Below, in pieces: positions 1 through 64,000 of a stretch of 64,000 nt of DNA; position 1 is the first letter of the stretch, and the number at the start of each line of letters is the position of its first letter. The notes beneath the pieces are model-generated. The model saw only the letters and a program-made list of their open reading frames with translations. It made no database searches and had not been told where the DNA came from. Made by a program: the position numbers and the translations under genes. The DNA is from an uncultured Chloroflexia bacterium. Its GTDB lineage: Bacteria; Chloroflexota; Limnocylindria; QHBO01. The stretch is taken from contig CAWGTN010000002.1 in NCBI GenBank assembly GCA_963825525.1, positions 992,001 through 1,056,000 on the forward strand, given 5' to 3'.

Positions 1-60
1 AACGGTCTCGGTCAATTGAGGGTGATGCGCGTCCCGCGTGCTCGCTTCGCCTGCGTGAAG

Positions 61-186
61 GTCGCCATTGCCCTTGGCGCGAGCGGCTTCCTGCTGAAAA
101 CCTCGCCGACAGAGGAGATCGTGGGTCGGCGCGCCGCGGGCGGCGGCCGCGTATTCGGGGCGCATCAGCTCGGCTTAGCCGCGTAG
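61..186 (+). pseudogene. Remnant of a NarL/LuxR-type response regulator receiver domain
   Basis: Frame 1 reads VAIALGASGFLLKTSPTEEIV...GGRVF then stops; GASGFLLK is typical of the receiver beta4-beta5 region; no HTH follows. Confidence 0.4.
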
Positions 187-378
187 AGCTGGCACGGCAG
201 CTCAGCGAGCTTCGCACGGGTCCACGTAGCCGAAGACTCACTTTCGCTCTGGCGGGTCGCGTGCAGATCACGATTGCGGGAGCAGCAACACGGGCCCGAC
301 CTGGTGGCGCGCCGCAGATTCGCGGACTCTCGGCGAGGTCGAGGCATGTACCGAAGTTCGCGATGTCACGCCGCGGGC

Positions 379-606
379 CTAGTCACCACCGAGCAACCGC
401 GTCAACACCTCATCACGGAGTCCGTCGGGAACTGGCGTGCCGCACCGCTCACAGTCAACCTCTTCCCACTCACCGTGGTCTTCGTACTCATAGGCCAGTT
501 GGGGCTGGCTGTCCTGATCGCCAATCGACCACCAGCGTTCTACCTGAGCCCGATAGGTACCTCTCCAGGCCTTGGCCCTACAGGCCGGGCAGCTGGGGGT
601 TGCCAT
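379..606 (-). CDS. Small zinc-ribbon-like protein (75 aa)
   Basis: GGAGG 10 nt before ATG at 606; CPAC and CERC Cys pairs. Confidence 0.6.
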   Translation of the reverse strand: MATPSCPACRAKAWRGTYRAQVERWWSIGDQDSQPQLAYEYEDHGEWEEVDCERCGTPVPDGLRDEVLTRLLGGD

Positions 607-929
607 CTGTCGAGTCCTCCGTCGCATACTGCGACTGAGGCTAGTTCAGAGCGAATGTCAAGGTTCAGGCCCGCTCCGCAATCGCACGTTCCAGACGGGG
701 AGCAATCGCCTGATAGACACTCGGCCGGCTAACCGCATCTTCTTGGGAGCTTGCGCTCCTCGAGCGTCAGTTGGCGACGATGATGCCAACGGCGAGCCCG
801 TAGCGGTCGGGCCGCACGTTCAGGGTCTCGTCGATGGCGCCTTGACGATCGTGCGCAGGTAATCGGCCATGCCGAGAAGTACTTGTTCAGCACGATCGTC
901 GGGATCAGCTCCTCGACAATCGGCTGCGC

Positions 930-1294
930 TCAGCTGAATTGTCCGCTACAGGTTGCATTCCCACAGTGGCGTGACCACAACAAATCGTAAATCGAACTGC
1001 TCGACACCGTGCTGGCGATGTTTTGCTGAGGTCCGTAACGCGTGACGTAGCAGACGCCTTCGAGATACCAGCGGACGACGACTTGGACGTTGTCACAGCT
1101 TGAGAGTTCGTCGGACTCTGCGCGGGCGTCATTATCCGTTTCTTCCTGGTGCAGCCAGTTCACGTCACAAGGGCCTGGATATTGATGAGGTCGCCGGCAT
1201 GACGGTGTCGGATGGCCCCGAGGGTGATCGTGCTGAGAACGAGAAGCGAGGTGAACGCAAGGAGCAGGGCTGTTGTCATTGAGCGTTTGGACAC
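930..1294 (-). CDS. Small secreted 4-Cys protein, paralog P1 (121 aa after repairing one indel near 1172)
   Basis: AAGGAGG then GTG at 1294; hydrophobic signal MSKRSMTTALLLAFTSLLVLSTITLGA, then IRHRH...CDVNWLH...RWYLEGVCYVTRYGPQQN...LLWSRHCGNATCSGQFS; homologous to P2 and P3. Confidence 0.8.
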
Positions 1295-1324
1295 CGAACT
1301 ACCTCCTTCATGCAGGTTTGCTTA

Positions 1325-1877
1325 TCACACCTTTTACTGCACCGCATTGACGCATTCACCCAGTCGTCCAGGGACCCACCTTGATCCTCAACAGCCTGGC
1401 GTAAGGATTGCGCTTCCTCGACATAGGACGGCATTTCGTACCGAGCTCGCGCAGGCATTCGGACAGATCGGCCAGAAGGGACTTCTCTGTAAGATCCGGA
1501 TGCAGTCCTAAGCGATAGCTCTCGGCGACATGGACGTAGAACTCGGCCTTACACTCGTAGACAATGGGAGACGGGTCGTTCTCCGGATCTTCTCCGCCAC
1601 CCACCGTTAGTGCGTCGATCTGACCGTACTCATCGAGCTCAAGGTCCACCACAGTAACGCCAGCGTCCTCGATGCAGCCGACATAGGCCAGGCGAGCTCG
1701 CTCGTGCTCCGCTTCGCTGACCGAACCGTCCTCGAGAATAGCGCGTTGGAATTCCGAGGTCTCAGGCAAGATCGAGCTCAGTCTTGACTGCCAATCATCG
1801 AGTTGAGTGCTCGGAGAGGGGATCGAATCGCCGCCGGAGCATGCCGCGAACAGGATGGTCGCGAAGCCGGCGGCCAT
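1325..1877 (-). CDS. Lipoprotein with Cys-containing helical repeats (frameshift near 1441; both ends approximate)
   Basis: Lipobox LFAAC; SEFQRAILEDGSVSEAEHERARLAYVGCIEDAG; continues after one indel as CLRELGYEMPSYVEEAQSLRQAVEDQGGSLDDWVNASMRCS. Confidence 0.7.
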
Positions 1878-1881
1878 CGCC

Positions 1882-2246
1882 TTAGGAGAGCTGTGCGGAA
1901 CACGTTGCGTTGCCGCAGTGGCGTGACATAGGATGCTGTAAATCTGAGCGGAGGTCACGCTCGAGAAGAGGTTCTGCTGCGGGCCGTAGCGTGTCACATA
2001 ACCGAGGTCCTGCATGTACCAGCGCACAACGGCCTGGACATTGGCGCAGTTGGCCAGTTCGTCTGTAGTAACCCAGGCGTCGTTATTGGTGTAATTGATG
2101 TGCTCCAAGCGATGTCGCACGAGTCCTGAATGTTCTGAAAATCGTCCCCATGAACGTGACGGACATGGGTTGCTGCGACGGTGTGGCCGCCAGGATCAAC
2201 AAGGTGACAAACACAATGGCGCGTGTCGCGGCCCCCGGAGTCTCAT
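1882..2246 (-). CDS. Small secreted 4-Cys protein, paralog P2 (122 aa after repairing four single-base indels)
   Basis: ATG overlaps the P3 stop (ATGA); reconstructed MRLRGAATRAIVFVTLLILAATPVAATHVRHVH...SCDIAWEHINYT...RWYMQDLGYVTRYGPQQNLFSSV...ILWSRHCGNATCSAQLS. Confidence 0.75.
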
Positions 2247-2625
2247 GACGGCTGAATGCATCCGGCGGCGATGCCGTCAGAGCCGCAATGTTGGGACCAC
2301 AGGATAGAGAGAACGTCTACCGAAGCAACGCTGCTGAAGAGATTCTGCTGAGGACCAACCACTGTCACGTAACCGAGGCCCCACTGATACCACCTGGCCC
2401 GTACCTCGACCACTGGCAACTGCTGCGCTCGTCCGTCCACGCGCTGGCCGAGTCGTCGGTGTAGTTGACATGCTTCCAACTGATGTCGCACGCCCCGCCG
2501 TTCAGATTGTTCACCATGCCACTGTGAGCATGCCTGACGGTAACGGCCGATACCGGCGCAGACAGAAGGGATAGGAGCAGGGCAAGCCCAGCAAGCGCGA
2601 CCGTAGCTTTGTGACGCCTCGACAT
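2243..2625 (-). CDS. Small secreted 4-Cys protein, paralog P3 (127 aa after repairing one indel near 2411)
   Basis: Signal peptide MSRRHKATVALAGLALLLSLLSAPVSA, then VTVRHAH...ACDISWKHVNYT...RWYQWGLGYVTVVGPQQNLFSSV...ILWSQHCGSDGIAAGCIQPS; joins ORFs 2365..2652 and 2243..2683. Confidence 0.8.
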
Positions 2626-2735
2626 GGCAACGTCTCGCTGCGGGTTCTCCAATTGCTATGGTGCCACTGCTGTCAAGTAGCATTTACTCGCGAGTTGAAT
2701 GTGCTCCTCTGGGGCCAGGATGCCCGGTACTGGCC

Positions 2736-3807
2736 CTAGCTTTCCTTCAGCTGCGAGAGGATGGAGCCTCGGCCGTGTACAAGTGACGCCAGTGGCCCTA
2801 CGATCAAGGCCAGCGCCAGCGCGCTACCTACGCTCCGCGACGCGAAGGCAATGTGGTCGACGGGCGGTAGGGATCCCACGGCAGCCTGGAGAGCCACGGA
2901 CCAAGCTAGGGCACACGCGGCAGCCAGCCGAATCACTAGGGCATGCTCGATCGCGCACATCACATATATCCCCACAATTCCGAGACCTAGCGAGCGGTAG
3001 AGCCCGATTTCGCGCCTGCGCCCAGGTACACGCGGCGAGTGCCATGACGATCAGCGCGGCCCCCACGGCCCAGCCACTTGCCGAGGGCCGCGAGCGCAAC
3101 TGTGCTTCGGGCTTCGCGGCCAAGCGCTCGTCCGGAAGCGCAGCGACTACTAGTGGATCGTTCTCCTCACGAAACCAGTAGCGCAGGGTCTCGTCAGCTG
3201 AGGGGCTCGGCGCCGCAAACTCGACCCAGCATTCCTCGACCAGCGCGTCCGGCGACAACGGCATGAGGATCCACCGATCGCCGGGAGCGGCACGCGCTTC
3301 GGTGTCTAGAACTGCACCAATTGGCATGGGTTCCACAGCGCCTGAGGCAATAAGTAGCCACCGACACTGAGGTGCAGCTCATCCGCTAGACCTGCGCCCA
3401 CCACTAGTGCATCTGGCAGCCGCGATCGGGTTGATGTCCGGTTGCTACACCGACGTACCCGCCAATGTACCCACCGAGCTGAATCCTCGTGCACGGTGCT
3501 GTCGTGAGGGTAGTGACCTCGTAAGGGTGACGCCCGGCACAGGTATGACGCCGTCAACCGCCCACATCGCCAAGCACGTGGACGCTCGAAGGCCATAGGA
3601 ACTGCTGACTATGTATGTCGCTTCGCCGTGACGGAGCCGCTAGCGATGCAAGTCTGCGTCGTCACTCGCCGCCCGCAGCTCAACGCTGCCGACGGCAAAA
3701 AGGAGCACTGAGACGATACTTGCGATCAGGAGCGAGCGCGGACCGCCGGCGGCGAGGTTGCGAATGCCTCGGACGCGAGCACGCGTACTGTCCATCCCAT
3801 TGGTCAA
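2736..3807 (-). CDS. ABC transporter permease (FtsX/MacB-like), broken by several frameshifts or stops
   Basis: Start overlaps the ATPase stop; pieces VLASEA(F)[48 protein letters not shown], and C-terminal TM segments ending SILSQLKES. Confidence 0.6.
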
Positions 3808-4429
3808 GCTCCGCCTTCTAGGACACCATCTCGAAGGCTGTAGCGGAAACTGCAGCGCTCCGCGAGATCAGAGTCGTGCGTAGCGATGATCAACGCGGAA
3901 TTCTGGGGGACAGAGCGAACCAGCAGGCTGGCGACGCGCGCCGACGTGCTGGCGTCGAGATTGCCGGTTGGCTCGTCGGCCAGGATCAGATCTGGTTCAC
4001 CCACGAGCGCTCGGGCGATGCAGACGCGCTGCATTTCGCCGCCCGAGAGCGTATCGGCACGACGGTGCCCAAAGCCAACAAGACCGACAGTCTCGAGGTT
4101 ACCTCGGATACGTCCTTCGAGCTCGACTACGGGAGCAGCGAGCGCATAGCACCGAAGTTGCACATGTCCTTGACGCTCCGTCGTGACAGCAGATTAGCCC
4201 CTTGATGGATATAGGCAATGGTGGGCTGGTCGCCCCGAGTGGTAACGCCAACGGATCCGCGCGTAGGGTGTTGTAGGCCTCCGATGATGCTTAGAAGCGT
4301 TGTCTTGCCAGACCCGGAGGGTCCCATGATCGCAGTCGAGCTGCCGGATGGGAAGACGATGGAGATATCTTGCAGCGACCACCGGTCACGGCCGTAGCGG
4401 TGCCACACCGACGTCAGCTCGACCGACAT
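3804..4429 (-). CDS. ABC transporter ATP-binding protein (LolD/MacB-type), one frameshift near 4165
   Basis: Walker [10 protein letters not shown], signature LSGGEMQR, Walker [16 protein letters not shown] switch. Confidence 0.9.
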
Positions 4430-5472
4430 GGCTGCGGCTCCAGGATCTCCATCGGATTCGCGAGGATCGGCGTGCCCGACTCAATACCGGTCCCCGATAC
4501 CTCGACATGCGTAAACGATCCAGCTCCGACCTCGACGGCGACCGGAGAGAATCCCGGGCCGTCTTGGACCCAAACGCAATACAGGCCGGCGGCGTCGGTA
4601 ATCAGCGCCGAAACCGGCACCGCAAGCGCGGTGACGCTGGTCGATGGCCGCGCAGTGGCCGCAACCGTCTCGCCCGCATCGACGACGCCTTCATATGCTT
4701 GCGGGTCTGCGAGGTAGATGCCATCCGATGACGTCACTAGCTCATAGCTGGATGACCCGATCTCAACCTCCCAATCGACCGTCGGGTTAAGCACCGGCGT
4801 CGTCCCGTCCTGACTCGCGAACGTCATAGAGACTAGTGGGGCCCGAGACTGCAGAATCGAAGATCCCGCCGACGGCGCCTGCTGCCCGGTCTCGATGTTG
4901 ATCTCAGCAATCTGAACCGCGGTGCCGGGCAACCATACGATCCAGGTTGGGTCGAATGGTTGGGCGGAGTCGCGGCCAAGCGACCTCGCCCACTCGGCAA
5001 CCGTGATGGACAGTTCCTGATCGAATATGGATGGCGTCGCAGACTCTGGCGGCTCGAGTCCGAGGGCTATCAGCAGCTTGCGTAGTTGAACGACGTCAGG
5101 ACCAGTTGTCCCTACAGAGAGTTCCCTCCAAAAGGGCGTGTCGGCCGCGATAGCCATGATCGTGATGCCCGAAACGGCGTATGCCGGATCACCTTGTTCG
5201 AGTTTGTCACCAACGCTAATGGGGACACCGGTGACGACTCCAGACGCGCCAGAGGCGTACACTGCGGGAGCATTGCCAAGTACCGGCGTTCCAACAAGGG
5301 GAATTGGCCGGTGCAATGAAATCTCGCCGACGCTAACGACTATCGGTTCGGGTCTGCTTGGCACGTTCGCCAGGCGCTCGTCTGCTGCAAACCGCAGGAG
5401 TGCGAGAAAGACGATGGGCGCGGCGAGGAAGAAGACGGCCACCAATGCCGTGTGCCGCCATGACGAACTCAT
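4414..5472 (-). CDS. Membrane-fusion/adaptor protein with peptidoglycan-binding-like insert
   Basis: N-terminal TM; GVVTGVPISVGD lipoyl-like motif; FWRELSVGTTGPDVVQLRKLLIALG PG-binding-like segment; LAVPVSAL beta-barrel motif; upstream of ABC ATPase. Confidence 0.8.
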   Translation of the reverse strand: MSSSWRHTALVAVFFLAAPIVFLALLRFAADERLANVPSRPEPIVVSVGEISLHRPIPLVGTPVLGNAPAVYASGASGVVTGVPISVGDKLEQGDPAYAVSGITIMAIAADTPFWRELSVGTTGPDVVQLRKLLIALGLEPPESATPSIFDQELSITVAEWARSLGRDSAQPFDPTWIVWLPGTAVQIAEINIETGQQAPSAGSSILQSRAPLVSMTFASQDGTTPVLNPTVDWEVEIGSSSYELVTSSDGIYLADPQAYEGVVDAGETVAATARPSTSVTALAVPVSALITDAAGLYCVWVQDGPGFSPVAVEVGAGSFTHVEVSGTGIESGTPILANPMEILEPQPCRSS

Positions 5473-5525
5473 CGTCAAATGGTACTTGCACGGTAAACAC
5501 AGCACGTAGGCGCGGAGACGATGCC

Positions 5526-6083
5526 GTGGACAAGCGCAGCAGACGGTCGCGGGCGCACGTCTCAACATGGCTCCTTGGCGTGGGATCGCTCGTAGGGCTT
5601 CTGGCCGTATTGGGTGTCATCGCGATGGTCAGCACTCTGGGGGAGCGAGCTGGTCAAGCCGTCTTGGCACCAACGGCCGCCTCACCAGCGCAATCGATTG
5701 GCGTACGGCCAACCGGCCTTCTGAAGAGCCAGACTCCCGTTCTGGGCCAAACCTGCGTAGTGGTTCGATTTGATGACGCCGCCTATCGGGACGGCGAGGT
5801 GCCGATCTGGCTATGGCGTTCGAACCAGCCGGACCTGTGCGGTGACCCGCTCGATGAGACGGTCGTCGCGAGTACGGCGATCCTCGAGCCGCGGCTTACG
5901 GCGGGGGGTTCCATGCGCTACGACGTGATGTTCGCGGTTGAGCGACCTGCCGGTTCTGGTCAAGATACATTCCTGAGCTTCTTGACCACCCGAGAACCAG
6001 GCGACCAGTTTCGGGCGATTGGGCCTGCTGACAGGAACACCCTCTTCGGTCCGCTCCCGCAATTCGAATCGGGAGACGGGTAG
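5526..6083 (+). CDS. Hypothetical membrane-anchored protein
   Basis: GGAG then GTG at 5526; basic N-terminus plus one TM helix; extracellular domain with two Cys. Confidence 0.6.
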   Translation: MDKRSRRSRAHVSTWLLGVGSLVGLLAVLGVIAMVSTLGERAGQAVLAPTAASPAQSIGVRPTGLLKSQTPVLGQTCVVVRFDDAAYRDGEVPIWLWRSNQPDLCGDPLDETVVASTAILEPRLTAGGSMRYDVMFAVERPAGSGQDTFLSFLTTREPGDQFRAIGPADRNTLFGPLPQFESGDG

Positions 6084-6267
6084 AGGTGATGACGGGCACT
6101 GACTCGCGCTGAGACTGGGCCCTTGGCGACGATGAATTCTCGGCTTGCCGCGGCAGAAGTCCGGGGGGAGACCTTGGCCTTGCTAGTCAGTAGTTGACTT
6201 GATATTGTCCGCGTAGCACACTGACGCCGTCCAGCAGCTCAGGAGAGCTCCGCGCTCCGTGAAGACA

Positions 6268-6318
6268 GGCAGCCTTCCAAGCTGCATGTCGCGGGTTCGA
6301 TCCCCGTCTCCCGCTCCA
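6268..6318 (+). mobile_element. 3' fragment of tRNA-Gly(TCC), probable attR of an integrated island
   Basis: GCAGC-CTTCCAA-GCTGC anticodon arm, GCGGG-TTCGATC-CCCGT T arm, CTCCCGC-T-CCA end; the 5' acceptor strand GCGGGAG and D arm are absent; base composition changes here. Confidence 0.85.
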
Positions 6319-6327
6319 CACCTCCAC

Positions 6328-6666
6328 CTATCGGCAGGGCGTCTCCTCGCTCCAGGCGGGGTCATCGGGGTAGCGGCCAAGGATGTAGTCGACTTCGCAC
6401 GGCGCCCCGAGTCCGAACAGGGGCCGCCGGATCACGAGCTGAGCAAGATCCTGCATCTCGAACGTGGTCGAGGGCGGCCCGGCACCCAACAGGTCATCGC
6501 CCCAGGCCAGACATGCCTCGGCCGATGCGGCGGACGCCTCGCAATGGATCGTGACGTCGGGGTCGACCGTCGAGGTCGCCTGCACCGAAGGACGCGTCAC
6601 CACGAAGCCGCCGATGACGATGATCATCACCACCGCCACTCCCAGGATGCCCACCCGCGCTCGCAT
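6328..6666 (-). CDS. Hypothetical exported/membrane-anchored protein (112 aa)
   Basis: N-terminal TM, four Cys, GC3-rich codons, CATACT 6 nt before ATG. Confidence 0.7.
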   Translation of the reverse strand: MRARVGILGVAVVMIIVIGGFVVTRPSVQATSTVDPDVTIHCEASAASAEACLAWGDDLLGAGPPSTTFEMQDLAQLVIRRPLFGLGAPCEVDYILGRYPDDPAWSEETPCR

Positions 6667-6718
6667 GAGCCCAGTATGCCGCGCGGGGCCGGGGACGAGG
6701 TGGCTATCCTCGAACCCG

Positions 6719-8407
6719 ATGCGTCCCCTCGAACCGCCCTATGACTCCATCGCCGCCGGCCGCCCGGCCCGCATCGCGATCGACGGGACGCATCTTCTCA
6801 GCAATCGCCTGCTGACCAAGGACTTCGCGTTCCCGGCCGACGAACGCGAGGCGTTCAACCTCAACGGACTGCTCCCGGATCGGGTCATGACCATCGAGGA
6901 GCAGGTGGAGCTCGAGCTCACTCGACTGCGGCGCAAGGACGACCCGCTCGAGCAGTACATCGGCCTCGCTGCACTGCAGGACCGCAACGCGACGCTCTTC
7001 TATCGGGTCCTGGCCGAGAACCTGGAGGAGCTCCTGCCGATCGTCTACACCCCAACCGTCGGCCTTGCCTGCCAGGAGTTCAGCCATGTCCTGCGCCGCA
7101 CGCGAGGCGCGTGGATCACCCCGAACGACCGCGACCGCATCGGCGAGATCCTGCGGAACGGTCCCTACGACGACGTGCGCCTCATCGTCGTCACCGACAA
7201 CGAGCGCATCCTGGGACTCGGCGACCTCGGCGCCGGCGGGATGGCCATCCCGATCGGGAAGCTGGCGCTCTACACCGGCGCCTGCGGCATCTACCCCGGC
7301 GTGACGCTGCCGGTGAGCCTGGACGTGGGCACCGACAACGCCGACCTGCTCGCCGATCCGCTCTACATCGGCCACCGGGCGCCTCGCCTGCGCGGCGCCG
7401 AGTACGACGCATTGGTCGACGCCTTTGTCGGCGCCGTGCAGGAGACCTGGCCCGGCTGCGTGATCCAGTGGGAGGACTTCAAGCAGCACAACGCCCTGCG
7501 CATCCTGGATCGATACCGCGATCGCGTCCCGAGCTTCAACGACGACATCCAGGGCACGGCAGCCGTGGTGCTGGCCGGCGTCCTTTCCGCGGGCCGGCTG
7601 CTGGAACGGCCATTGGCGTCGCAGCGGATCCTGCTGGTGGGATCAGGGGCGGCGGGCATCGGGATAGCCCGGCTGCTGCGCGCCGCGATGAGCGCGGAGG
7701 GCATGACGGATGACGAGATGTCGGCGGCGGTGACGCTGGTCGACTCGCGCGGGCTCGTCCACGCCAGTCGAGACGATCTCGATGATGCGAAGCGGGCGCT
7801 CGCCACGCCGGAAGCGGTGATCTCGTACGTGCCGGAGCGACTGCTCGAGGCGACGATCGAGGCGTATCGGCCGACCGTGCTGGTCGGAACGACCGGCGTC
7901 GCCGGCACGTTCACGGAGGCCGTGGTGAGGTCCATGACAGCCGTATCCGAGCGGCCGGTCGTCATGCCGCTCTCGAATCCGACCCCGTTGGCCGAGGCTC
8001 GCCCGGCCGACATCGCCGCCTGGTCCGATGGTCGCGCAATCACGGCCACCGGCAGCCCGTTCCCGCCGGTCGACGGTCGCGAGATCGGCCAGGCCAACAA
8101 CGTCTTCGTCTTCCCCGGCCTGGGGCTCGGGGCGATCGTCTCCGGTGCGCGCCGCATCAGCGACGGAATGGTGGTTGCCGCTGCGCGGGCCCTCGCCGAT
8201 GCGGTCGACGCGAACCGCCTTGCCGGGGGCGTGATCTATCCGTCCGTCGGCGATCTGCGATCGGTGGCTCGAGCGGTCGCGGTGGCGGTGGCCCACGAGG
8301 CGGTCGCGACCGGCCTGGCCGATGCAAACGACCACCTGGATGCCGATATCGACGCCGCGATGTGGTGGCCCGAGTACGTGCCCTACATCCGCGCCTCGGA
8401 CACCTGA
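6719..8407 (+). CDS. maeA: NAD-dependent malic enzyme
   Basis: PIVYTPTVG, VTDNERILGLGDLG, FNDDIQGTAAV, GSGAAGIG, PLSNPT, QANNVFVFPG. Confidence 0.95.
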   Translation: MRPLEPPYDSIAAGRPARIAIDGTHLLSNRLLTKDFAFPADEREAFNLNGLLPDRVMTIEEQVELELTRLRRKDDPLEQYIGLAALQDRNATLFYRVLAENLEELLPIVYTPTVGLACQEFSHVLRRTRGAWITPNDRDRIGEILRNGPYDDVRLIVVTDNERILGLGDLGAGGMAIPIGKLALYTGACGIYPGVTLPVSLDVGTDNADLLADPLYIGHRAPRLRGAEYDALVDAFVGAVQETWPGCVIQWEDFKQHNALRILDRYRDRVPSFNDDIQGTAAVVLAGVLSAGRLLERPLASQRILLVGSGAAGIGIARLLRAAMSAEGMTDDEMSAAVTLVDSRGLVHASRDDLDDAKRALATPEAVISYVPERLLEATIEAYRPTVLVGTTGVAGTFTEAVVRSMTAVSERPVVMPLSNPTPLAEARPADIAAWSDGRAITATGSPFPPVDGREIGQANNVFVFPGLGLGAIVSGARRISDGMVVAAARALADAVDANRLAGGVIYPSVGDLRSVARAVAVAVAHEAVATGLADANDHLDADIDAAMWWPEYVPYIRASDT

Positions 8408-8409
8408 GC

Positions 8410-9426
8410 GTGCTGCGCACGCTGAGCGAGGACCCGCGCAACGCCGAGACGGACCTGTCGGCGCTCTCTGAGGGCATGACACCCACCGATCGCTTCTACG
8501 TTCGCTGCAACTTCGCGATCCCCGATCTGGCCGCCGATACGTGGAGCCTCGAGCTCGGCGGCGCGTTCGAGCGACGGGGGTCGTGGTCACTCGCCGAGCT
8601 CAGGACGCTCCCGCCTGTCGAGCGGATCGTGCTCCTCGAGTGCGCGGGCAACGGCCGCTCCCTGATGTCGCCGGTCCCGGGCGGCACGCCATGGAACCTC
8701 GGCGCGGTGAGCATCGCGCGCTTCGGCGGCATTCGATTGGCTGACCTGCTCGTGTCGGCCGGCGCCCGCGCATCTGCCGTGAACCTCGTGTTCACCGGTG
8801 CCGACATCGGTTCGGTCGAGCCCGACGGCGATATCCCCTACCAATTCGATCTCGCGGTTGATCGGCTCGCGACGACCGACCCGATCCTGGCGTGGACCAT
8901 GAATGACGAGCCGCTGGCTCCTGAGCACGGATTCCCCGTGCGCCTCGTGGTGCCGGGCGACTACGGGATGCGATCGGTGAAGTGGCTGACCCGAATCGAC
9001 GCCCGGGAGCATGGTGAGTTCGACGCGCACTTTCCACGCAAGTACCGCTACCGTGGCCAGGCCGGGGTGCCGGACGACACCCCGGTCGCCGAGATGCGAG
9101 TCCGCTCGCTCATCACCTCGCATGCCACAGGAGACACGCTCGACGCCGGCTCGGTTCTCGTGAGCGGAATCGCGTGGTCGGGCACGACGGAGATCGCGCA
9201 TGTCTCCGCGCTCCTCGACGGCCGGTGGCATCCGGCACCCATCGTCGAGCGCATCGGCAACGCCGCCGTTCGCTGGGAGCTCGAGTGGGAGGCGACGCCC
9301 GGCGTGCACGAGATCGCCGTGAGCGCCACCGATGCCGCCGGCAACCGACAGCCCGAGGACCCGATCTGGAACGAGGGCGGCTACGGCAACAACGTCATCC
9401 AGCGCGTCCGCGTCGAGGTGCGCTGA
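8410..9426 (+). CDS. Sulfite oxidase family molybdopterin oxidoreductase
   Basis: LECAGNGR, HGFPVRLVVPG, SVKWL, C-terminal dimerisation domain WNEGGYGNN. Confidence 0.93.
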   Translation: MLRTLSEDPRNAETDLSALSEGMTPTDRFYVRCNFAIPDLAADTWSLELGGAFERRGSWSLAELRTLPPVERIVLLECAGNGRSLMSPVPGGTPWNLGAVSIARFGGIRLADLLVSAGARASAVNLVFTGADIGSVEPDGDIPYQFDLAVDRLATTDPILAWTMNDEPLAPEHGFPVRLVVPGDYGMRSVKWLTRIDAREHGEFDAHFPRKYRYRGQAGVPDDTPVAEMRVRSLITSHATGDTLDAGSVLVSGIAWSGTTEIAHVSALLDGRWHPAPIVERIGNAAVRWELEWEATPGVHEIAVSATDAAGNRQPEDPIWNEGGYGNNVIQRVRVEVR

Positions 9427-10531
9427 GCTCGGCCAACACCTCCGCCGTGTGCTCCCCGAGCAACGGCGGGGCCCGGCGAACCGGCAGGTGTGATCCGTCG
9501 ACGATGATCGGGTTGGGCGCCATCCGAATCCCATCGGCCTCCTGGACCCAGCCGCCCGCGCGCTCCATGGCGGCGAGGGCTGCGCTGACCCCGTTGACTG
9601 GGCCGGCGGGCACATCGGCCGCGGTCAGGGCCGCAACCAGCGCGTCACGCTCCCACCCTTCGATGCGCTCGCCGAGCCAGGCGCTTAGCGCCTCGCGTTG
9701 CTGCAGGCGCTGCGGGTTCGTCGCGTAGCGACCGTCCTCGCTCAGCCCCAGGACCTCCAGCAGTCGCGCGAACTGGAGGTCATTGCCGACCGCGACGACG
9801 AGATGGCCATCCCGCGCAGCGAAGGACTCATACGGCACGATGTTCGGATGCGCATTGCCGTGACGCAGGGGCTCGCCACCGGTGACGAGATGGTTGCCAA
9901 GCACGTTGACGAGCGACGCGACTCCCGCCTCCACCAGGTTCACCTGGATCCGTCCGGCACTCCCACGACCGACGAGGGCGGCCAGCGCCCCGACCGCGCA
10001 CTCGAGCCCGGCGATGAGATCGAGCAGTGCGACACCAACCTTCATGGGTGGGCCATCGGCCTCGCCGGTGACCGACATCAGGCCACTCACCGCCTGAGCC
10101 AGCAGGTCGTAGGCGGGTCGATCGGCTTCTGAACCGCCGAATCCGCCCACCGACGCCACGATGAGACGCGGATGGCGAGCCTCCAGAGCGGCCGACTCGA
10201 GGCCCAGCCGGGCGGCCGTGGCCGGCCGATAGTTGTGCACCAGCACATCGGCGTCGCCCAACAGCCGGTCGAGGGTGTCGCGGCCGTCGACCGTTCGGAG
10301 GTCGAGCACCACGCTCCGCTTGTTGCGGTTGACCGATGCGAAGTACGCGCTGCGCCGATCGTCGGGATCGCCCCACCAGGGCGGCCCCCAGGTGCGGGTC
10401 TCGTCGCCATCAGGAGGCTCGACCTTGATGACATCGGCCCCGAGGTCGGCCAGCAGCATGGACGCGAACGGTCCCGCCAGCACGCGGCTGGCGTCGATCA
10501 CCCGGACCCCGTCGAGAGGCAACGCGCTCAT
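9395..10531 (-). CDS. CaiB/BaiF family III CoA transferase
   Basis: LAGPFASMLLADLGADVIKVE, NRNKRS, PPLLGEHT. Confidence 0.95.
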   Translation of the reverse strand: MSALPLDGVRVIDASRVLAGPFASMLLADLGADVIKVEPPDGDETRTWGPPWWGDPDDRRSAYFASVNRNKRSVVLDLRTVDGRDTLDRLLGDADVLVHNYRPATAARLGLESAALEARHPRLIVASVGGFGGSEADRPAYDLLAQAVSGLMSVTGEADGPPMKVGVALLDLIAGLECAVGALAALVGRGSAGRIQVNLVEAGVASLVNVLGNHLVTGGEPLRHGNAHPNIVPYESFAARDGHLVVAVGNDLQFARLLEVLGLSEDGRYATNPQRLQQREALSAWLGERIEGWERDALVAALTAADVPAGPVNGVSAALAAMERAGGWVQEADGIRMAPNPIIVDGSHLPVRRAPPLLGEHTAEVLAELSAPRRGRAG

Positions 10532-10581
10532 GCGGTGAGGGTAGCCCGAGGGTTGGCACGTTCGCCGCTAGCATTGACCGC

Positions 10582-11487
10582 ATGAAGATCGGATTGATGC
10601 TTCCCCTCGGGGACGAAGAGAGCAACGGCTACGCGGGCATCCGCGATATGGCGCTCACCGCGGAGGACGCCGGCCTCGACTCCATCTGGGGCGCGGACCA
10701 CCTGCTCTTTCGCGAGAACGGCGAGACAGACGGGATACACGAGGGCTGGACGGTGCTCACGGCGCTCGCGGCGCTGACCTCGCGGGTGGAGATCGGTCCG
10801 CTGGTGCTGGCGCTTCCGTTCCGCAACCCGGCGCTGACCGCCAAGATGGCGGCCGAGCTCGACGAGGTGAGTGCCGGCCGGCTGATCCTGGGTGTCGGGT
10901 GTGGATGGCATGAGCCGGAGTTCGATGCCTTCGGCTATCCGTTCGACCATCGCGTCTCGCGCTTCGACGAGGCGCTGCAGGTGTTGATCCCGCTCCTCCG
11001 CGACGGAAGCGTGACGTTCGAGGGCCGATACCATCGCGCCATCGATGCCACCCTGCTGCCGCGCCCGATTCGCGACGGCGGGCCGCCGATCCTCATCGCC
11101 GGCAAGCAACCACGCATGCTCGATCTGGTCGTGCGCCACGCGGATCAGTGGAACGCCGCATGGTTCGGCCACCCCGACCAGGCTGACGAGCTCCACATCC
11201 GGCTCGGCAACCTTCGGCGCGCGCTCGAGGCGGCCGATCGCGATCCAGCGACCTTGGACATCACGGTCGGGATCTTCGTGGCATTCGAGGGAGCCGATGC
11301 GGACACGCCGGCGCGCGCGATCCGCGGCTCGACCGAGGAGGTCGCCGATGCGTTGGCCGCCTACGCTGGCGTGAACGCGAAGCACCTCATCGCTCATGTC
11401 TTCCCGCCCACGCCCGACTCCGTCCGGCGCCTGGCCGAGGCGGCGGCCGTGGCTCGCGAGCGGCTCGGAGCCCCCGCGACCGCCTGA
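10582..11487 (+). CDS. LLM class flavin/F420-dependent oxidoreductase
   Basis: DSIWGADH, RNPALTAKMAAELDEVSAGRLILGVGCGW. Confidence 0.93.
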   Translation: MKIGLMLPLGDEESNGYAGIRDMALTAEDAGLDSIWGADHLLFRENGETDGIHEGWTVLTALAALTSRVEIGPLVLALPFRNPALTAKMAAELDEVSAGRLILGVGCGWHEPEFDAFGYPFDHRVSRFDEALQVLIPLLRDGSVTFEGRYHRAIDATLLPRPIRDGGPPILIAGKQPRMLDLVVRHADQWNAAWFGHPDQADELHIRLGNLRRALEAADRDPATLDITVGIFVAFEGADADTPARAIRGSTEEVADALAAYAGVNAKHLIAHVFPPTPDSVRRLAEAAAVARERLGAPATA

Positions 11488-11493
11488 GCGCTT

Positions 11494-12088
11494 CTACGAA
11501 GCCGATGTCATGAGCACGTGGCTCACCGGACGTCGCGCACGCCGAATTCGAGCGAGCGTCACGCCCACGACTTTCTGGCCGCAGGTCGCGCAGATGGTCC
11601 ATCGGCCGTCGCGCTGCAGCCGGATGCGATGCTCACCGACGAGCACGCGCCAGCGACGACGCGGACGCGCGCGGAGGGCCGCACGATGTTCGGCGAGCGC
11701 TGCCACGGCCCCGGGGATGCCGAGCGCCACCGCATGGCGCAATGAGCTCCGATAGCGAGCCGACTCGAGCCGCAGCGCATCGGCACTGGAGATCCCGTGC
11801 TCCCGGTACAGCACAAAGGCCGTCGCGTAGAACGCGGCGCCGTGATGGATCGTGCGGGGCGTCCGCCGCGCGAGCCGGAGCGAGCCAGTGCGCGAGCTCG
11901 TGGAGCAGCGTCAGGCGCTGGTCAACGTCGTCACTGCCGGCTCGAACGGCCACCGTGCCGTCATGGCGCCGGGTCACTCCGGTCGAGTGCTCGCCGGCCC
12001 GGGTGCGCCACGCCAGACGGGGTTCCTGCACGTCGCGCTGCGCGCATACGACCGTCACCAGCTCGCGCGCCCAGGCCGGCGCGGTCAT
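11494..12088 (-). CDS. HExxH zincin-like protein with C-terminal CxxC (frameshifted near 11845-11875)
   Basis: TLLHELAHW in ORF 11633..12280; continues in another frame as FYATAFVLYREHG...WTICATCGQ. Confidence 0.65.
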
Positions 12089-12148
12089 CGATGGTTCGTC
12101 GGGCGGTTCACTCCGGGAGCGTACTGCGAGCAGCGGGTCCGGTGTCGC

Positions 12149-12274
12149 GCGATATATCGGCTCGTTTGCGCCAAATGACGCCTTCAGGCGCTCCCTGGCC
12201 GAAATATCGGCTGGCAACCAGCATGCGTGGCGCCCCGCGGCGCCGTCCACGCGAGAGGCTGACCGAAATCTCGG
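12149..12274. repeat. Three related 12-bp imperfect palindromes
   Basis: GCGATATATCGG 12149-12160, CCGAAATATCGG 12199-12210, CCGAAATCTCGG 12263-12274. Confidence 0.55.
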
Positions 12275-12342
12275 CGCCACGGCGTTTCACCGGGCTCAGG
12301 CCACTCCCATCCGAAACCGGCCACAGGGGCAAGAACACGGTC

Positions 12343-14809
12343 TCAGGCGGCGACGGACTCCGGGCCACCCTCGTACAACCCCAGCCGTGCCACGCCCCGC
12401 TGAACCCAGCGCGGCGCCCACCAGTTCACCGAGCCCATGACGCGCATGAAGGCCGGAACCAGGATGCCGCGCACGATGGTGGCGTCGATCAGCACGGCCA
12501 GCGCCATGCTGAATCCGAGCGCCTTGATGAGCGTCACCGAGCTCAGGGCAAAGGCCCCGAAGACCGCGACCATGATGAGTGCGGCGCCGGTGATGATCCC
12601 GCCGGTGATGCCGATGCCCTCGGCCACCGCCCGCGTGTTGTCCCCGGTCACGAGGTAGCGCTCGCGAATGCGCGACAGGAGGAAGACCTCGTAGTCCATC
12701 GAGAGGCCGAAGAGGATCGCGAACATGAGGATCGGCGTGCTGGCAATGATGGTGCCCGATGGATCGAAGTCCAGGATGCCCGACAGGTTCCCGTCCTGGA
12801 AGATCCAGACCAGCGCACCGAAGCTGGCCGTGACGCTCAGCAGGCTCATGAGCACCGCCTTGAGCGGCAGGAACACCGATCCGAAGGTCAGGAACAGGAC
12901 GGCACCCGTCACGCCGACCACGATCGCGACGGCGAACGGCACCGAGCCCGCGAAGCTGGCCATGAAGTCGCGCGAGCGGGACGAGAGTCCGGCCGTCAGC
13001 GTTTCGGATGCGCCGGGGGGTGGCGGCAGGTCGCGAATGGCGTCGACCACGCGGCGCCCATCCGACGAGTCGGCGAGGGCCGAGGAGAACACGTCGAGGC
13101 GCGTCACGTCATCGGCAACTGATTGACGCCACCCAGGCGGCCAGGCCGGACGCCTCGGCCGGCCGCTGTGATTCGGGCAGCTGGATGAGCTGGAGGTACG
13201 TGGCGCGGTCCATGCCGGCCGGTGGGTCGAGCACGCTGCCCACCTCGGTCACGGCGTCGAGAGCCGCCAGGTCGTCGGTATACGAGGAGAGGGCCTCGAT
13301 CCAGTCCGCGGAGAGGGCTCCGTCCTCGAGGATGGCGCCGGGCGCCTGGACCGCCACCTCGATGGGGTCGGCACCGCCACCGGGAAACTCATCGGCCAGG
13401 GTGCGGAAGCCGGCCACGCTCTCCGACGGTGGCAGGTCATCCAGATTGCCACCGGTCGAGAGCTGGATGCCGAAGAACGGCAGGCCGGCGATGATGAGCA
13501 CCAGGAGAACGGGAGTGGCGATCAGGACGGGATGGCGCATGACCCTGCCCGCGATCCTCGACCAGACGCCGTGTCCCTGGCGCGCGTCGGCGGCCACCGG
13601 GTCGTCCTCGACCAGCCGCAGCGAGCCGGGCAGCGGGACGCGCAGCCGGTTGATACGAGGACCGAGCAGGCCCAACAGCGCGGGCAGGACGGTCAGGCCG
13701 AACACCAGCGTCGAGAGCACGGTCACCACCCCACCGATGCCCATGCTGCGCAGGGCGGGCGACTCGAACACGATGAGGCTGGACAGGCCGATGGCGACCG
13801 CCACCCCACTGATCGCAACCGCCTTGCCCACGGTGGCCATGGTGCGCTCGACGGCGTCGGCAACGGACCGATGGCGCAGCTCCTCGCGGAAGCGGCTGAC
13901 GGTGAACAGCGAGTAGTCGATCGACAGGGCCAGCCCGATCATGGTCGCCACGTTCGTCACGAAGATGCTCATCTCGGTGACGTTGGCGAGGAGGCCGATG
14001 CCGGCCATCGAGGCCGGCAGCGCCATGCCCGCGATGACGATCGGCAGAACGGCGCCGACGAGGGTTCCGAACACGACGAGCAGGATGAGCATGGCGATCG
14101 GCAGGCTGACGATCTCCGCCTTGAAGAGGTCCTCCTCGATGGCCTGGTTGAACTCGTGCTGAACCAGGGGGATGCCGGTGACGACAGTATCCACACCGTC
14201 GGGAACGGCGACGAGCGATGCGATGTGCTCGGCGTCGTCGATGGCCTCCTCGAGGTCCTCGTCGATACGGATGAGGGCGAACGTCTTCGCTCCATCGCGG
14301 CTGACGAACCCGGAGTCCCCGACATCGGCGAACGTGAGCACGGAAGCGACGAGTGGATCATCGGCGACCGGCGCCATGGCATCGGCGACGGTGGCCTGGA
14401 ACGCCGCGGAGCCGGCGTTGGCGTCCGGATCGGTGAACAGGACGAGCATCGTGGTCGCCTGCTCGCCGTAGCGGTCGGCGAGCAGGGCCTCGGCTTCCGC
14501 AGCCTCGGAACCGGGAACCTGCCAGCCACCCTGGCTCAGGCGCCCGCCGGCCATGACCCCCCACACGTTGAGGCCGATGACGAGAGCAATGCCCACGATC
14601 GGCAACCAGCGGCGCGCGCGGTACGTCCCCCGCCCGAGCGCGGCGAAGATTCCGTTGTGGCCGATCCGGTCATCGATCGCCGGCTGGACGGCCGGGTCGA
14701 GAGCCGGGTAGCTGTCGGGCACCCCGACCGGCGGTCGAGCGCCGCGACGAGCGAGCCACAGGCCGGCAATGGCGGCGAGCACGCCGCCGACGATCAGCGG
14801 ACGCTTCAC
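12343..14809 (-). CDS. MMPL family (RND) transporter, frameshift near 13108
   Basis: GLALSIDYSLF and FGLSMDYEVFLLSRIRE motifs in two abutting ORFs. Confidence 0.92.
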
Positions 14810-14814
14810 GATAC

Positions 14815-14893
14815 TGAACGCTCGTTCATCAACACGTGCGCCACTCTAGTGTTGCCAGCAGCCGTCGTCAAGGCTAAAGTGAATGGTGATTCA
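14815..14893. promoter_or_regulatory. Divergent sigma70-type promoters with two TGAAY-N4-RTTCA operators
   Basis: TGAACGCTCGTTCA 14815-14828 and TGAATGGTGATTCA 14880-14893; minus-strand TTGACG-17-TAGAGT (14871-14843); plus-strand TTGCCA-17-TAAAGT (14852-14880). Confidence 0.75.
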
Positions 14894-14913
14894 TACGAAG
14901 GAGCCGCGCAGCA

Positions 14914-15513
14914 GTGCCACGAACAAGCGCAGCGCATGCAGCCGAGATGCGAGAGCGGATCCTGGGTGGTGCCCATCGAGCGATGCTGTCGGGCGGCTAC
15001 CGCGGAACGACCATGCCGGCGATCGCCGCGGAGGCGGACGTCAGCGTCGGGCTCCTCTACCGCTACTTCGACAGCAAGGAAGAGCTGTACCTGGCCATGT
15101 GCGAGGCCGTGACCCAGGCTCAGCTGGACGAGCTCGCGGTGCAGATGTCGACGATCACCGACGCGCGCGAGCGACTTGCGAGTGCCGTCGGCTTCTTCGT
15201 CGAGAGTCTCGAGGCGGAGCGCTGGGGTCCCATCGTCACCACCGGCTGGGCCGAGGCCGATATCCGCCCGGCGCTGCGAGACATGCTCCGTCGCCGCTGC
15301 GACCAGATTCGCGCGTTCGCGGCCATGTTCCTGCGCGAGGCGGTGGCACGCTCGGAGGTGGAGCCGGAGATCGACATCGAGGAGCTCAGCCTGTCGATCG
15401 CGATGCTCATGGACGGCGTCATCGCACACCAGGCGGAGAGCGGCGATCGCTTCGACCCGGACCTCGTCCAGCGCGCGGTGATCGCCCTCGTCGGGCGAAC
15501 GCTCGAACGCTGA
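14914..15513 (+). CDS. TetR/AcrR family regulator
   Basis: GYRGTTMPAIAAEADVSVGLLYRYFDSKEEL HTH; AAGGAG RBS. Confidence 0.95.
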   Translation: MPRTSAAHAAEMRERILGGAHRAMLSGGYRGTTMPAIAAEADVSVGLLYRYFDSKEELYLAMCEAVTQAQLDELAVQMSTITDARERLASAVGFFVESLEAERWGPIVTTGWAEADIRPALRDMLRRRCDQIRAFAAMFLREAVARSEVEPEIDIEELSLSIAMLMDGVIAHQAESGDRFDPDLVQRAVIALVGRTLER

Positions 15514-15565
15514 GCGGCCGGTATCATCCGCACGTGATCGCATCATCAGGGATGGGGAGGAACGC

Positions 15566-16315
15566 GTGACCACGGTCGTTGCCCACCGCGGCGCCTCGCA
15601 GCAGGCTCCCGAGAACACGATGGAGGCCTTCCGGCTGGCCGTGAAGGCCGGAGCCGACGCCATCGAGCTCGACGTGCACCTCACGGCCGACGGTCAGCTC
15701 GCCGTCATCCACGACGACTCGCTGGATCGCACGACCGACCGCACCGGTCCCGTTGCCTCCCGGACGATGGATGAGATCCGCGAGGCCGACGCCGGCGCAA
15801 CCTTCGCCCGCGACGATGACTCCGGCTTCCCGTTCTCCGGCAAGGGGCTCACGGTCCCGACCCTTGCCGAAGTGCTTGCCTGGCTCCCCGAGGAGACCGG
15901 GCTGGTGATCGAGATCAAGGCGCGCGGGGCGGCCGATGCCGTGGTCGAAGCGGTCGCCGGACATCGGGTCCTGGCGAGCGGGCGCCTGGCCGTCATCAGC
16001 TTCGACGAGCCGGCCATCGACCGTGTCCGCGAGCTCAATCCCGACATCCGGACCGGGTACCTCCTCGTGCCCGGGCAACCCACCGAGCCGGCCCTCACCT
16101 GGGCCACCGAGCGTGGCCACACGGGCATCTTCCCGTGGGAAGGCGACCTCGGCATGGATCCGCTGCCGCTCATCGCCCAGGCCGCGGCATTCGGACGCGA
16201 GATCGGCTGTTACGTCGTCAACGAGCCGATGCGGATGCAACACCTTGCCGCCTGCGGCATCTGGGGGTTCGTGACGGACGTGCCCGACGTCGCTCGTGAA
16301 GCGCTGAAGCGCTGA
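15566..16315 (+). CDS. Glycerophosphodiester phosphodiesterase
   Basis: AHRG, PENT, IELDV, VIHD, IEIK. Confidence 0.95.
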   Translation: MTTVVAHRGASQQAPENTMEAFRLAVKAGADAIELDVHLTADGQLAVIHDDSLDRTTDRTGPVASRTMDEIREADAGATFARDDDSGFPFSGKGLTVPTLAEVLAWLPEETGLVIEIKARGAADAVVEAVAGHRVLASGRLAVISFDEPAIDRVRELNPDIRTGYLLVPGQPTEPALTWATERGHTGIFPWEGDLGMDPLPLIAQAAAFGREIGCYVVNEPMRMQHLAACGIWGFVTDVPDVAREALKR

Positions 16316-16322
16316 GGCCGTC

Positions 16323-17876
16323 TCAGCGACGCTTGCTGAGGATTCCGAGCACCGAGCGCAGAATGGTGTTGAACGTCCCGGAGCGCGCGAAGCGGGCGCC
16401 CTCCTCGGCCACGTTCGACCAGTCCACCCCCTTTTCGGGCGCTCGGGTCGGGCGCATGCCCCCCTTGCCCGGCTTGTCGGGATCCTCCACCTTCGGGCCG
16501 GAGGCCTCCTCATCGGTGGCCACGCTCTTCATTCGAGCGGCGAGGAGCTCCTTGGCGGACTCCGGGTCCGTGTCGGTGGCGTAGGTGGGAACGATCAGTG
16601 ACGCGGCGGCCACTGCGTCGAACACGGACGGGTCGACCTGGGCCATGAGCGACATCGGCGGCCGCAGCATGGTGCGAACGGTGGGCATCGGCCTGCCCTT
16701 GAGGTCGAGTGCGGTGATCAGCGCCTCACCGGTGCCGAGACGCGTGAGCTCCTCCTCCACGTCATAGAACGTCGTGGTCGGGAACGTGCGGGCCGTGGCT
16801 CGGACGGTGTCGAGATCGTCCGGCGTGAATGCCCGCAGCGCGTGCTGGACGCGGTTGCCGAGCTGACCGAGCACCTCGGATGGGACGTCGGTCGGCGAGT
16901 GGGTGACGAAGAAGACGCCGACGCCCTTCGATCGAATGAGGCGCGCCACGAGCTCGATCTGCCCCATGAACGTCTTGTTCGCGTCGCGAAAGAGGAGATG
17001 AGCCTCGTCGAAGAAGAAGACGAGCTTCGGCTTGTCCGGGTCACCGACCTCGGGCAGGGACTCGTAGAGGTTGGCGAGCAGCCACATCATGAACGTGGAG
17101 AACAGCGCCGGCCGATCCTGCATGTCCGCCAGCTCGAGGATGCTGATGACACCGCGGCCGTCGTCGCCGACGCGCAGGAAGTCATCGACCTCGAACTCCG
17201 GTGAGCCGAAGAACGCATCGGCTTCCTGCTGCTCGAGCTCGACGATCTTGCGAATGATCACGCCGACGGTGGCGGTCGCCACGCCGCCGTATTCGGTCAT
17301 CTCGGACTTGCCCTCGTCCGAGCTGAGATGGTTCAGCAACGCGCGCAGGTCATCCAGGTTCAGCAGCGGGAGTTGCTTGTCGTCGGCGTACTTGAAGGCG
17401 AGCGCCAGGACCGACTGCTGCGTCTCGTTGAGGTCCAGCACCTTGGCCATGAGGATCGGGCCGAAGCTCGAGACCGACGCCCGGAGTCGAACGCCCTTGC
17501 CGCCGCGATCCAGCGTGAAGAACTCGACCGGAAACGACTGCGCCGCGTAGTCGCCGAAGCCAATGGCCGCAGCGCGCGCGGTGATCTTTTCGTTCATGGC
17601 GGCGGGCGCGGCCAGGCCACTGATGTCGCCCTTGATGTCGCTGATGAAGACCGGGACGCCGGCCGCCGAGAGCTGCTCGGCCAGGACCTGGAGCGTCTTC
17701 GTCTTGCCGGTGCCGGTTGCTCCGGCCACCAGCCCGTGGCGGTTCATCATCGCCAGCGGAACGCGGACCTGGACGCTGGGCACGGCATCCTCGCCCTGCA
17801 TCCCGGCACCGAACGTCACCGCCGGTGCGTCAAATCCGTAGCCTTCGGCCAGGGTCTTCTCGAATTCGGTGGTCAT
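16323..17876 (-). CDS. HerA-like ATPase (DUF853/YjgR family)
   Basis: NRHGLVAGATGTGKT, FFFDEAHLLF, RLIRSKGVG, QHALRAFTP. Confidence 0.93.
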   Translation of the reverse strand: MTTEFEKTLAEGYGFDAPAVTFGAGMQGEDAVPSVQVRVPLAMMNRHGLVAGATGTGKTKTLQVLAEQLSAAGVPVFISDIKGDISGLAAPAAMNEKITARAAAIGFGDYAAQSFPVEFFTLDRGGKGVRLRASVSSFGPILMAKVLDLNETQQSVLALAFKYADDKQLPLLNLDDLRALLNHLSSDEGKSEMTEYGGVATATVGVIIRKIVELEQQEADAFFGSPEFEVDDFLRVGDDGRGVISILELADMQDRPALFSTFMMWLLANLYESLPEVGDPDKPKLVFFFDEAHLLFRDANKTFMGQIELVARLIRSKGVGVFFVTHSPTDVPSEVLGQLGNRVQHALRAFTPDDLDTVRATARTFPTTTFYDVEEELTRLGTGEALITALDLKGRPMPTVRTMLRPPMSLMAQVDPSVFDAVAAASLIVPTYATDTDPESAKELLAARMKSVATDEEASGPKVEDPDKPGKGGMRPTRAPEKGVDWSNVAEEGARFARSGTFNTILRSVLGILSKRR

Positions 17877-17903
17877 CGCAGGAGTCTACCCGCCGGGGCA
17901 CGC

Positions 17904-20036
17904 TCAGCCCCGCGCCGGATCCACCTTCGGCAGCCGCGTCTTGCCCTCGACCAGGAAGTGGCGGAACCACTCGTCGATCAGGCGCAGGTTATCCACCCGC
18001 CGGAACGGCGTCCCGGAACGGGTCAGCTCGTGCGACTCGTCCGGTACCCGCATGAGCCGCACGGTCTTGCGCAGCGAGCGCAGGACGGAGAACAGCTCCT
18101 CCGCCTGGGTGACCGTGCAGCGCAGATCCTTCTCGCTGTGCTGGATGAGGAGCGGCGTCGTCATCTGGGTGACGTAGGTCAACGGAGAGTGACGGCGATA
18201 GAGGTCCCAGTCCTCCCACGGATGCACGCCGTACTCGTACAGGCCGAAGGTCGGGCCGCCGATGTCGCCGGAAAGCATCTGGCTCACCATGTCGTTCACG
18301 CTTCGGCAGGTCACCGCGGCCTTGAAGCGGTCCGTGTGGCCGACGATCCAGCTGGTCAGGTACCCGCCGTACGAGCCACCCGTGACCCCCATGCGGTCGG
18401 GATCGGCGAGGCCATCGGCCACGAGGCCGTCCAGGCCGGCCATGCAGTCGCGCATCGGGCCGTCTCCCCAATCGGCCATGTTGGCCGTGAGGAACGCCCG
18501 GCCGTATCCCTGCGAACCGCGGGGGTTGCAGGCGTAGACGCTGATGCCCGACGCGGCCAGCAGCTGCCACTCCCAGATCAGCGACCAGCCGTACAGGGTG
18601 CCCGGCCCACCGTGGATCTCGAGGATCACGGGCGCAGGCGCACGCTTCGTGCTCGCCGGGGACTCCAGGAACCAGCCCTGGATGCGTCGCCCATCGACCT
18701 CGTGCCAGCGCTCGACCGGCGTCACCAGCCGGACGTCGCCCCACGCCTCGGCCATCAGGCGGCTCAGCGGGCGCAGCCCGACGCTGTCGTCACCGGTCAG
18801 GCGCCCGGCCGGAACCTCGCCCACCACGACGTCGGGCGGCTCCGTCGCACTGGCCCGCACCGCGGCGATCCGCGCACCGCCGCGCGATGCTGCCGCGCTT
18901 GAGAATCGAGTCAGCTGATGACGCCCGTTGGTGAGCCGTTCCAACCGGCCACCGTCGAGCTCGACCCGCCACAGCTCCAGGCTGCCGTCCACGGGAGCCC
19001 CGAACATGAGCCAGCGGCCGTCGCCGATCCAGTGCAGCGATGCCTCGCCGCCACCGAGCAGGTCGCTGTTCATTGCGGCGGCGGCCTCGAGATCGGCATC
19101 GGCGATGAGGTCCTCGGCGTGGCCATCGCGCAGCCTGAAGCGCCATACCGACGCCTGCTGGATCTCGCCACGCTTCCAATCCCGCGTCCCGACCGCAGCG
19201 ATCCATTTCCCGTCCGGCGACCACGCCGGCGCGCCCCACGACTGCCGGCCTCGACCCGGTGACAGCTGGGTCACCTTCCGGCTGCCGACGTCGACCAGGT
19301 GAATGTCGGTGCGCCAACCGAGGTCGGGGTTGGGATGGCGATCGGAGACGAACGCGATTCGCCGGCCGTCGGGTGACCAGCGAGGGTCTCGGTCGTGGTG
19401 ATCGCCACGCGTCAGGAGCTCATTGGCGCCCGTGGTGGCGTTCACCAGCCAGAGGTGCTGGAACTGGTCGTGAACAAAGCCGGCGCCGTTGAACTGGTAG
19501 CCCAGCCGGTCGATGAGTCGGGTGTCGGGCGCGGGCGGGTCTCCGGGCCGGCGGTCCTTCGGCTTTTCGGGCTCGGTCGAGGTGGCGCCGCTCACGACAC
19601 ACAGCCGCCCCCCGTCCGGCGACCAGTCGATGGCCCCGACATCCTTCGGCAGGTCCGTCAGCTGTCGAGCCTCGCCGCCGTCGGCAAACGGGAGGAGCCA
19701 GACCTGCGTTCGCCCCTCTTTCGGGGCCTCGCTGCTGCCGGGCTTCGCGCCGCCGCCTCCGGCCTGCAGGATCGCCGCACGATCCGAGAGGAAGGCGAGG
19801 GTCCTGCTGTCCGGGCTCCAGCGCGGCGCGGTGTCGCTCGTCGACCCGACCGTGATCTGCCGCGCCTCGGTCGATCCGTCAGCCGCCGCGACCCAGAGTG
19901 AGCTGCGGTAGCCATCCTTGCCGGGGGCAACCGACTTGACGCTGAACGCCACGTGGCGGCCGTCGGGGGACAGGGCGACGTTGGTCGGGACGCGGAGCTG
20001 GTAGAGGTCCTCGGGACGCGGCGCGCGAGCGGCCAT
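17904..20036 (-). CDS. S9 family peptidase with beta-propeller
   Basis: WSPDG repeats, IHGGP, GGSYGG, DLRC, ESH. Confidence 0.95.
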   Translation of the reverse strand: MAARAPRPEDLYQLRVPTNVALSPDGRHVAFSVKSVAPGKDGYRSSLWVAAADGSTEARQITVGSTSDTAPRWSPDSRTLAFLSDRAAILQAGGGGAKPGSSEAPKEGRTQVWLLPFADGGEARQLTDLPKDVGAIDWSPDGGRLCVVSGATSTEPEKPKDRRPGDPPAPDTRLIDRLGYQFNGAGFVHDQFQHLWLVNATTGANELLTRGDHHDRDPRWSPDGRRIAFVSDRHPNPDLGWRTDIHLVDVGSRKVTQLSPGRGRQSWGAPAWSPDGKWIAAVGTRDWKRGEIQQASVWRFRLRDGHAEDLIADADLEAAAAMNSDLLGGGEASLHWIGDGRWLMFGAPVDGSLELWRVELDGGRLERLTNGRHQLTRFSSAAASRGGARIAAVRASATEPPDVVVGEVPAGRLTGDDSVGLRPLSRLMAEAWGDVRLVTPVERWHEVDGRRIQGWFLESPASTKRAPAPVILEIHGGPGTLYGWSLIWEWQLLAASGISVYACNPRGSQGYGRAFLTANMADWGDGPMRDCMAGLDGLVADGLADPDRMGVTGGSYGGYLTSWIVGHTDRFKAAVTCRSVNDMVSQMLSGDIGGPTFGLYEYGVHPWEDWDLYRRHSPLTYVTQMTTPLLIQHSEKDLRCTVTQAEELFSVLRSLRKTVRLMRVPDESHELTRSGTPFRRVDNLRLIDEWFRHFLVEGKTRLPKVDPARG

Positions 20037-20179
20037 CGGCGGCGGTACTCCACTGCGGTGCTTGACGGGACGGGCGGATGGTCAGTGTAGCCAAGGACAC
20101 CCGACGAACGGTGGTCGGCCACCTCCGCTGCTGCTGCTGCTGCTCGGCGCGATGGAGGCCTAGATATCGGCGGGACTAG

Positions 20180-20222
20180 TACCAGTTCGTTGTCGTCGAC
20201 GCCTCGATCTCACCGGCCGACG
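20180..20222 (-). repeat. Diverged copy of the trxB 3' end
   Basis: 38/43 nt identical to 20488-20530; encodes SAGEIEASTTTNWY* versus SVGEIEASTATNW*. Confidence 0.85.
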
Positions 20223-20239
20223 TAGGGAGTGCGGCTTGT

Positions 20240-20464
20240 TCAGCTCCGGTGCGCGTTGCGCTCGGGGACACGGCCGAGCTCGTCCTCGATCGTGGAGCCA
20301 CCGATACGGCCCACGTACTTGAACCGATCCGCCGCTACGATCGCATCGGTCCGTTCACGGTCCCGCGCGGCCGAGAGGCCGGCACGTCGGCCCGGGTCAT
20401 GCTCGTTCCCCCGTCGCGAGAAGCGGCGGCCAATCCTGCCGAGCTGTGCGATGAGCCACGCCAT
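20240..20464 (-). CDS. Small hypothetical protein (74 aa)
   Basis: GGGGAGGGG RBS before ATG (MAWLIAQLGRIG...); lies between the two trxB tail copies. Confidence 0.5.
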   Translation of the reverse strand: MAWLIAQLGRIGRRFSRRGNEHDPGRRAGLSAARDRERTDAIVAADRFKYVGRIGGSTIEDELGRVPERNAHRS

Positions 20465-20486
20465 GTCGCCCCTCCCCGCATTGTCG

Positions 20487-21497
20487 CTACCAGTTCGTGG
20501 CGGTCGACGCCTCGATCTCGCCGACCGACGCGAGCCATCGCTCGGCGTCAATCGCCGCCTTGCAGCCGTCGCCGGCCGCCGTCACCGCCTGGCGATAGTG
20601 GCTGTCATGGACGTCACCGGCCACGAAGACGCCCTCGATCCCCGATCCCGTTTCGCCGACGACCTCGAGGTAGCCGCCCTTGCCGACCTTCAGCTGGCCC
20701 TCGAACAGGTCGGTGTTCGGCTTGTACCCGATCGCGACGAAGAGCCCCTGCACCGGCAGCTCGCTCGTCTCGCCGCTGTCGGTGTCGCGCACCGTGAGGG
20801 ATGTGACGGTCATCTCGCCCTTCACCTCGGTGACCTCGCGGTTGAACTGGATCTCGATCTTCGGATCCTTGGCCGCGCGGTCCTGCATGATCTTGCTGCC
20901 GCGGAACTCGTCGCGGCGAACGAGCATGGTGACCTTGTCGGCAAACCGGGTGAGGAAGGTCGCCTCCTCGAGCGCCGTATCTCCCCCACCGACCACGGCG
21001 ACCTCGCGTCCACGGAAGAAGAAGCCGTCGCAGGTCGCGCATGCGCTGACGCCGCGCCCGCGGAACTCCTCCTCGGAGGGCAATCCCAGCCACAGGGCCG
21101 ATGCGCCGGTCGCGATGATCACGGCATCGGCGCGGTACTCGTCGTCGCCGACCCAGATCCGGTGCGGACGCTGGCTGAAGTCGACCCTCGTGGCGTCCTT
21201 TTCGATGATCGTGGAACCGAATCGCTCCGCCTGCTCGCGGAACTGCTGCATGAGCTCGGGCCCCTGGATGCCGTGCGGGAATCCGGGGTAGTTCTCGACA
21301 TCGGAGGTGATCATGAGCTGGCCCATCGGCACATTGCCGGCGATGACGAGCGGCTCGAGGTTGGCGCGAGCGGCATAGATGGCGGCGGTCAGTCCGGCAG
21401 GTCCGGAGCCGATGATGACGACCTTGCGGTGGCGGGTATCGGCGTGGTCGTGATCGGGGATCGGGTTGGCGGTCGAAGGGGGAACGGTGGCGGTCAT
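20487..21497 (-). CDS. trxB: Thioredoxin reductase
   Basis: IIGSGPAG, VENYPGF, CATCDG, GGGDTA, YRQAVTAAG. Confidence 0.97.
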   Translation of the reverse strand: MTATVPPSTANPIPDHDHADTRHRKVVIIGSGPAGLTAAIYAARANLEPLVIAGNVPMGQLMITSDVENYPGFPHGIQGPELMQQFREQAERFGSTIIEKDATRVDFSQRPHRIWVGDDEYRADAVIIATGASALWLGLPSEEEFRGRGVSACATCDGFFFRGREVAVVGGGDTALEEATFLTRFADKVTMLVRRDEFRGSKIMQDRAAKDPKIEIQFNREVTEVKGEMTVTSLTVRDTDSGETSELPVQGLFVAIGYKPNTDLFEGQLKVGKGGYLEVVGETGSGIEGVFVAGDVHDSHYRQAVTAAGDGCKAAIDAERWLASVGEIEASTATNW

Positions 21498-21637
21498 ATC
21501 GTCTCAAGTGTAACGCGGCGAGGAAGGCGCCACTGTGAGTCGGCTGACGCCGTCGAGTCATGCGCAACCGCACCGGGCAGCGTAGAGGGGACGTGCACGA
21601 CGAGGGCCTATCATCGATCGGTGAACCCGGTCGATCC

Positions 21638-22348
21638 TTGCTGACCGCGCTGGAGCGCGTGCGCCGGACGCTGCCCCTATCGTCACGCGCCGACCTGGAC
21701 GAGCTCCTCGACAGCGGCCAGCTGAGCACGAGCGAGGTTGCGGCAAACCTTCGCGACCTGGCGCGGCTCAACCGGCTGCCCGGCGGGAGCGCAACCAGCG
21801 CGCGGGCGATCGAGCGCCTCACCGCATCGCGGAGCGCGAGTGTCATCGATGTCGGAACCGGCCTGGCGGACATCGCGCGGGCGTTCGCGCGTCGATCGTG
21901 GAGCATCACCGCCGTCGACACCAATGCCCAGGTGCTGGCCCAGGCGCGGCGTCATGTCGGCGAAGCCGTGAAGCTCATCGAAGCCGATGCGCGCGCCCTT
22001 CCCTTCCCCGACGGGTCATTCGACGTGGCGCACTGCTCGCTGCTCATCCACCACCTCGACCCGTCCGACGCCATCGCCGTCCTTCGTGAGATGGCCCGGG
22101 TCGCGCGATGCGGCGTGATCATCAACGACCTGCGGCGCGGACTGCTTCCGCTGGTCGCGACCGCGGTGAGCGTCGGAGCCCTCGGGCGGAGCCGCGTCAC
22201 GCGGGTCGATGGCATCACGTCCGTACGGCGCGCCTACACCATCGGCGAGCTCGACGAACTCATCGTCGCCGCCGGATTGCGCGTCGCATGGCGTTCCGCG
22301 GGCTGGATGCCAAGGGTCGTCACCGCCGCCACGCGGTCCGTCTCATGA
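21638..22348 (+). CDS. SAM-dependent methyltransferase (start approximate)
   Basis: ELLD...NLRDLARLN, IDVGTG, SLLIHH, INDLRR, DGITSVRRAYT: the type usually encoded beside polyketide synthases. Confidence 0.9.
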   Translation: MLTALERVRRTLPLSSRADLDELLDSGQLSTSEVAANLRDLARLNRLPGGSATSARAIERLTASRSASVIDVGTGLADIARAFARRSWSITAVDTNAQVLAQARRHVGEAVKLIEADARALPFPDGSFDVAHCSLLIHHLDPSDAIAVLREMARVARCGVIINDLRRGLLPLVATAVSVGALGRSRVTRVDGITSVRRAYTIGELDELIVAAGLRVAWRSAGWMPRVVTAATRSVS

Positions 22349-23514
22349 CGCGGCTCGACGTCCTCGTGATCGGCGCCGGACCCGCCGGATCGGCGCTGGC
22401 AGCCGGCCTCGCCCGTGGTGGCGCCTCCGTCGCGATGGTGGAGGCCGCCTCGCATCCGCGCCCCAAGGTGTGTGCGGAGTACGCCAGCCCGCGCATCGTC
22501 GAAGAGCTGGCTCGCATCGGCATGCCCGGCTCGTGGCGCTCCACGGCCGTCGCGCTGGACGGGATGGACCTTCACGCCGGCCGTCGTCTCGCGCCGATCC
22601 GCTACGCGGACGCAGGCGGAAATCGCACGGCCTGGGGCGTTGATCGGATGACATTCGACGCGGCCCTCGCCGATCACGCGTCCGCCTCAGGGGCTGCGCT
22701 CCGTGAAGGGACAAGGCTCGTCTCCCTCATCGCCGATGGGACGCGGGTTCGCGGTGCACGGGTGCGCGACGCGCGCAGCGGCGCCGAGGAGGTGCTGCAT
22801 GCCGATTGGGTCGTGGGCGCCGATGGCACGCGCTCGACGGTCAGCCATCTGCTCGGGGTGGATCGCGCCGTTCGATTCCCGCGACGTCTCGGGCTGGTGG
22901 CGCACTACTCGGGCGTCGAGGGGCTCACGAATCACGGCGAGATGCACGCCGGCCATGGCTTCTATGTCGGCCTGGCGCCGACGCCCGGCGGCGAGCTGAA
23001 CGTGGGCATGGCACTCCCGATGACCGACCGCAGACCCGCAGCCGAACGCTTCGCCGAGGCAATCGCACTGCTTCCCGCAGTCGCCGACCGATTGCGCGGC
23101 AGCCGACGGCTGACCCCGATCCGGGGCGCGTCACCGATCGGGCACCGCGTGTCCGACACCGCAGGCGCGGGGTGGCTGCTCGTGGGTGACGCGGCGGGGT
23201 TCGTGGACCCGTTCACCGGCGAGGGCATCCATCGCGCGCTCCGATCCGCACGGGCCGCAGCAGGCGCCATCCTGGGCGGTGGCGACGTGGCATCGGCCTA
23301 CCGCGCCGAGCGACGTCGCGCCTTCGCCGCAAAGAGCGCGCTGAGCTGGCTCGTCCAGGGCTTCCTGGCGGCACCGGCGGCCCTCGAGCACGTGGTCGGA
23401 CGCCTGGAGTCGCGGCCGGGGGCGGCCCTGCGCCTCGGCTCGGCGCTCGGCGACCTTCGCCCGGCGACCGATGCGCTCACGCCGCGGGCCGTTCTCGAGG
23501 TGCTGGCCCCGTGA
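22345..23514 (+). CDS. FAD-dependent oxidoreductase (geranylgeranyl reductase/monooxygenase-like)
   Basis: IGAGPAGS, PRPKVCAE, GADG, GDAAGFVDPFTGEGI. Confidence 0.92.
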   Translation: MTRLDVLVIGAGPAGSALAAGLARGGASVAMVEAASHPRPKVCAEYASPRIVEELARIGMPGSWRSTAVALDGMDLHAGRRLAPIRYADAGGNRTAWGVDRMTFDAALADHASASGAALREGTRLVSLIADGTRVRGARVRDARSGAEEVLHADWVVGADGTRSTVSHLLGVDRAVRFPRRLGLVAHYSGVEGLTNHGEMHAGHGFYVGLAPTPGGELNVGMALPMTDRRPAAERFAEAIALLPAVADRLRGSRRLTPIRGASPIGHRVSDTAGAGWLLVGDAAGFVDPFTGEGIHRALRSARAAAGAILGGGDVASAYRAERRRAFAAKSALSWLVQGFLAAPAALEHVVGRLESRPGAALRLGSALGDLRPATDALTPRAVLEVLAP

Positions 23515-23957
23515 AGAGCACGTTGCACGAGATCATGCGAGCGCCGTGGGAGCGCATCTTCCCCCTGGCCGCCGATGTCGAGCGCTGGCCGGAGATCCTG
23601 CCCCACTACCGCTACGTCCGCCCGGTCGCGGATCCCGACGGTGAGCGACGCTTCGCCATGGGCGCGCGGCGCGGCGCGATCCCCGTCAAGTGGGAGGCGA
23701 TCATCCGGCCGATGCGCGAGCAACGCACGATCGAGTTCGTCCACACCGGTGGCGTGACCCGCGGGATGTGGGTCGCCTGGCGCTTCGAGCCGGTCGACGA
23801 CGGCACCGACGTCAGCATCGAACATCGGCTCGACCTGGGATGGCCCGTCATCGGCGAGTTCGCGGCACATCGGGTGATCGGCCCCCACTTCATCGAGGCG
23901 ATCGCCGGTAAGACGCTGCGCCGGATCCGTGCGATCGCCGAAGGAGGGCCGGCATGA
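23511..23957 (+). CDS. SRPBCC/START polyketide cyclase-dehydrase family protein
   Basis: LAADVERWPEILPHY, GMWVAWRFE; translationally coupled (GTGA). Confidence 0.88.
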   Translation: MKSTLHEIMRAPWERIFPLAADVERWPEILPHYRYVRPVADPDGERRFAMGARRGAIPVKWEAIIRPMREQRTIEFVHTGGVTRGMWVAWRFEPVDDGTDVSIEHRLDLGWPVIGEFAAHRVIGPHFIEAIAGKTLRRIRAIAEGGPA

Positions 23958-25183
23958 GGCGGCGCGTGGTCATCACCGGGATCGGCGCGGTGACCCCGAT
24001 CGGGACCGGGGCCAGCGGGCTGTGGGATGGCGTGATGGCGAACGCCTCGGCGGTGCGCCGCATCGACCGCTTCGACGCGAGCCCCTTCCCCTCCCGGATC
24101 GCGGCCCAGATCGACGACTTCGACCCCGCCGACCACCTCGAGGCACGGCGAGCGCGCCGCCTGGATCGGTTCAGCGCGCTGGCGGTCGTCGCAGCCCGCC
24201 AGGCCTATGAGGCCGGCGGGCTCGAGGCCCACGCGGGTGAGCGAACCGGCGTCTTCATCGGCTCGGCGCTGGGCGGGACCGCCTTTGGCGAGGAGCAGCA
24301 TGCCGCGTATGTCGCCCGGGGCGTGCGGGGCGTGGCACCGACCCTGGCGCTGGCCGTGTTCGGCGGGGCGGGGGCCAGCAACATCGCCATCGACCTCGGC
24401 CTGACCGGGCCGGCGGTGGGAAACGCCAACTCCTGCGCGTCGGGGGCGGTGGCCATCGGCCAGGCGCTGGATGCCATTCGTGGCGGCACCGTGGACGCGG
24501 CGCTGGCCGGCGGATCGGAGGCGCCGCTGGCACCACTCACGTTCGGTGCCTTCGCCATGATCCGCGTGCTGTCCCAGCGCAACGATGATCCGGAGCACGC
24601 GTCCCGCCCGTTCGACGTCGCGCGCGACGGGTTCGTGATGGGCGAGGGCGCCGCGGTGATGGCGCTCGAGGAGCGCGAGGCCGCCCTGGCACGAGGCGCC
24701 CGCGTGATCGCCGAGGTCGTGGGGTACGGGGCAAGCAACGACGCGTACCACATGACCGCGCCCCGTCCCGATGGACGCGAGGCGGCGCGCGCCGCGCGTA
24801 CCGCGATCGAGGATTCGGGCATCGATGTCAGGCGCATCGGCTACATCAACGCCCACGCATCCAGCACGCCACTCAACGAGCCGGCCGAAGCTCGGGCCAT
24901 CCGCGCAGCACTCGGCGACGCGGCGGGCGACATCCCGGTCTCGGGCACGAAGGGGCTGTACGGGCACGCCCTGGGCGCGTCGGGAGCCATCGAGGCGGCG
25001 ATCACCGCCATGGCAATTGATCGGGGCATCCTGCCGGGCACCTGCAACCTCGAAACGCAGGATCCCGACGTGGACCTTCGCGTTCTGCGCGAGGCCACGC
25101 CGCTGCGCGTTGATGCCGCCCTGTCGACATCATTCGGCTTCGGCGGCATGAACGCGGCGCTGGTCCTGGCCCGGCACGACTAG
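23954..25183 (+). CDS. Beta-ketoacyl synthase (FabF/KS-alpha-like)
   Basis: VVITGIG, NSCASG catalytic Cys, INAHASST and GHALGASG His pair, SFGFGG. Confidence 0.93.
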   Translation: MRRRVVITGIGAVTPIGTGASGLWDGVMANASAVRRIDRFDASPFPSRIAAQIDDFDPADHLEARRARRLDRFSALAVVAARQAYEAGGLEAHAGERTGVFIGSALGGTAFGEEQHAAYVARGVRGVAPTLALAVFGGAGASNIAIDLGLTGPAVGNANSCASGAVAIGQALDAIRGGTVDAALAGGSEAPLAPLTFGAFAMIRVLSQRNDDPEHASRPFDVARDGFVMGEGAAVMALEEREAALARGARVIAEVVGYGASNDAYHMTAPRPDGREAARAARTAIEDSGIDVRRIGYINAHASSTPLNEPAEARAIRAALGDAAGDIPVSGTKGLYGHALGASGAIEAAITAMAIDRGILPGTCNLETQDPDVDLRVLREATPLRVDAALSTSFGFGGMNAALVLARHD

Positions 25184-25572
25184 CCGGTGGCGCCCTCTTC
25201 AACCGACTGGTGGATGGCCCACTCCAGGGCGTCCTCGAACGCCCTCGTCCCGGCGGCCTTGTCCACGACGACCGTGGCGCGGTCCTCGCAGATCATCGAC
25301 GGCAATGAGTCGACCGAGCTCCCGGTCCAGTAGATGACGGGCATGTGCGGATACCGGTGGCGGGTGGCCAGGAAGAGTGCGGCGCTCAGCTCGTGCTCGA
25401 GGCGCCAGTCCAGGATGACGATGTCCGGCTCGGGAGCCGTGCGCAGCGCCGCCAGGAAGGCGATCGGCATTCGAAAGACCGATGGCGCCATCTCGTTCGC
25501 CTGGCACAGGTCGGCCGCCAGCGTCGCGGCCTGGATCTCGTCCTCGACGATCCATACCTGTCGCGCACTCAT
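25180..25572 (-). CDS. Stand-alone response regulator receiver protein
   Basis: IVEDE, ILDW, YWTG, VDK; no output domain. Confidence 0.85.
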   Translation of the reverse strand: MSARQVWIVEDEIQAATLAADLCQANEMAPSVFRMPIAFLAALRTAPEPDIVILDWRLEHELSAALFLATRHRYPHMPVIYWTGSSVDSLPSMICEDRATVVVDKAAGTRAFEDALEWAIHQSVEEGATG

Positions 25573-25659
25573 GGCCCCCGGCCCCCGCTCACTGTCCACG
25601 CCCCGTCGGGGGTGCACGCCGCGTGCCGATCTCACGGTCCCGCTCTACCATGAAGCGGC

Positions 25660-26881
<1,222 letters not shown>

Positions 26882-26901
<20 letters not shown>

Positions 26902-27307
26902 CACTCGGCAGCTGCTGGCCGGGGAATTCCTCGTCGCGTGGCCAGGCCGTTGCCAGCGCAGGGCCACGTGCCGGCAGAAGGATCCGAACGGGGTAAGCGT
27001 CGCCGGCCTGGAGGTCGGCCGGCACCGCTGCACGGTAGATCGTGGTCCCGTCAACGAACACCCGCAGCGACCCGCTGACCTCGTACAGCGGGATGATGAC
27101 GTCCCGGCAGCTTTCGATCAGGGCCGAGCCAACGTCAAGCGCCCCTGCATCGGACGCAAAGCCCACCTCGACATGCGCGGGTCCGAAGTTGCGAACCGCC
27201 AGGTACAGGGTCGGACCGTCGGTGTTGGGTACGGCCGGATCGAGATCGCGACCGAGCGGGTTGCAGGCGGCGAGCAGCAAGGCGGCGGCGACCAAGCAAG
27301 GTTGCAC
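26882..27307 (-). CDS. Hypothetical lipoprotein
   Basis: LLAAC lipobox; [10 protein letters not shown]...C...VFVDG...terminal Cys; paralog of the adjacent gene; start uncertain. Confidence 0.65.
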
Positions 27308-27318
27308 GTATCGCCAGG

Positions 27319-27764
27319 TCAGCCGCACCCGGGCATGACCATCGGGATGGGCGGTGGAAGGGTGGCGACCACGAGTCGCCCGCCAACCTCGGGAACCCCG
27401 TCGGCTCCGATATCGACCTGGAGCACGAGATACGCATCGGCGGCGATCCCAGCCGGAACGGTGTCCTCGTGGACGAGGGCCCCGTTCACGAAAACCTGGA
27501 AGGATCCCAATATCGGACCAAACGGGATCGGTCAGCCGCTGGCACGCTCCGACGCTCCCTACCCGCCGCCGCTGGAGTTGGGGGCTGTGGAATCGTATCC
27601 GACGTCGACCATCTCCGGCGATCTGTTGAAGACCAGCAGCGCGAGCGTCGGCCCGAGGACCCCGGCCCGACCGGTTGTGCCGGCCCTTCCTCGATCCGCT
27701 GCCCGACGGGGAAGCATGCGCTGAGCAGCACGCAGAGAACGGCCGCCACCGCAGGGATCCTCAT
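27319..27764 (-). pseudogene. Paralogous lipoprotein, disrupted by indels and a stop
   Basis: LLSAC lipobox; GPTLALLVFNRS...FQVFVNG...MPGCG split across frames. Confidence 0.6.
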
Positions 27765-27768
27765 CGGG

Positions 27769-28509
27769 CTACCTGCGCGGCTCCCAGCTGAAGAAGCGCA
27801 GGGCACCGACGACGCCGATGAGCCCCCATCCGGCGATCACTCCGAGCTCCACCCACGGGAAGTCCGTCGCGCCACCGGTCGTGTAGAGGCCGATCATCGC
27901 GTCGGCGAAGTGGCGGACCGGCAGGATGTGGCTGACCGCATCGATCCAGTCGGGCGCGTTCTCGATCGGGATGAATACGTTGCTGATGAACAGCACGGGC
28001 AGGATGGTGGCGTTCACGACGGCCGGCGCGGCGTCCGAGTTCGGGATGAGGCCGGTCACGGCCAGCCCCAGGGCACAGAACGACGCCGATCCGACGACAA
28101 GCACGAGCAGGACGGTGGGCATGGCCGCCCACGGGATCTCCACGTTGTAGGCCAGCGCGCCGAACCCGGCGACGATGACGACCAGCAGGAAGCCGATGAT
28201 GACGGCGTGTCCGATCCGTCCGGCGAGATACGCCCACGGCGGCAACGGGGTGCCGCGGATTCGCTTGAGAATCCCCTCGTCGCGGGCGATCGTCACCGTC
28301 ATGGCGAGGTTCGTGTACGTCGCGGTGATCACGCTGAAGACGATGATCGCCGGCGTGAAGAAGGCCGATGCCCCCTCCCCGAACAGGACGTTGAAGATGA
28401 CCATGAAGATGAGCGGGAAGGCGAACGTGAAGAACGCGGCGGGCGGATTGCGCCAGAACGCGCGGTTCTCGTAGCGGATCTGGCGCAGTGCCAGCGCGAG
28501 GCCATTCAT
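27769..28509 (-). CDS. ABC-2 type transporter permease
   Basis: FWRNPPAAFFTFAFP, REGILKR-like motif RDEGILKRIRGTPL, six TM segments. Confidence 0.93.
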   Translation of the reverse strand: MNGLALALRQIRYENRAFWRNPPAAFFTFAFPLIFMVIFNVLFGEGASAFFTPAIIVFSVITATYTNLAMTVTIARDEGILKRIRGTPLPPWAYLAGRIGHAVIIGFLLVVIVAGFGALAYNVEIPWAAMPTVLLVLVVGSASFCALGLAVTGLIPNSDAAPAVVNATILPVLFISNVFIPIENAPDWIDAVSHILPVRHFADAMIGLYTTGGATDFPWVELGVIAGWGLIGVVGALRFFSWEPRR

Positions 28510-29417
28510 TCGACCACCTCCGCATCGGCGGTGAGCTGGAGGTAGACGTCCTCGAGCGATCGCCGGCTGACCTCGAGGTCGACGAGGTCCGTTGCCGTCT
28601 CCATTGCCCAGCCGGTGAGAAGGTTCAACGTTCGGGTTGGCGCGTCGGTCTCGACCTCCCAGCCCGACGTGGTCCGCGCCGCACGCACCGACTCCGGGGG
28701 CACCGCATCGCCAGCCAGGCGGAATCGAATGCGGGTCGCGGACGACGTCGCGCCGATCAGCTCGTCCGCGGTTCCCCTGGCCACGATCAGGCCATCGGCA
28801 ATGATCGCAAGACGGTCGGCCAACGCCTGCGCTTCGTCCATGAAGTGGGTGGTCAGGAAGATCGTCTTGCCCAGTGCCGCCAGCCCGCGGATCGTCTCCC
28901 ATGCCTGGCGGCGCGCCGATGGATCGAAGCCGGTGGTCGGCTCGTCGAGGAAGAGCAGCTCCGGGTCTCCCGCCAGCGCCACCGCCAGGTCGACGCGTCG
29001 CCGCTGTCCACCCGACAGCTTCTTGACCCGCTGGTTTCGCTGCTCGGTCAGCCCGGCCAGGCCGATCACCTCGTCCACGTCACGAGGCGCCGGGTAGTAC
29101 CCCGCGATCATCTCGACGACCTCGCGGACGGTGAGGTAGAGGTCGACGCCGGTCTGCTGCAGCACGATCCCGACACGCTGCTTGAGGGCGGCCTCGTTGC
29201 GGCCGGGGTCGTGGCCAAGCACGCTGACCTCGCCCGCGGTCCGGGCGCGGTGCCCCTCGAGGATCTCGACGGTGGTCGTCTTGCCGGCGCCATTCGGCCC
29301 GAGCAGTGCGAACACTTCGCCGCGCTCGACGCGCAGGTCGATGCCGCGGACGGCTTCGAGAGAGCCGTAGGTCTTGCGGAGGCCGCGCAGGTCGATGGCT
29401 GCGTCAGCCAACGTCAT
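28506..29417 (-). CDS. ABC-2 type transporter ATP-binding protein
   Basis: GPNGAGKTT, LSGGQ, FLDEPT, TTH. Confidence 0.95.
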   Translation of the reverse strand: MTLADAAIDLRGLRKTYGSLEAVRGIDLRVERGEVFALLGPNGAGKTTTVEILEGHRARTAGEVSVLGHDPGRNEAALKQRVGIVLQQTGVDLYLTVREVVEMIAGYYPAPRDVDEVIGLAGLTEQRNQRVKKLSGGQRRRVDLAVALAGDPELLFLDEPTTGFDPSARRQAWETIRGLAALGKTIFLTTHFMDEAQALADRLAIIADGLIVARGTADELIGATSSATRIRFRLAGDAVPPESVRAARTTSGWEVETDAPTRTLNLLTGWAMETATDLVDLEVSRRSLEDVYLQLTADAEVVE

Positions 29418-29584
29418 GTCGCGGTGGCCAGGAAGGTCCAGGCGGCCATGATGAGAGCGAGCAGGACGAACGTGACCAGGGCGAGCGGCATGAGGGCCAC
29501 GTGGAGCGGACGCGCCGGCGTGAGCGGCGAGGATTCGACGGCCGGCTCCACGTCGCTGCGCGTGGCGGGAAGGTTGCTGTCCAT
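29414..29584 (-). CDS. Small membrane protein (56 aa)
   Basis: GAGGAG RBS; single C-terminal TM; coupled to the next gene. Confidence 0.6.
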   Translation of the reverse strand: MDSNLPATRSDVEPAVESSPLTPARPLHVALMPLALVTFVLLALIMAAWTFLATAT

Positions 29585-29586
29585 GA

Positions 29587-30156
29587 TCACTCCTCGATGA
29601 TGGCGGCGAGCTTCTCGTCCAGCGAGCTGGCCGAGATCTGGCCGATCTGCCGTGCCACGATAGTCCCATCGCGGCCGATGAAGTAGGTCTCCGGCGCCCC
29701 GAGGATGCCATAGTCGGTCGCCACGCGTTCGCCCGGATCCATGGCCGCGGCCCAGGTCGCCCCGTTGCGGACCATGAAGTCGCGTGCGGCCTCCGAGCGG
29801 TCGCGATACACGATGCCGATCACCACCAGCCCCTCGCCGGCATGCCGTGCGGCGGCATCTCGCAGGAGGGGGAACTCCTCCACGCACGGACCGCACCAGC
29901 TCGCCCAGAAGTTCACGACCACGGGCCGGCCGCGCAGGTCGGTGAGTCGGATCGGGGTGCCATCAAGGTCGGTGACCGTGAAGTCGGGGGCGTTGCGGCC
30001 AATTGCCGTCGGCGTGCCGCCGCTTCCACGATTCACGAGGATCAGGCCGAGCACCGCGAGCATGGCGAGCGGCACCACGGCGGCGACGACCAGGATGGAC
30101 AGGCGGAGGCGCCGAAGGTCCGTCCGGCGCGGATCGGCGGCGGGTGCGCCGCTCAT
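29587..30156 (-). CDS. TlpA/ResA family thiol-disulfide oxidoreductase
   Basis: TM anchor, VNFWASWCGPC, GAPETYFI. Confidence 0.93.
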   Translation of the reverse strand: MSGAPAADPRRTDLRRLRLSILVVAAVVPLAMLAVLGLILVNRGSGGTPTAIGRNAPDFTVTDLDGTPIRLTDLRGRPVVVNFWASWCGPCVEEFPLLRDAAARHAGEGLVVIGIVYRDRSEAARDFMVRNGATWAAAMDPGERVATDYGILGAPETYFIGRDGTIVARQIGQISASSLDEKLAAIIEE

Positions 30157-30163
30157 CGGCTCT

Positions 30164-30511
30164 TCAGTGGGCGGCGGAATCGTCGTGCGAACCACGCTCC
30201 GTGTCGCGCCATTCGTGGTTCGCCGCTCGTACCCAGGCGATGACGCCGATGACGAGCACGAGCAACCCGGGAATCGCCAGGAAGGGGTTGGCCAGCTCCT
30301 CCTTGCCACGGAATGCCAGCCCGGCGCCCATGAGCGCGGCCGCCAGCGAGACGGCCACGGGCAGGAAGCTCGGCGCGGGCAGGTGAACGCCGCGCGGCGG
30401 AGTGGCCGGGCCGGATGACCCCCCGGCGCGCGCCGAGATCGCGAAGACAACACCGAGAATCACCAGGATTCCGATCCCGATGATGGCGTAGCCGATGGCG
30501 GAGTCGGGCAT
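30164..30511 (-). CDS. Cytochrome c oxidase subunit IV-like membrane protein
   Basis: VHLPAPSFLP motif, three TM segments, position after subunit III. Confidence 0.75.
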   Translation of the reverse strand: MPDSAIGYAIIGIGILVILGVVFAISARAGGSSGPATPPRGVHLPAPSFLPVAVSLAAALMGAGLAFRGKEELANPFLAIPGLLVLVIGVIAWVRAANHEWRDTERGSHDDSAAH

Positions 30512-30523
30512 GTCTCGGTGTCC

Positions 30524-31147
30524 CTAGCGCAGGAAGTAGATGGTTGAGAAGACGGCGATCCACACGACGTCGACGAAGTGCCAGTAGATGCTGACCGCCT
30601 CGACCGCGACGTGGTTCTTCGCGCTGAACTGGCCGCGCAATGATCGCGCGAGGATGATGGTTAGGCCCACGGCACCTCCAAAGACGTGCGCGCCGTGGAA
30701 GCCGGTGAGTGTGTAGAAGGTCGTCCCGAACACCCCGTCGGCGATTCCGAACCCGAGCTGGCTGTAGTCGTACAGCTGACCCATGAGGAACAGGATGCCG
30801 AGGACCAGGGTGATCCCGGTCCACATCTTGAGCTTGCCGGTGTCGCCACGGCGGATTGCCCACACGCCGAACTGCATCGTGAAGCTCGAGACAACGAGGA
30901 TCACGGTCAGCGCTCCGGCCAGTGCGAGCTCGAGCTCCGGGGCGCCCTCCGGCGGCCCCCAGTGGCCCGGCGTGGTCGCCTTGGCGTTGAAGTAGGTGGC
31001 AAACAGTCCGCCGAAGAACATCACCTCACTGGCGATGAACAGCAGCATCCCCAGCAGCGCGGTTGGCATCCCCGACCCGCCATGGGCGATGGCCGCGGCG
31101 GCCTCGTGCTCGCCGGCCGGGTGCGCCTGCATGGTGCGCGTGCTCAT
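30524..31147 (-). CDS. ctaE: Cytochrome c oxidase subunit III
   Basis: [27 protein letters not shown]. Confidence 0.96.
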
Positions 31148-32835
31148 ACCAGCGGATCCTCTCGTCGCTCGACGTCGTCCTCGGGCTCCTCCTCGAGATC
31201 CTTTGGACGCTCGGCCGCATGGCCATGACCGTGGGTGAGGAAGAAGAGCGGTCGCTCCGAGTGGATCGGCGGCAGGCGGTCGAAGTTGTAGGGCGGCGGC
31301 GGTGAGGAGGTCGCCCACTCGAGCGTGTTGCCCTCCCACGGATCATCGCCGGCCGGCTCACCGTTGATGAGCGTCGCGATCACGTTGATGAGGAACGGAA
31401 TGATGCTGACCGCGATCATGAAGGCACCGACGGTCGAGGCGATGTTCAGCAGGGTCCATCCCGCATCGGGGCTGTAGTCGCTGATGCGTCGCGGCATGCC
31501 GTCCAGGCCGAGCTGGTGCATCGGGAAGAAGGCCAGGTTGAAGCCGATGAAATGGATCCAGAAGTGGATCTTGCCGAGCGGCTCGTTGAGCTTGCGACCG
31601 GTCATCTTCGGGAACCAGTAGTACGTGGCAGCGAAGACGCCAAACACCGACCCGCCGAAGAACACGTAATGCAGGTGCGCCACCACGAAGTACGTGTCCT
31701 GGACGTGGAAGTCGATCGGCGGTGAGGCAAGCATCACGCCGCTGATGCCGCCGATGAGGAACATCGACAGGAAGCCCAGGGCGAAGAGCATGGGCGTCGT
31801 GAAGATCAGCTTGCCGCGCCACAGCGTTGCGAGCCAGTTGAACATCTTGATCCCGGTCGGAATGGCGATGAGTGCGGTCATGAAGCTGAAGAAGGGCAGG
31901 AACACCGAACCGGTGGTGAACATGTGGTGGGCCCAGACGCTGAAGCTCAGCAGGCCGATGCCGACCGTGGCGAACACGAAGGCCCGGTAGCCGAACAGTG
32001 GCTTGCGGCTGAACACCGGGAGGATCTCGCTTACCACGCCCATCGCCGGAAGGATGACGATGTAGACCTCGGGGTGGCCGAAGAACCAGAAGATGTGCTG
32101 CCACAGGACCGGGTTGCCGCCGACGCTGGGATCGAAGAACGAGCCGCCGTAGTTGCGGTCGATGAACAGCGCGATGAGGCCCGCGGTCAGGACCGGGGTG
32201 GCGAGCAGGATGAGGACCGCTGTCACGAGCACCGTCCATACGAAGATCGGCATCCGGAACAGGGTCATGCCCGGCGCGCGCATCTTGAAGATCGTGGCGA
32301 TGAAGTTCACCGCGCCCAGGATCGAGGCGGTGCCGACCAGGGTCAGGCCGATGACCCACAGGTCCGTGCCGACACCGGGCGAGTACTGGTCACTCGTGAG
32401 CGGCGAGTAGGCCGTCCAACCCTCGGCCGCCGCCCCACCGAACAGGTACCCGCTGAAGATGAGTCCGCCGCCGAGCGGCAGCAGCCAGAAGCTCAGGGCG
32501 TTGATGCGCGGGAAGGCCATATCCGGAGCGCCGAGCTGGAGCGGAACGATGTAGTTTCCGAAGCCCGACAGCGCGGGGATGATGAACAGGAACAGCATGA
32601 TCGTGCCGTGCATCGTGAACGCCTGGTTGTAGGTGTTCTGATCCAGGAACTGCATGCCAGGGACGGCGAGCTCGGTCCGGATGACGAGGGCAAGGATGCC
32701 GGCCGCGAAGAAGAACAGGAAGCTGTTCAGGATGTACAGGATCCCGATCTTCTTGTGGTCGACGGTCGTCAGCCAGTCGATGACCCAGGAGCGTCGAATG
32801 GAACCGGCGCGGGGGTCAAGAGTCGTGGTTGCCAT
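31144..32835 (-). CDS. ctaD: Cytochrome c oxidase subunit I (A1 type)
   Basis: DHKKIG, GHPEVY, WAHH, VAHLHY. Confidence 0.98.
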
Positions 32836-32855
32836 GGATCTGTGCTCGCGCTCCG

Positions 32856-33917
32856 CTATTCGGTGACCGTCACGTCGCCCACCATCGCCTGTGGGTGGAC
32901 GTCGCAGATGAACCTGAAATCGCCGGCGGGTAGTGCGGGGACGTTGTACACGATCTCGCCCGCCGTGTTCAGGATCTCGCCGTTGAAGAGCGCCTCGCCG
33001 CCGTCATAGATCGCGACGTTGTGCGGGACGTCCTCCTGGTTCTCGAAGGCGATGCAGAACGCCGTGTCGGCCGGAACCTCGAACTCGCTGATGTCGAAGG
33101 CAATGTCATTGGCCTTGATCTCGATGGTCGTCGCGCAGTCTCCACCGCCGCCCGGTGGTGGCGGAGGCGGCGAGCCACTGGCCAGTGCGGCCATGTACGC
33201 GTCGTAGTCCGCCCGGGTCATGGCGTTGACCACGAACTTCATGTCCGCGTGGGAGGTCCCGCAGAACTCGGCGCACTGGCCGGCGTAGGTCCCGGCCTCG
33301 GTGATGGTGAACTCGAGCTCGTTGTCGCGTCCGTTGTTGCCCAGGTCGATGAGGTCGCGCTTGATGAGGAACTGCGGCACGTAGAAGGCGTGGTTGACGT
33401 CCACCGAGTTCAGCACCAGGCGCACCGGCTCGTTGATCGGCACCGCCAGCACGGGCGGCTCGCCGCCCCGCGGCCCGACCTTGGTGCCATCCTCGTAGAC
33501 GAACGTCCAGTTCCACTGGAAGCCGTCGACCTGGATCGTGACGCCGGGATTGTCGCTCCGGGCCTCGACGTCACCGAGAGTGCTCATGCTGAACCCGAAG
33601 AGAACGAGCACGATCACGGTCGGGATGATCGTCCAGATGATCTCGACCAGCGTGTTGCCGTGGTGCTGCTCGGGCAACGTCTCGTCGCCCGGCTGCCGCC
33701 GGTAGCGAACGATCGCGTAGATGATGAAGCCCTCGACGCCCACGAACACGATCCCGGCCAGTACGAGCACGATGACGTACAGGTTGAAGACCTCGCGCCC
33801 GGTCTCGGTCACCGGCTGCGGCGGGAGCATGCACCCGGCGAGCAGGGCGATCAGCAGGGAGGGGGCTGCGGTACGAATGATCGTCCGCAGCCGAGATCGG
33901 GCCACCGTTCGTTGCAT
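32856..33917 (-). CDS. ctaC: Cytochrome c oxidase subunit II with C-terminal cupredoxin domain
   Basis: LAGC lipobox, [25 protein letters not shown] (CuA); Pro/Gly linker; HN...CDVHPQAM type-1 Cu ligands. Confidence 0.95.
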
Positions 33918-34064
33918 CAGATGGTCTCGAGGCTCCTGGTTCAACCGACACGTCGCTGGCGCGGAGGTTTTCAGGCACGCACGCTCAGGCGGGCTGACGG
34001 CGGCACGGAGCACATTGTAGCGAAGGCCGTGGCCGCGGTGCGACCCGCAACGACGGCCCGTGGG

Positions 34065-35030
34065 TCAGGCGGCTCCGTCCAGGTCAGGGCAGGCCGGATC
34101 CTCGTTCGGCAGCAGCGGCCGCGGCAGGACGACGAAGCGCCGATCGCCATCGTCCGTCCAGCGCGTCATCTGGTTCGAGGCGGCGAGCTCGGCCAGCCAC
34201 GCAGCGCCCAGCTCGCCATCCACGACGCCACAGCGCGTCCCGTTGCCGAAGAACGAGACCTCGTCGCCGAATGCCGCCGGATCGTCGTCGGTGGGCCACT
34301 CTCGAACCTGTTCCGGGAGATCGCCGCCCTCGACCTGGTCGCCGGTCGCGTCGCGGACGTAGAGGCGGAATGACTCAGGCTCATACGGCTGCCAGCCCTC
34401 GGCCTCCCACGAGCCGTCGGGCAGCCACGTGTCCAGGGTCATGAGTCCGTCATTCAGCAGCCCCAGGATCCGATGCGCCTCGAGCTCGCCCGAGGTGATG
34501 CCCGGCGCCGGCTCCATCCCGGGGATGAGAGCGCCAAGTCCGTAGATGCTGACGGTGACGTCCTGGCCGCCGGCATTGAGGATGAAGAGGGTGTCGGCCG
34601 CATCGGCCACCATGCTCTGCGCGCCGCGAAGGTCGAGGTCGCTGGTGAACAGGTTCGTCTCCTCGACCGATCTCAGGACCGCCTGGATGCCATCCTCGGT
34701 AAGCGTGCGCTCGATGAGCGCGGGATATGCCGGTCCCGGGAACTCGAGCGTCTGCGGCCCCTGCATGATCACGCGTCCGTCGCCGAGCAGCACGAACATC
34801 GGGAGCCGCGTGGCAAGGAACTCGACCGGCACGAACCCGCCGGCCGAGTCAAGGATCAGGATGGCTTCGCTCCCGCCCGGATGCTCGATCCCGCCGGTCC
34901 CGCCAGACCCACCGGTTGGGTCAGGGCCGGGAGACTCCCCGGTGGGAGACGGATCCGGCGAGCTGCCGGGTGCCGCACACGCCGAAATTGTCAGGAGCAC
35001 CACGAAAAGGCCGGGCATCGTTCGTTTCAT
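34065..35030 (-). CDS. Hypothetical lipoprotein
   Basis: ISAC lipobox, Pro/Ser/Gly linker, GGFVP, DGRVI, RPLLP. Confidence 0.85.
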   Translation of the reverse strand: MKRTMPGLFVVLLTISACAAPGSSPDPSPTGESPGPDPTGGSGGTGGIEHPGGSEAILILDSAGGFVPVEFLATRLPMFVLLGDGRVIMQGPQTLEFPGPAYPALIERTLTEDGIQAVLRSVEETNLFTSDLDLRGAQSMVADAADTLFILNAGGQDVTVSIYGLGALIPGMEPAPGITSGELEAHRILGLLNDGLMTLDTWLPDGSWEAEGWQPYEPESFRLYVRDATGDQVEGGDLPEQVREWPTDDDPAAFGDEVSFFGNGTRCGVVDGELGAAWLAELAASNQMTRWTDDGDRRFVVLPRPLLPNEDPACPDLDGAA

Positions 35031-35090
35031 GGCCGCTCTGACGCCGGCGGGGGCCGGGCGGTTCCAACGAATTGCGGCGAGAATGAGCCG

Positions 35091-36050
35091 ATGCGTCGCG
35101 CGCTCCCGTTTCCGGTCCTCGGTGTCCTGCTCGCCCTGCCCGGAGCGGCGCTGGCCCACGGGCTGGCGACGCCGGCGCCCACGCTGCCCGGCGTGCTGCT
35201 GGAATGGAGCTTCGACCCCCTCGCCGTCATCGCCCTGGTTGCTGCGGGGGCGGCCTACCGCTGGGCCACGGTCCGGGTTCGCCGGAGTCACCCTGGGAAT
35301 CCGCACCCTGCCCACCGATCGTGGCTGTTCGGGGCCGGCCTCCTGACCATCGGCCTTGCCCTCCTCTCACCCATCGAGGCGTACGAGGGCACGCTGTTCA
35401 GCGTGCACATGGTCCAGCACATGCTCCTCGAGCTGGTGGCGGCCCCACTGTTGCTGGCCGGGGCGCCGATCACGCTGACCCTGCGCGTCGCCAGCCCGGG
35501 CGTCCGGCGCCGGTTGCTGGCCGTGCTCCGGAGTCGCGCGGTGCACGTGATCTCGTTCCCGGTGGTCGCCTGGCTCCTGTTCGCCGCCGTGAACTGGGGC
35601 TGGCACTTCAGCTCGCTCTACAACGACGCGCTCGAGAACGTGGCGCTCCACTACGTCCAGCACGCCACCTTCCTGGGTGCCGCCCTGCTCTTCTGGTGGC
35701 CGGCCATCGGCGCCGATCCGTCACCCTGGCGGCTTCCCCACCCCGTCCGGCTGCTCTACCTCTTCCTTGCGATGCCGCAGAACTCGTTCCTCGGCGTCGC
35801 GCTCATGTCGGCCTCCACCGTGCTCTACCCGCATTACGTGACCAACGTCCGAGACTGGGGCATGACGCCGCTCGAGGACCAGGCATTGGGCGGCGTCCTC
35901 ATGTGGGTGGTCGGCGACCTGGCGTTCCTTGCGGCGATGATGCTGGTCGTCGTCGGGTGGATGCGGCACGAGGATCGGCGAACCGCACGGATGGACGCGC
36001 GCCTTGCCGCCGAGCGGAGGAGCGTGCCGGGCACTCGGTATACCGAGTAG
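35091..36050 (+). CDS. ctaG: Cytochrome c oxidase assembly protein (Caa3_CtaG family)
   Basis: LFSVHMVQHMLL, WH, DQALGGVLMW. Confidence 0.92.
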   Translation: MRRALPFPVLGVLLALPGAALAHGLATPAPTLPGVLLEWSFDPLAVIALVAAGAAYRWATVRVRRSHPGNPHPAHRSWLFGAGLLTIGLALLSPIEAYEGTLFSVHMVQHMLLELVAAPLLLAGAPITLTLRVASPGVRRRLLAVLRSRAVHVISFPVVAWLLFAAVNWGWHFSSLYNDALENVALHYVQHATFLGAALLFWWPAIGADPSPWRLPHPVRLLYLFLAMPQNSFLGVALMSASTVLYPHYVTNVRDWGMTPLEDQALGGVLMWVVGDLAFLAAMMLVVVGWMRHEDRRTARMDARLAAERRSVPGTRYTE

Positions 36051-36086
36051 AACTCGCGCGAGTGGGAAGCCCCGAGGCGGGGGCGC

Positions 36087-37889
36087 TCAGGCCAGCGGCA
36101 GACGCACCAGTGCATCGGCCGCGACCGCGGCGAACAGCAGGGTCAGGTACGTGATCGAGTAGCGGAACAGGCCGATGGCTGCCCGCCCGCTCCCGGCATC
36201 GGCGCGAAGCCGGAGCGCCTGCACCAGGAAGAGGCCACCGAGCACGACCGCCGCCACCAGGTAGACCCAGCCCATGCCGGCGGCCGGCAGCAGGAGCAGG
36301 CTGACGCCGATGAGCAGCACGGTGTACAGCACGATCTGGCGCGCCGTCTCGGCCTCCCCACGGACAACGGGCAGCATCGGGACATTCGCCGCGGCGTAGT
36401 CGCCGCGGTAGCGCAGCGCAAGCGCCCAGAAGTGCGGCGGTGTCCAGTAGAAGACGATGGCGAACAGCACGAACGCCGGCAATCCGACCTCGCCGGTCAC
36501 GGCGGCCCAGGCCACCAGCACCGGAACACAGCCCGCCGCACCGCCGATCACGATGTTCTGTGGAGTCGTCCGCTTCAGCCACATCGTGTAGACGAAGACG
36601 TAGAAGGCGGTGGCGCTCATCGCCAGCAGGGCGCTCAGCAGGTTGACGGTGAGCAGCAGGAAGACGAATGCCAGCACGCTCAGGCCGATGCCGAACCAGA
36701 GCGCGGCCGATGGATTCACGGCGTGCCGCGGCAAAGGCCGGTGCCGGGTCCGGCGCATGACGTCGTCGATATCGCGGTCCACGTACATGTTGATGGCGTT
36801 CGCTCCGCCGGCGGCCAGCGTCCCGCCGATCACCACGGCCGCCATCAGCCACAGCGAGGGGATGCCGCCCTGGGCGAGGACCATGGTCGGGACGGTCGTC
36901 ACCAGCAACAGCTCGATGATCCGCGGCTTGGTCAGGGCCACGTAGCTGCGGACGGTGTCCATCGGCCCTGATTGACGCTCGTCCTCGCGCGCGCCGTGCG
37001 GGGCCTCGGCCGGTCGCAGGCGTCGGGTCGAGAGCAGCAGCCAGACGGCGATCCCCCACATCGCGGCGCCGACCGCGAGGTGCGGGACCACGAAGACGGC
37101 CGAGAGCCGAGAGATGACGTTCAGTCCGCCCAGGGCAACCTGGACGACGATGAGTACCGCCAGCCAGCGGCTCAGGCTGCGCGGGCCGGGCGCGGCGGTC
37201 GCTGCCCAGACCGCAAGCGCCGTCCACGCCACGAGCGCCGCGACCACCACGCTGATCGCCCGATGCACGAGCTGAATTGCCTGGCGCGGGTCGCCGATCG
37301 CCGGTGCCAGCGAACCGTTCATGAGCGGGAAGTCGGAGAAGGCCAGCCCCGCGGCGTGGCCGGTGACCCAGGATCCGACGAGCATCTGGACGAAGATCGC
37401 GAGGGCGGTGACTGCCACGAGCCGCGTCAGCCCCGGTCGTGCATGGGCCCTCGGCATCGGTCCGTGGACCGCACGCTCGGCAATGAAGATCGTGGCCGCC
37501 AGGACGGTGAGGGCCATGGCGAGGTGCGCGGTGACGAGCTCGGCGGCGAGGCCCTGGAGCACGACGGCGGCGCCGAGCAGCGACTGTACGATGACCAGCA
37601 CCCCCGCCACGATGGCGGCGCCGAGGAGTGGACGATCTCGTCGGCGACGGGTGAAGACGGTGATGAGGCCGACCGCGCCGACCAATGGACCCACGAACAC
37701 CGCGGCCGTGAGTCGGTGCGAATGCTCGATCCAGGCGTTGAGGTCGGCCGGGGGCAGCCAGTCACCGAAGCACAGCGGCCAGTCGGGGCACCCGAGACCC
37801 GAGTCCGTGGCACGCACCAGCCCACCGACGGCGATCAGGACGAATGTTGCGGCAGCAGCCGCCACCGCCAATTTGGCGAATCGGGTCAA
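36087..37889 (-). CDS. ctaB: Heme A synthase - heme O synthase fusion (CtaA-CtaB)
   Basis: GLGCPDWPLC and EHSHR (CtaA); LTKPRI, DRDIDDVMRRTRHRPL, WTPPHFWAL (CtaB). Confidence 0.95.
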   Translation of the reverse strand: MTRFAKLAVAAAAATFVLIAVGGLVRATDSGLGCPDWPLCFGDWLPPADLNAWIEHSHRLTAAVFVGPLVGAVGLITVFTRRRRDRPLLGAAIVAGVLVIVQSLLGAAVVLQGLAAELVTAHLAMALTVLAATIFIAERAVHGPMPRAHARPGLTRLVAVTALAIFVQMLVGSWVTGHAAGLAFSDFPLMNGSLAPAIGDPRQAIQLVHRAISVVVAALVAWTALAVWAATAAPGPRSLSRWLAVLIVVQVALGGLNVISRLSAVFVVPHLAVGAAMWGIAVWLLLSTRRLRPAEAPHGAREDERQSGPMDTVRSYVALTKPRIIELLLVTTVPTMVLAQGGIPSLWLMAAVVIGGTLAAGGANAINMYVDRDIDDVMRRTRHRPLPRHAVNPSAALWFGIGLSVLAFVFLLLTVNLLSALLAMSATAFYVFVYTMWLKRTTPQNIVIGGAAGCVPVLVAWAAVTGEVGLPAFVLFAIVFYWTPPHFWALALRYRGDYAAANVPMLPVVRGEAETARQIVLYTVLLIGVSLLLLPAAGMGWVYLVAAVVLGGLFLVQALRLRADAGSGRAAIGLFRYSITYLTLLFAAVAADALVRLPLA

Positions 37890-38008
37890 TTCGGGTACCT
37901 CTCGCCGCTCGCGGGGCATCGCCGAGCGGGCGACGCCATGATAGCCGCCGCGGTCGGGGGTCACCATCGGCGCGGCGTGGCGCGATGCAGGACCGCTACG
38001 ATGCCGCC

Positions 38009-39260
38009 ATGAGTGACGCGCGCGTGGTCCAGGTCAACGTCTCGGGCGGTGGCGTCCCGAAGCTTCCGGTCGCCGTCGGCCCGGGTGACGACATACGGCG
38101 TCGAGGGCGATCGGCAACAGGCCGACACGGTGCACGGCGGGCCGCATCGTGCCGTCACGGTGCTCGGGATCGAGGCCATCGAGCGATTGCGCGCGGAGGG
38201 CCACCCGATCGCTCCGGGGACCACGGGCGAGAATCTCACGACCTCGGGCTTCGACGTCTCGATGCTGCCGGTCGGCACCCGCCTGATGGTCGGTGCCGAG
38301 CTGGTCCTCGAGGTCTCGCAGCCGGCGAGCCCGTGCCGCACCATCCGGAATTCGTTCATCGGCGGCCGATTCGGGCGACTCTCGATCAAGACGAACCCGG
38401 GGGACAGCCGGATGTACGCGCGCGTGCTACGAGAGGGGACGGTGCAGCCAGGCGATCCCATCCGGATCGAGCGGCAGGCGCCCGGCCAGGCGACGTCCGC
38501 CGCCGCATTCGGGTTGGCCGATCGGCTCGACCAGGCTGAGCGGGAAGCGTCCGTGATCTTCTGGCAGTCCGCCATCGCTGCCGGCATCGACGTGGATCTG
38601 CTCGACGACGGCGAGATCGCAGTGGCCGCGACGCCGTCCCTTCCGGGCGCCATCTTCAACCAGGCGCTCGGGTTCGCCCATCTCCCGAACCTCGTTGATC
38701 GCGCGCGAGATCACTTCAGGCGGCGAGGGGTGGATGGCTGGCTGCTGGCCGATGATCCACCCTGGGACAACGCGCGAGCCGAGGCGACGCTGGCCCGCTA
38801 TGTCCTCACCTCCCCACTCGAGGCCCCAACGCCGGGCGGACTCACGATCCGCGAGCTCGCTCGTCGTGAGATCGGCCCTTGGGCCAACGTGATCGCGGAG
38901 GCGTCCGAGCTGCCGAGCGACGTCGCCGACGCGTGGCGCCGGCTCGAGAGCCACATCGCGGCGGCTGCCCACCATCATCGATTCGTGGCGGAGGTGGACG
39001 GGGTGGCTGTCGGCGCCGGCAGCCTCCACATCCACCATCAGCTTGGCTGGCTGCGCGCCGGATCGGTACTTCCCTCGCACCGCGGGCAGGGCGTGCAACG
39101 CGCGCTGATCGCCGGTCGGGCGGACCACGCGCGCCGGCTCGGCGCGGACGCCATCGGCGCATCGGCAGTCGAGGGCGGCGCATCGGCCGCCAACCTCGAG
39201 CGGCTCGGATTCGAGCGGATCGGGACCCGGCGCAGCTACATGGTGCCGGCGGGCGCCTGA
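38009..39260 (+). CDS. MOSC domain - GNAT acetyltransferase fusion (frameshift near 38078)
   Basis: GGVPK, HGGPHRAV, GENLT, PCRTI; C-terminal VLPSHRGQGVQRALI and NLERLGF. Confidence 0.85.
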
Positions 39261-40060
39261 CGCACGCGCCGGTCGGCGGCGCGAGCCCGAGGGGCATGGC
39301 GCAGCACGGACGGAAGCAGCGGCAGCCCGCGCCGACTCACCGCCGCCAGGCGTTCCACGCCGCGCTCGCGCGCCTGCGACCATCGGATCCCGTACCCGCG
39401 GCGCAGCTCGGGTGGAAGTGTGGCCAGCGAGACGAGGTGCGCCACGTCATAGAGGCGACCGGGAACCACCGGGAACGGACGCAGGATCGTGCGCGCGATG
39501 GCGCGCGCCTCCGGCGTCACCCTGACCGTGCCGTCCGCCATTCGATCAGCCATCCAGGCTCGCAGACCAACGATCGTCGGCGGCAGCAGCTCCGCCGGGA
39601 CCCCGAGGAGGAGCGCAACGCGCCCGCTCTCCTCGTGATACGCCTGCTCGTCGGCGGCGCTGAGCCGCCCGACGAATCGATCGTGGACGCGGAGCGCGGT
39701 ATCGACCAGCGTGGCGTGGACCCAGAGCAGCGCATCGGGATCGGTGGCGCGGTAGGGCCGCCCGTCGGACATCTCGCCGCGCACCGCCCGGTGAATGGCA
39801 TTCACGCGGCGAATGGCGGCCTCGGCGGTCGAGCGGCTGCCGAACACGACGTCGAAGCTGCTCTCCAGCGTGCGCGTCAGCCGGCGGACCGGGTCGGACG
39901 CATATGAGGAATGCTCCGTCACCCCCGCCGCGACGACCGGGTGCGCGGCCTGCATCAGCAGTGCGCACGAGCCTCCGGCCAGCACGACGAGCTCACGGTC
40001 GATCCGCCACGAGGCCGAACCCGGGCCGAACAACCCGATCGCCTCGTCCAGCGCGCTCAT
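39236..40060 (-). CDS. Oxygenase MpaB (DUF2236) family protein
   Basis: ALLMQAAHPVVAAGV, VNAIH, LWVHATL. Confidence 0.9.
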   Translation of the reverse strand: MSALDEAIGLFGPGSASWRIDRELVVLAGGSCALLMQAAHPVVAAGVTEHSSYASDPVRRLTRTLESSFDVVFGSRSTAEAAIRRVNAIHRAVRGEMSDGRPYRATDPDALLWVHATLVDTALRVHDRFVGRLSAADEQAYHEESGRVALLLGVPAELLPPTIVGLRAWMADRMADGTVRVTPEARAIARTILRPFPVVPGRLYDVAHLVSLATLPPELRRGYGIRWSQARERGVERLAAVSRRGLPLLPSVLRHAPRARAADRRVRQAPAGTM

Positions 40061-40809
40061 CCGATGGCGGCATTGCGGGGCCGGCGCGGGTCGCGGAACA
40101 CGGTCCGGAACACCAATCCGGCCAGCACTCCGGCCGCAAATCCGCCGATATGGGCCATGTACGCGACCCCGCCGGCTGTCTCCTCGGTGACGGCGAACGC
40201 GCCGATCCCGTTGACGAACTGGAAGACGGCCCACAGCCCGATGGCCACCAGCGCCGGTACGCGCATCGGGAACCGCAGGAAGAGGACCGTGACGCGGTTG
40301 GTCGGGAACATGACCAGGTACGCACCCAGCACCCCGGAGATCGCGCCGGACGCACCCAGGGTCGGGATCACGGACCCGGGATCCACCAGGATCTGCGCGA
40401 AGCTGGCCACGATCCCGGCGACGAGGTAGAAGCCGATGAACAGCACGTGGCCGATGCGATGCTCGACGTTGTCGCCGAAGATCCAGAGGAACAGCATGTT
40501 GCCGGCGATGTGGAGCCAGCCCCCGTGCATGAACAGGCTCGTCAGGAGGGTGAGGAAGATCGGGGACGGGCCCGGCTCCTGCGGAATCTCGAGTGATTGG
40601 CCACCGACCGTGATCTCCTCCGGGCCGACGAGATCGACGCCATTGGTGATCTCGTAGGGCACGGCGCTGTAGCCGTACGTGAAGTCCTCGCCGCTCGCCC
40701 CACCGGCTCCCTGCAGAAGAAGGAAGACGGCCACGTTGAGCGCGATGAAAGCCAGGCTCACGACGGCCGGGCCGTGGCCGCGCTCGTTCTCGTCGCCGAT
40801 GGGGAACAT
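40057..40809 (-). CDS. Rhomboid family intramembrane serine protease
   Basis: HGGWLHIAGNM, GASG, AHIGGF. Confidence 0.95.
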   Translation of the reverse strand: MFPIGDENERGHGPAVVSLAFIALNVAVFLLLQGAGGASGEDFTYGYSAVPYEITNGVDLVGPEEITVGGQSLEIPQEPGPSPIFLTLLTSLFMHGGWLHIAGNMLFLWIFGDNVEHRIGHVLFIGFYLVAGIVASFAQILVDPGSVIPTLGASGAISGVLGAYLVMFPTNRVTVLFLRFPMRVPALVAIGLWAVFQFVNGIGAFAVTEETAGGVAYMAHIGGFAAGVLAGLVFRTVFRDPRRPRNAAIG

Positions 40810-40848
40810 CGCGGGATTCTAGAGCACGTCTCGCGCCATAATCGCGCG

Positions 40849-42066
40849 GTGCCCATTGACGTCAGACCCTACGACGGGACCGCCCGTGACTTCCTCGCCG
40901 CGGCTGAAACTGCCTTCGGTGAGCACCTGCGTGACGAGGACGCCGCCGTCTTCGAGCCGATCTTCGAGCCTGACCGAGCCATCGGAACGTGGGACGGCGA
41001 GCGACTGGTCGGTACCGCTGCCGCATTCAGCTTCGAGATGACGGTCCCCGGCGGGGTGCTGCCGACCGCCGGCATCACGATGGTCGGGGTGCAACCGACG
41101 CATCGACGGCGCGGAGCGCTGCGGCAGATGATGCGGATGCAGCTCGACGACATCCATGATCGCGGCGAGGCGCTCGCCATCCTGTGGGCCAGCGAGGGGA
41201 GCATCTACCAACGGTTCGGATATGGGATGTCGACCATGGCGGCACGAGTGGAGGTGGCGCGCGAGCGCTCCGCCTTCGGACGGCCGCATGCGCCGTCTGG
41301 CGAGATCCGATTCGTGGACGTGGACGAGGCACGGCGGCTGTTCCCTCCGATCTACGACGCGGTCCGTCCCGGACGACCCGGCTTCTTCGTTCGGACGCCC
41401 GCGTTCTGGGACGAGACACTCCACGATCCGGAGCATTGGCGTCGCGGGGCGGGAGCGGCGTTCCACGTCGTGCACGAGGTGAATGGCGTGGCCGATGGAT
41501 ACGCGCGTTACCGCATCAACCACAAGTGGGACGACGACGGTCCGAACTCTTCCCTCATCGTCAGCGAGCTGATGGCAACCAACTCGGCCGCTCACCTCGA
41601 CCTGTGGCGGTTCCTCCTCGACGTCGACCTCATCGGCAAGATCGAAGCGTGGAACATCGCACCCGACGATTCGCTGTTCCTCTCCGTCCTCGAGCCGCGC
41701 AGGCTGGAACTGGGATTCGGCGACGGCATCTGGCTGCGGGTGGTGGACGTGGGGGCGGCGCTGGCGGGGCGGCGGTACGGAACCGACGGACGCCTGGTCA
41801 TCGACGTCGTGGATCCGTTCTGCTCGTGGAACGAGGGCCGCTGGTCGCTCCTTGTCGAAGGAGGCGTGCCACGCGTGGAGCGCACGGACGACGCGCCCGA
41901 TCTGGCGGCTGAGATCAATGACCTGGGCGCTGCATACCTTGGCGGATTCTCGTTCCGTGCGCTCACCGACGCGATGCGCGTGACGGAGGCGGCACCTGGC
42001 GGAGTCGCGCGCGCCGATCTCCTGTTCCGCACGGAACGACCACCGTGGTGCCCGCGAGTCTTCTGA
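40849..42066 (+). CDS. Eis-like GNAT acetyltransferase with SCP2 domain
   Basis: VGVQPTHRRRG, LWASEGSIYQRFGYG, WLRVVDV, terminal PRVF. Confidence 0.93.
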   Translation: MPIDVRPYDGTARDFLAAAETAFGEHLRDEDAAVFEPIFEPDRAIGTWDGERLVGTAAAFSFEMTVPGGVLPTAGITMVGVQPTHRRRGALRQMMRMQLDDIHDRGEALAILWASEGSIYQRFGYGMSTMAARVEVARERSAFGRPHAPSGEIRFVDVDEARRLFPPIYDAVRPGRPGFFVRTPAFWDETLHDPEHWRRGAGAAFHVVHEVNGVADGYARYRINHKWDDDGPNSSLIVSELMATNSAAHLDLWRFLLDVDLIGKIEAWNIAPDDSLFLSVLEPRRLELGFGDGIWLRVVDVGAALAGRRYGTDGRLVIDVVDPFCSWNEGRWSLLVEGGVPRVERTDDAPDLAAEINDLGAAYLGGFSFRALTDAMRVTEAAPGGVARADLLFRTERPPWCPRVF

Positions 42067-42070
42067 CCGA

Positions 42071-43645
42071 CTAGCCCGCGACGGGCGCGGCCGCCGCGGA
42101 CGCCTCCGAGTCCTTGGCTGACGGGTTGCGAATTCCCACCGCGTTGATCGCCGCGCCCGCGAACAGGAGGAGCGCGGAGACGAACATCGCGAGATGGAAC
42201 GCGTCGGTGGACGCCTCCCGCACGGCTGCTGCCAGCGTCGCGTCGGTGCCGGGGGGAACGCTGGTCAAGGGCTGGATCTGCTGTGCGCGGGCGTCATCGG
42301 CGCTCAAGCCGGGGACCCGCTCGGCGAGGAGTGGGTAGAAGCTGGCCGTGATCGCGATGAACAGGACGGCGCTCATGAGGGGCGCCCCGACCCGCGACAC
42401 CGCGTTGTTGATGGCCGAGCCGAGTCCGGCACGCCGCACCGGCACCGAGCTCATGAGAGCCGTGGTGAGGGGCGCCACGAGGAGCGAGATGCCGATTCCG
42501 AAGACCAGCAGTGGCAGGATCACGTCAATGATGGCGTCGCCCGGTGGGACGAGGGAGGACGGGACGGTGAGATCCGCGGCCCACGCCTGGCTGTCTGCCG
42601 GGATGCGCGCCAGCCACAGCAGGCCGAGTCCCATGATGATGGGGCCGATGGTGAGGAACAGGCGCGGACCCAGGCGGCCGGCCAGCTGCCCGGCGGGCGT
42701 CGAGAGGAATGTGAGGCAGATCCCGACCGGCAGGCCGATCGCGCCGGCGGCGACCGGCGAGTAGGCCAGCGTGCCCTGCAGGAACAGGCTCTGGAAGATG
42801 AGCGTCACGTACAGCGCGCCGTAGATCACGAACGTGGACAGGTTGACCACCGTGAAGTTGCGCGACGAGAACAGGCTCATCGGCACCAGCGGGTTCGCGC
42901 GCATGCGCATGAGGAACGGAAAGGCGATGGTCGCCACCGCTCCGATGGCCAGGGATATCCACGCGATGACGTCCTGCCACTGGCGTTCCGCCCCGCGGGT
43001 GGCACCGAATGCCAGCCCGCCGACCCCGATCGCGATGACGATGGCCCCCAGCCAGTCGAACGAGCCATCGGCCTCCTCGTCGCGGCTCTCGGCGACGACC
43101 GACGTGGCGTACAGGGCAATGAGCACGAGCGGCACGTTGATGAGGAATGCGGCACGCCAGCTGATCGACTGGACCAGGAATCCGCCGAGGAACGGGCCGA
43201 GGATCATGGTGGCCGAGGTGCCGGCCGCCCACAGGCCGATCGCCCGTCCGCGGTCCTCGCCCTCGAACGTGGCGGTGATGATCGAGAGGCTGCCGGGTAC
43301 GAGCAGCGCTCCGAAGGCACCCTGCACCAGCCGGGCCAGGATGAGGAGCTCCATGTTCGGCGCCAGCCCGCAGGCTATCGACGCAGCACCGAATCCGACC
43401 AGGCCGATGCGGAACATGCGCCGCCGTCCATAGAAGTCGCTGATGCCGCCGGCCAGGATGAGCAGCGCGGCCAGGACCGCGAGGTAGCCGCTGTTGACGT
43501 ACGTGAGGCCCTCGACGCGGCCCACCAGGGTCGACGGAAGCTCGCGACCGATCGTTTCGAGGGCGACGTTCACGATCGTGCCGTCCAGGAAGACGATGGC
43601 CGATCCGAGAATGACCGCCAGCAGGGTGCCGAAACGGGTGCTCAC
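42071..43645 (-). CDS. MFS transporter (DHA2, 14 TMS)
   Basis: FLDGTIVNVAL, SDFYGRRR, WRAAFLINVP. Confidence 0.95.
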   Translation of the reverse strand: MSTRFGTLLAVILGSAIVFLDGTIVNVALETIGRELPSTLVGRVEGLTYVNSGYLAVLAALLILAGGISDFYGRRRMFRIGLVGFGAASIACGLAPNMELLILARLVQGAFGALLVPGSLSIITATFEGEDRGRAIGLWAAGTSATMILGPFLGGFLVQSISWRAAFLINVPLVLIALYATSVVAESRDEEADGSFDWLGAIVIAIGVGGLAFGATRGAERQWQDVIAWISLAIGAVATIAFPFLMRMRANPLVPMSLFSSRNFTVVNLSTFVIYGALYVTLIFQSLFLQGTLAYSPVAAGAIGLPVGICLTFLSTPAGQLAGRLGPRLFLTIGPIIMGLGLLWLARIPADSQAWAADLTVPSSLVPPGDAIIDVILPLLVFGIGISLLVAPLTTALMSSVPVRRAGLGSAINNAVSRVGAPLMSAVLFIAITASFYPLLAERVPGLSADDARAQQIQPLTSVPPGTDATLAAAVREASTDAFHLAMFVSALLLFAGAAINAVGIRNPSAKDSEASAAAAPVAG

Positions 43646-43673
43646 GCCGTCATCCTACGCCCGCATTGCCCGG

Positions 43674-45053
43674 TCACGCGATCGGTTCGAAGCGGGCCGT
43701 GAAGTGCCGTAGCGCGGCAGGTTGTTCGACGATCCGGTAGCCGCGCAGCTCCGACGCGCGCTCGGCCACCCAGCAGATGACCTCGATGCAGTAGTCGACG
43801 TGCGACTGGGTGTACATCCGGCGCGGGATCGCGAGGCGGACCAGCTCCATGGGCGCCGGCGTCTCGGTGCCGTCGGGATGCATGCCGAACATGACGCTGC
43901 CGATCTCCACCGACCGGATCCCGCCTTCCCGATACAGGGCTGCGGACAGTGACTGGCCCGGATACTCGAGCGGCGGGATGTGCGGGAGGAGCGCCCGGGC
44001 GTCGATGTACACGGCATGCCCGCCGATCGGCTGGACGCAGGGGACGCCCGCGGCAACCAGCGCCTCACCGAGGTAGGCGGTCGAGCGGATCCTGTAGCGC
44101 AGGTAATCGTCCTCCACGACCTCGCGCAGTCCCTGCGCCATGGCTTCGAGATCACGGCCAGAGAGGCCGCCGTAGGTGGGGAATCCCTCGGTCAGGATGA
44201 GCAGGTTGCGGCACTGCTCGGCCCATGCGTCGTTGTTCATGGCCAGCCAGCCGCCGATGTTGGCGAGCGCGTCCTTCTTGCCGGACATCGTCATGCCATC
44301 GGCCAGGGCCGCGATCTCGCGCACGATGTCCGGGATCGCGGCGTCGGCGTAGCCGTCCTCGCGCTGCTTGATGAACCACGCGTTCTCGGCGAAGCGACAG
44401 GCATCCAGGAACAGGGGCAGGCCGTAGCGGTCGCAGACCTCGCGGACCGCCCGGAGATTTGCGAGCGACACGGGTTGACCCCCGCCCGAGTTGTTGGTGA
44501 TGGTCACGAACACCACGGGGATGGCATCGGGGCCGCGGTCGCGGATGAGCGCGTCGAGGGCATCGGTGTCCATGTTGCCTTTGAACGGGTGGATGGTTGC
44601 CGGCTCGCGACCCTCGGGGATCACGAGGTCGACGGCCTCGGCGCCGGTGAACTCGACATTGGCGCGGGTCGTGTCGAAGTGCGTGTTCGACGGGATGACC
44701 TTGCCCGGCCCGCCGATGACGCTGAACAGGATCTTCTCGGCCGCCCTGCCCTGGTGAGTCGGGATGACGTGGCGGAACGGCCAGAGCTCGGTGACCGACT
44801 CGAGGAATCGGAACCAGGAGGGGGAGCCGGCGTACGATTCGTCACCGCGCTGCACGCCCGCCCACTGCTCGCTGCTCATGGCGCCGGTCCCGGAGTCGGT
44901 GAGCAGGTCGATGAGCACGTCCGCGGCGTGAAGGTTGAACAGGTTATAGCCCGCCTCACGCAGCCTCTCATCGCGCTCCGCGACGCTGGTCAGGCGTATC
45001 GGCTCGACGCTCTTGATGCGGAAGGGCTCGATGATCGTGGTGAATCGGTCCAT
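43674..45053 (-). CDS. tnaA: Tryptophanase (beta-eliminating lyase; tyrosine phenol-lyase not excluded)
   Basis: EPFRIKSVE, DLLTDSGT, HQGRAAE, MSGKKD, EGFPTYGG, LRHFTARF. Confidence 0.88.
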   Translation of the reverse strand: MDRFTTIIEPFRIKSVEPIRLTSVAERDERLREAGYNLFNLHAADVLIDLLTDSGTGAMSSEQWAGVQRGDESYAGSPSWFRFLESVTELWPFRHVIPTHQGRAAEKILFSVIGGPGKVIPSNTHFDTTRANVEFTGAEAVDLVIPEGREPATIHPFKGNMDTDALDALIRDRGPDAIPVVFVTITNNSGGGQPVSLANLRAVREVCDRYGLPLFLDACRFAENAWFIKQREDGYADAAIPDIVREIAALADGMTMSGKKDALANIGGWLAMNNDAWAEQCRNLLILTEGFPTYGGLSGRDLEAMAQGLREVVEDDYLRYRIRSTAYLGEALVAAGVPCVQPIGGHAVYIDARALLPHIPPLEYPGQSLSAALYREGGIRSVEIGSVMFGMHPDGTETPAPMELVRLAIPRRMYTQSHVDYCIEVICWVAERASELRGYRIVEQPAALRHFTARFEPIA

Positions 45054-45133
45054 CGGCGCCGATGGTAGTCCGTTGCACGTGCTCGCCGATGATCCGGGTG
45101 GCGTCCGACGATCCGGCCATCCATGATGGCCAC

Positions 45134-46081
45134 ATGGGTCGAGCATTGGCGATCTGCGGTTGGCTTGCGTGGCAGACGCGCCGCCGCGTGGGCGGGTTCG
45201 TGGGTCAGGCCATTGCGCCGGCGCTTGCCCTCGTCCTCGTCATCGTCGGCCTGCTGCCGGCCGTGCTCCCCCTCCTCGACCCTCAGCCCCAGGACGCAAC
45301 CGTCGAGGACGTGATCGGCGGCGACGTGAGCCAGCCCGACGGCTGGGTGCGGCTCGTCGGACGGACGATCCCGCTCGAGATGTCTCCGACCGGGGCTCCG
45401 GGACGCTATGCCCTGCTCATCGACGCCGCCAACCAGCTACGCGCAATCGTGATCCGGGCCCCGACGCTGGTTGCCCGCGACGAGATCGCGGTCACGGGCC
45501 ATCTGACCGATGCCACCGTCCTCGTGACGGAGGACCTGCCGATCGAGGCGACCGTGGCCGGCACCCCACCGGTCATCGTGAGCGACCAGCTGTTGACCCT
45601 CGACGCGACACCGAAACCGGTCCGGGCCGTGATGTGGCCACTGGGCATTCCCGCCCTGATGATGGCCGCGGTCCTGCTCGTCGGCGCAAGGGTCGGCTAT
45701 CCGATCTTCCGACCTACCGTGTCGGTCGACGTCCTGGCCCGCCCGCTGGCGGTCGGCGAGCGGATCCCGACCGCCTTCGGCGGTCGAGTCGGGCCTCTCG
45801 CCGCCGACCTGGCTGACCCTGCCGGCGCGCTGCTGCTCATGCGTCGCGACGAGCGCGCCAATCTGCTGACCGTGCAGCCGCTGGCATCGGAGCACGGTCC
45901 AGCGCCGAAGCCGGTGCTCATCGGCGGCGGCTGGACGGCCGGCCGCATCGGCTCGGTCCACACCATCTCCGAGACGATCGCCGCCCTTGAGGTCCGCTCC
46001 GAGCTGGTCGAAGCCACCTTCCTGTTTGCCCGAGACGCGGAGCGCGACCGAGTCGCGGCCCACATCAGCATCGACCGATGA
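45134..46081 (+). CDS. Hypothetical membrane protein (start uncertain)
   Basis: Two TM segments, GC3-biased ORF. Confidence 0.7.
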   Translation: MGRALAICGWLAWQTRRRVGGFVGQAIAPALALVLVIVGLLPAVLPLLDPQPQDATVEDVIGGDVSQPDGWVRLVGRTIPLEMSPTGAPGRYALLIDAANQLRAIVIRAPTLVARDEIAVTGHLTDATVLVTEDLPIEATVAGTPPVIVSDQLLTLDATPKPVRAVMWPLGIPALMMAAVLLVGARVGYPIFRPTVSVDVLARPLAVGERIPTAFGGRVGPLAADLADPAGALLLMRRDERANLLTVQPLASEHGPAPKPVLIGGGWTAGRIGSVHTISETIAALEVRSELVEATFLFARDAERDRVAAHISIDR

Positions 46082-46144
46082 GCCCAGGGCTTGCCCTGGC
46101 GCGAGAAGATACGTCGTCACACACCGCATTCGGAGGACACGCCG

Positions 46145-46561
46145 ATGGCCTGGGAGTCACTCGGTGGCGAGCTCGCTTCTGCACCCGCGGTGACCAGCTG
46201 GGCGGCCAACGAGATGCAGGTCTTCGCGATCCAACCTGACGGCGCCCTGTGGAACCGCTACTGGGACGGACGCCGCTGGCATGACTGGGAGTCGCTCGGC
46301 GGCGAGCTGGTGGGCAACCCGTCGGCCTGCAGCTGGGGCGCCGACCGCATCGATCTCTTTGCCCGCGGAGCCGATGGCTCGCTGCAGCACTGCTGGTATC
46401 AGCCCGGTGGCTGGACGGGCTGGGAATCGCTCGGCGGCGACCTGACCTCCGATCCGGCGGCAGCAAGCTGGGGGCCGAATCGGCTCGACGTGTTCGGGCG
46501 CGGTCCGGCGGGCGATCTTCAGCACGCGTGGTGGGACGGGTCTTCCTGGTCCTGGGACTGA
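46145..46561 (+). CDS. Three-repeat lectin-like beta-propeller fragment protein (PLL/fucose-lectin-type repeats)
   Basis: GGAGG RBS; three ~45-aa repeats WESLGG-x4-P-x3-SW...VF-x-RG-x-DG-x-L-x-H-x-W. Confidence 0.85.
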   Translation: MAWESLGGELASAPAVTSWAANEMQVFAIQPDGALWNRYWDGRRWHDWESLGGELVGNPSACSWGADRIDLFARGADGSLQHCWYQPGGWTGWESLGGDLTSDPAAASWGPNRLDVFGRGPAGDLQHAWWDGSSWSWD

Positions 46562-46593
46562 TCCAGGCGGAGGGCATCGACCGTATCGGTGAC

Positions 46594-47097
46594 ATGACCA
46601 CCCATCGCGTCCCGCATCCGTCGTCCGACACCCGCGAATCCGCCTGGGACTACCCACGGCCACCGGCGATCAGCCCGTCGGATCGGCTCGTCCGAATCGT
46701 GCATGGCGGGGAGCTGATCGCCGAATCCCGACGCGCCCTGCGCGTGCTCGAGACCGCCGGCGCACCGGTCTGGTACCTGCCGTCCGCCGACGTGCGGCTC
46801 GACCTGCTGCGCCCCGCCATCGGCCATCAGACCCTTTGCGAGTGGAAGGGGGTGGCCGTGTACCTGGACATCGTGGTCGGCGGGCTGATCAGTGCCCGGG
46901 CCGCGTGGTCGTATCCGCATCCCATGGCCGGATACGAGCCGATTGCCGGCCATCTCGCGTTCTACGCGTCGCGCGTGGACGCCGCGACCGTGGATGGCGA
47001 GCTCGTCCGACCGCAGCCGGGTGGCTTCTACGGCGGCTGGGTCACCGATGACGTCGTCGGTCCGTTCAAGGGCGAGCCCGGCACCGAGGGCTGGTAG
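46594..47097 (+). CDS. DUF427 domain protein
   Basis: ESAWDYPRPP, RVLET, CEWKG, QPGGFYGGW. Confidence 0.92.
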   Translation: MTTHRVPHPSSDTRESAWDYPRPPAISPSDRLVRIVHGGELIAESRRALRVLETAGAPVWYLPSADVRLDLLRPAIGHQTLCEWKGVAVYLDIVVGGLISARAAWSYPHPMAGYEPIAGHLAFYASRVDAATVDGELVRPQPGGFYGGWVTDDVVGPFKGEPGTEGW

Positions 47098-47120
47098 CTC
47101 CCGCTGCAGCCGGTCCGGGC

Positions 47121-48497
47121 TCAGGCCAGCAGCATCACCACGATGGTCACCACGTAGGCGACGAGCAGCAACCCTCCCACCGCGAGGTTGAGGTTCACGT
47201 TGGTGCCCATCACCGCCATGAGCGTGTACGGGCTGTCGTAGTGGACCTTGATTCCCCGGTGGACGCGGAACACGATCGGCAGCGCAGCCAGCGCGATGAG
47301 GGTGGGCCAGGGAAGCACGCCCGCGGCCGCGCCGATGACGACCACGCCGAAGGCCGCCAGGGCCGCCACCAGGTAGGCCGCCTGGATGATCCGTGGCGAG
47401 AACCGGACCGGCAAGGTGCGCTTTCCGGCCTCGGCATCGCTGCGCCGATCGGGTATCTCGTTCACGAACAGGATGAGGGAGATGAGAATGCCCGGCACGA
47501 ACGACAGCACCAGCGGCTCCACGGCGATTTCGCCGGTCTGGACCACGTAGGCGCCCAGCAGCATGATCGGGCCGAAGCCGATGGCGACCGCGAACTCGCC
47601 GAGCCCCCGATAGACGAGCTTCAGCGGGGGCGCCGTATAGGCGATGCCGACCACGATCCCGGCCACGCCGATCCACAGCAGCGTCATCGAACCGGTGACT
47701 GCCACGAGGAGGAGGCCGATGAGCGCTGCAACACCGAACAGGCCAACGCTGAGCTGGGTCAGGCCACGGATCGTCACGAGATCGTACACCGCCACCCGCG
47801 AGCCTCCCGAGAACTGGGTGGGGGTTGTGTTGGCGTCATCGGCCCCTGAGAGCGTGTCGAAGATGTCGTTCGAAACGTTGATGGCAAGGTGCGCGAATGA
47901 ACCGCCGATGAGGGTCAGCAGCGCCGTCCACCAGGTGAACGCCCCGTGGCTGGCGGCCACCGCGATCCCCAGCAGCACCGGGACTGCGGTCGCCGAAAGG
48001 AACGGCAGGCGCGTCGTGCGCAGGGCGAGCCAGAACGGGCTCAGTTTGGGCCGGATGGTCCGGCCCTTCTCGATCGAGAGCTGACCCAGGTAGCGCCGGG
48101 ACTGCGGGACGGATCGCTCGGAATACTCGAAGAACGGGACCTCGGTCTCGTCCCATCCCCAGGCCCGGGTCGGCGTGAAGGTGACTCCGTCGGTGGTCCG
48201 ACCCCAGAGCTGGATATAGCGACGCTCGTCGTAGCCGATCCCCTCCTGTGGGTGAATGTGGCTGCCCATCACGCTGACCTCGCGATCGGCCGGAATCGGC
48301 ATGGCGGCCGGGACGCTCAGGGTCACGCGCCCGGCGGGCGCGTCCACCGCGAACGATGTGGCCACGCTGGTCGGATACCCCGCATCATCGATCCAGCTCA
48401 CGATCACGTGCGGGTACGCGGCGAGTCGCTCGAGGTCGGCCGGGGTCGGATCGTGGGCCGGGATGGAGCCGGACCGCATCGGGGTGGCGGTGGTCAT
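47121..48497 (-). CDS. MenA/UbiA prenyltransferase with extra N-terminal PPOX-like domain
   Basis: NDIFDTLSGAD, FSGGS, YTAPP, NEIPD...DAEAGKRTL; N-terminal ~140 aa IVSWIDDAGYPTS...RYIQLWG. Confidence 0.85.
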   Translation of the reverse strand: MTTATPMRSGSIPAHDPTPADLERLAAYPHVIVSWIDDAGYPTSVATSFAVDAPAGRVTLSVPAAMPIPADREVSVMGSHIHPQEGIGYDERRYIQLWGRTTDGVTFTPTRAWGWDETEVPFFEYSERSVPQSRRYLGQLSIEKGRTIRPKLSPFWLALRTTRLPFLSATAVPVLLGIAVAASHGAFTWWTALLTLIGGSFAHLAINVSNDIFDTLSGADDANTTPTQFSGGSRVAVYDLVTIRGLTQLSVGLFGVAALIGLLLVAVTGSMTLLWIGVAGIVVGIAYTAPPLKLVYRGLGEFAVAIGFGPIMLLGAYVVQTGEIAVEPLVLSFVPGILISLILFVNEIPDRRSDAEAGKRTLPVRFSPRIIQAAYLVAALAAFGVVVIGAAAGVLPWPTLIALAALPIVFRVHRGIKVHYDSPYTLMAVMGTNVNLNLAVGGLLLVAYVVTIVVMLLA

Positions 48498-48997
48498 CAC
48501 GCGACCTCCTGGCGCGGGGCGAGGCTCTCGATCGGAGGCCGGTCCGTTCGACCGTCGGGCCAGTACAGCGCGCGCTCCGGGGTGATCTCGATCACGGCAC
48601 GCTCGAAGAACAGCGGCAGCGCGACGCGTGCCTTGAGGAAGTCGTTGATGGCCGGCTCCTTCGCCCGCCACAGATCGAGAATCAGGCGCTCCCAGTCGGC
48701 GTGCGGGTCGTCGTCGATGACCCGGGCCGTTCCCTGGATCGTGGCGCGGTCGAGATTGCCCTTCATGGCGACCGGATCGGTCAGCGCCAGGCTGACTCGC
48801 GGATCGCGCTTGATGTGCTCGAGCTTCTTGCTGAACAGCGTGGACGAGTGAAGGTAGATCTTGTCGCCGTCATAGAGCGGGATGAGCGGGTGGCTGACCG
48901 GTCGCCCGTTGCGCCCGATGACGGTGAGCTCACCGACCAGCGCGACCTCAAGCAGGCGCTCGATCGGTTCTGCCAGCCATCCCATCGGGGTCTCCAT
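48497..48997 (-). CDS. Pyridoxamine 5'-phosphate oxidase-like (split-barrel) protein
   Basis: GELTVIGRNGRP, KLEHIKRDPRVSL, IQGTARV, IEITPER. Confidence 0.88.
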   Translation of the reverse strand: METPMGWLAEPIERLLEVALVGELTVIGRNGRPVSHPLIPLYDGDKIYLHSSTLFSKKLEHIKRDPRVSLALTDPVAMKGNLDRATIQGTARVIDDDPHADWERLILDLWRAKEPAINDFLKARVALPLFFERAVIEITPERALYWPDGRTDRPPIESLAPRQEVA

Positions 48998-49098
48998 CTG
49001 ATGCAAATAACGTGGTACCTGATCCTAGCATGATTACGTCTCAGGGTCCGCCGACGCATCAGTCAGCGGGTGGCACGCGGGCTGCATCTCGCGATGGC

Positions 49099-49251
49099 AT
49101 GACGATCCAGCAACCGCCGCCCGACCACGTTCCGGACACGCCTGACGAAGACCCGGCCCGCGACGGGGCCCCGGAGCCCGAACAGCAAGCACCCGGTGCC
49201 GATGAGACACCCGTCGGGGCACCGCGGGACGAGCCCGACCCGGTGGAATGA
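49099..49251 (+). CDS. Possible small acidic Pro-rich protein (50 aa)
   Basis: ORF fills an intergenic gap with GC3-rich codons; no motif. Confidence 0.35.
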   Translation: MTIQQPPPDHVPDTPDEDPARDGAPEPEQQAPGADETPVGAPRDEPDPVE

Positions 49252-49298
49252 CCGTGAGCGACCCGGCCCGTCCGGCCGGATCGCTCACACGGAGCCGA

Positions 49299-52200
49299 TC
49301 AGCGGTGGATCTTGATCTGGCCGTTGCGGATCGCCGCCGGCGCCCCGGTGTCGATGACGACGTCGCCCGTCGCCAGCTCCCAGATTCGGATCGCGAGGCG
49401 GTCCGGGCCATCGGTCACCGACACGCGGTAGGCGTAGCCCGAGGCACCGTTCACGGTACCGGTCCCGGCGTAGCGGGCGGCCGAGCCGTCCGGCTCCGCC
49501 ACCAGCCACTCCACGTTGGACGACACGAATGACATCCCGGGCAGGGTGAACGTCGTGTCGCCGCTCGGCACCAGGGACTGGTTCTGGTACTTCGCCGACA
49601 GCTCGAACGATGCGATCCCGGAGCCGGTCGTGATTCGTCCTCCGCCGGTCACCTTGCTGTGCAGGGCGGGGTTGAGACCCACGAGCACCGGATCGTGATC
49701 GGACGATCGGAACGGGTCAGGCGCATACAGGGTCGTCCGGTGGTTGGCCGACTTGAACTCCACGTTGTAGTCGAGGACGGGAGGCTCGTCGGTGTTGATG
49801 TGCCACGGGGCGGCATCGATGACCTGCGCCTGGAACGACGCCGTTGCCTGGGCATGATCCAGGTAGCCCGATGCCCCCTGGAACACGTAGGTGTACGCGG
49901 CGGGACCCTCGAATTCCCACAGCAGGTCGTGGAAGCCGGCATCGGCGAGGGCGTCGATCGGCGTCTCCATGGCGTAGCTGTTGAGGTCGCCGATGATCAC
50001 CGCATCGGGATCGCCGGACGCCGTCGGATCGGCCAGCAGCCAGTCCGCGAGGGCCTCAGCCGCCGAGGTGCGTGTCTCGTTGCAGTTGCCGCCCAGATGG
50101 TCCGGCTGGTCGTCACCGATCCCACAGCCCGAACCCTTCGACTTCAGGTGGTTGACGGCCACGGTGAAGACGGCGCCGGTCGCCGTCTCGGTGAACGACT
50201 GCGCGAGAGCCGGGCGGCTGCGCGTGTCGTCGAACCGCGGATCCACGCTCGAGTCGAGGATCGCAAAGGCTCCCGTCGGGCTCACCTCGGCCGGCTGATA
50301 GATGATCGCGACCGCGATCTCGTCGGTGCCGACGACGCCGGTGCGGACATAGTCGTACGTCCCCGCCCCGACGCTGGCGTTGAGGCCGGCCACCAGGGTC
50401 GCGATGGCCGGGGTCGCATCGGCCCCGTCATTCTCGATCTCCATGAGGCCGACCACCTCCGCATCCATGGCGGCTATGGCGGAGACGATCTTGGCGTGCT
50501 GCCGATCAAACTCGGCGGGGGTGTTCGCCCCACGGGCGGTGGGGAAGCCACCACCGGCACCATCACCGTTGAAGTAGTTCAGGACGTTGAAGGCGGCGAC
50601 CTGGATGCGCCCACCAACGGCCGGCGGAGCGGTCGGGCGGCTTGCCGCGCCGTCGAACGTGATCTCACCCAGCGGCTGGAGCCGATACGAGCCGAATCCC
50701 TCGTGCACGATGGCGGTCAGGCCCGAGACGGATGCCCCGGTTCGCAGGGTGTTGGTGGCGGACAGACCCCCGGTCGGATATCGGGTCGGATCCGCGTTCT
50801 GACTGGTGTTGGCGTCGTCCAGGATGATCCTGGTTCGCGCGTTGAGATCGGAGACCGCCAGCGCGTCCGCACCCGGCTCGGCCTGGTGGGTGCCCTGGTA
50901 CTGGCGACCGAGCGAGCTGAGCACGACTTCACCGAATCGGCCGAGGCTGAAGTTCTCGGTCACCGTCATGGTCTGGGTGAAGCTGGCCAGCATCCCCTCC
51001 CAGCGCTCCCAGTCCCCCGTCGCGCTGACGGGAAGCGTGATCTGGGCCGGCGACGCCGAGTATCCCGTGTCGCAGACGGTGACCCGGGTGCCGACCTGGT
51101 CGATCTGGGTCAGTCCGCTGAACTCCGTCGCGCGTCCCGTCACGCTGACGAGATCGCCGGGCGCGACCGGCACGCTGTTGGTGCCATCGAAGACGAAGAT
51201 GGCCTCCGAGGTCATCGGGTCCGCATCGGCGTCCGCATCCTCCTCCTGGACGAAGAAGCCACGGAGCGTCGGGGATGACCCCTGGTAGTCACCGACCACG
51301 ACACCCTGGACCGTCACCGTGGTCCCGGAGATCGGAGTGCTGGTGCCTGATCCCTGGACGTCGTGGATCAGGTGGGTTGCCGGCGCACAGAATGTGCCGA
51401 CACTGAAGGAGAACACGTGATCCGCGGCCATCGCGTCCGGAGGATCCTCGACGTCCTGGTCGCTCACGTTGGCGGCGACCACGGTGACCGTGCAGGTGTC
51501 CCCGTTCACGAAATTGGCGTCCGGGTCGAGCGAGAAGGTGCTCGGGCCGCCGGATGCGACCGCGGTGTGCGCCCCGCTCGTGCAACCGATGCTGAACCAC
51601 GCCCCGCTGACGTTGACGGGCTCGCTGAAGGTGATGTCGACGTTGGCATCGACCGTGACCCCGGTCGCACCGCTGGCAGGGGACGTGACACTCACCACGG
51701 GGGCCGCGTCGCCCTGGGTCACGGTGTGGGCTCCGAGGCCGTTGAACGTGTCGGTGGCGTAGCCGTCCCACTCAACCGACGGGTCGAACGCATCGGCGCC
51801 GTTGGTGTCGCCGGCGGCAATCGCCACCTTGCGTCGCAGGGTGTTGTCGGCGGTGCTGGTGAGGCCGGTGCCCCACTCCGTTCCCGGGTCGAAGCCGATC
51901 TGGCCGACGACGTCGAGGATGGTCGTCCCGTGGCGGAGGACGACGGCATCGTCGCCGTTGTACCAACTGGCTCCGTTCGTCTGGTCTGCCTGTGCAAGGA
52001 TCGCCGCGCTGGCAGCCGACTGGGCCAAAACGTACACATCACCGTTCGCCACGGATCCGGTCAGGTTGACCGTGGTACCGACGGTCACACCGCCGTTGAA
52101 GTACATCTGGACGCTGTAGGCCTCGGCGGCAAGGTCGATGGTCGCGCCGGTCCCGTTGTAGATCTCGAGCGCCTTGTTGTTGCTCGACCCCTCGATGTAC

Positions 52201-52337
52201 TCGCTGAAGAAGAGCTCGGACGAAGCGGCGCGGGTCGTCGCAGGGGCGACGAAGGGCACCAGCGCGGCGAGCACCAGCGCGAGCGTCGTGAGGAGCGCGA
52301 AGCCGCGCTGCATGGGCATCGAGACGGTCGTGGACAC
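49299..52337 (-). CDS. ExeM/NucH family extracellular endonuclease with lamin-tail and Ig-like domains
   Basis: Signal peptide, FFSEYIEGSSNNKALEI, EGM, FNVLNYF, NHLKSKG, GDLN, SDHDP. Confidence 0.95.
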   Translation of the reverse strand: MSTTVSMPMQRGFALLTTLALVLAALVPFVAPATTRAASSELFFSEYIEGSSNNKALEIYNGTGATIDLAAEAYSVQMYFNGGVTVGTTVNLTGSVANGDVYVLAQSAASAAILAQADQTNGASWYNGDDAVVLRHGTTILDVVGQIGFDPGTEWGTGLTSTADNTLRRKVAIAAGDTNGADAFDPSVEWDGYATDTFNGLGAHTVTQGDAAPVVSVTSPASGATGVTVDANVDITFSEPVNVSGAWFSIGCTSGAHTAVASGGPSTFSLDPDANFVNGDTCTVTVVAANVSDQDVEDPPDAMAADHVFSFSVGTFCAPATHLIHDVQGSGTSTPISGTTVTVQGVVVGDYQGSSPTLRGFFVQEEDADADADPMTSEAIFVFDGTNSVPVAPGDLVSVTGRATEFSGLTQIDQVGTRVTVCDTGYSASPAQITLPVSATGDWERWEGMLASFTQTMTVTENFSLGRFGEVVLSSLGRQYQGTHQAEPGADALAVSDLNARTRIILDDANTSQNADPTRYPTGGLSATNTLRTGASVSGLTAIVHEGFGSYRLQPLGEITFDGAASRPTAPPAVGGRIQVAAFNVLNYFNGDGAGGGFPTARGANTPAEFDRQHAKIVSAIAAMDAEVVGLMEIENDGADATPAIATLVAGLNASVGAGTYDYVRTGVVGTDEIAVAIIYQPAEVSPTGAFAILDSSVDPRFDDTRSRPALAQSFTETATGAVFTVAVNHLKSKGSGCGIGDDQPDHLGGNCNETRTSAAEALADWLLADPTASGDPDAVIIGDLNSYAMETPIDALADAGFHDLLWEFEGPAAYTYVFQGASGYLDHAQATASFQAQVIDAAPWHINTDEPPVLDYNVEFKSANHRTTLYAPDPFRSSDHDPVLVGLNPALHSKVTGGGRITTGSGIASFELSAKYQNQSLVPSGDTTFTLPGMSFVSSNVEWLVAEPDGSAARYAGTGTVNGASGYAYRVSVTDGPDRLAIRIWELATGDVVIDTGAPAAIRNGQIKIHR

Positions 52338-52426
52338 GGGTCAGAGGCCTCCGGCGAGCATGATGGGGTGGTGCTCAACCTTATCGCGGATCGAACCGGT
52401 CACAATGGGATTTCGGTCATTGCCAC

Positions 52427-52654
52427 ATGAAACGATCAGTGCCTCCACCATCCGTCGCAGACTGGCCCGGACTGTGCAGAACCTGTGCACATGCCCACCG
52501 AATCGTCACCGCACGGGGCAGCGAGTTCTGGCGGTGTCGCCTGTCCGATGCCGACGCACGCTTCGCGCGTTACCCCCAGCTGCCGGTCGTTCGCTGCATC
52601 GGACATGCTGCGCCGGAACTTCCCACCGAACGAGGTCGTCTGAACACACCGTGA
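52427..52654 (+). CDS. Small Cys-rich conserved hypothetical protein
   Basis: GLCRTCAHA...GSEFWRC...FARYPQLPVVRC pattern; coupled to the next gene. Confidence 0.7.
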   Translation: MKRSVPPPSVADWPGLCRTCAHAHRIVTARGSEFWRCRLSDADARFARYPQLPVVRCIGHAAPELPTERGRLNTP

Positions 52655-53100
52655 ACCATCGAAGCTCCACCCCCGTGCTGACGGGCATCGTGGCGGTGTT
52701 CCTCGCAGCGTGCGCCGCGCCCGGCGTCACCATCGATCCGTCATCCCTCGAGTCATTCCCGGCGGCTTCTACGCCCGCCAGCGCCAGCCACGGTGCCAGC
52801 CCGTCAGGAGCCGAGGCTGCCGATGCGCCGACGGGGATCCCGAACGAGGTGTGGACAGCGGTCCTCGACGATCTCAGCCGCCGTCTCCAGCGGCCGGTCA
52901 CCGACCCGGTGGTCACCTCGGCGGAACCCATGACCTGGAATGACGGATCCCTTGGCTGCCCGAAGCCAGGCCAGGTGTACACGCAGGCGCTGGTGGATGG
53001 CTTCCAGGTCGTGGTGGAGGTGGACGGCGAGCAGTTCGACTATCGATCCTCCGGCGGCGACAGCGTTCGCCTGTGCGAGGGCATGATCGAGGGCGGCTGA
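52651..53100 (+). CDS. Hypothetical lipoprotein
   Basis: LAAC lipobox; WNDGSLGCPKPGQVYTQA motif. Confidence 0.85.
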   Translation: MNHRSSTPVLTGIVAVFLAACAAPGVTIDPSSLESFPAASTPASASHGASPSGAEAADAPTGIPNEVWTAVLDDLSRRLQRPVTDPVVTSAEPMTWNDGSLGCPKPGQVYTQALVDGFQVVVEVDGEQFDYRSSGGDSVRLCEGMIEGG

Positions 53101-53112
53101 CCGGACACAGAA

Positions 53113-53144
53113 AATGCCCCCGCCGGCGGACCGGCGGGGGCATT
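53113..53144. terminator. Intrinsic terminator between convergent genes
   Basis: AATGCCCCCGCCGG-CGGA-CCGGCGGGGGCATT perfect 14-bp stem. Confidence 0.85.
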
Positions 53145-53173
53145 CCATTTGGACTCCCAGGGGCGTCGGACCG

Positions 53174-56100
53174 CTACTGGCCCGTTCTTGTTCCCCGGAA
53201 CATTGATGAGCTGGACCTCGGCCCCTGCCGCGTCATCGGGTGACACGATCATGACGCCGAGCGGCTTCTGCTTCGCGTAGGCGGTGGCGCTCATCGCCAG
53301 GTCGAAGCTATCGGTGCCACCGGGTGCGACCACCCGGAACGGGAACTCCTCGTCAGAGACCAGGGCCGGGTTCCACGGATCGAAGCGAGCCGTGCCGGAC
53401 ATGGCGTCCGAACCGGCGCCCTCGAGCGAGAAGCTCTGAACGCTATACGAGAAGCCGTTGTTCGCCGCAGTCAGGCCGAGATCGCTCGACAGCACGGGCA
53501 GCAGGTACGTGCTGCTGTCTGTCGGCGCCGACGCCCCGAACCCGGTGAACGACAGACCTCCCGTTGCCAGGTCGAGCACGAACGACGCCGGGATGCCGTT
53601 GAAGCTTCCCGTCGTGAGCGCGCCCAGGTCGAAGCCGATCACGACGTAGTCGGGCTGGCCATCTCCGTTGACGTCCACGATGACGTCGTACTCGTTGACG
53701 GCCGCGTTCGACCAACGGTCATGGGTGCTCAGCGCGAATACGATGAGCTCCTCGCCACCACCCAGGTCGAATGACTGGACGCCGGCCGCCTGCAGGTCGT
53801 AGCCCGAGCCTCCGAGCACTGCCTCGTTGACGTCGTTCTTGTCCTGCAGACCCCACTGGTACACGTCTGCCGAGCCGGCGATCACGCCGTTCGGATTCGT
53901 CACCGTGAACGTGGAGGCCTTGCCGTTCGCCGTGAGCTTGCCGGTCGTCTCGATGGTCGACAGTGCTCGCGGAACGAGCAGGTACGGAACACGCAGGGTG
54001 ACCGCGTCATTCGAGAGCACCACGTTGCCGCTCACCTGCCGGAAACCGGCAGAGTTGCCCGCCGAGGCGGCCGGGACATTGAGGGTCACCGCCAGGGTGA
54101 CCTCGCCGCCCGCCGGGACGAGCACGCTGCCCGACCCCGGGACCACCGAGTGCGTCCGGCTCCCCGGGCCGGCGACTGACGACGTGTTCAACGTGACGTC
54201 GGCGTCGCTGACGTTGCGCACGGTGATCTCGCGAGTCTCGCTGTGGTTCGCTCCCAGCTCATCGAACCCGAAGCTCAGGTTCGAATTGTGGAAGTCAGCA
54301 AGGCCGAGGTCCGGATTGCCGGCGACCATGTCGCCCAGTGCCACGACGGGCGTCGAGATCGCCGATGCCGGCGATACCAGCCCGGTTCCGGCTCGGGTAA
54401 CGAGGTATCCGGCCATTGCGTTCGGATCTCCCGTATTCGAGATGGCCGCCTTGACCTCCTCGACCGTCCAATCCGGATGTGCCTGGCGGACGAGGGCCGC
54501 GACACCCGCCACGTGCGGCGAGGCCATGGACGTGCCCGACAGGATGTGGCCCTTGGTACCGGTGCCGGCGGCCGTGGACATCGTGCTCACACCCGGAGCT
54601 GAAATGTCCGGCTTGAGCGCGCTGTCCCCGTTGCGGGGGCCGCCGGAGCTGAAGCTGGCGAACCCGCGGAAGCCGGGGTTCGGAAGGTCGACGATCGTCG
54701 TGGTCGCCGTTGCCGCGGCACGCAGGGCCGTTGCATCGGCGCTGTTGAGCGGACCCTGGACGCCGAGGAACGGAATCGTCACCTCGAACGTCTCGCCGGT
54801 GTCCGGGTTGCCGGCGATCGGCCCCTCGTACGGCGGGTAGCCGGCGCTCGAGTTGATCATGGCGACCGCATCGGCCCCGGCCTGCTGGCCGAACACCGCG
54901 CGGGCGACGCGGGCGCACGTTCCGCGCTCGGTCACCGCCAGGACGTTGTCGTCGCCCTCGCTGATCCCGTTACTGGTGAATGCCTCGACCGAGCAGCCGA
55001 GACGCTCGTTCTCCGCGGTTCCCGCAACATCCTGCAGCACCACGATGTCGTACACCGTGCCGTCCGCCGGAGCGACACCGTTGGCCGCGAGGGCCACGAT
55101 GCTGGTGCCGGTATTCAGCGCCAGCTGGACGCCGGTGAAGTTCTCGGTGCTATCGACCGCCGCGGTGGAAATGGCACCGGTGCCGGTTCCGGGCGAGCCG
55201 GTGATGTACTGCGACGAGCCGCTGTTGCCGGCCGACGTCACCACGATGACACCGCTGGCCGCGGCATTCGTCGAGGCAACGGCCGACGGGTCGTCGCCGC
55301 GCCCGAACGAGGACCCGAGCGACATGTTGATGACGTCCATGTCGTGATCAACGGCCCATTCGATGGCCTCGACGGTCACGTCCGTCGAACCATCGCAGCC
55401 GAAGACCCGAAGGCCGTAGAGCTCGGCCTGCGGCGCGACGCCGGGACCGATCTCGAAATCGTTGTCGTGAGTCGTGCTGTCGTACGGCCCGGCATACGTC
55501 GATCCGTCATCGAGCACGCCGAAGCCGGTCGCCGTCCCTGAGACGTGGGATCCGTGGCCGCTGCTGCCATCGGTGTAGACGCAGTCGAGCGGATCTGGGT
55601 CGGGATGCGGGATCAGCTGTGGCGATCCCTCGTCAGCGGCGGCGTCGTAGTCGTCGCCGACGAAGTCGTATCCGCCCTTGACCTTCGGAGCCGCGGCGCC
55701 GAACCAGGCGGCATCCTCCGCTCCGAGCGTCGTGTCGGCCGCATTGGCGGCCTCGTAGGCCTCGACCGTGCCCGGGCCACCGAAGTTGGCGTGGGTGTAG
55801 TCGACGCCGGTGTCGATGACGGCGATCTTGACGCCGGTCCCGGTGTAGCCGAGATCCTCCCAGACTCCGGCCGGAACGCCGAGGAAGGGAACGCTGGATT
55901 CGTTGCCGGGAGTCTGCAGCTGCAGTCCGCGCACGGCGATCACGTTTGGAAGGCCGGCCAGCGCCGCGACGTCCTTGCGCGCGACCTGGACCTTGATGCC
56001 GTTATAGGCGGACTGAAGCTGAGCGAGGACGCGGCCACCGTTGGCATTGATCTGGCCCTTGATGGCGTCCTGTCGGCCCTTCAGCTCGGCCTTGATCCGG

Positions 56101-56354
56101 GCGCGCTCGGCCTTGGAGAGCTCGCGATTCTTTGCGCGAGACTCGACGACCGCGACCGGGTCGCCACGGAGCTCGAGCATCACGTTGATGATGCGAGCGT
56201 CATCGACGGCGTTCGGAAGGATGTCGGGATCGATGGGGCCGGCGCCCGGCAGGGTGGGGAAGAATCGGTCGATCTGGGATGGGTCACGCGCCAGGGTGGT
56301 GCTCGGAATGAGGAGCGCCAACAGGGTCACGATGACCGTCAATCGTCGTAACAC
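53174..56354 (-). CDS. Secreted S8 subtilisin-like protease (Vpr-like: propeptide, PA domain)
   Basis: GGAGG then GTG at 56354; signal peptide; IDTG, HGSHVSG, GTSMASP; true stop inferred at TAG 53174 just before the terminator (needs one indel). Confidence 0.92.
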
Positions 56355-56569
56355 GAATTCGGAAACCTCCGCTCGGGCAGGGAACAATTGCTCGACCGCA
56401 GGGCGGTCGATTGCGGAACAGGTCGATCCGAAACTGGGTCGATAGGCGACGTCCCCCGTGCAGGCTCGACCGAGCCAGGGCGTAGGCAAGGGTGAGGCGG
56501 TCGATGCTAGTCCCGCCGCTTCCGGCGCGTCAAATCTATGACGACCGTGGACGATCCACCGCGTTGACC

Positions 56570-57469
56570 CTATGCACCACCAAGCAGGCAACCGATCAAG
56601 CGAGTCACGGTCAGCGCCGAGAGCTGGTTGACGTCCCGATCGGGGACGAGCTCGGTGAACACGGCCCCGACCACGCGGTCGCGAACGCCGGCAAGGAGGT
56701 CCCACGCCTCGGGGTAGGTCAGGCCACCCGGCGTCAGTGCCGAAACAGCCGGTATGACCGAGGGGTCCATCCCGTCGCAGTCGAAGCTCACGAAGACCGA
56801 TGCGTCCGGCGGGCACATGCTCGAGCACCCAGGCGATGCCCCGCTCGCGAACATCCCGCGCGGTGATCAGCAGGTTGCCGGCGGCACGCGCCGCCTCGAC
56901 GTCCTCGCCGCGCGCCGACCCGACGCCCCGCAGGCCGACCTGGATGATGCGGGCCACGTGGTCCATCTCGGACGCGCGACGCATCGGCGACGAGTAGCCC
57001 TCGCGCACCCCGTCAACTTCGTCCCGGAAGTCGAGGTGGGCGTCGACCTGCAGGATCGTCAGCGGTCCGCGGTTCGCGAACGCGCGGAGGATCGGGATCG
57101 GGACGGAGTCGTCACCGCCCAGGCAGATCGGCATCGCGCCGCGGTCGAGGATGGCGGCCACGGCCTCGGTGATCCGCGCGCTGTTTCCCGGGCCGTCATC
57201 GGCGGCACCGGGGACGTCGCCGGCATCGGTGAACGGGCGCGGGCGCACGGCGCATCGGCGTCGAAGTCCCAGTGATCGAGGAAGCGGGCAAGGCCCGCAG
57301 CGCGGTCGCGGATCGCGGCGGGGGCATCGGCGCATCCGACGGTCGCGCCCGGGCTCGGGTAGGGCCATCCGAAGGGAACGCCGAGCACCGCGATCCCCGG
57401 CTCGAGGCGATCGAGGTCGGTCTCGATGGGCGCACCGAGGAATCCCACGTCGGGGCGGTTCGTTCTCAC
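56570..57469 (-). CDS. Arginase/agmatinase family ureohydrolase (frameshifts near 57250 and 56810)
   Basis: LGVPF, GGDDS, VDAHLD, QVGLR, SFDCDGMDP, PGGL spread across three frames. Confidence 0.85.
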
Positions 57470-57481
57470 GGAGGCAGCCTA

Positions 57482-57931
57482 TCAGCCGGCGGTGGCGCAC
57501 TCGCGACAGCGGCCGACCAGCGTGACGTGGCCGATGTCGATCTCGAACCCATCGTCCGCACGCAGGGCGTTCGCCACGGCATCGCCGCGTTCAGCGTCGA
57601 TCTCCCAGCTCCGCCCGCACTCGGCGCAGTGCAGGTGTCCGTGCTCGTCGAGCGGCCGGACGTGGAACTCCTCGTGGCCATCGGGTCCATGGCCGTGGCG
57701 GAGCAGCCCAAGCTCCTCGAGGACATCAAGCGTCCGATACACGGTCGAGGCGATCGTCTTCGCGTCGCGAGCCCGACAGCGTTCGAGCAGCTCCGCGCCG
57801 GAGATGTGGCCGTCGGCGCGTGCCAGCACCTCGATCACGGTTCGGCGCTGCGGCGTCCAGCGCAGGCCCCGAGCTCGCAGTCGTTCACCGACGGAATCCC
57901 ACGGTGCGGGGAGTGATTCGGTCGCGTCCAT
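57482..57931 (-). CDS. Fur family metalloregulator (Nur-like)
   Basis: LRWTPQR, STVYRTL, HGHLHCAECG, terminal CREC. Confidence 0.93.
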   Translation of the reverse strand: MDATESLPAPWDSVGERLRARGLRWTPQRRTVIEVLARADGHISGAELLERCRARDAKTIASTVYRTLDVLEELGLLRHGHGPDGHEEFHVRPLDEHGHLHCAECGRSWEIDAERGDAVANALRADDGFEIDIGHVTLVGRCRECATAG

Positions 57932-57959
57932 TGCCCGTAGTCTATGCTGATCGCCGTTG

Positions 57960-57975
57960 TTGCAAGCCGTTGCAA
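57960..57975. promoter_or_regulatory. Candidate Fur-family (Nur-like) operator
   Basis: TTGCAA-GCCG-TTGCAA between the divergent regulator and transporter genes. Confidence 0.65.
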
Positions 57976-58014
57976 TAGCCTTGTCCCCCACCGATCGACT
58001 CGACGGGAGTGCCG

Positions 58015-58818
58015 ATGTCTCAGCTCCTCGCCCTGGCCGGATTCGGATTTCTGCTCGGCATGCGCCACGCGACCGATGCCGATCACGTCATCGCCGTGAC
58101 CACGATCCTCAACCGCAGCCGACGGTTCGCGCACACGACGCTCATCGGCGCTCTGTGGGGATTGGGCCACACGATCACCGTCGTCATCGTGGGCGTGCTG
58201 ATCATCGCGTTCAACGTCGTCATCCCGCCGCCGGTCGGGCTGGCCATGGAGTTTGCCGTGGCGCTCATGCTCATCGGGCTCGGCATCCTGAACCTCACCG
58301 GCGGGATGCGGGCATTCACCGAGCGCCTCACGCCGCCGGCCCCGATCCATGGCCATGAGCATGAGCACGTCCATGCCCACGATGACGAGCCATCAGACCA
58401 CGCCCACGGGCATGCCCACCTCCATGGACACGGCACCGATCCGCACCTCGGTGGGCCGGCAGGCATCGTCGCCACCTTCGGCTGGTATCAGCTGCTGCGG
58501 CCCGTGGTCGTTGGCCTGGTGCACGGTCTGGCGGGCAGCGCGGCCGTGGCGCTCCTGGTGCTTGCCACCATCGAGGACACCGGCACCGCGATCGGCTACC
58601 TCGTGATCTTCTGCATTGGCGTGGCCGCCGGGATGGCCGCACTGACCACCGTCATCGGCCTTCCGTTCTGGGTGGCGCGCGCGCGGTCCCAGCAGATCAA
58701 CCGATGGCTGACCCTCGGCTCCGGAATCCTGTCACTGGCGTTCGGGATCTACCTGGGCTACCAGATCGGGATCGTCGACGGCCTGTTCACCGGCAACTTC
58801 CAGTGGGATCCCGCCTGA
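58015..58818 (+). CDS. NiCoT (HoxN/HupN/NixA) family nickel/cobalt transporter
   Basis: GMRHATDADH, WGLGH, His-rich loop, GLVHGLAGSA. Confidence 0.92.
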   Translation: MSQLLALAGFGFLLGMRHATDADHVIAVTTILNRSRRFAHTTLIGALWGLGHTITVVIVGVLIIAFNVVIPPPVGLAMEFAVALMLIGLGILNLTGGMRAFTERLTPPAPIHGHEHEHVHAHDDEPSDHAHGHAHLHGHGTDPHLGGPAGIVATFGWYQLLRPVVVGLVHGLAGSAAVALLVLATIEDTGTAIGYLVIFCIGVAAGMAALTTVIGLPFWVARARSQQINRWLTLGSGILSLAFGIYLGYQIGIVDGLFTGNFQWDPA

Positions 58819-58837
58819 GCCCTGGTGCCTGGGGCGG

Positions 58838-59332
58838 TCAACCCGGACTGCGGGTGAACCAGCTGCCGGAGACCGCGAGCACGTAGATCACGAACGCGTT
58901 GGCCGCGACGAGCGCAAGGTTGAGGACGGCACCGTCCGAGCTCCCGAGGCCCCCGAGGGCCAGGAGACCGGCGATGGCCGCAACGACGATCCCGGTGATC
59001 CGCGCCCAGCTCGCGCCGGAGAGCACCTTGATGCCGGACACGAGCTGCAGTGCGCCGAAGCCCACCACGATGATCACGACCACGAAGATCGCCCCGGCAA
59101 ACGCGCCGAAGGCGGAGCCGAGGCCCGGCAGGTCCGTCTGAGACGCCGCGCCACCGGCGGCCCCGGCAAAGATCGCGACCCCGAGCAGAAGGATGACTCC
59201 GATGAGCAGCGTGATCGCCCCGAGCACGATGAGCGTCACGCCCGCTGCGGTGACCAGTCCTGGCCGGCCTCCGGTGGCCGGCATGGCGTTGGAAACGGGT
59301 GATGGCGTCGGCGGGGGCATGGACTCGGTCAC
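58838..59332 (-). CDS. Hypothetical four-TM membrane protein
   Basis: GGAGG RBS, RPGLVT motif, four hydrophobic segments. Confidence 0.75.
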   Translation of the reverse strand: MTESMPPPTPSPVSNAMPATGGRPGLVTAAGVTLIVLGAITLLIGVILLLGVAIFAGAAGGAASQTDLPGLGSAFGAFAGAIFVVVIIVVGFGALQLVSGIKVLSGASWARITGIVVAAIAGLLALGGLGSSDGAVLNLALVAANAFVIYVLAVSGSWFTRSPG

Positions 59333-59468
59333 GGATCTGGTCCTCCACACGTGATCGGGCGGTCTCGGTGCCGCCCGTTCGGTTGAGTCTACCGGGCGCT
59401 TGTCCGCCACACGGCCATGCCGCTGCGAGCACGACCCGGGGCGTCGTCTGGCGCCCCGGGCCGGTCCC

Positions 59469-60242
59469 TCAGTCGCGAACGCCCTCCGCCACCGGATAGC
59501 TGATCTCGAGCGGCTTTCCGGTCTCGAGCAGCGTCTTCATGCTCGACAGGATCGGCACCCAGCCGTGGGCAACCGACTTGTACGTCTCGGTCTCGGACTC
59601 GAAACCATCGTGGACGAGGGTCAGCAGCGAGGTCTCGCCACGAGCCTCGATCGACCAGGTGCATCGGCTTGACTCGTCGCTGCCGGGGAAGCCGAAGGTG
59701 TGGACGAGCTTGTTCGGCGGATCGGCCTCCATCACCTCGCACGAGATGGCGACGCTGCCGTCCGGGTTGCGATAGGTCAGCGGTGAGCCGGGTTTCCAAT
59801 CGGACTCGACGCTGTTGCTGTAGTAGTACTGCTTCGTGAACTCGGACTCGGTCAGCGCCTGCCACACCTGCTCGGGCTTGGCGGCGATGTAGACCTCGAA
59901 GACGTGCTTGAGATCGGTCATGGGTCGTTTCTCCACGCTGTACTTGATGTCCGCCATCGTGTTGACCAGGGGCTCCGCGTAGCGGCTGATCCAGCGGTCG
60001 GCGATGAGGCGGATGGGAACCGGGTTGAGGAAGTGGAGCTTTCGGCGGCCGTCGCGGCGGGTCGTGACGAGGTGCGCATCCTCGAGCACCCGCAGGTGCT
60101 TCATGACGCCGAAGCGGGTCATCTGGGGCAGCGCTTCCTCCAGGTCACCCAGCGTCAATCCGTCCTGCTCGCGAAGCCGATCCAGGAGCCTGCGCCGATG
60201 CGGATCGGCGAGCGCCCGGAATGCAGCCTCCAGCTCTTCCAT
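59469..60242 (-). CDS. ArsR/SmtB regulator fused to SRPBCC (AHSA1-like) domain
   Basis: FRALADPHRRRLLDRL, MKHLRVLE, LNPVPI; C-terminal VWQALT...GW...KTLLETG. Confidence 0.92.
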   Translation of the reverse strand: MEELEAAFRALADPHRRRLLDRLREQDGLTLGDLEEALPQMTRFGVMKHLRVLEDAHLVTTRRDGRRKLHFLNPVPIRLIADRWISRYAEPLVNTMADIKYSVEKRPMTDLKHVFEVYIAAKPEQVWQALTESEFTKQYYYSNSVESDWKPGSPLTYRNPDGSVAISCEVMEADPPNKLVHTFGFPGSDESSRCTWSIEARGETSLLTLVHDGFESETETYKSVAHGWVPILSSMKTLLETGKPLEISYPVAEGVRD

Positions 60243-60249
60243 GCCGGCG

Positions 60250-60279
60250 ACTATAGGTGACCGTGTGGTCACGTGTCAA
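60250..60279 (-). promoter_or_regulatory. Leaderless promoter with operator in the spacer
   Basis: TTGACA-18-TATAGT-7nt-ATG; GTGACC-GTGT-GGTCAC inverted repeat 60257-60272. Confidence 0.8.
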
Positions 60280-60589
60280 TCCAGCCGGTGGGCCGCCTCG
60301 CGCGCCTCGCATGCCTGCCAAATTCATCCCACATGCACACGCCACGACCAACGTGGGCGAATCTTCGCCACCCTGCAGCCCGAACGCTGCAGGTGGCAAG
60401 GTCTGGCCAGCTCCCCGCGCCGCATGCGCGGGCCACATGAATCTGGCGAAATCCGGCCGGTACCCGGGCCCGTTCGACGAACCTCAGCTCGTCGGGATCG
60501 GCGCTCCACGGGCAATCACCTTGACCGGGCGCTATCCGGGACCGACGATGTGACGAGCGGCTCCAGCCAGCCGCAGTGGAGGGACGACA

Positions 60590-61051
60590 ATGGAGCGAGA
60601 AGCCTCAGCTCAATCTCGCCGCAATCCGACCTCGGTGAAGGCTTGGTGGATCGTAGCGGCCATCGTCGCAGCGATCCTCCTCCTCGGCGTGTTGCCGTGG
60701 CGCCTGACGGGCCAGCACGTCAATCTCGTGGTGGTGAACGAGTCCGGCCGGCCGGTGCAGTTCCAATGGCAGCCGGGCCTGTTCCTCGAGAAGGCGTCCG
60801 TGACCCGGAATGGCTGCGAGTCCAGTTCGATGGATCTTCAGGCGGGACTGGAATGGAGCCTGACCGCGGACGACGGCGCGACGGTTCTCGACTCTGCGGC
60901 AGTCGAGGTTCCGCTCTTCACCGAGCGAGTCCTCGTCGAGGTTCGGCTCAGTGAGCAGGGCGATGTCAGCATCGGCCCGCCGCGATCCGTCGACACGCCG
61001 ATCGACGCACCCGATTTGGACTGCGTGGGCAACACTGCAGCGGAGGGCTGA
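60590..61051 (+). CDS. Hypothetical membrane-anchored protein
   Basis: GGAGG RBS, one TM, LVVVNES...C...terminal Cys; resembles the lipoproteins at 26.9-27.8 kb. Confidence 0.7.
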   Translation: MEREASAQSRRNPTSVKAWWIVAAIVAAILLLGVLPWRLTGQHVNLVVVNESGRPVQFQWQPGLFLEKASVTRNGCESSSMDLQAGLEWSLTADDGATVLDSAAVEVPLFTERVLVEVRLSEQGDVSIGPPRSVDTPIDAPDLDCVGNTAAEG

Positions 61052-61100
61052 TGAGGCGGCCGTGCCACCGGTCTCGCCGCCACTCCCCGCGACGAGTCGA

Positions 61101-61463
61101 CTACTCCTGATTCGTCCTGCCGAACCCGATGTCCACCACTTCCCGGGTGCCATCTGCGAAGTGGGCGATCACCTGGCCGACCCCTTCGCCGGCGTCGCAA
61201 TGCTCCGCGTCGCACGTCACAACGACTTGAACGACGGCGGGATGCTCAGGGGAGAGGCTGAGCAGGCCGACTCTGGCGCGCGACAGGCAGTGCTCCGGAG
61301 CCATCTCATCAGCGCAGGCGACGGGCACTCCGTCGACCGTCAGAGCCGGAGCGGTCGGGGCGGGGGCAGTCGGGAGCGGAGTCGGCGACGTATCGAACGG
61401 ACCGCAGGCGCCGATGAGGGTCAGCGCCGCCAGGACCGCGGCGGTTCTCGCAGCAGATCGCAC
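61101..61463 (-). CDS. Hypothetical lipoprotein
   Basis: GAGG RBS, IGAC lipobox, Pro/Thr linker, four further Cys. Confidence 0.7.
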   Translation of the reverse strand: MRSAARTAAVLAALTLIGACGPFDTSPTPLPTAPAPTAPALTVDGVPVACADEMAPEHCLSRARVGLLSLSPEHPAVVQVVVTCDAEHCDAGEGVGQVIAHFADGTREVVDIGFGRTNQE

Positions 61464-61576
61464 CAGATCCTCGAACGTGCCGGTCACGATGATCCTCGCT
61501 GTTTCTCACTATCGGGCAGGTCGCGCAACATCTTGACAGCGCCGTCCGATGACTGACCACAGGCTACACTTGGCGA

Positions 61577-61765
61577 ATGTCAGAGCCGATGGTCTGCGAT
61601 TCGTGCGGCAAGAGCGTCGCACCGGGCACCCCGGCATTCGGCGACCGACGGCGGATCGACGAGGGGCGATTCCTGTGCGGCGAGTGCGCCAGGGCCGACA
61701 AGGCTGCTGAACCGCCCGGCGCCCCGGTATCGATGCCGAATACGAACTTCCCGAACACGCACTGA
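61577..61765 (+). CDS. Small zinc-finger-like protein (62 aa)
   Basis: CDSC and CGEC; TACACT 6 nt before ATG. Confidence 0.65.
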   Translation: MSEPMVCDSCGKSVAPGTPAFGDRRRIDEGRFLCGECARADKAAEPPGAPVSMPNTNFPNTH

Positions 61766-61794
61766 CGGCGCCACCGCGCCGGAGAACCGACCGC

Positions 61795-62211
61795 TCAGAG
61801 GAAGCGCAGCTCGTCGGCCTCGGGGCGATCCACGGCGCGGGCGCAGGTCGGGCACCACAGCCGCGCCTCGACGGGCGTGCCGCACAGGGCGTGACGCATC
61901 GGCTCCGCGTGGGCCGAACCGCGAGACCCCCAGTCGGCAAGCAAGCGCAGGACGCCGGCCAGCTCCAAACCTTCGTCAGTGAGCGCATAGGTGAAACGTG
62001 GCGGCCGCTCCGAGTAGGGAGTGGCGCGCAGGATCTTCTCCCCCTCCAGGCGCTTCAGGCGATCGGACAGGATGTTCGGCGCAATCCCATCCACGGTCTC
62101 CGATAGCTCACCGAATCGGCGCGGGCCGTCGAGCAGCGCCTCGATGAGCAGGAGGCTCCATCGATCTCCGACGCGTTCGAGCGCCGCGGCAAGGGGTGTC
62201 TGGGAGGCCAT
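61795..62211 (-). CDS. HxlR family winged-helix regulator
   Basis: VGDRWSLL, RRFGEL, LSDRLKRL, YALT, C-terminal HxxC/CxxC. Confidence 0.93.
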   Translation of the reverse strand: MASQTPLAAALERVGDRWSLLLIEALLDGPRRFGELSETVDGIAPNILSDRLKRLEGEKILRATPYSERPPRFTYALTDEGLELAGVLRLLADWGSRGSAHAEPMRHALCGTPVEARLWCPTCARAVDRPEADELRFL

Positions 62212-62234
62212 CGGCTGATCGTAGGGCATCGGCC

Positions 62235-62275
62235 TTGACACCGGCTGTCGAAGGAGTAACTTGCGCATTGCAAGT
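62235..62275. promoter_or_regulatory. Promoter and candidate HxlR operator
   Basis: TTGACA 62235-62240; ACTTGC-GCATT-GCAAGT 62259-62275. Confidence 0.6.
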
Positions 62276-62299
62276 CACATGCTACTGACGGAGATGGGA

Positions 62300-63174
62300 A
62301 TGACAAGCCTGGCTGAGCTGGGACAGGAAATCGGCGGAATCGCGGAGCGCGTCGGACCATCGGTGGTCGGGATCGGCAACCGATGGCGTGGCGGCTCCGG
62401 CGTGGTCATCGGCGAGAACCGGATCCTGACGAATGCGCACAACCTCCACGGCGACGAGGTGACGATCACCTTCGCCGATGGACGAACCGCCGAGGCGAAG
62501 GCACTCGGCGTCGACACCGACGGCGACCTCGCCGTCCTCGAGGCATCGACAGAAGGCGCCGCGGCGCTGGAGCTGGGCGCCGATGCACCCGGCGTCGGCG
62601 CAGCCGTGGTGGCCCTCGGCAACCCGAACGGCCACGGGCCGCGGGTCACGTTCGGCTTCGTGTCGGGCACCGGCCGGTCCTTCCGTGGGCCGCGCGGCCG
62701 CCGTGTTGCCGGAGCCATCGAGCACACCGCGCCGCTCATGCCGGGCTCGTCCGGCGGACCGGTCGTCGACCTCGACGGCAGGCTGCTCGGCATCAACACC
62801 AACCGGCTCGGCAACGGCTTCTACCTGGCGATCGCCGCCGATGCGACCCTGCGCGACCGAGTCACCGCCCTGGGCCGGGGCGAGTCGCCGACCCGTCGCC
62901 GTCTTGGCGTTGGCCTGGCCCCATCCCACGTTGCGCGACAGCTGCGTCGCGCCGTCGGACTTCCCGAGCGCGATGGGCTCCTCGTCCGCGAGGTGGAGGA
63001 CGACTCCCCCGCCGCGAAGGCCGGGATCGCCGAGGGCGACCTCATCGTGGCGGTCGGTGGCAACGGAGATCACCAGCGCCGACGACCTGTTCGAGGCGCT
63101 GGGCGGCATCGACCCGCTCGAGATCACGCGTCGTGCGCGGCGCGGACGAGAAGCAGGTGACGGTGAGCGAGTGA
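62300..63174 (+). CDS. S1C (HtrA-like) serine protease with PDZ domain, frameshifts near the 3' end
   Basis: GSGVV, TNAH, DLAVL, PGSSGGP, GINT, SPAAKAGI. Confidence 0.9.
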
Positions 63175-63546
63175 TCGGTTTGGGCCCGACGCATTGCCGC
63201 GGCCCTCAAGCGCGGCCAGGTGATCGACATCACGACCACCGGCCGCAAGTCCGGCGAACCGCGGCGCATCGAGCTCGTGTACCACAACGTGGATGGCAAG
63301 GGATCTGATCAGCGGCCAGCCGGGCTACCCGCGCGGCTGGATCGCCAACCTGGCGCCGACCCGGCATGACCTTCCACCTGAAGCGCGACGTGGTTGCCGA
63401 CCTGCCGGCTACGCGGGCGGGTCGATCACGGATCGAGCCGAACGAGAGCGCGTTCTCGAGCCGATCGCCCGCGCTATGGGAAGGTCGACCTGGGCGTGAT
63501 GGTCGCCTCCGCGCCACTGGTCGAGGTGACCTTCCCGGAGGGGTAG
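63171..63546 (+). CDS. Deazaflavin-dependent nitroreductase-like protein, multiply frameshifted (start uncertain)
   Basis: VIDITTTGRKSGEPRRIE, RGWIANL, TFHLK, DLPA, PLVEV pieces in shifting frames. Confidence 0.7.
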
Positions 63547-63580
63547 CCGAGCCACCTGGCCGGCGGCGTAGGCTGCGCGA

Positions 63581-64000
63581 ATGTACGAGTACATCGTGCT
63601 TCTCCACGTCATCGGCGCCTTCACCTTCGCCCTGGCCCACGGAGTCTCGATGGCAGTGGCGCTGCGGTTGCGGGGCGTCCAATCTCGGGAGCAGGTGGCG
63701 GCGCTCCTCGACCTCTCGGGGCTCTCGATCATGGCGCTCTACATCGGCCTGCTCCTCCTCCTGGTCGGTGGCGTGTGGGCCGGCTTCGCCGGCGACCACT
63801 GGGGCCAGCCGTGGATCTGGGCGTCGGTCGGCGTCCTCGTCGTCGTCATCGTGGCGATGTACGCGATCGCGACGCCGTTCTACGGTCGAATGCGTGCGGC
63901 GGCCGGCGTGCTCACCGATCCGAAGCAGGTCGCGAAGTTCGGCGAGTTCGCGCCCGATGACCTCGACCGCATGCGCCGATCGTCGCGCCCGATCTGGCTG
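63581..64000 (+). CDS. DUF2269-like membrane protein (partial, runs off window)
   Basis: MYEYIVLLHVIGAFTFALAHGVS..., WGQPWIW; TAGGCT 6 nt before ATG. Confidence 0.75.
   Translation, partial: MYEYIVLLHVIGAFTFALAHGVSMAVALRLRGVQSREQVAALLDLSGLSIMALYIGLLLLLVGGVWAGFAGDHWGQPWIWASVGVLVVVIVAMYAIATPFYGRMRAAAGVLTDPKQVAKFGEFAPDDLDRMRRSSRPIWL

What the first reader, a model, noticed from the sequence alone, without database searches (positions are those of the whole stretch)
930..5472. Island-borne system: three paralogous small secreted 4-Cys proteins, a lipoprotein and a MacAB-like ABC transporter
Seen: after repairing single-base indels, one minus-strand run reads adaptor > ATPase > permease > P3 > P2 > lipoprotein > P1. 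P1-P3 (121, 122 and 127 aa) each have a Sec-type signal peptide and share RHxH...CD[IV]xWxH...DExxxCxxV...RWY...YVTxxGPQQN..S.V.S....[IL]LWSxHCG...C..S. I do not recognise this family. Established: lactococcin 972-type loci pair a Sec-exported small protein with an ABC permease and ATPase, and MacB/FtsX-type systems often give antimicrobial-peptide immunity or sensing. Inference: an undescribed family of disulfide-bonded secreted bacteriocin-like or signalling proteins, diversified by duplication, with a cognate immunity or receptor module. The function is not shown by the sequence.
Basis: partly seen in the sequence, partly recalled or inferred. Interest (0 to 1): 0.85.

Follow-up and report, generated by a model that had tools for sequence, protein, structure and literature searches.

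The report
Secreted protein, lipoprotein and ABC pump island
A small mobile island in a soil bacterium carries three copies of an unnamed secreted protein, a partner lipoprotein predicted to grip it, and a MacB-like pump, most likely a self-protected antibacterial weapon.

Summary
The minus strand of window 930-5460 reads adaptor > ABC ATPase > FtsX-type permease > P3 > P2 > lipoprotein > P1. All genes but the adaptor are broken in the window. Short-read contigs of four soil metagenome runs carry extra bases at those breaks, and taking their letters gives whole frames. The breaks are therefore most likely consensus errors.

P is a real, very rare, unnamed family: 16 clusters among 5.8 billion, with no Pfam, NCBIfam or PDB match. 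The lipoprotein is a second unnamed family of similar rarity. All 3 outside loci keep P, lipoprotein, adaptor, ATPase and permease together.

A complex model places the lipoprotein on P at the near-invariant GPQQN turn: score 0.85, best control 0.02. The module sits on an ~8.6-kb tRNA-Gly island with an integrase.

My preferred reading (about 0.5) is a Sec-exported bacteriocin-like protein with NisI-like lipoprotein and pump self-protection. P is acidic and is not a lactococcin 972 member. A non-toxic partner complex of a type VII ABC machine remains a serious rival (about 0.27).

The parts
930..1294 (-). P1, a secreted 4-Cys protein of 121 aa once the break near 1173 is read through
   Evidence: The short-read contigs put in one C behind 1173, which gives a 121-aa ORF.
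1276..1930 (-). Lipoprotein with lipobox LFAAC and four further conserved Cys. One break lies between 1384 and 1513, and both ends are uncertain.
   Evidence: The intact relative P0025 (180 aa) comes from another assembly. Contig records 2 and 18 each have one gap here.
1880..2240 (-). P2, the paralog with four frame breaks in the window (near 1926, 2105, 2185 and 2225)
   Evidence: The contigs carry an insertion at 1926, and record 19 (1936-2272) has three gaps.
2243..2625 (-). P3, 127 aa once the break near 2409 is read through. An intact, nearly identical copy is P0002.
2739..3807 (-). FtsX/MacB-type permease, heavily broken in the window: five indel sites and in-frame stops
   Evidence: tblastn with the L010 and L011 permeases. 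A 356-aa ORF appears with the contigs' letters. Relatives show four hydrophobic helices with a long loop after the first. The Pfam FtsX match in L010 is E 3.3e-5.
3804..4429 (-). ABC ATPase of the FtsE/LolD/MacB kind, with one break near 4164
   Evidence: A 208-aa ORF appears with the contigs' letters.
4414..5460 (-). Membrane-anchored adaptor (membrane-fusion-protein type), unbroken
   Evidence: It aligns over residues 2-344 of the 345-aa L011 adaptor. There are weak matches to RND_mfp/CzcB models and to MexJ, CusB and MacA chains. Its 3 outside relatives show a weak PG_binding_1 stretch.
5358..6083 (+). Island ORF of 241 aa with no family, lying between the adaptor and the right island end
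   Evidence: It has no relative in L009-L012.
6268..6319 (+). Right island end: a 52-nt direct repeat equal to the 3' part of tRNA-Gly(TCC). The whole tRNA lies 2.2 kb before the window start, at C2:989693-989768.
   Evidence: Contigs that run on into a whole tRNA 5' half at 6268 appear, table 7.

Best explanation
This is a horizontally moving five-part module. P is exported by a signal peptide and folds outside the cell into a ~10-kDa, all-beta protein, probably with two disulfides. The adjacent lipoprotein, tethered to the outer face of the membrane, grips P by adding a strand to P's sheet at the near-invariant GPQQN turn. The adaptor, ATPase and FtsX-type permease form a type VII (MacB-like) ABC machine that works on the outer face of the membrane.

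Most likely P is an antagonistic, bacteriocin-like protein released against competitors. The lipoprotein would sequester it, as NisI does, and the pump would clear it from the producer's membrane and wall zone, as NisFEG, YknXYZ, AS-48EFGH and the lactococcin 972 Orf2-Orf3 pair are thought to do. The island here has tripled the effector and kept one lipoprotein.

Shown: the gene content, the conserved linkage, the matching rarity of the two families, and the island. Predicted by a model: P-lipoprotein binding. Inferred: toxicity, immunity, and what the pump acts on.
For: 1. Linkage. All 3 outside loci (L009, L010, L011) have P directly followed by the lipoprotein, with stop and start overlapping or 3-4 nt apart. 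All three also have adaptor, ATPase and permease beside them.
2. Co-distribution. There are 16 P clusters and 13 strong lipoprotein clusters among 5.8 billion. Five longest-contig sizes (117271, 149478, 31277, 8943, 4313) appear in both lists. This rests on contig size only and is indirect.
3. Predicted binding. The score was 0.85, 0.80 and 0.85 in three runs against a best control of 0.02. That mark was reached by 116 of 157 solved complexes and 2 of 215 mismatched pairs. The runs agree in at least 89% of contacts and the partner's pLDDT is at least 88. Lipoprotein residues 104-116 pair with P residues 84-96. Neither family has a solved relative, so the pass is unlikely to come from memory.
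4. Mobility and patchiness. The element has a 52-nt tRNA-Gly repeat and a Phage_integrase fragment at E 2.5e-11. P was found in 2 of 301 genomes of the class and 2 of 401 of the phylum, own genome included, and in 0 of 33 other genomes of the genus. Module GC is 5-6 points below the flanks in all 3 outside loci and is also low here.
5. Effector multiplied, binder single: three paralogs at 51-55% identity.
6. Precedents, read as passages. MacAB-TolC exports the Sec-exported, two-disulfide enterotoxin STII; YknXYZ protects against the cell's own SDP toxin; AS-48EFGH is MacB-like (PMC5985334). NisI lipoprotein acts with the NisFEG pump (PMC8538875). The orf2-orf3 pair of lactococcin 972 is a putative ABC transporter for immunity (PMC4055356).
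Against: - No activity is shown by any result.
- Mature P is acidic: pI 4.4-5.6, net charge -3 to -8, in 15 of 15 members. By recall, lactococcin 972 and most membrane-directed bacteriocins are cationic.
- The lipoprotein is also very acidic, -14 to -25.
- P is strongly conserved (mean column identity 54%). Predicted interface positions are no more conserved than the rest: 0.66 against 0.67.
- Three effectors share one binder.
- P's second conserved cluster (H34, W50, H52, Y55, E66) lies outside the predicted interface and could be a ligand or metal site.
- No regulator, processing or lysis gene is conserved beside the module.
- Fold matches are all within noise, best Z 5.9.
Confidence: 0.5

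Rival explanations
1. P is not a weapon. P and the lipoprotein form a stable extracytoplasmic partner complex of a type VII ABC mechanotransmitter, as EnvC does for FtsEX, TesA for YbbAP and LolA for LolCDE. The conserved His/Trp/Tyr/Glu face of P would capture a ligand or a metal ion, or act on the envelope. The ABC machine would power extraction or release.
For: - High-confidence predicted P-lipoprotein binding through a conserved turn.
- A second conserved surface, [H/D]xH plus W-E-H and E66, lies outside that interface.
- Both proteins are acidic.
- The ATPases of L009 and L010 score best with FtsE and LolD models.
- The C-terminal domain of the adaptor matches CzcB-type models and CusB and SilB chains weakly.
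- Type VII ABC systems commonly work with periplasmic partner proteins (PMC12646458, abstract only; PMC5985334, passages).
Against: - The module is mobile and extremely patchy, which does not fit a core envelope function.
- P is tripled with one lipoprotein.
- The metal site is read from sequence alone, and its first His is not invariant: D in 2 and S in 1 of 15 members.
- The adaptor matches are generic for the fold.
Confidence: 0.27
2. P is harmless cargo. After Sec export it is pushed out through the wall zone by the adaptor-pump, as MacAB-TolC does with STII or the Aat system with dispersin. It would serve as a surface coat, adhesin or signal, with the lipoprotein acting as a holding chaperone at the membrane.
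For: MacB-type pumps handle Sec-exported, disulfide-bonded proteins up to about 10 kDa (PMC5985334, passages). Mature P is 95-100 aa with 4 Cys. P lies first in the operon in 2 of 3 outside loci.
Against: No outer-membrane duct gene lies in any of the 4 loci. By recall, Chloroflexota are generally held to lack an outer membrane. No receptor or regulator is conserved nearby.
Confidence: 0.1
3. In this genome the module is a decayed remnant: the frameshifts and stops are real mutations and nothing is made.
For: As deposited, the window has about 16 indels and several in-frame stops across six of the seven genes. The integrase is also in pieces. P0001, a 78-aa call for P1 from another assembly, is also short.
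Against: - Contigs from four runs agree with each other at the breaks and restore whole frames.
- The differences have a non-biological, one-strand signature. In 28 of 35 listed substitutions the contigs have C, and 9 of 12 listed indels are an added C or CC.
- They are confined to 839-4788. The island DNA next to it (four contigs within 4694-6184; the stretch 5451-5945 rests on X2 alone) shows 1 difference in contigs of 519, 268, 239 and 958 nt.
- Genome-wide, 83% of contig C2 lies in long open frames.
Confidence: 0.05

Closest known systems
Lactococcin 972 locus (lcn972-orf2-orf3) of Lactococcus lactis pBL1
   Same: Both have a signal-peptide-exported, unmodified small protein encoded beside an ABC permease and ATPase held to give immunity (PMC4055356, passages). 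The ATPases here score 137-145 bits on TIGR03608, the lactococcin 972 ABC model. Both proteins are all-beta sandwiches (2lgn at Z 4.4, rmsd 2.8, 63 aligned).
   Different: No sequence membership: 0 of 15 match PF09683 at E<=10. P has 4 Cys and about 96 residues against a 66-residue solved chain, and is acidic. The permease has four helices and is FtsX-like, with no NCBIfam model matched. An adaptor and a lipoprotein are added. TIGR03608 stays under its cut-off of 254.85 bits.
Lantibiotic self-protection: NisI/SpaI lipoprotein plus NisFEG/SpaFEG ABC transporter
   Same: A surface lipoprotein binds the cell's own product, and an ABC transporter expels it from the membrane. Both are needed for full immunity (PMC8538875, passages). 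Here a lipoprotein is predicted to bind P and an ABC system is always adjacent.
   Different: There is no homology: the lipoprotein has no Pfam or NCBIfam match and no fold match. P is a folded protein, not a modified peptide. The pump is MacB/FtsX-like with an adaptor, whereas by recall LanFEG is of another ABC type.
MacB-family (type VII ABC) systems: MacAB-TolC, YknXYZ, AS-48EFGH, FtsEX-EnvC, LolCDE-LolA, YbbAP-TesA
   Same: The trio of adaptor, FtsE/LolD-like ATPase and four-helix permease with a large outer loop is shared. These machines act on substrates or partners outside the membrane, including Sec-exported disulfide-bonded toxins and the cell's own toxins (PMC5985334; PMC12646458, abstract).
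   Different: The permease is very divergent: FtsX scores 24.3 bits against a cut-off of 25.5 in 1 of 2 scanned, and there is no PDB sequence match. The adaptor carries a weak PG_binding_1-like stretch. The constant partners here are two families with no name.

Membership tests
Lactococcin 972 bacteriocin family (Pfam PF09683) | Sequence match to the family model | tested here: not met
   0 of 15 P members match it at E<=10. The window fragments have no Pfam match. The Atlas's nearest named cluster is this family at 0.75, which is a lead only.
Lactococcin 972 bacteriocin family (Pfam PF09683) | Small beta-sandwich fold like 2lgn | tested here: inconclusive
   The model has pLDDT 66. The match to 2lgn has Z 4.4, rmsd 2.8 and 63 aligned residues, at rank 16, below the usual noise level of Z 7-8.
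Lactococcin 972 bacteriocin family (Pfam PF09683) | Linked ABC ATPase of the TIGR03608 group and a large multi-helix immunity protein (the latter feature is recalled) | tested here: not met
   TIGR03608 scores 145 and 137.5 bits, under its cut-off of 254.85 and level with FtsE and LolD. The permeases of L010 and L011 match no NCBIfam model and have four helices.
Type VII (MacB/FtsX-like) ABC system with adaptor | ATPase nearest to FtsE/LolD/MacB | tested here: met
   The top models for the L010 and L009 ATPases are FtsE, LolD, L_ocin_972_ABC, YbbA and DevA (E 1e-36 to 1e-45), all under their equivalog cut-offs. The window halves give the same result.
Type VII (MacB/FtsX-like) ABC system with adaptor | Permease with the FtsX domain and a four-helix topology with a long loop between helices 1 and 2 | tested here: inconclusive
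   FtsX matches at E 3.3e-5, 24.3 bits against a cut-off of 25.5, in L010, and not at all in L011. Hydropathy in L011 shows one helix at 23-41 and three at 246-348. There is no PDB sequence match. No structure was predicted.
Type VII (MacB/FtsX-like) ABC system with adaptor | Membrane-fusion-protein adaptor (N-terminal helix, lipoyl and beta-barrel domains) | tested here: met
   There are weak but consistent matches to RND_mfp and CzcB models, and to MexJ, CusB, SilB and MacA chains and lipoyl domains. Biotin_lipoyl_2 matches at E 7e-4. An N-terminal helix is present.
LanI-type immunity lipoproteins (NisI/SpaI) | Lipobox lipoprotein encoded beside the product it binds | tested here: met
   The lipobox L-[AG]-[AG]-C is present in 11 of 11 full-length members. 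The gene is adjacent to P in 4 of 4 loci. Binding is predicted but not measured.
LanI-type immunity lipoproteins (NisI/SpaI) | Homology to NisI/SpaI | tested here: not met
   None of the 12 members has a meaningful Pfam family at E<=10 and P0025 has no NCBIfam match. Neither Foldseek nor VIA lists NisI or SpaI; not being listed does not exclude them. The system works like this family but is not a member.
tRNA-integrated genomic island | A tRNA gene at one end, a direct repeat of its 3' part at the other, a tyrosine integrase beside it, and deviant base composition | tested here: met
   tRNA-Gly(TCC) lies at C2:989693-989768, and a 52-nt exact repeat lies at window 6268-6319. PF00589 matches at E 2.5e-11 at C2:990618-991022. 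GC is 58-64% against 69%.

The most novel reading that the evidence does not exclude
P and its lipoprotein are a new effector-immunity pair: a new class of Sec-exported, disulfide-bonded, acidic protein bacteriocin. It would be neutralised by a strand-pairing lipoprotein and a type VII ABC pump, carried on small integrative islands, and so far seen only in Chloroflexota. This would be the first such antagonism system described for that phylum. Two full-text searches found no description of it.
Probability: 0.4. Interest if true: 0.7.

Novelty: new variant of a known kind. Interest (0 to 1): 0.55.

Why it matters
Two protein families with no name, no solved relative and no recognisable fold turn out to be constant neighbours. 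They are predicted with high confidence to bind each other, and they always sit beside a MacB-like machine.

If P is a weapon, this would be a new kind of protein bacteriocin and a new immunity fold, in a phylum whose interbacterial antagonism is, to my knowledge, little studied.

If P is not a weapon, it adds a new partner pair to the type VII ABC machines, whose outside partners (EnvC, LolA, TesA) define what they do.

There is also a practical lesson. This assembly has a 4-kb patch of one-strand consensus errors, so gene callers see only fragments of the system.

Tried and rejected
- A word-index search with the P1 fragment found only itself. The exhaustive profile search was needed.
- Two giant repeat proteins, P0003 (3764 aa, 16 stretches) and P0007, matched the three-paralog profile. 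The match rests on an NND...E...VNVQV stretch that only the island paralogs have, not the wider family, so I treat it as chance or composition.
- Fold searches with the P model: Foldseek found nothing at E<=0.001. VIA's best matches were 9hkj 'Formosin D' (Z 5.9), SIX8 (5.8), the MspA rim (5.5) and CrdA (4.9), all inside the tool's stated noise. A literature search for 'formosin' gave only plant diterpenoids. Tendamistat was not among the 50 rows shown, which does not exclude it.
- Fold searches with the lipoprotein model (pLDDT 80) gave nothing above Z 5.1.
- DNA search of 30 relatives with the whole locus found only ABC-ATPase motif matches. This tally includes the unpublished genome G006, and no claim here rests on it.
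- A scan of viral contigs found no relative of P.
- The promoter and terminator scan was no better than shuffles.
- No conserved extra neighbour was found. The flanks of the outside loci hold unrelated genes: a Mutator transposase, a Hint-domain protein, rhodanese, MsrA, GNAT, and an ECF sigma factor.
- Predicted interface residues are not more conserved than the rest, so conservation gives no independent support for the interface.
- Earlier findings of this scan: three look-ups returned nothing.
- Calls that gave no answer: 12, 18, 42 and 45.

Full report
WHAT IS IN THE SEQUENCE

Translating the minus strand of window 800-5700 in three frames, and running tblastn with intact relatives, gives one run of seven genes:
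- an adaptor (4414-5460),
- an ABC ATPase (3804-4429),
- a permease (2739-3807),
- P3 (2243-2625),
- P2 (about 1880-2240),
- a lipoprotein with lipobox LFAAC (about 1276-1930),
- P1 (930-1294).

Each has an N-terminal hydrophobic leader ending in a small-x-small site; I judged this by eye because SignalP was not available. The leaders begin with RR or RK, so Tat export is not strictly excluded. Over their unbroken C-terminal pieces P1 is 55% identical to P2 and 51% to P3. No further copy exists in the 2.58-Mb, 4-contig genome.

Only the adaptor is unbroken in the window. P1, P3 and the ATPase each have one frame break. The lipoprotein has one, P2 has four, and the permease has five indel sites plus in-frame stops.

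THE BREAKS ARE MOST LIKELY CONSENSUS ERRORS

Four soil metagenome runs of one study hold this DNA as Logan contigs. A Nextera-type adaptor tail in one loose end points to short reads.

Laid on window 700-6300, these contigs carry one or two extra bases at 839, 1173, 1879, 1926, 2409, 3020, 3340, 3437, 3519, 3759 and 4164. One base is left out at 1021, in one of the two runs that cover it. Four more indels were not printed. The gap counts of records 2, 3, 18 and 19 place three of those in P2 and one in the lipoprotein.

The differences have a signature that mutation would not give. In 28 of 35 listed substitutions the contigs read C where the window reads A (15), T (7) or G (6). Nine of the 12 listed indels are an added C or CC on the plus strand.

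They are also confined to 839-4788. The island DNA directly to the right (four contigs within 4694-6184; the stretch 5451-5945 rests on run X2 alone) shows 1 difference in contigs of 519, 268, 239 and 958 nt.

Taking the contigs' letters at the listed places gives single minus-strand ORFs of 121 aa (P1), 136 aa (P3, 127 from its ATG), 356 aa (permease) and 208 aa (ATPase), next to the unchanged 384-aa adaptor frame. These lengths match the relatives. An intact P3 (P0002, 127 aa) and an unbroken copy of the lipoprotein (P0025, 180 aa, which may itself end early) exist in another assembly on an 8,943-nt contig.

Elsewhere the assembly is sound: 83% of contig C2 lies in stop-free frames of at least 150 codons with high GC3. 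Only 17 of 403 five-kb bins fall under 45%. That measure also penalises low GC.

One result does not fit neatly. P0001, a 78-aa call for P1 in that other assembly, is also short, and I could not see why.

TWO UNNAMED FAMILIES

An exhaustive profile search of 1.84 billion representatives gave 7 hits. Five are true relatives of 78-131 aa and two are giant repeat proteins that I reject. A profile search of 5.8 billion clusters gave 16 proteins, 14 of them not from this genome, all 119-138 aa.

The family alignment (15 rows, mean column identity 54%) shows:
- a leader;
- a mature N-terminus of the form SHIxHYHSG;
- four invariant Cys;
- invariant H34, W50, H52, Y55 and E66;
- a near-invariant YGPQQN turn.

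No member has a meaningful Pfam match at E<=10. P0002 has no NCBIfam match, and the profile has no PDB sequence match at E<=10.

The AlphaFold model is all-beta with seven strands but only moderately confident, at pLDDT 66. The best fold matches (Z 5.9, 5.8 and 5.5; lactococcin 972 at Z 4.4) lie inside the tool's stated noise. Mature P is acidic in all 15 members, with pI 4.4-5.6.

The lipoprotein is a second family of the same rarity. It has 13 strong hits, five invariant Cys including the lipobox Cys, pI 4.1-4.5, and no Pfam, NCBIfam or fold match. Its model (pLDDT 80) is helical with one beta hairpin.

THE LINKAGE IS CONSERVED

The only three outside loci I could fetch are two Chloroflexota MAG contigs (L009, L010) and one metagenome contig (L011). 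All three have P directly followed by the lipoprotein, and all three have adaptor, ATPase and permease beside them. The five genes lie on one strand in L009 and L011. In L010 the pump genes converge on the P-lipoprotein pair.

The ATPases score best with FtsE, LolD, the lactococcin 972 ABC model, YbbA and DevA, all under their cut-offs. The permeases have one N-terminal helix, a loop of about 200 residues and three C-terminal helices, and one of two reaches FtsX at E 3.3e-5. The adaptors match membrane-fusion-protein models and chains weakly and carry a weak PG_binding_1-like stretch. Together these identify a divergent type VII (MacB-like) ABC system.

Flanking genes differ between loci. The module's GC is 5-6 points under its flanks in all three.

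THE ISLAND

An intact tRNA-Gly(TCC) lies at C2:989693-989768, 2.2 kb before the window. Its last 51 bases plus one recur exactly at window 6268-6319. Directly after the tRNA lie pieces of a tyrosine recombinase, matching Phage_integrase at E 2.5e-11. Some metagenome contigs run from 6268 leftwards into a whole tRNA 5' half, as an empty site or a second tRNA copy would (table 7).

The element is therefore about 8.6 kb, with 58-64% GC against 69% for the genome.

P is patchy. It was found in 2 of 301 sampled genomes of the class and 2 of 401 of the phylum. In both cases these are this genome and G087, which is the genome of L010. It was found in none of the 33 other sampled genomes of the genus. 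In L010 a Mutator-family transposase lies right before P.

PREDICTED BINDING

The complex model of the mature lipoprotein (P0025, residues 32-180) with mature P3 (P0002, residues 28-127), each given with its family alignment, scored 0.85, 0.80 and 0.85. The best of three controls scored 0.02. That mark was reached by 116 of 157 solved complexes and 2 of 215 mismatched pairs, and these counts hold only roughly because my own alignments were used. The runs agree in at least 89% of contacts, and the partner's pLDDT is at least 88.

The core of the interface is antiparallel strand pairing of lipoprotein 104-116 with P 84-96, which includes the GPQQN turn. This is a model's confidence, not a measurement. 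Since neither family has a solved relative, memory of a known complex is unlikely. Interface positions are not more conserved than the rest.

HOW IT MOST LIKELY WORKS

I commit, at about 0.5, to a self-protected secreted effector. P is exported and oxidised, then acts on competitors. The lipoprotein holds any P that stays at the producer's surface. The adaptor-pump clears P from the membrane and wall zone.

The precedents, read as passages:
- NisI lipoprotein plus the NisFEG pump (PMC8538875);
- YknXYZ against the cell's own SDP toxin, AS-48EFGH, and MacAB-TolC exporting the Sec-exported, two-disulfide toxin STII (PMC5985334);
- the lactococcin 972 operon with its ABC pair (PMC4055356).

Mobility, patchiness and the multiplication of P with one binder fit a weapon. 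The acidity of P, its high conservation and its second conserved His/Glu face do not.

The main rival (about 0.27) is a non-toxic partner complex of a type VII ABC machine, in the manner of FtsEX-EnvC or YbbAP-TesA (PMC12646458, abstract only), perhaps binding a metal or ligand. Harmless cargo (0.1) and true decay (0.05) follow.

COMPARISON AND NOVELTY

The system works like lactococcin 972 loci and like lantibiotic LanI plus LanFEG immunity, but it is a member of neither, because the sequence tests were not met. Its transporter belongs, divergently, to the MacB/FtsX kind.

Two full-text searches, for the GPQQN motif and for Chloroflexota with bacteriocin, ABC transporter and lipoprotein, found no description. 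That is a narrow test of 'not in print'.

I rate it a new variant of a known kind, with interest 0.55. It is real and conserved, and two unknown families are tied together by a strong predicted interface. It is also very rare, and no function is shown.

Noticed in passing
window 839-4788, and C2:989991-991022 (before the window): A patch of consensus errors with a one-strand signature. The plus-strand C is lost or read as A or T: 28 of 35 substitutions, and 9 of 12 listed indels. The neighbouring DNA agrees with the short-read contigs. The integrase before the window is also in several frames. The cause is not known.
   Followed up: partly
window 6268-6319 and C2:989693-989769: A 52-nt exact direct repeat of the 3' part of tRNA-Gly(TCC) bounds an ~8.6-kb element. 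A contig of 8,943 nt in another assembly carries P1, P3 and the lipoprotein, and is about the size of the element.
   Followed up: partly
window 5358-6083 (+): A 241-aa ORF inside the island has no Pfam or NCBIfam match and no relative in the outside loci. Its long form overlaps the 5' end of the adaptor frame on the other strand.
   Followed up: partly
window 379-627 (-): An 82-aa ORF with two CxxC pairs (zinc-ribbon-like) lies inside the island and has no family match.
   Followed up: no
L010:8460-9746 (-) and L010:14114-15070 (-): A Mutator-family transposase (E 2.4e-73) lies directly before the P gene of the Chloroflexota MAG. A lipoprotein-like protein with a Hint domain lies just beyond the pump genes.
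   Followed up: no
C2 bins starting at 30001-40001, 185001, 490001, 840001-845001, 1070001, 1385001-1395001, 1410001, 1505001-1510001 and 2010001: Other 5-kb bins of the contig have under 45% cover by long, high-GC3 open frames. They may be further islands, RNA operons or error patches.
   Followed up: no
P0003 (3764 aa) and P0007 (2967 aa): Giant repeat adhesin-like proteins matched the three-paralog profile through a repeated NNDGW..E..VNVQVEV stretch. I judged this chance or composition, but did not test it by structure.
   Followed up: partly
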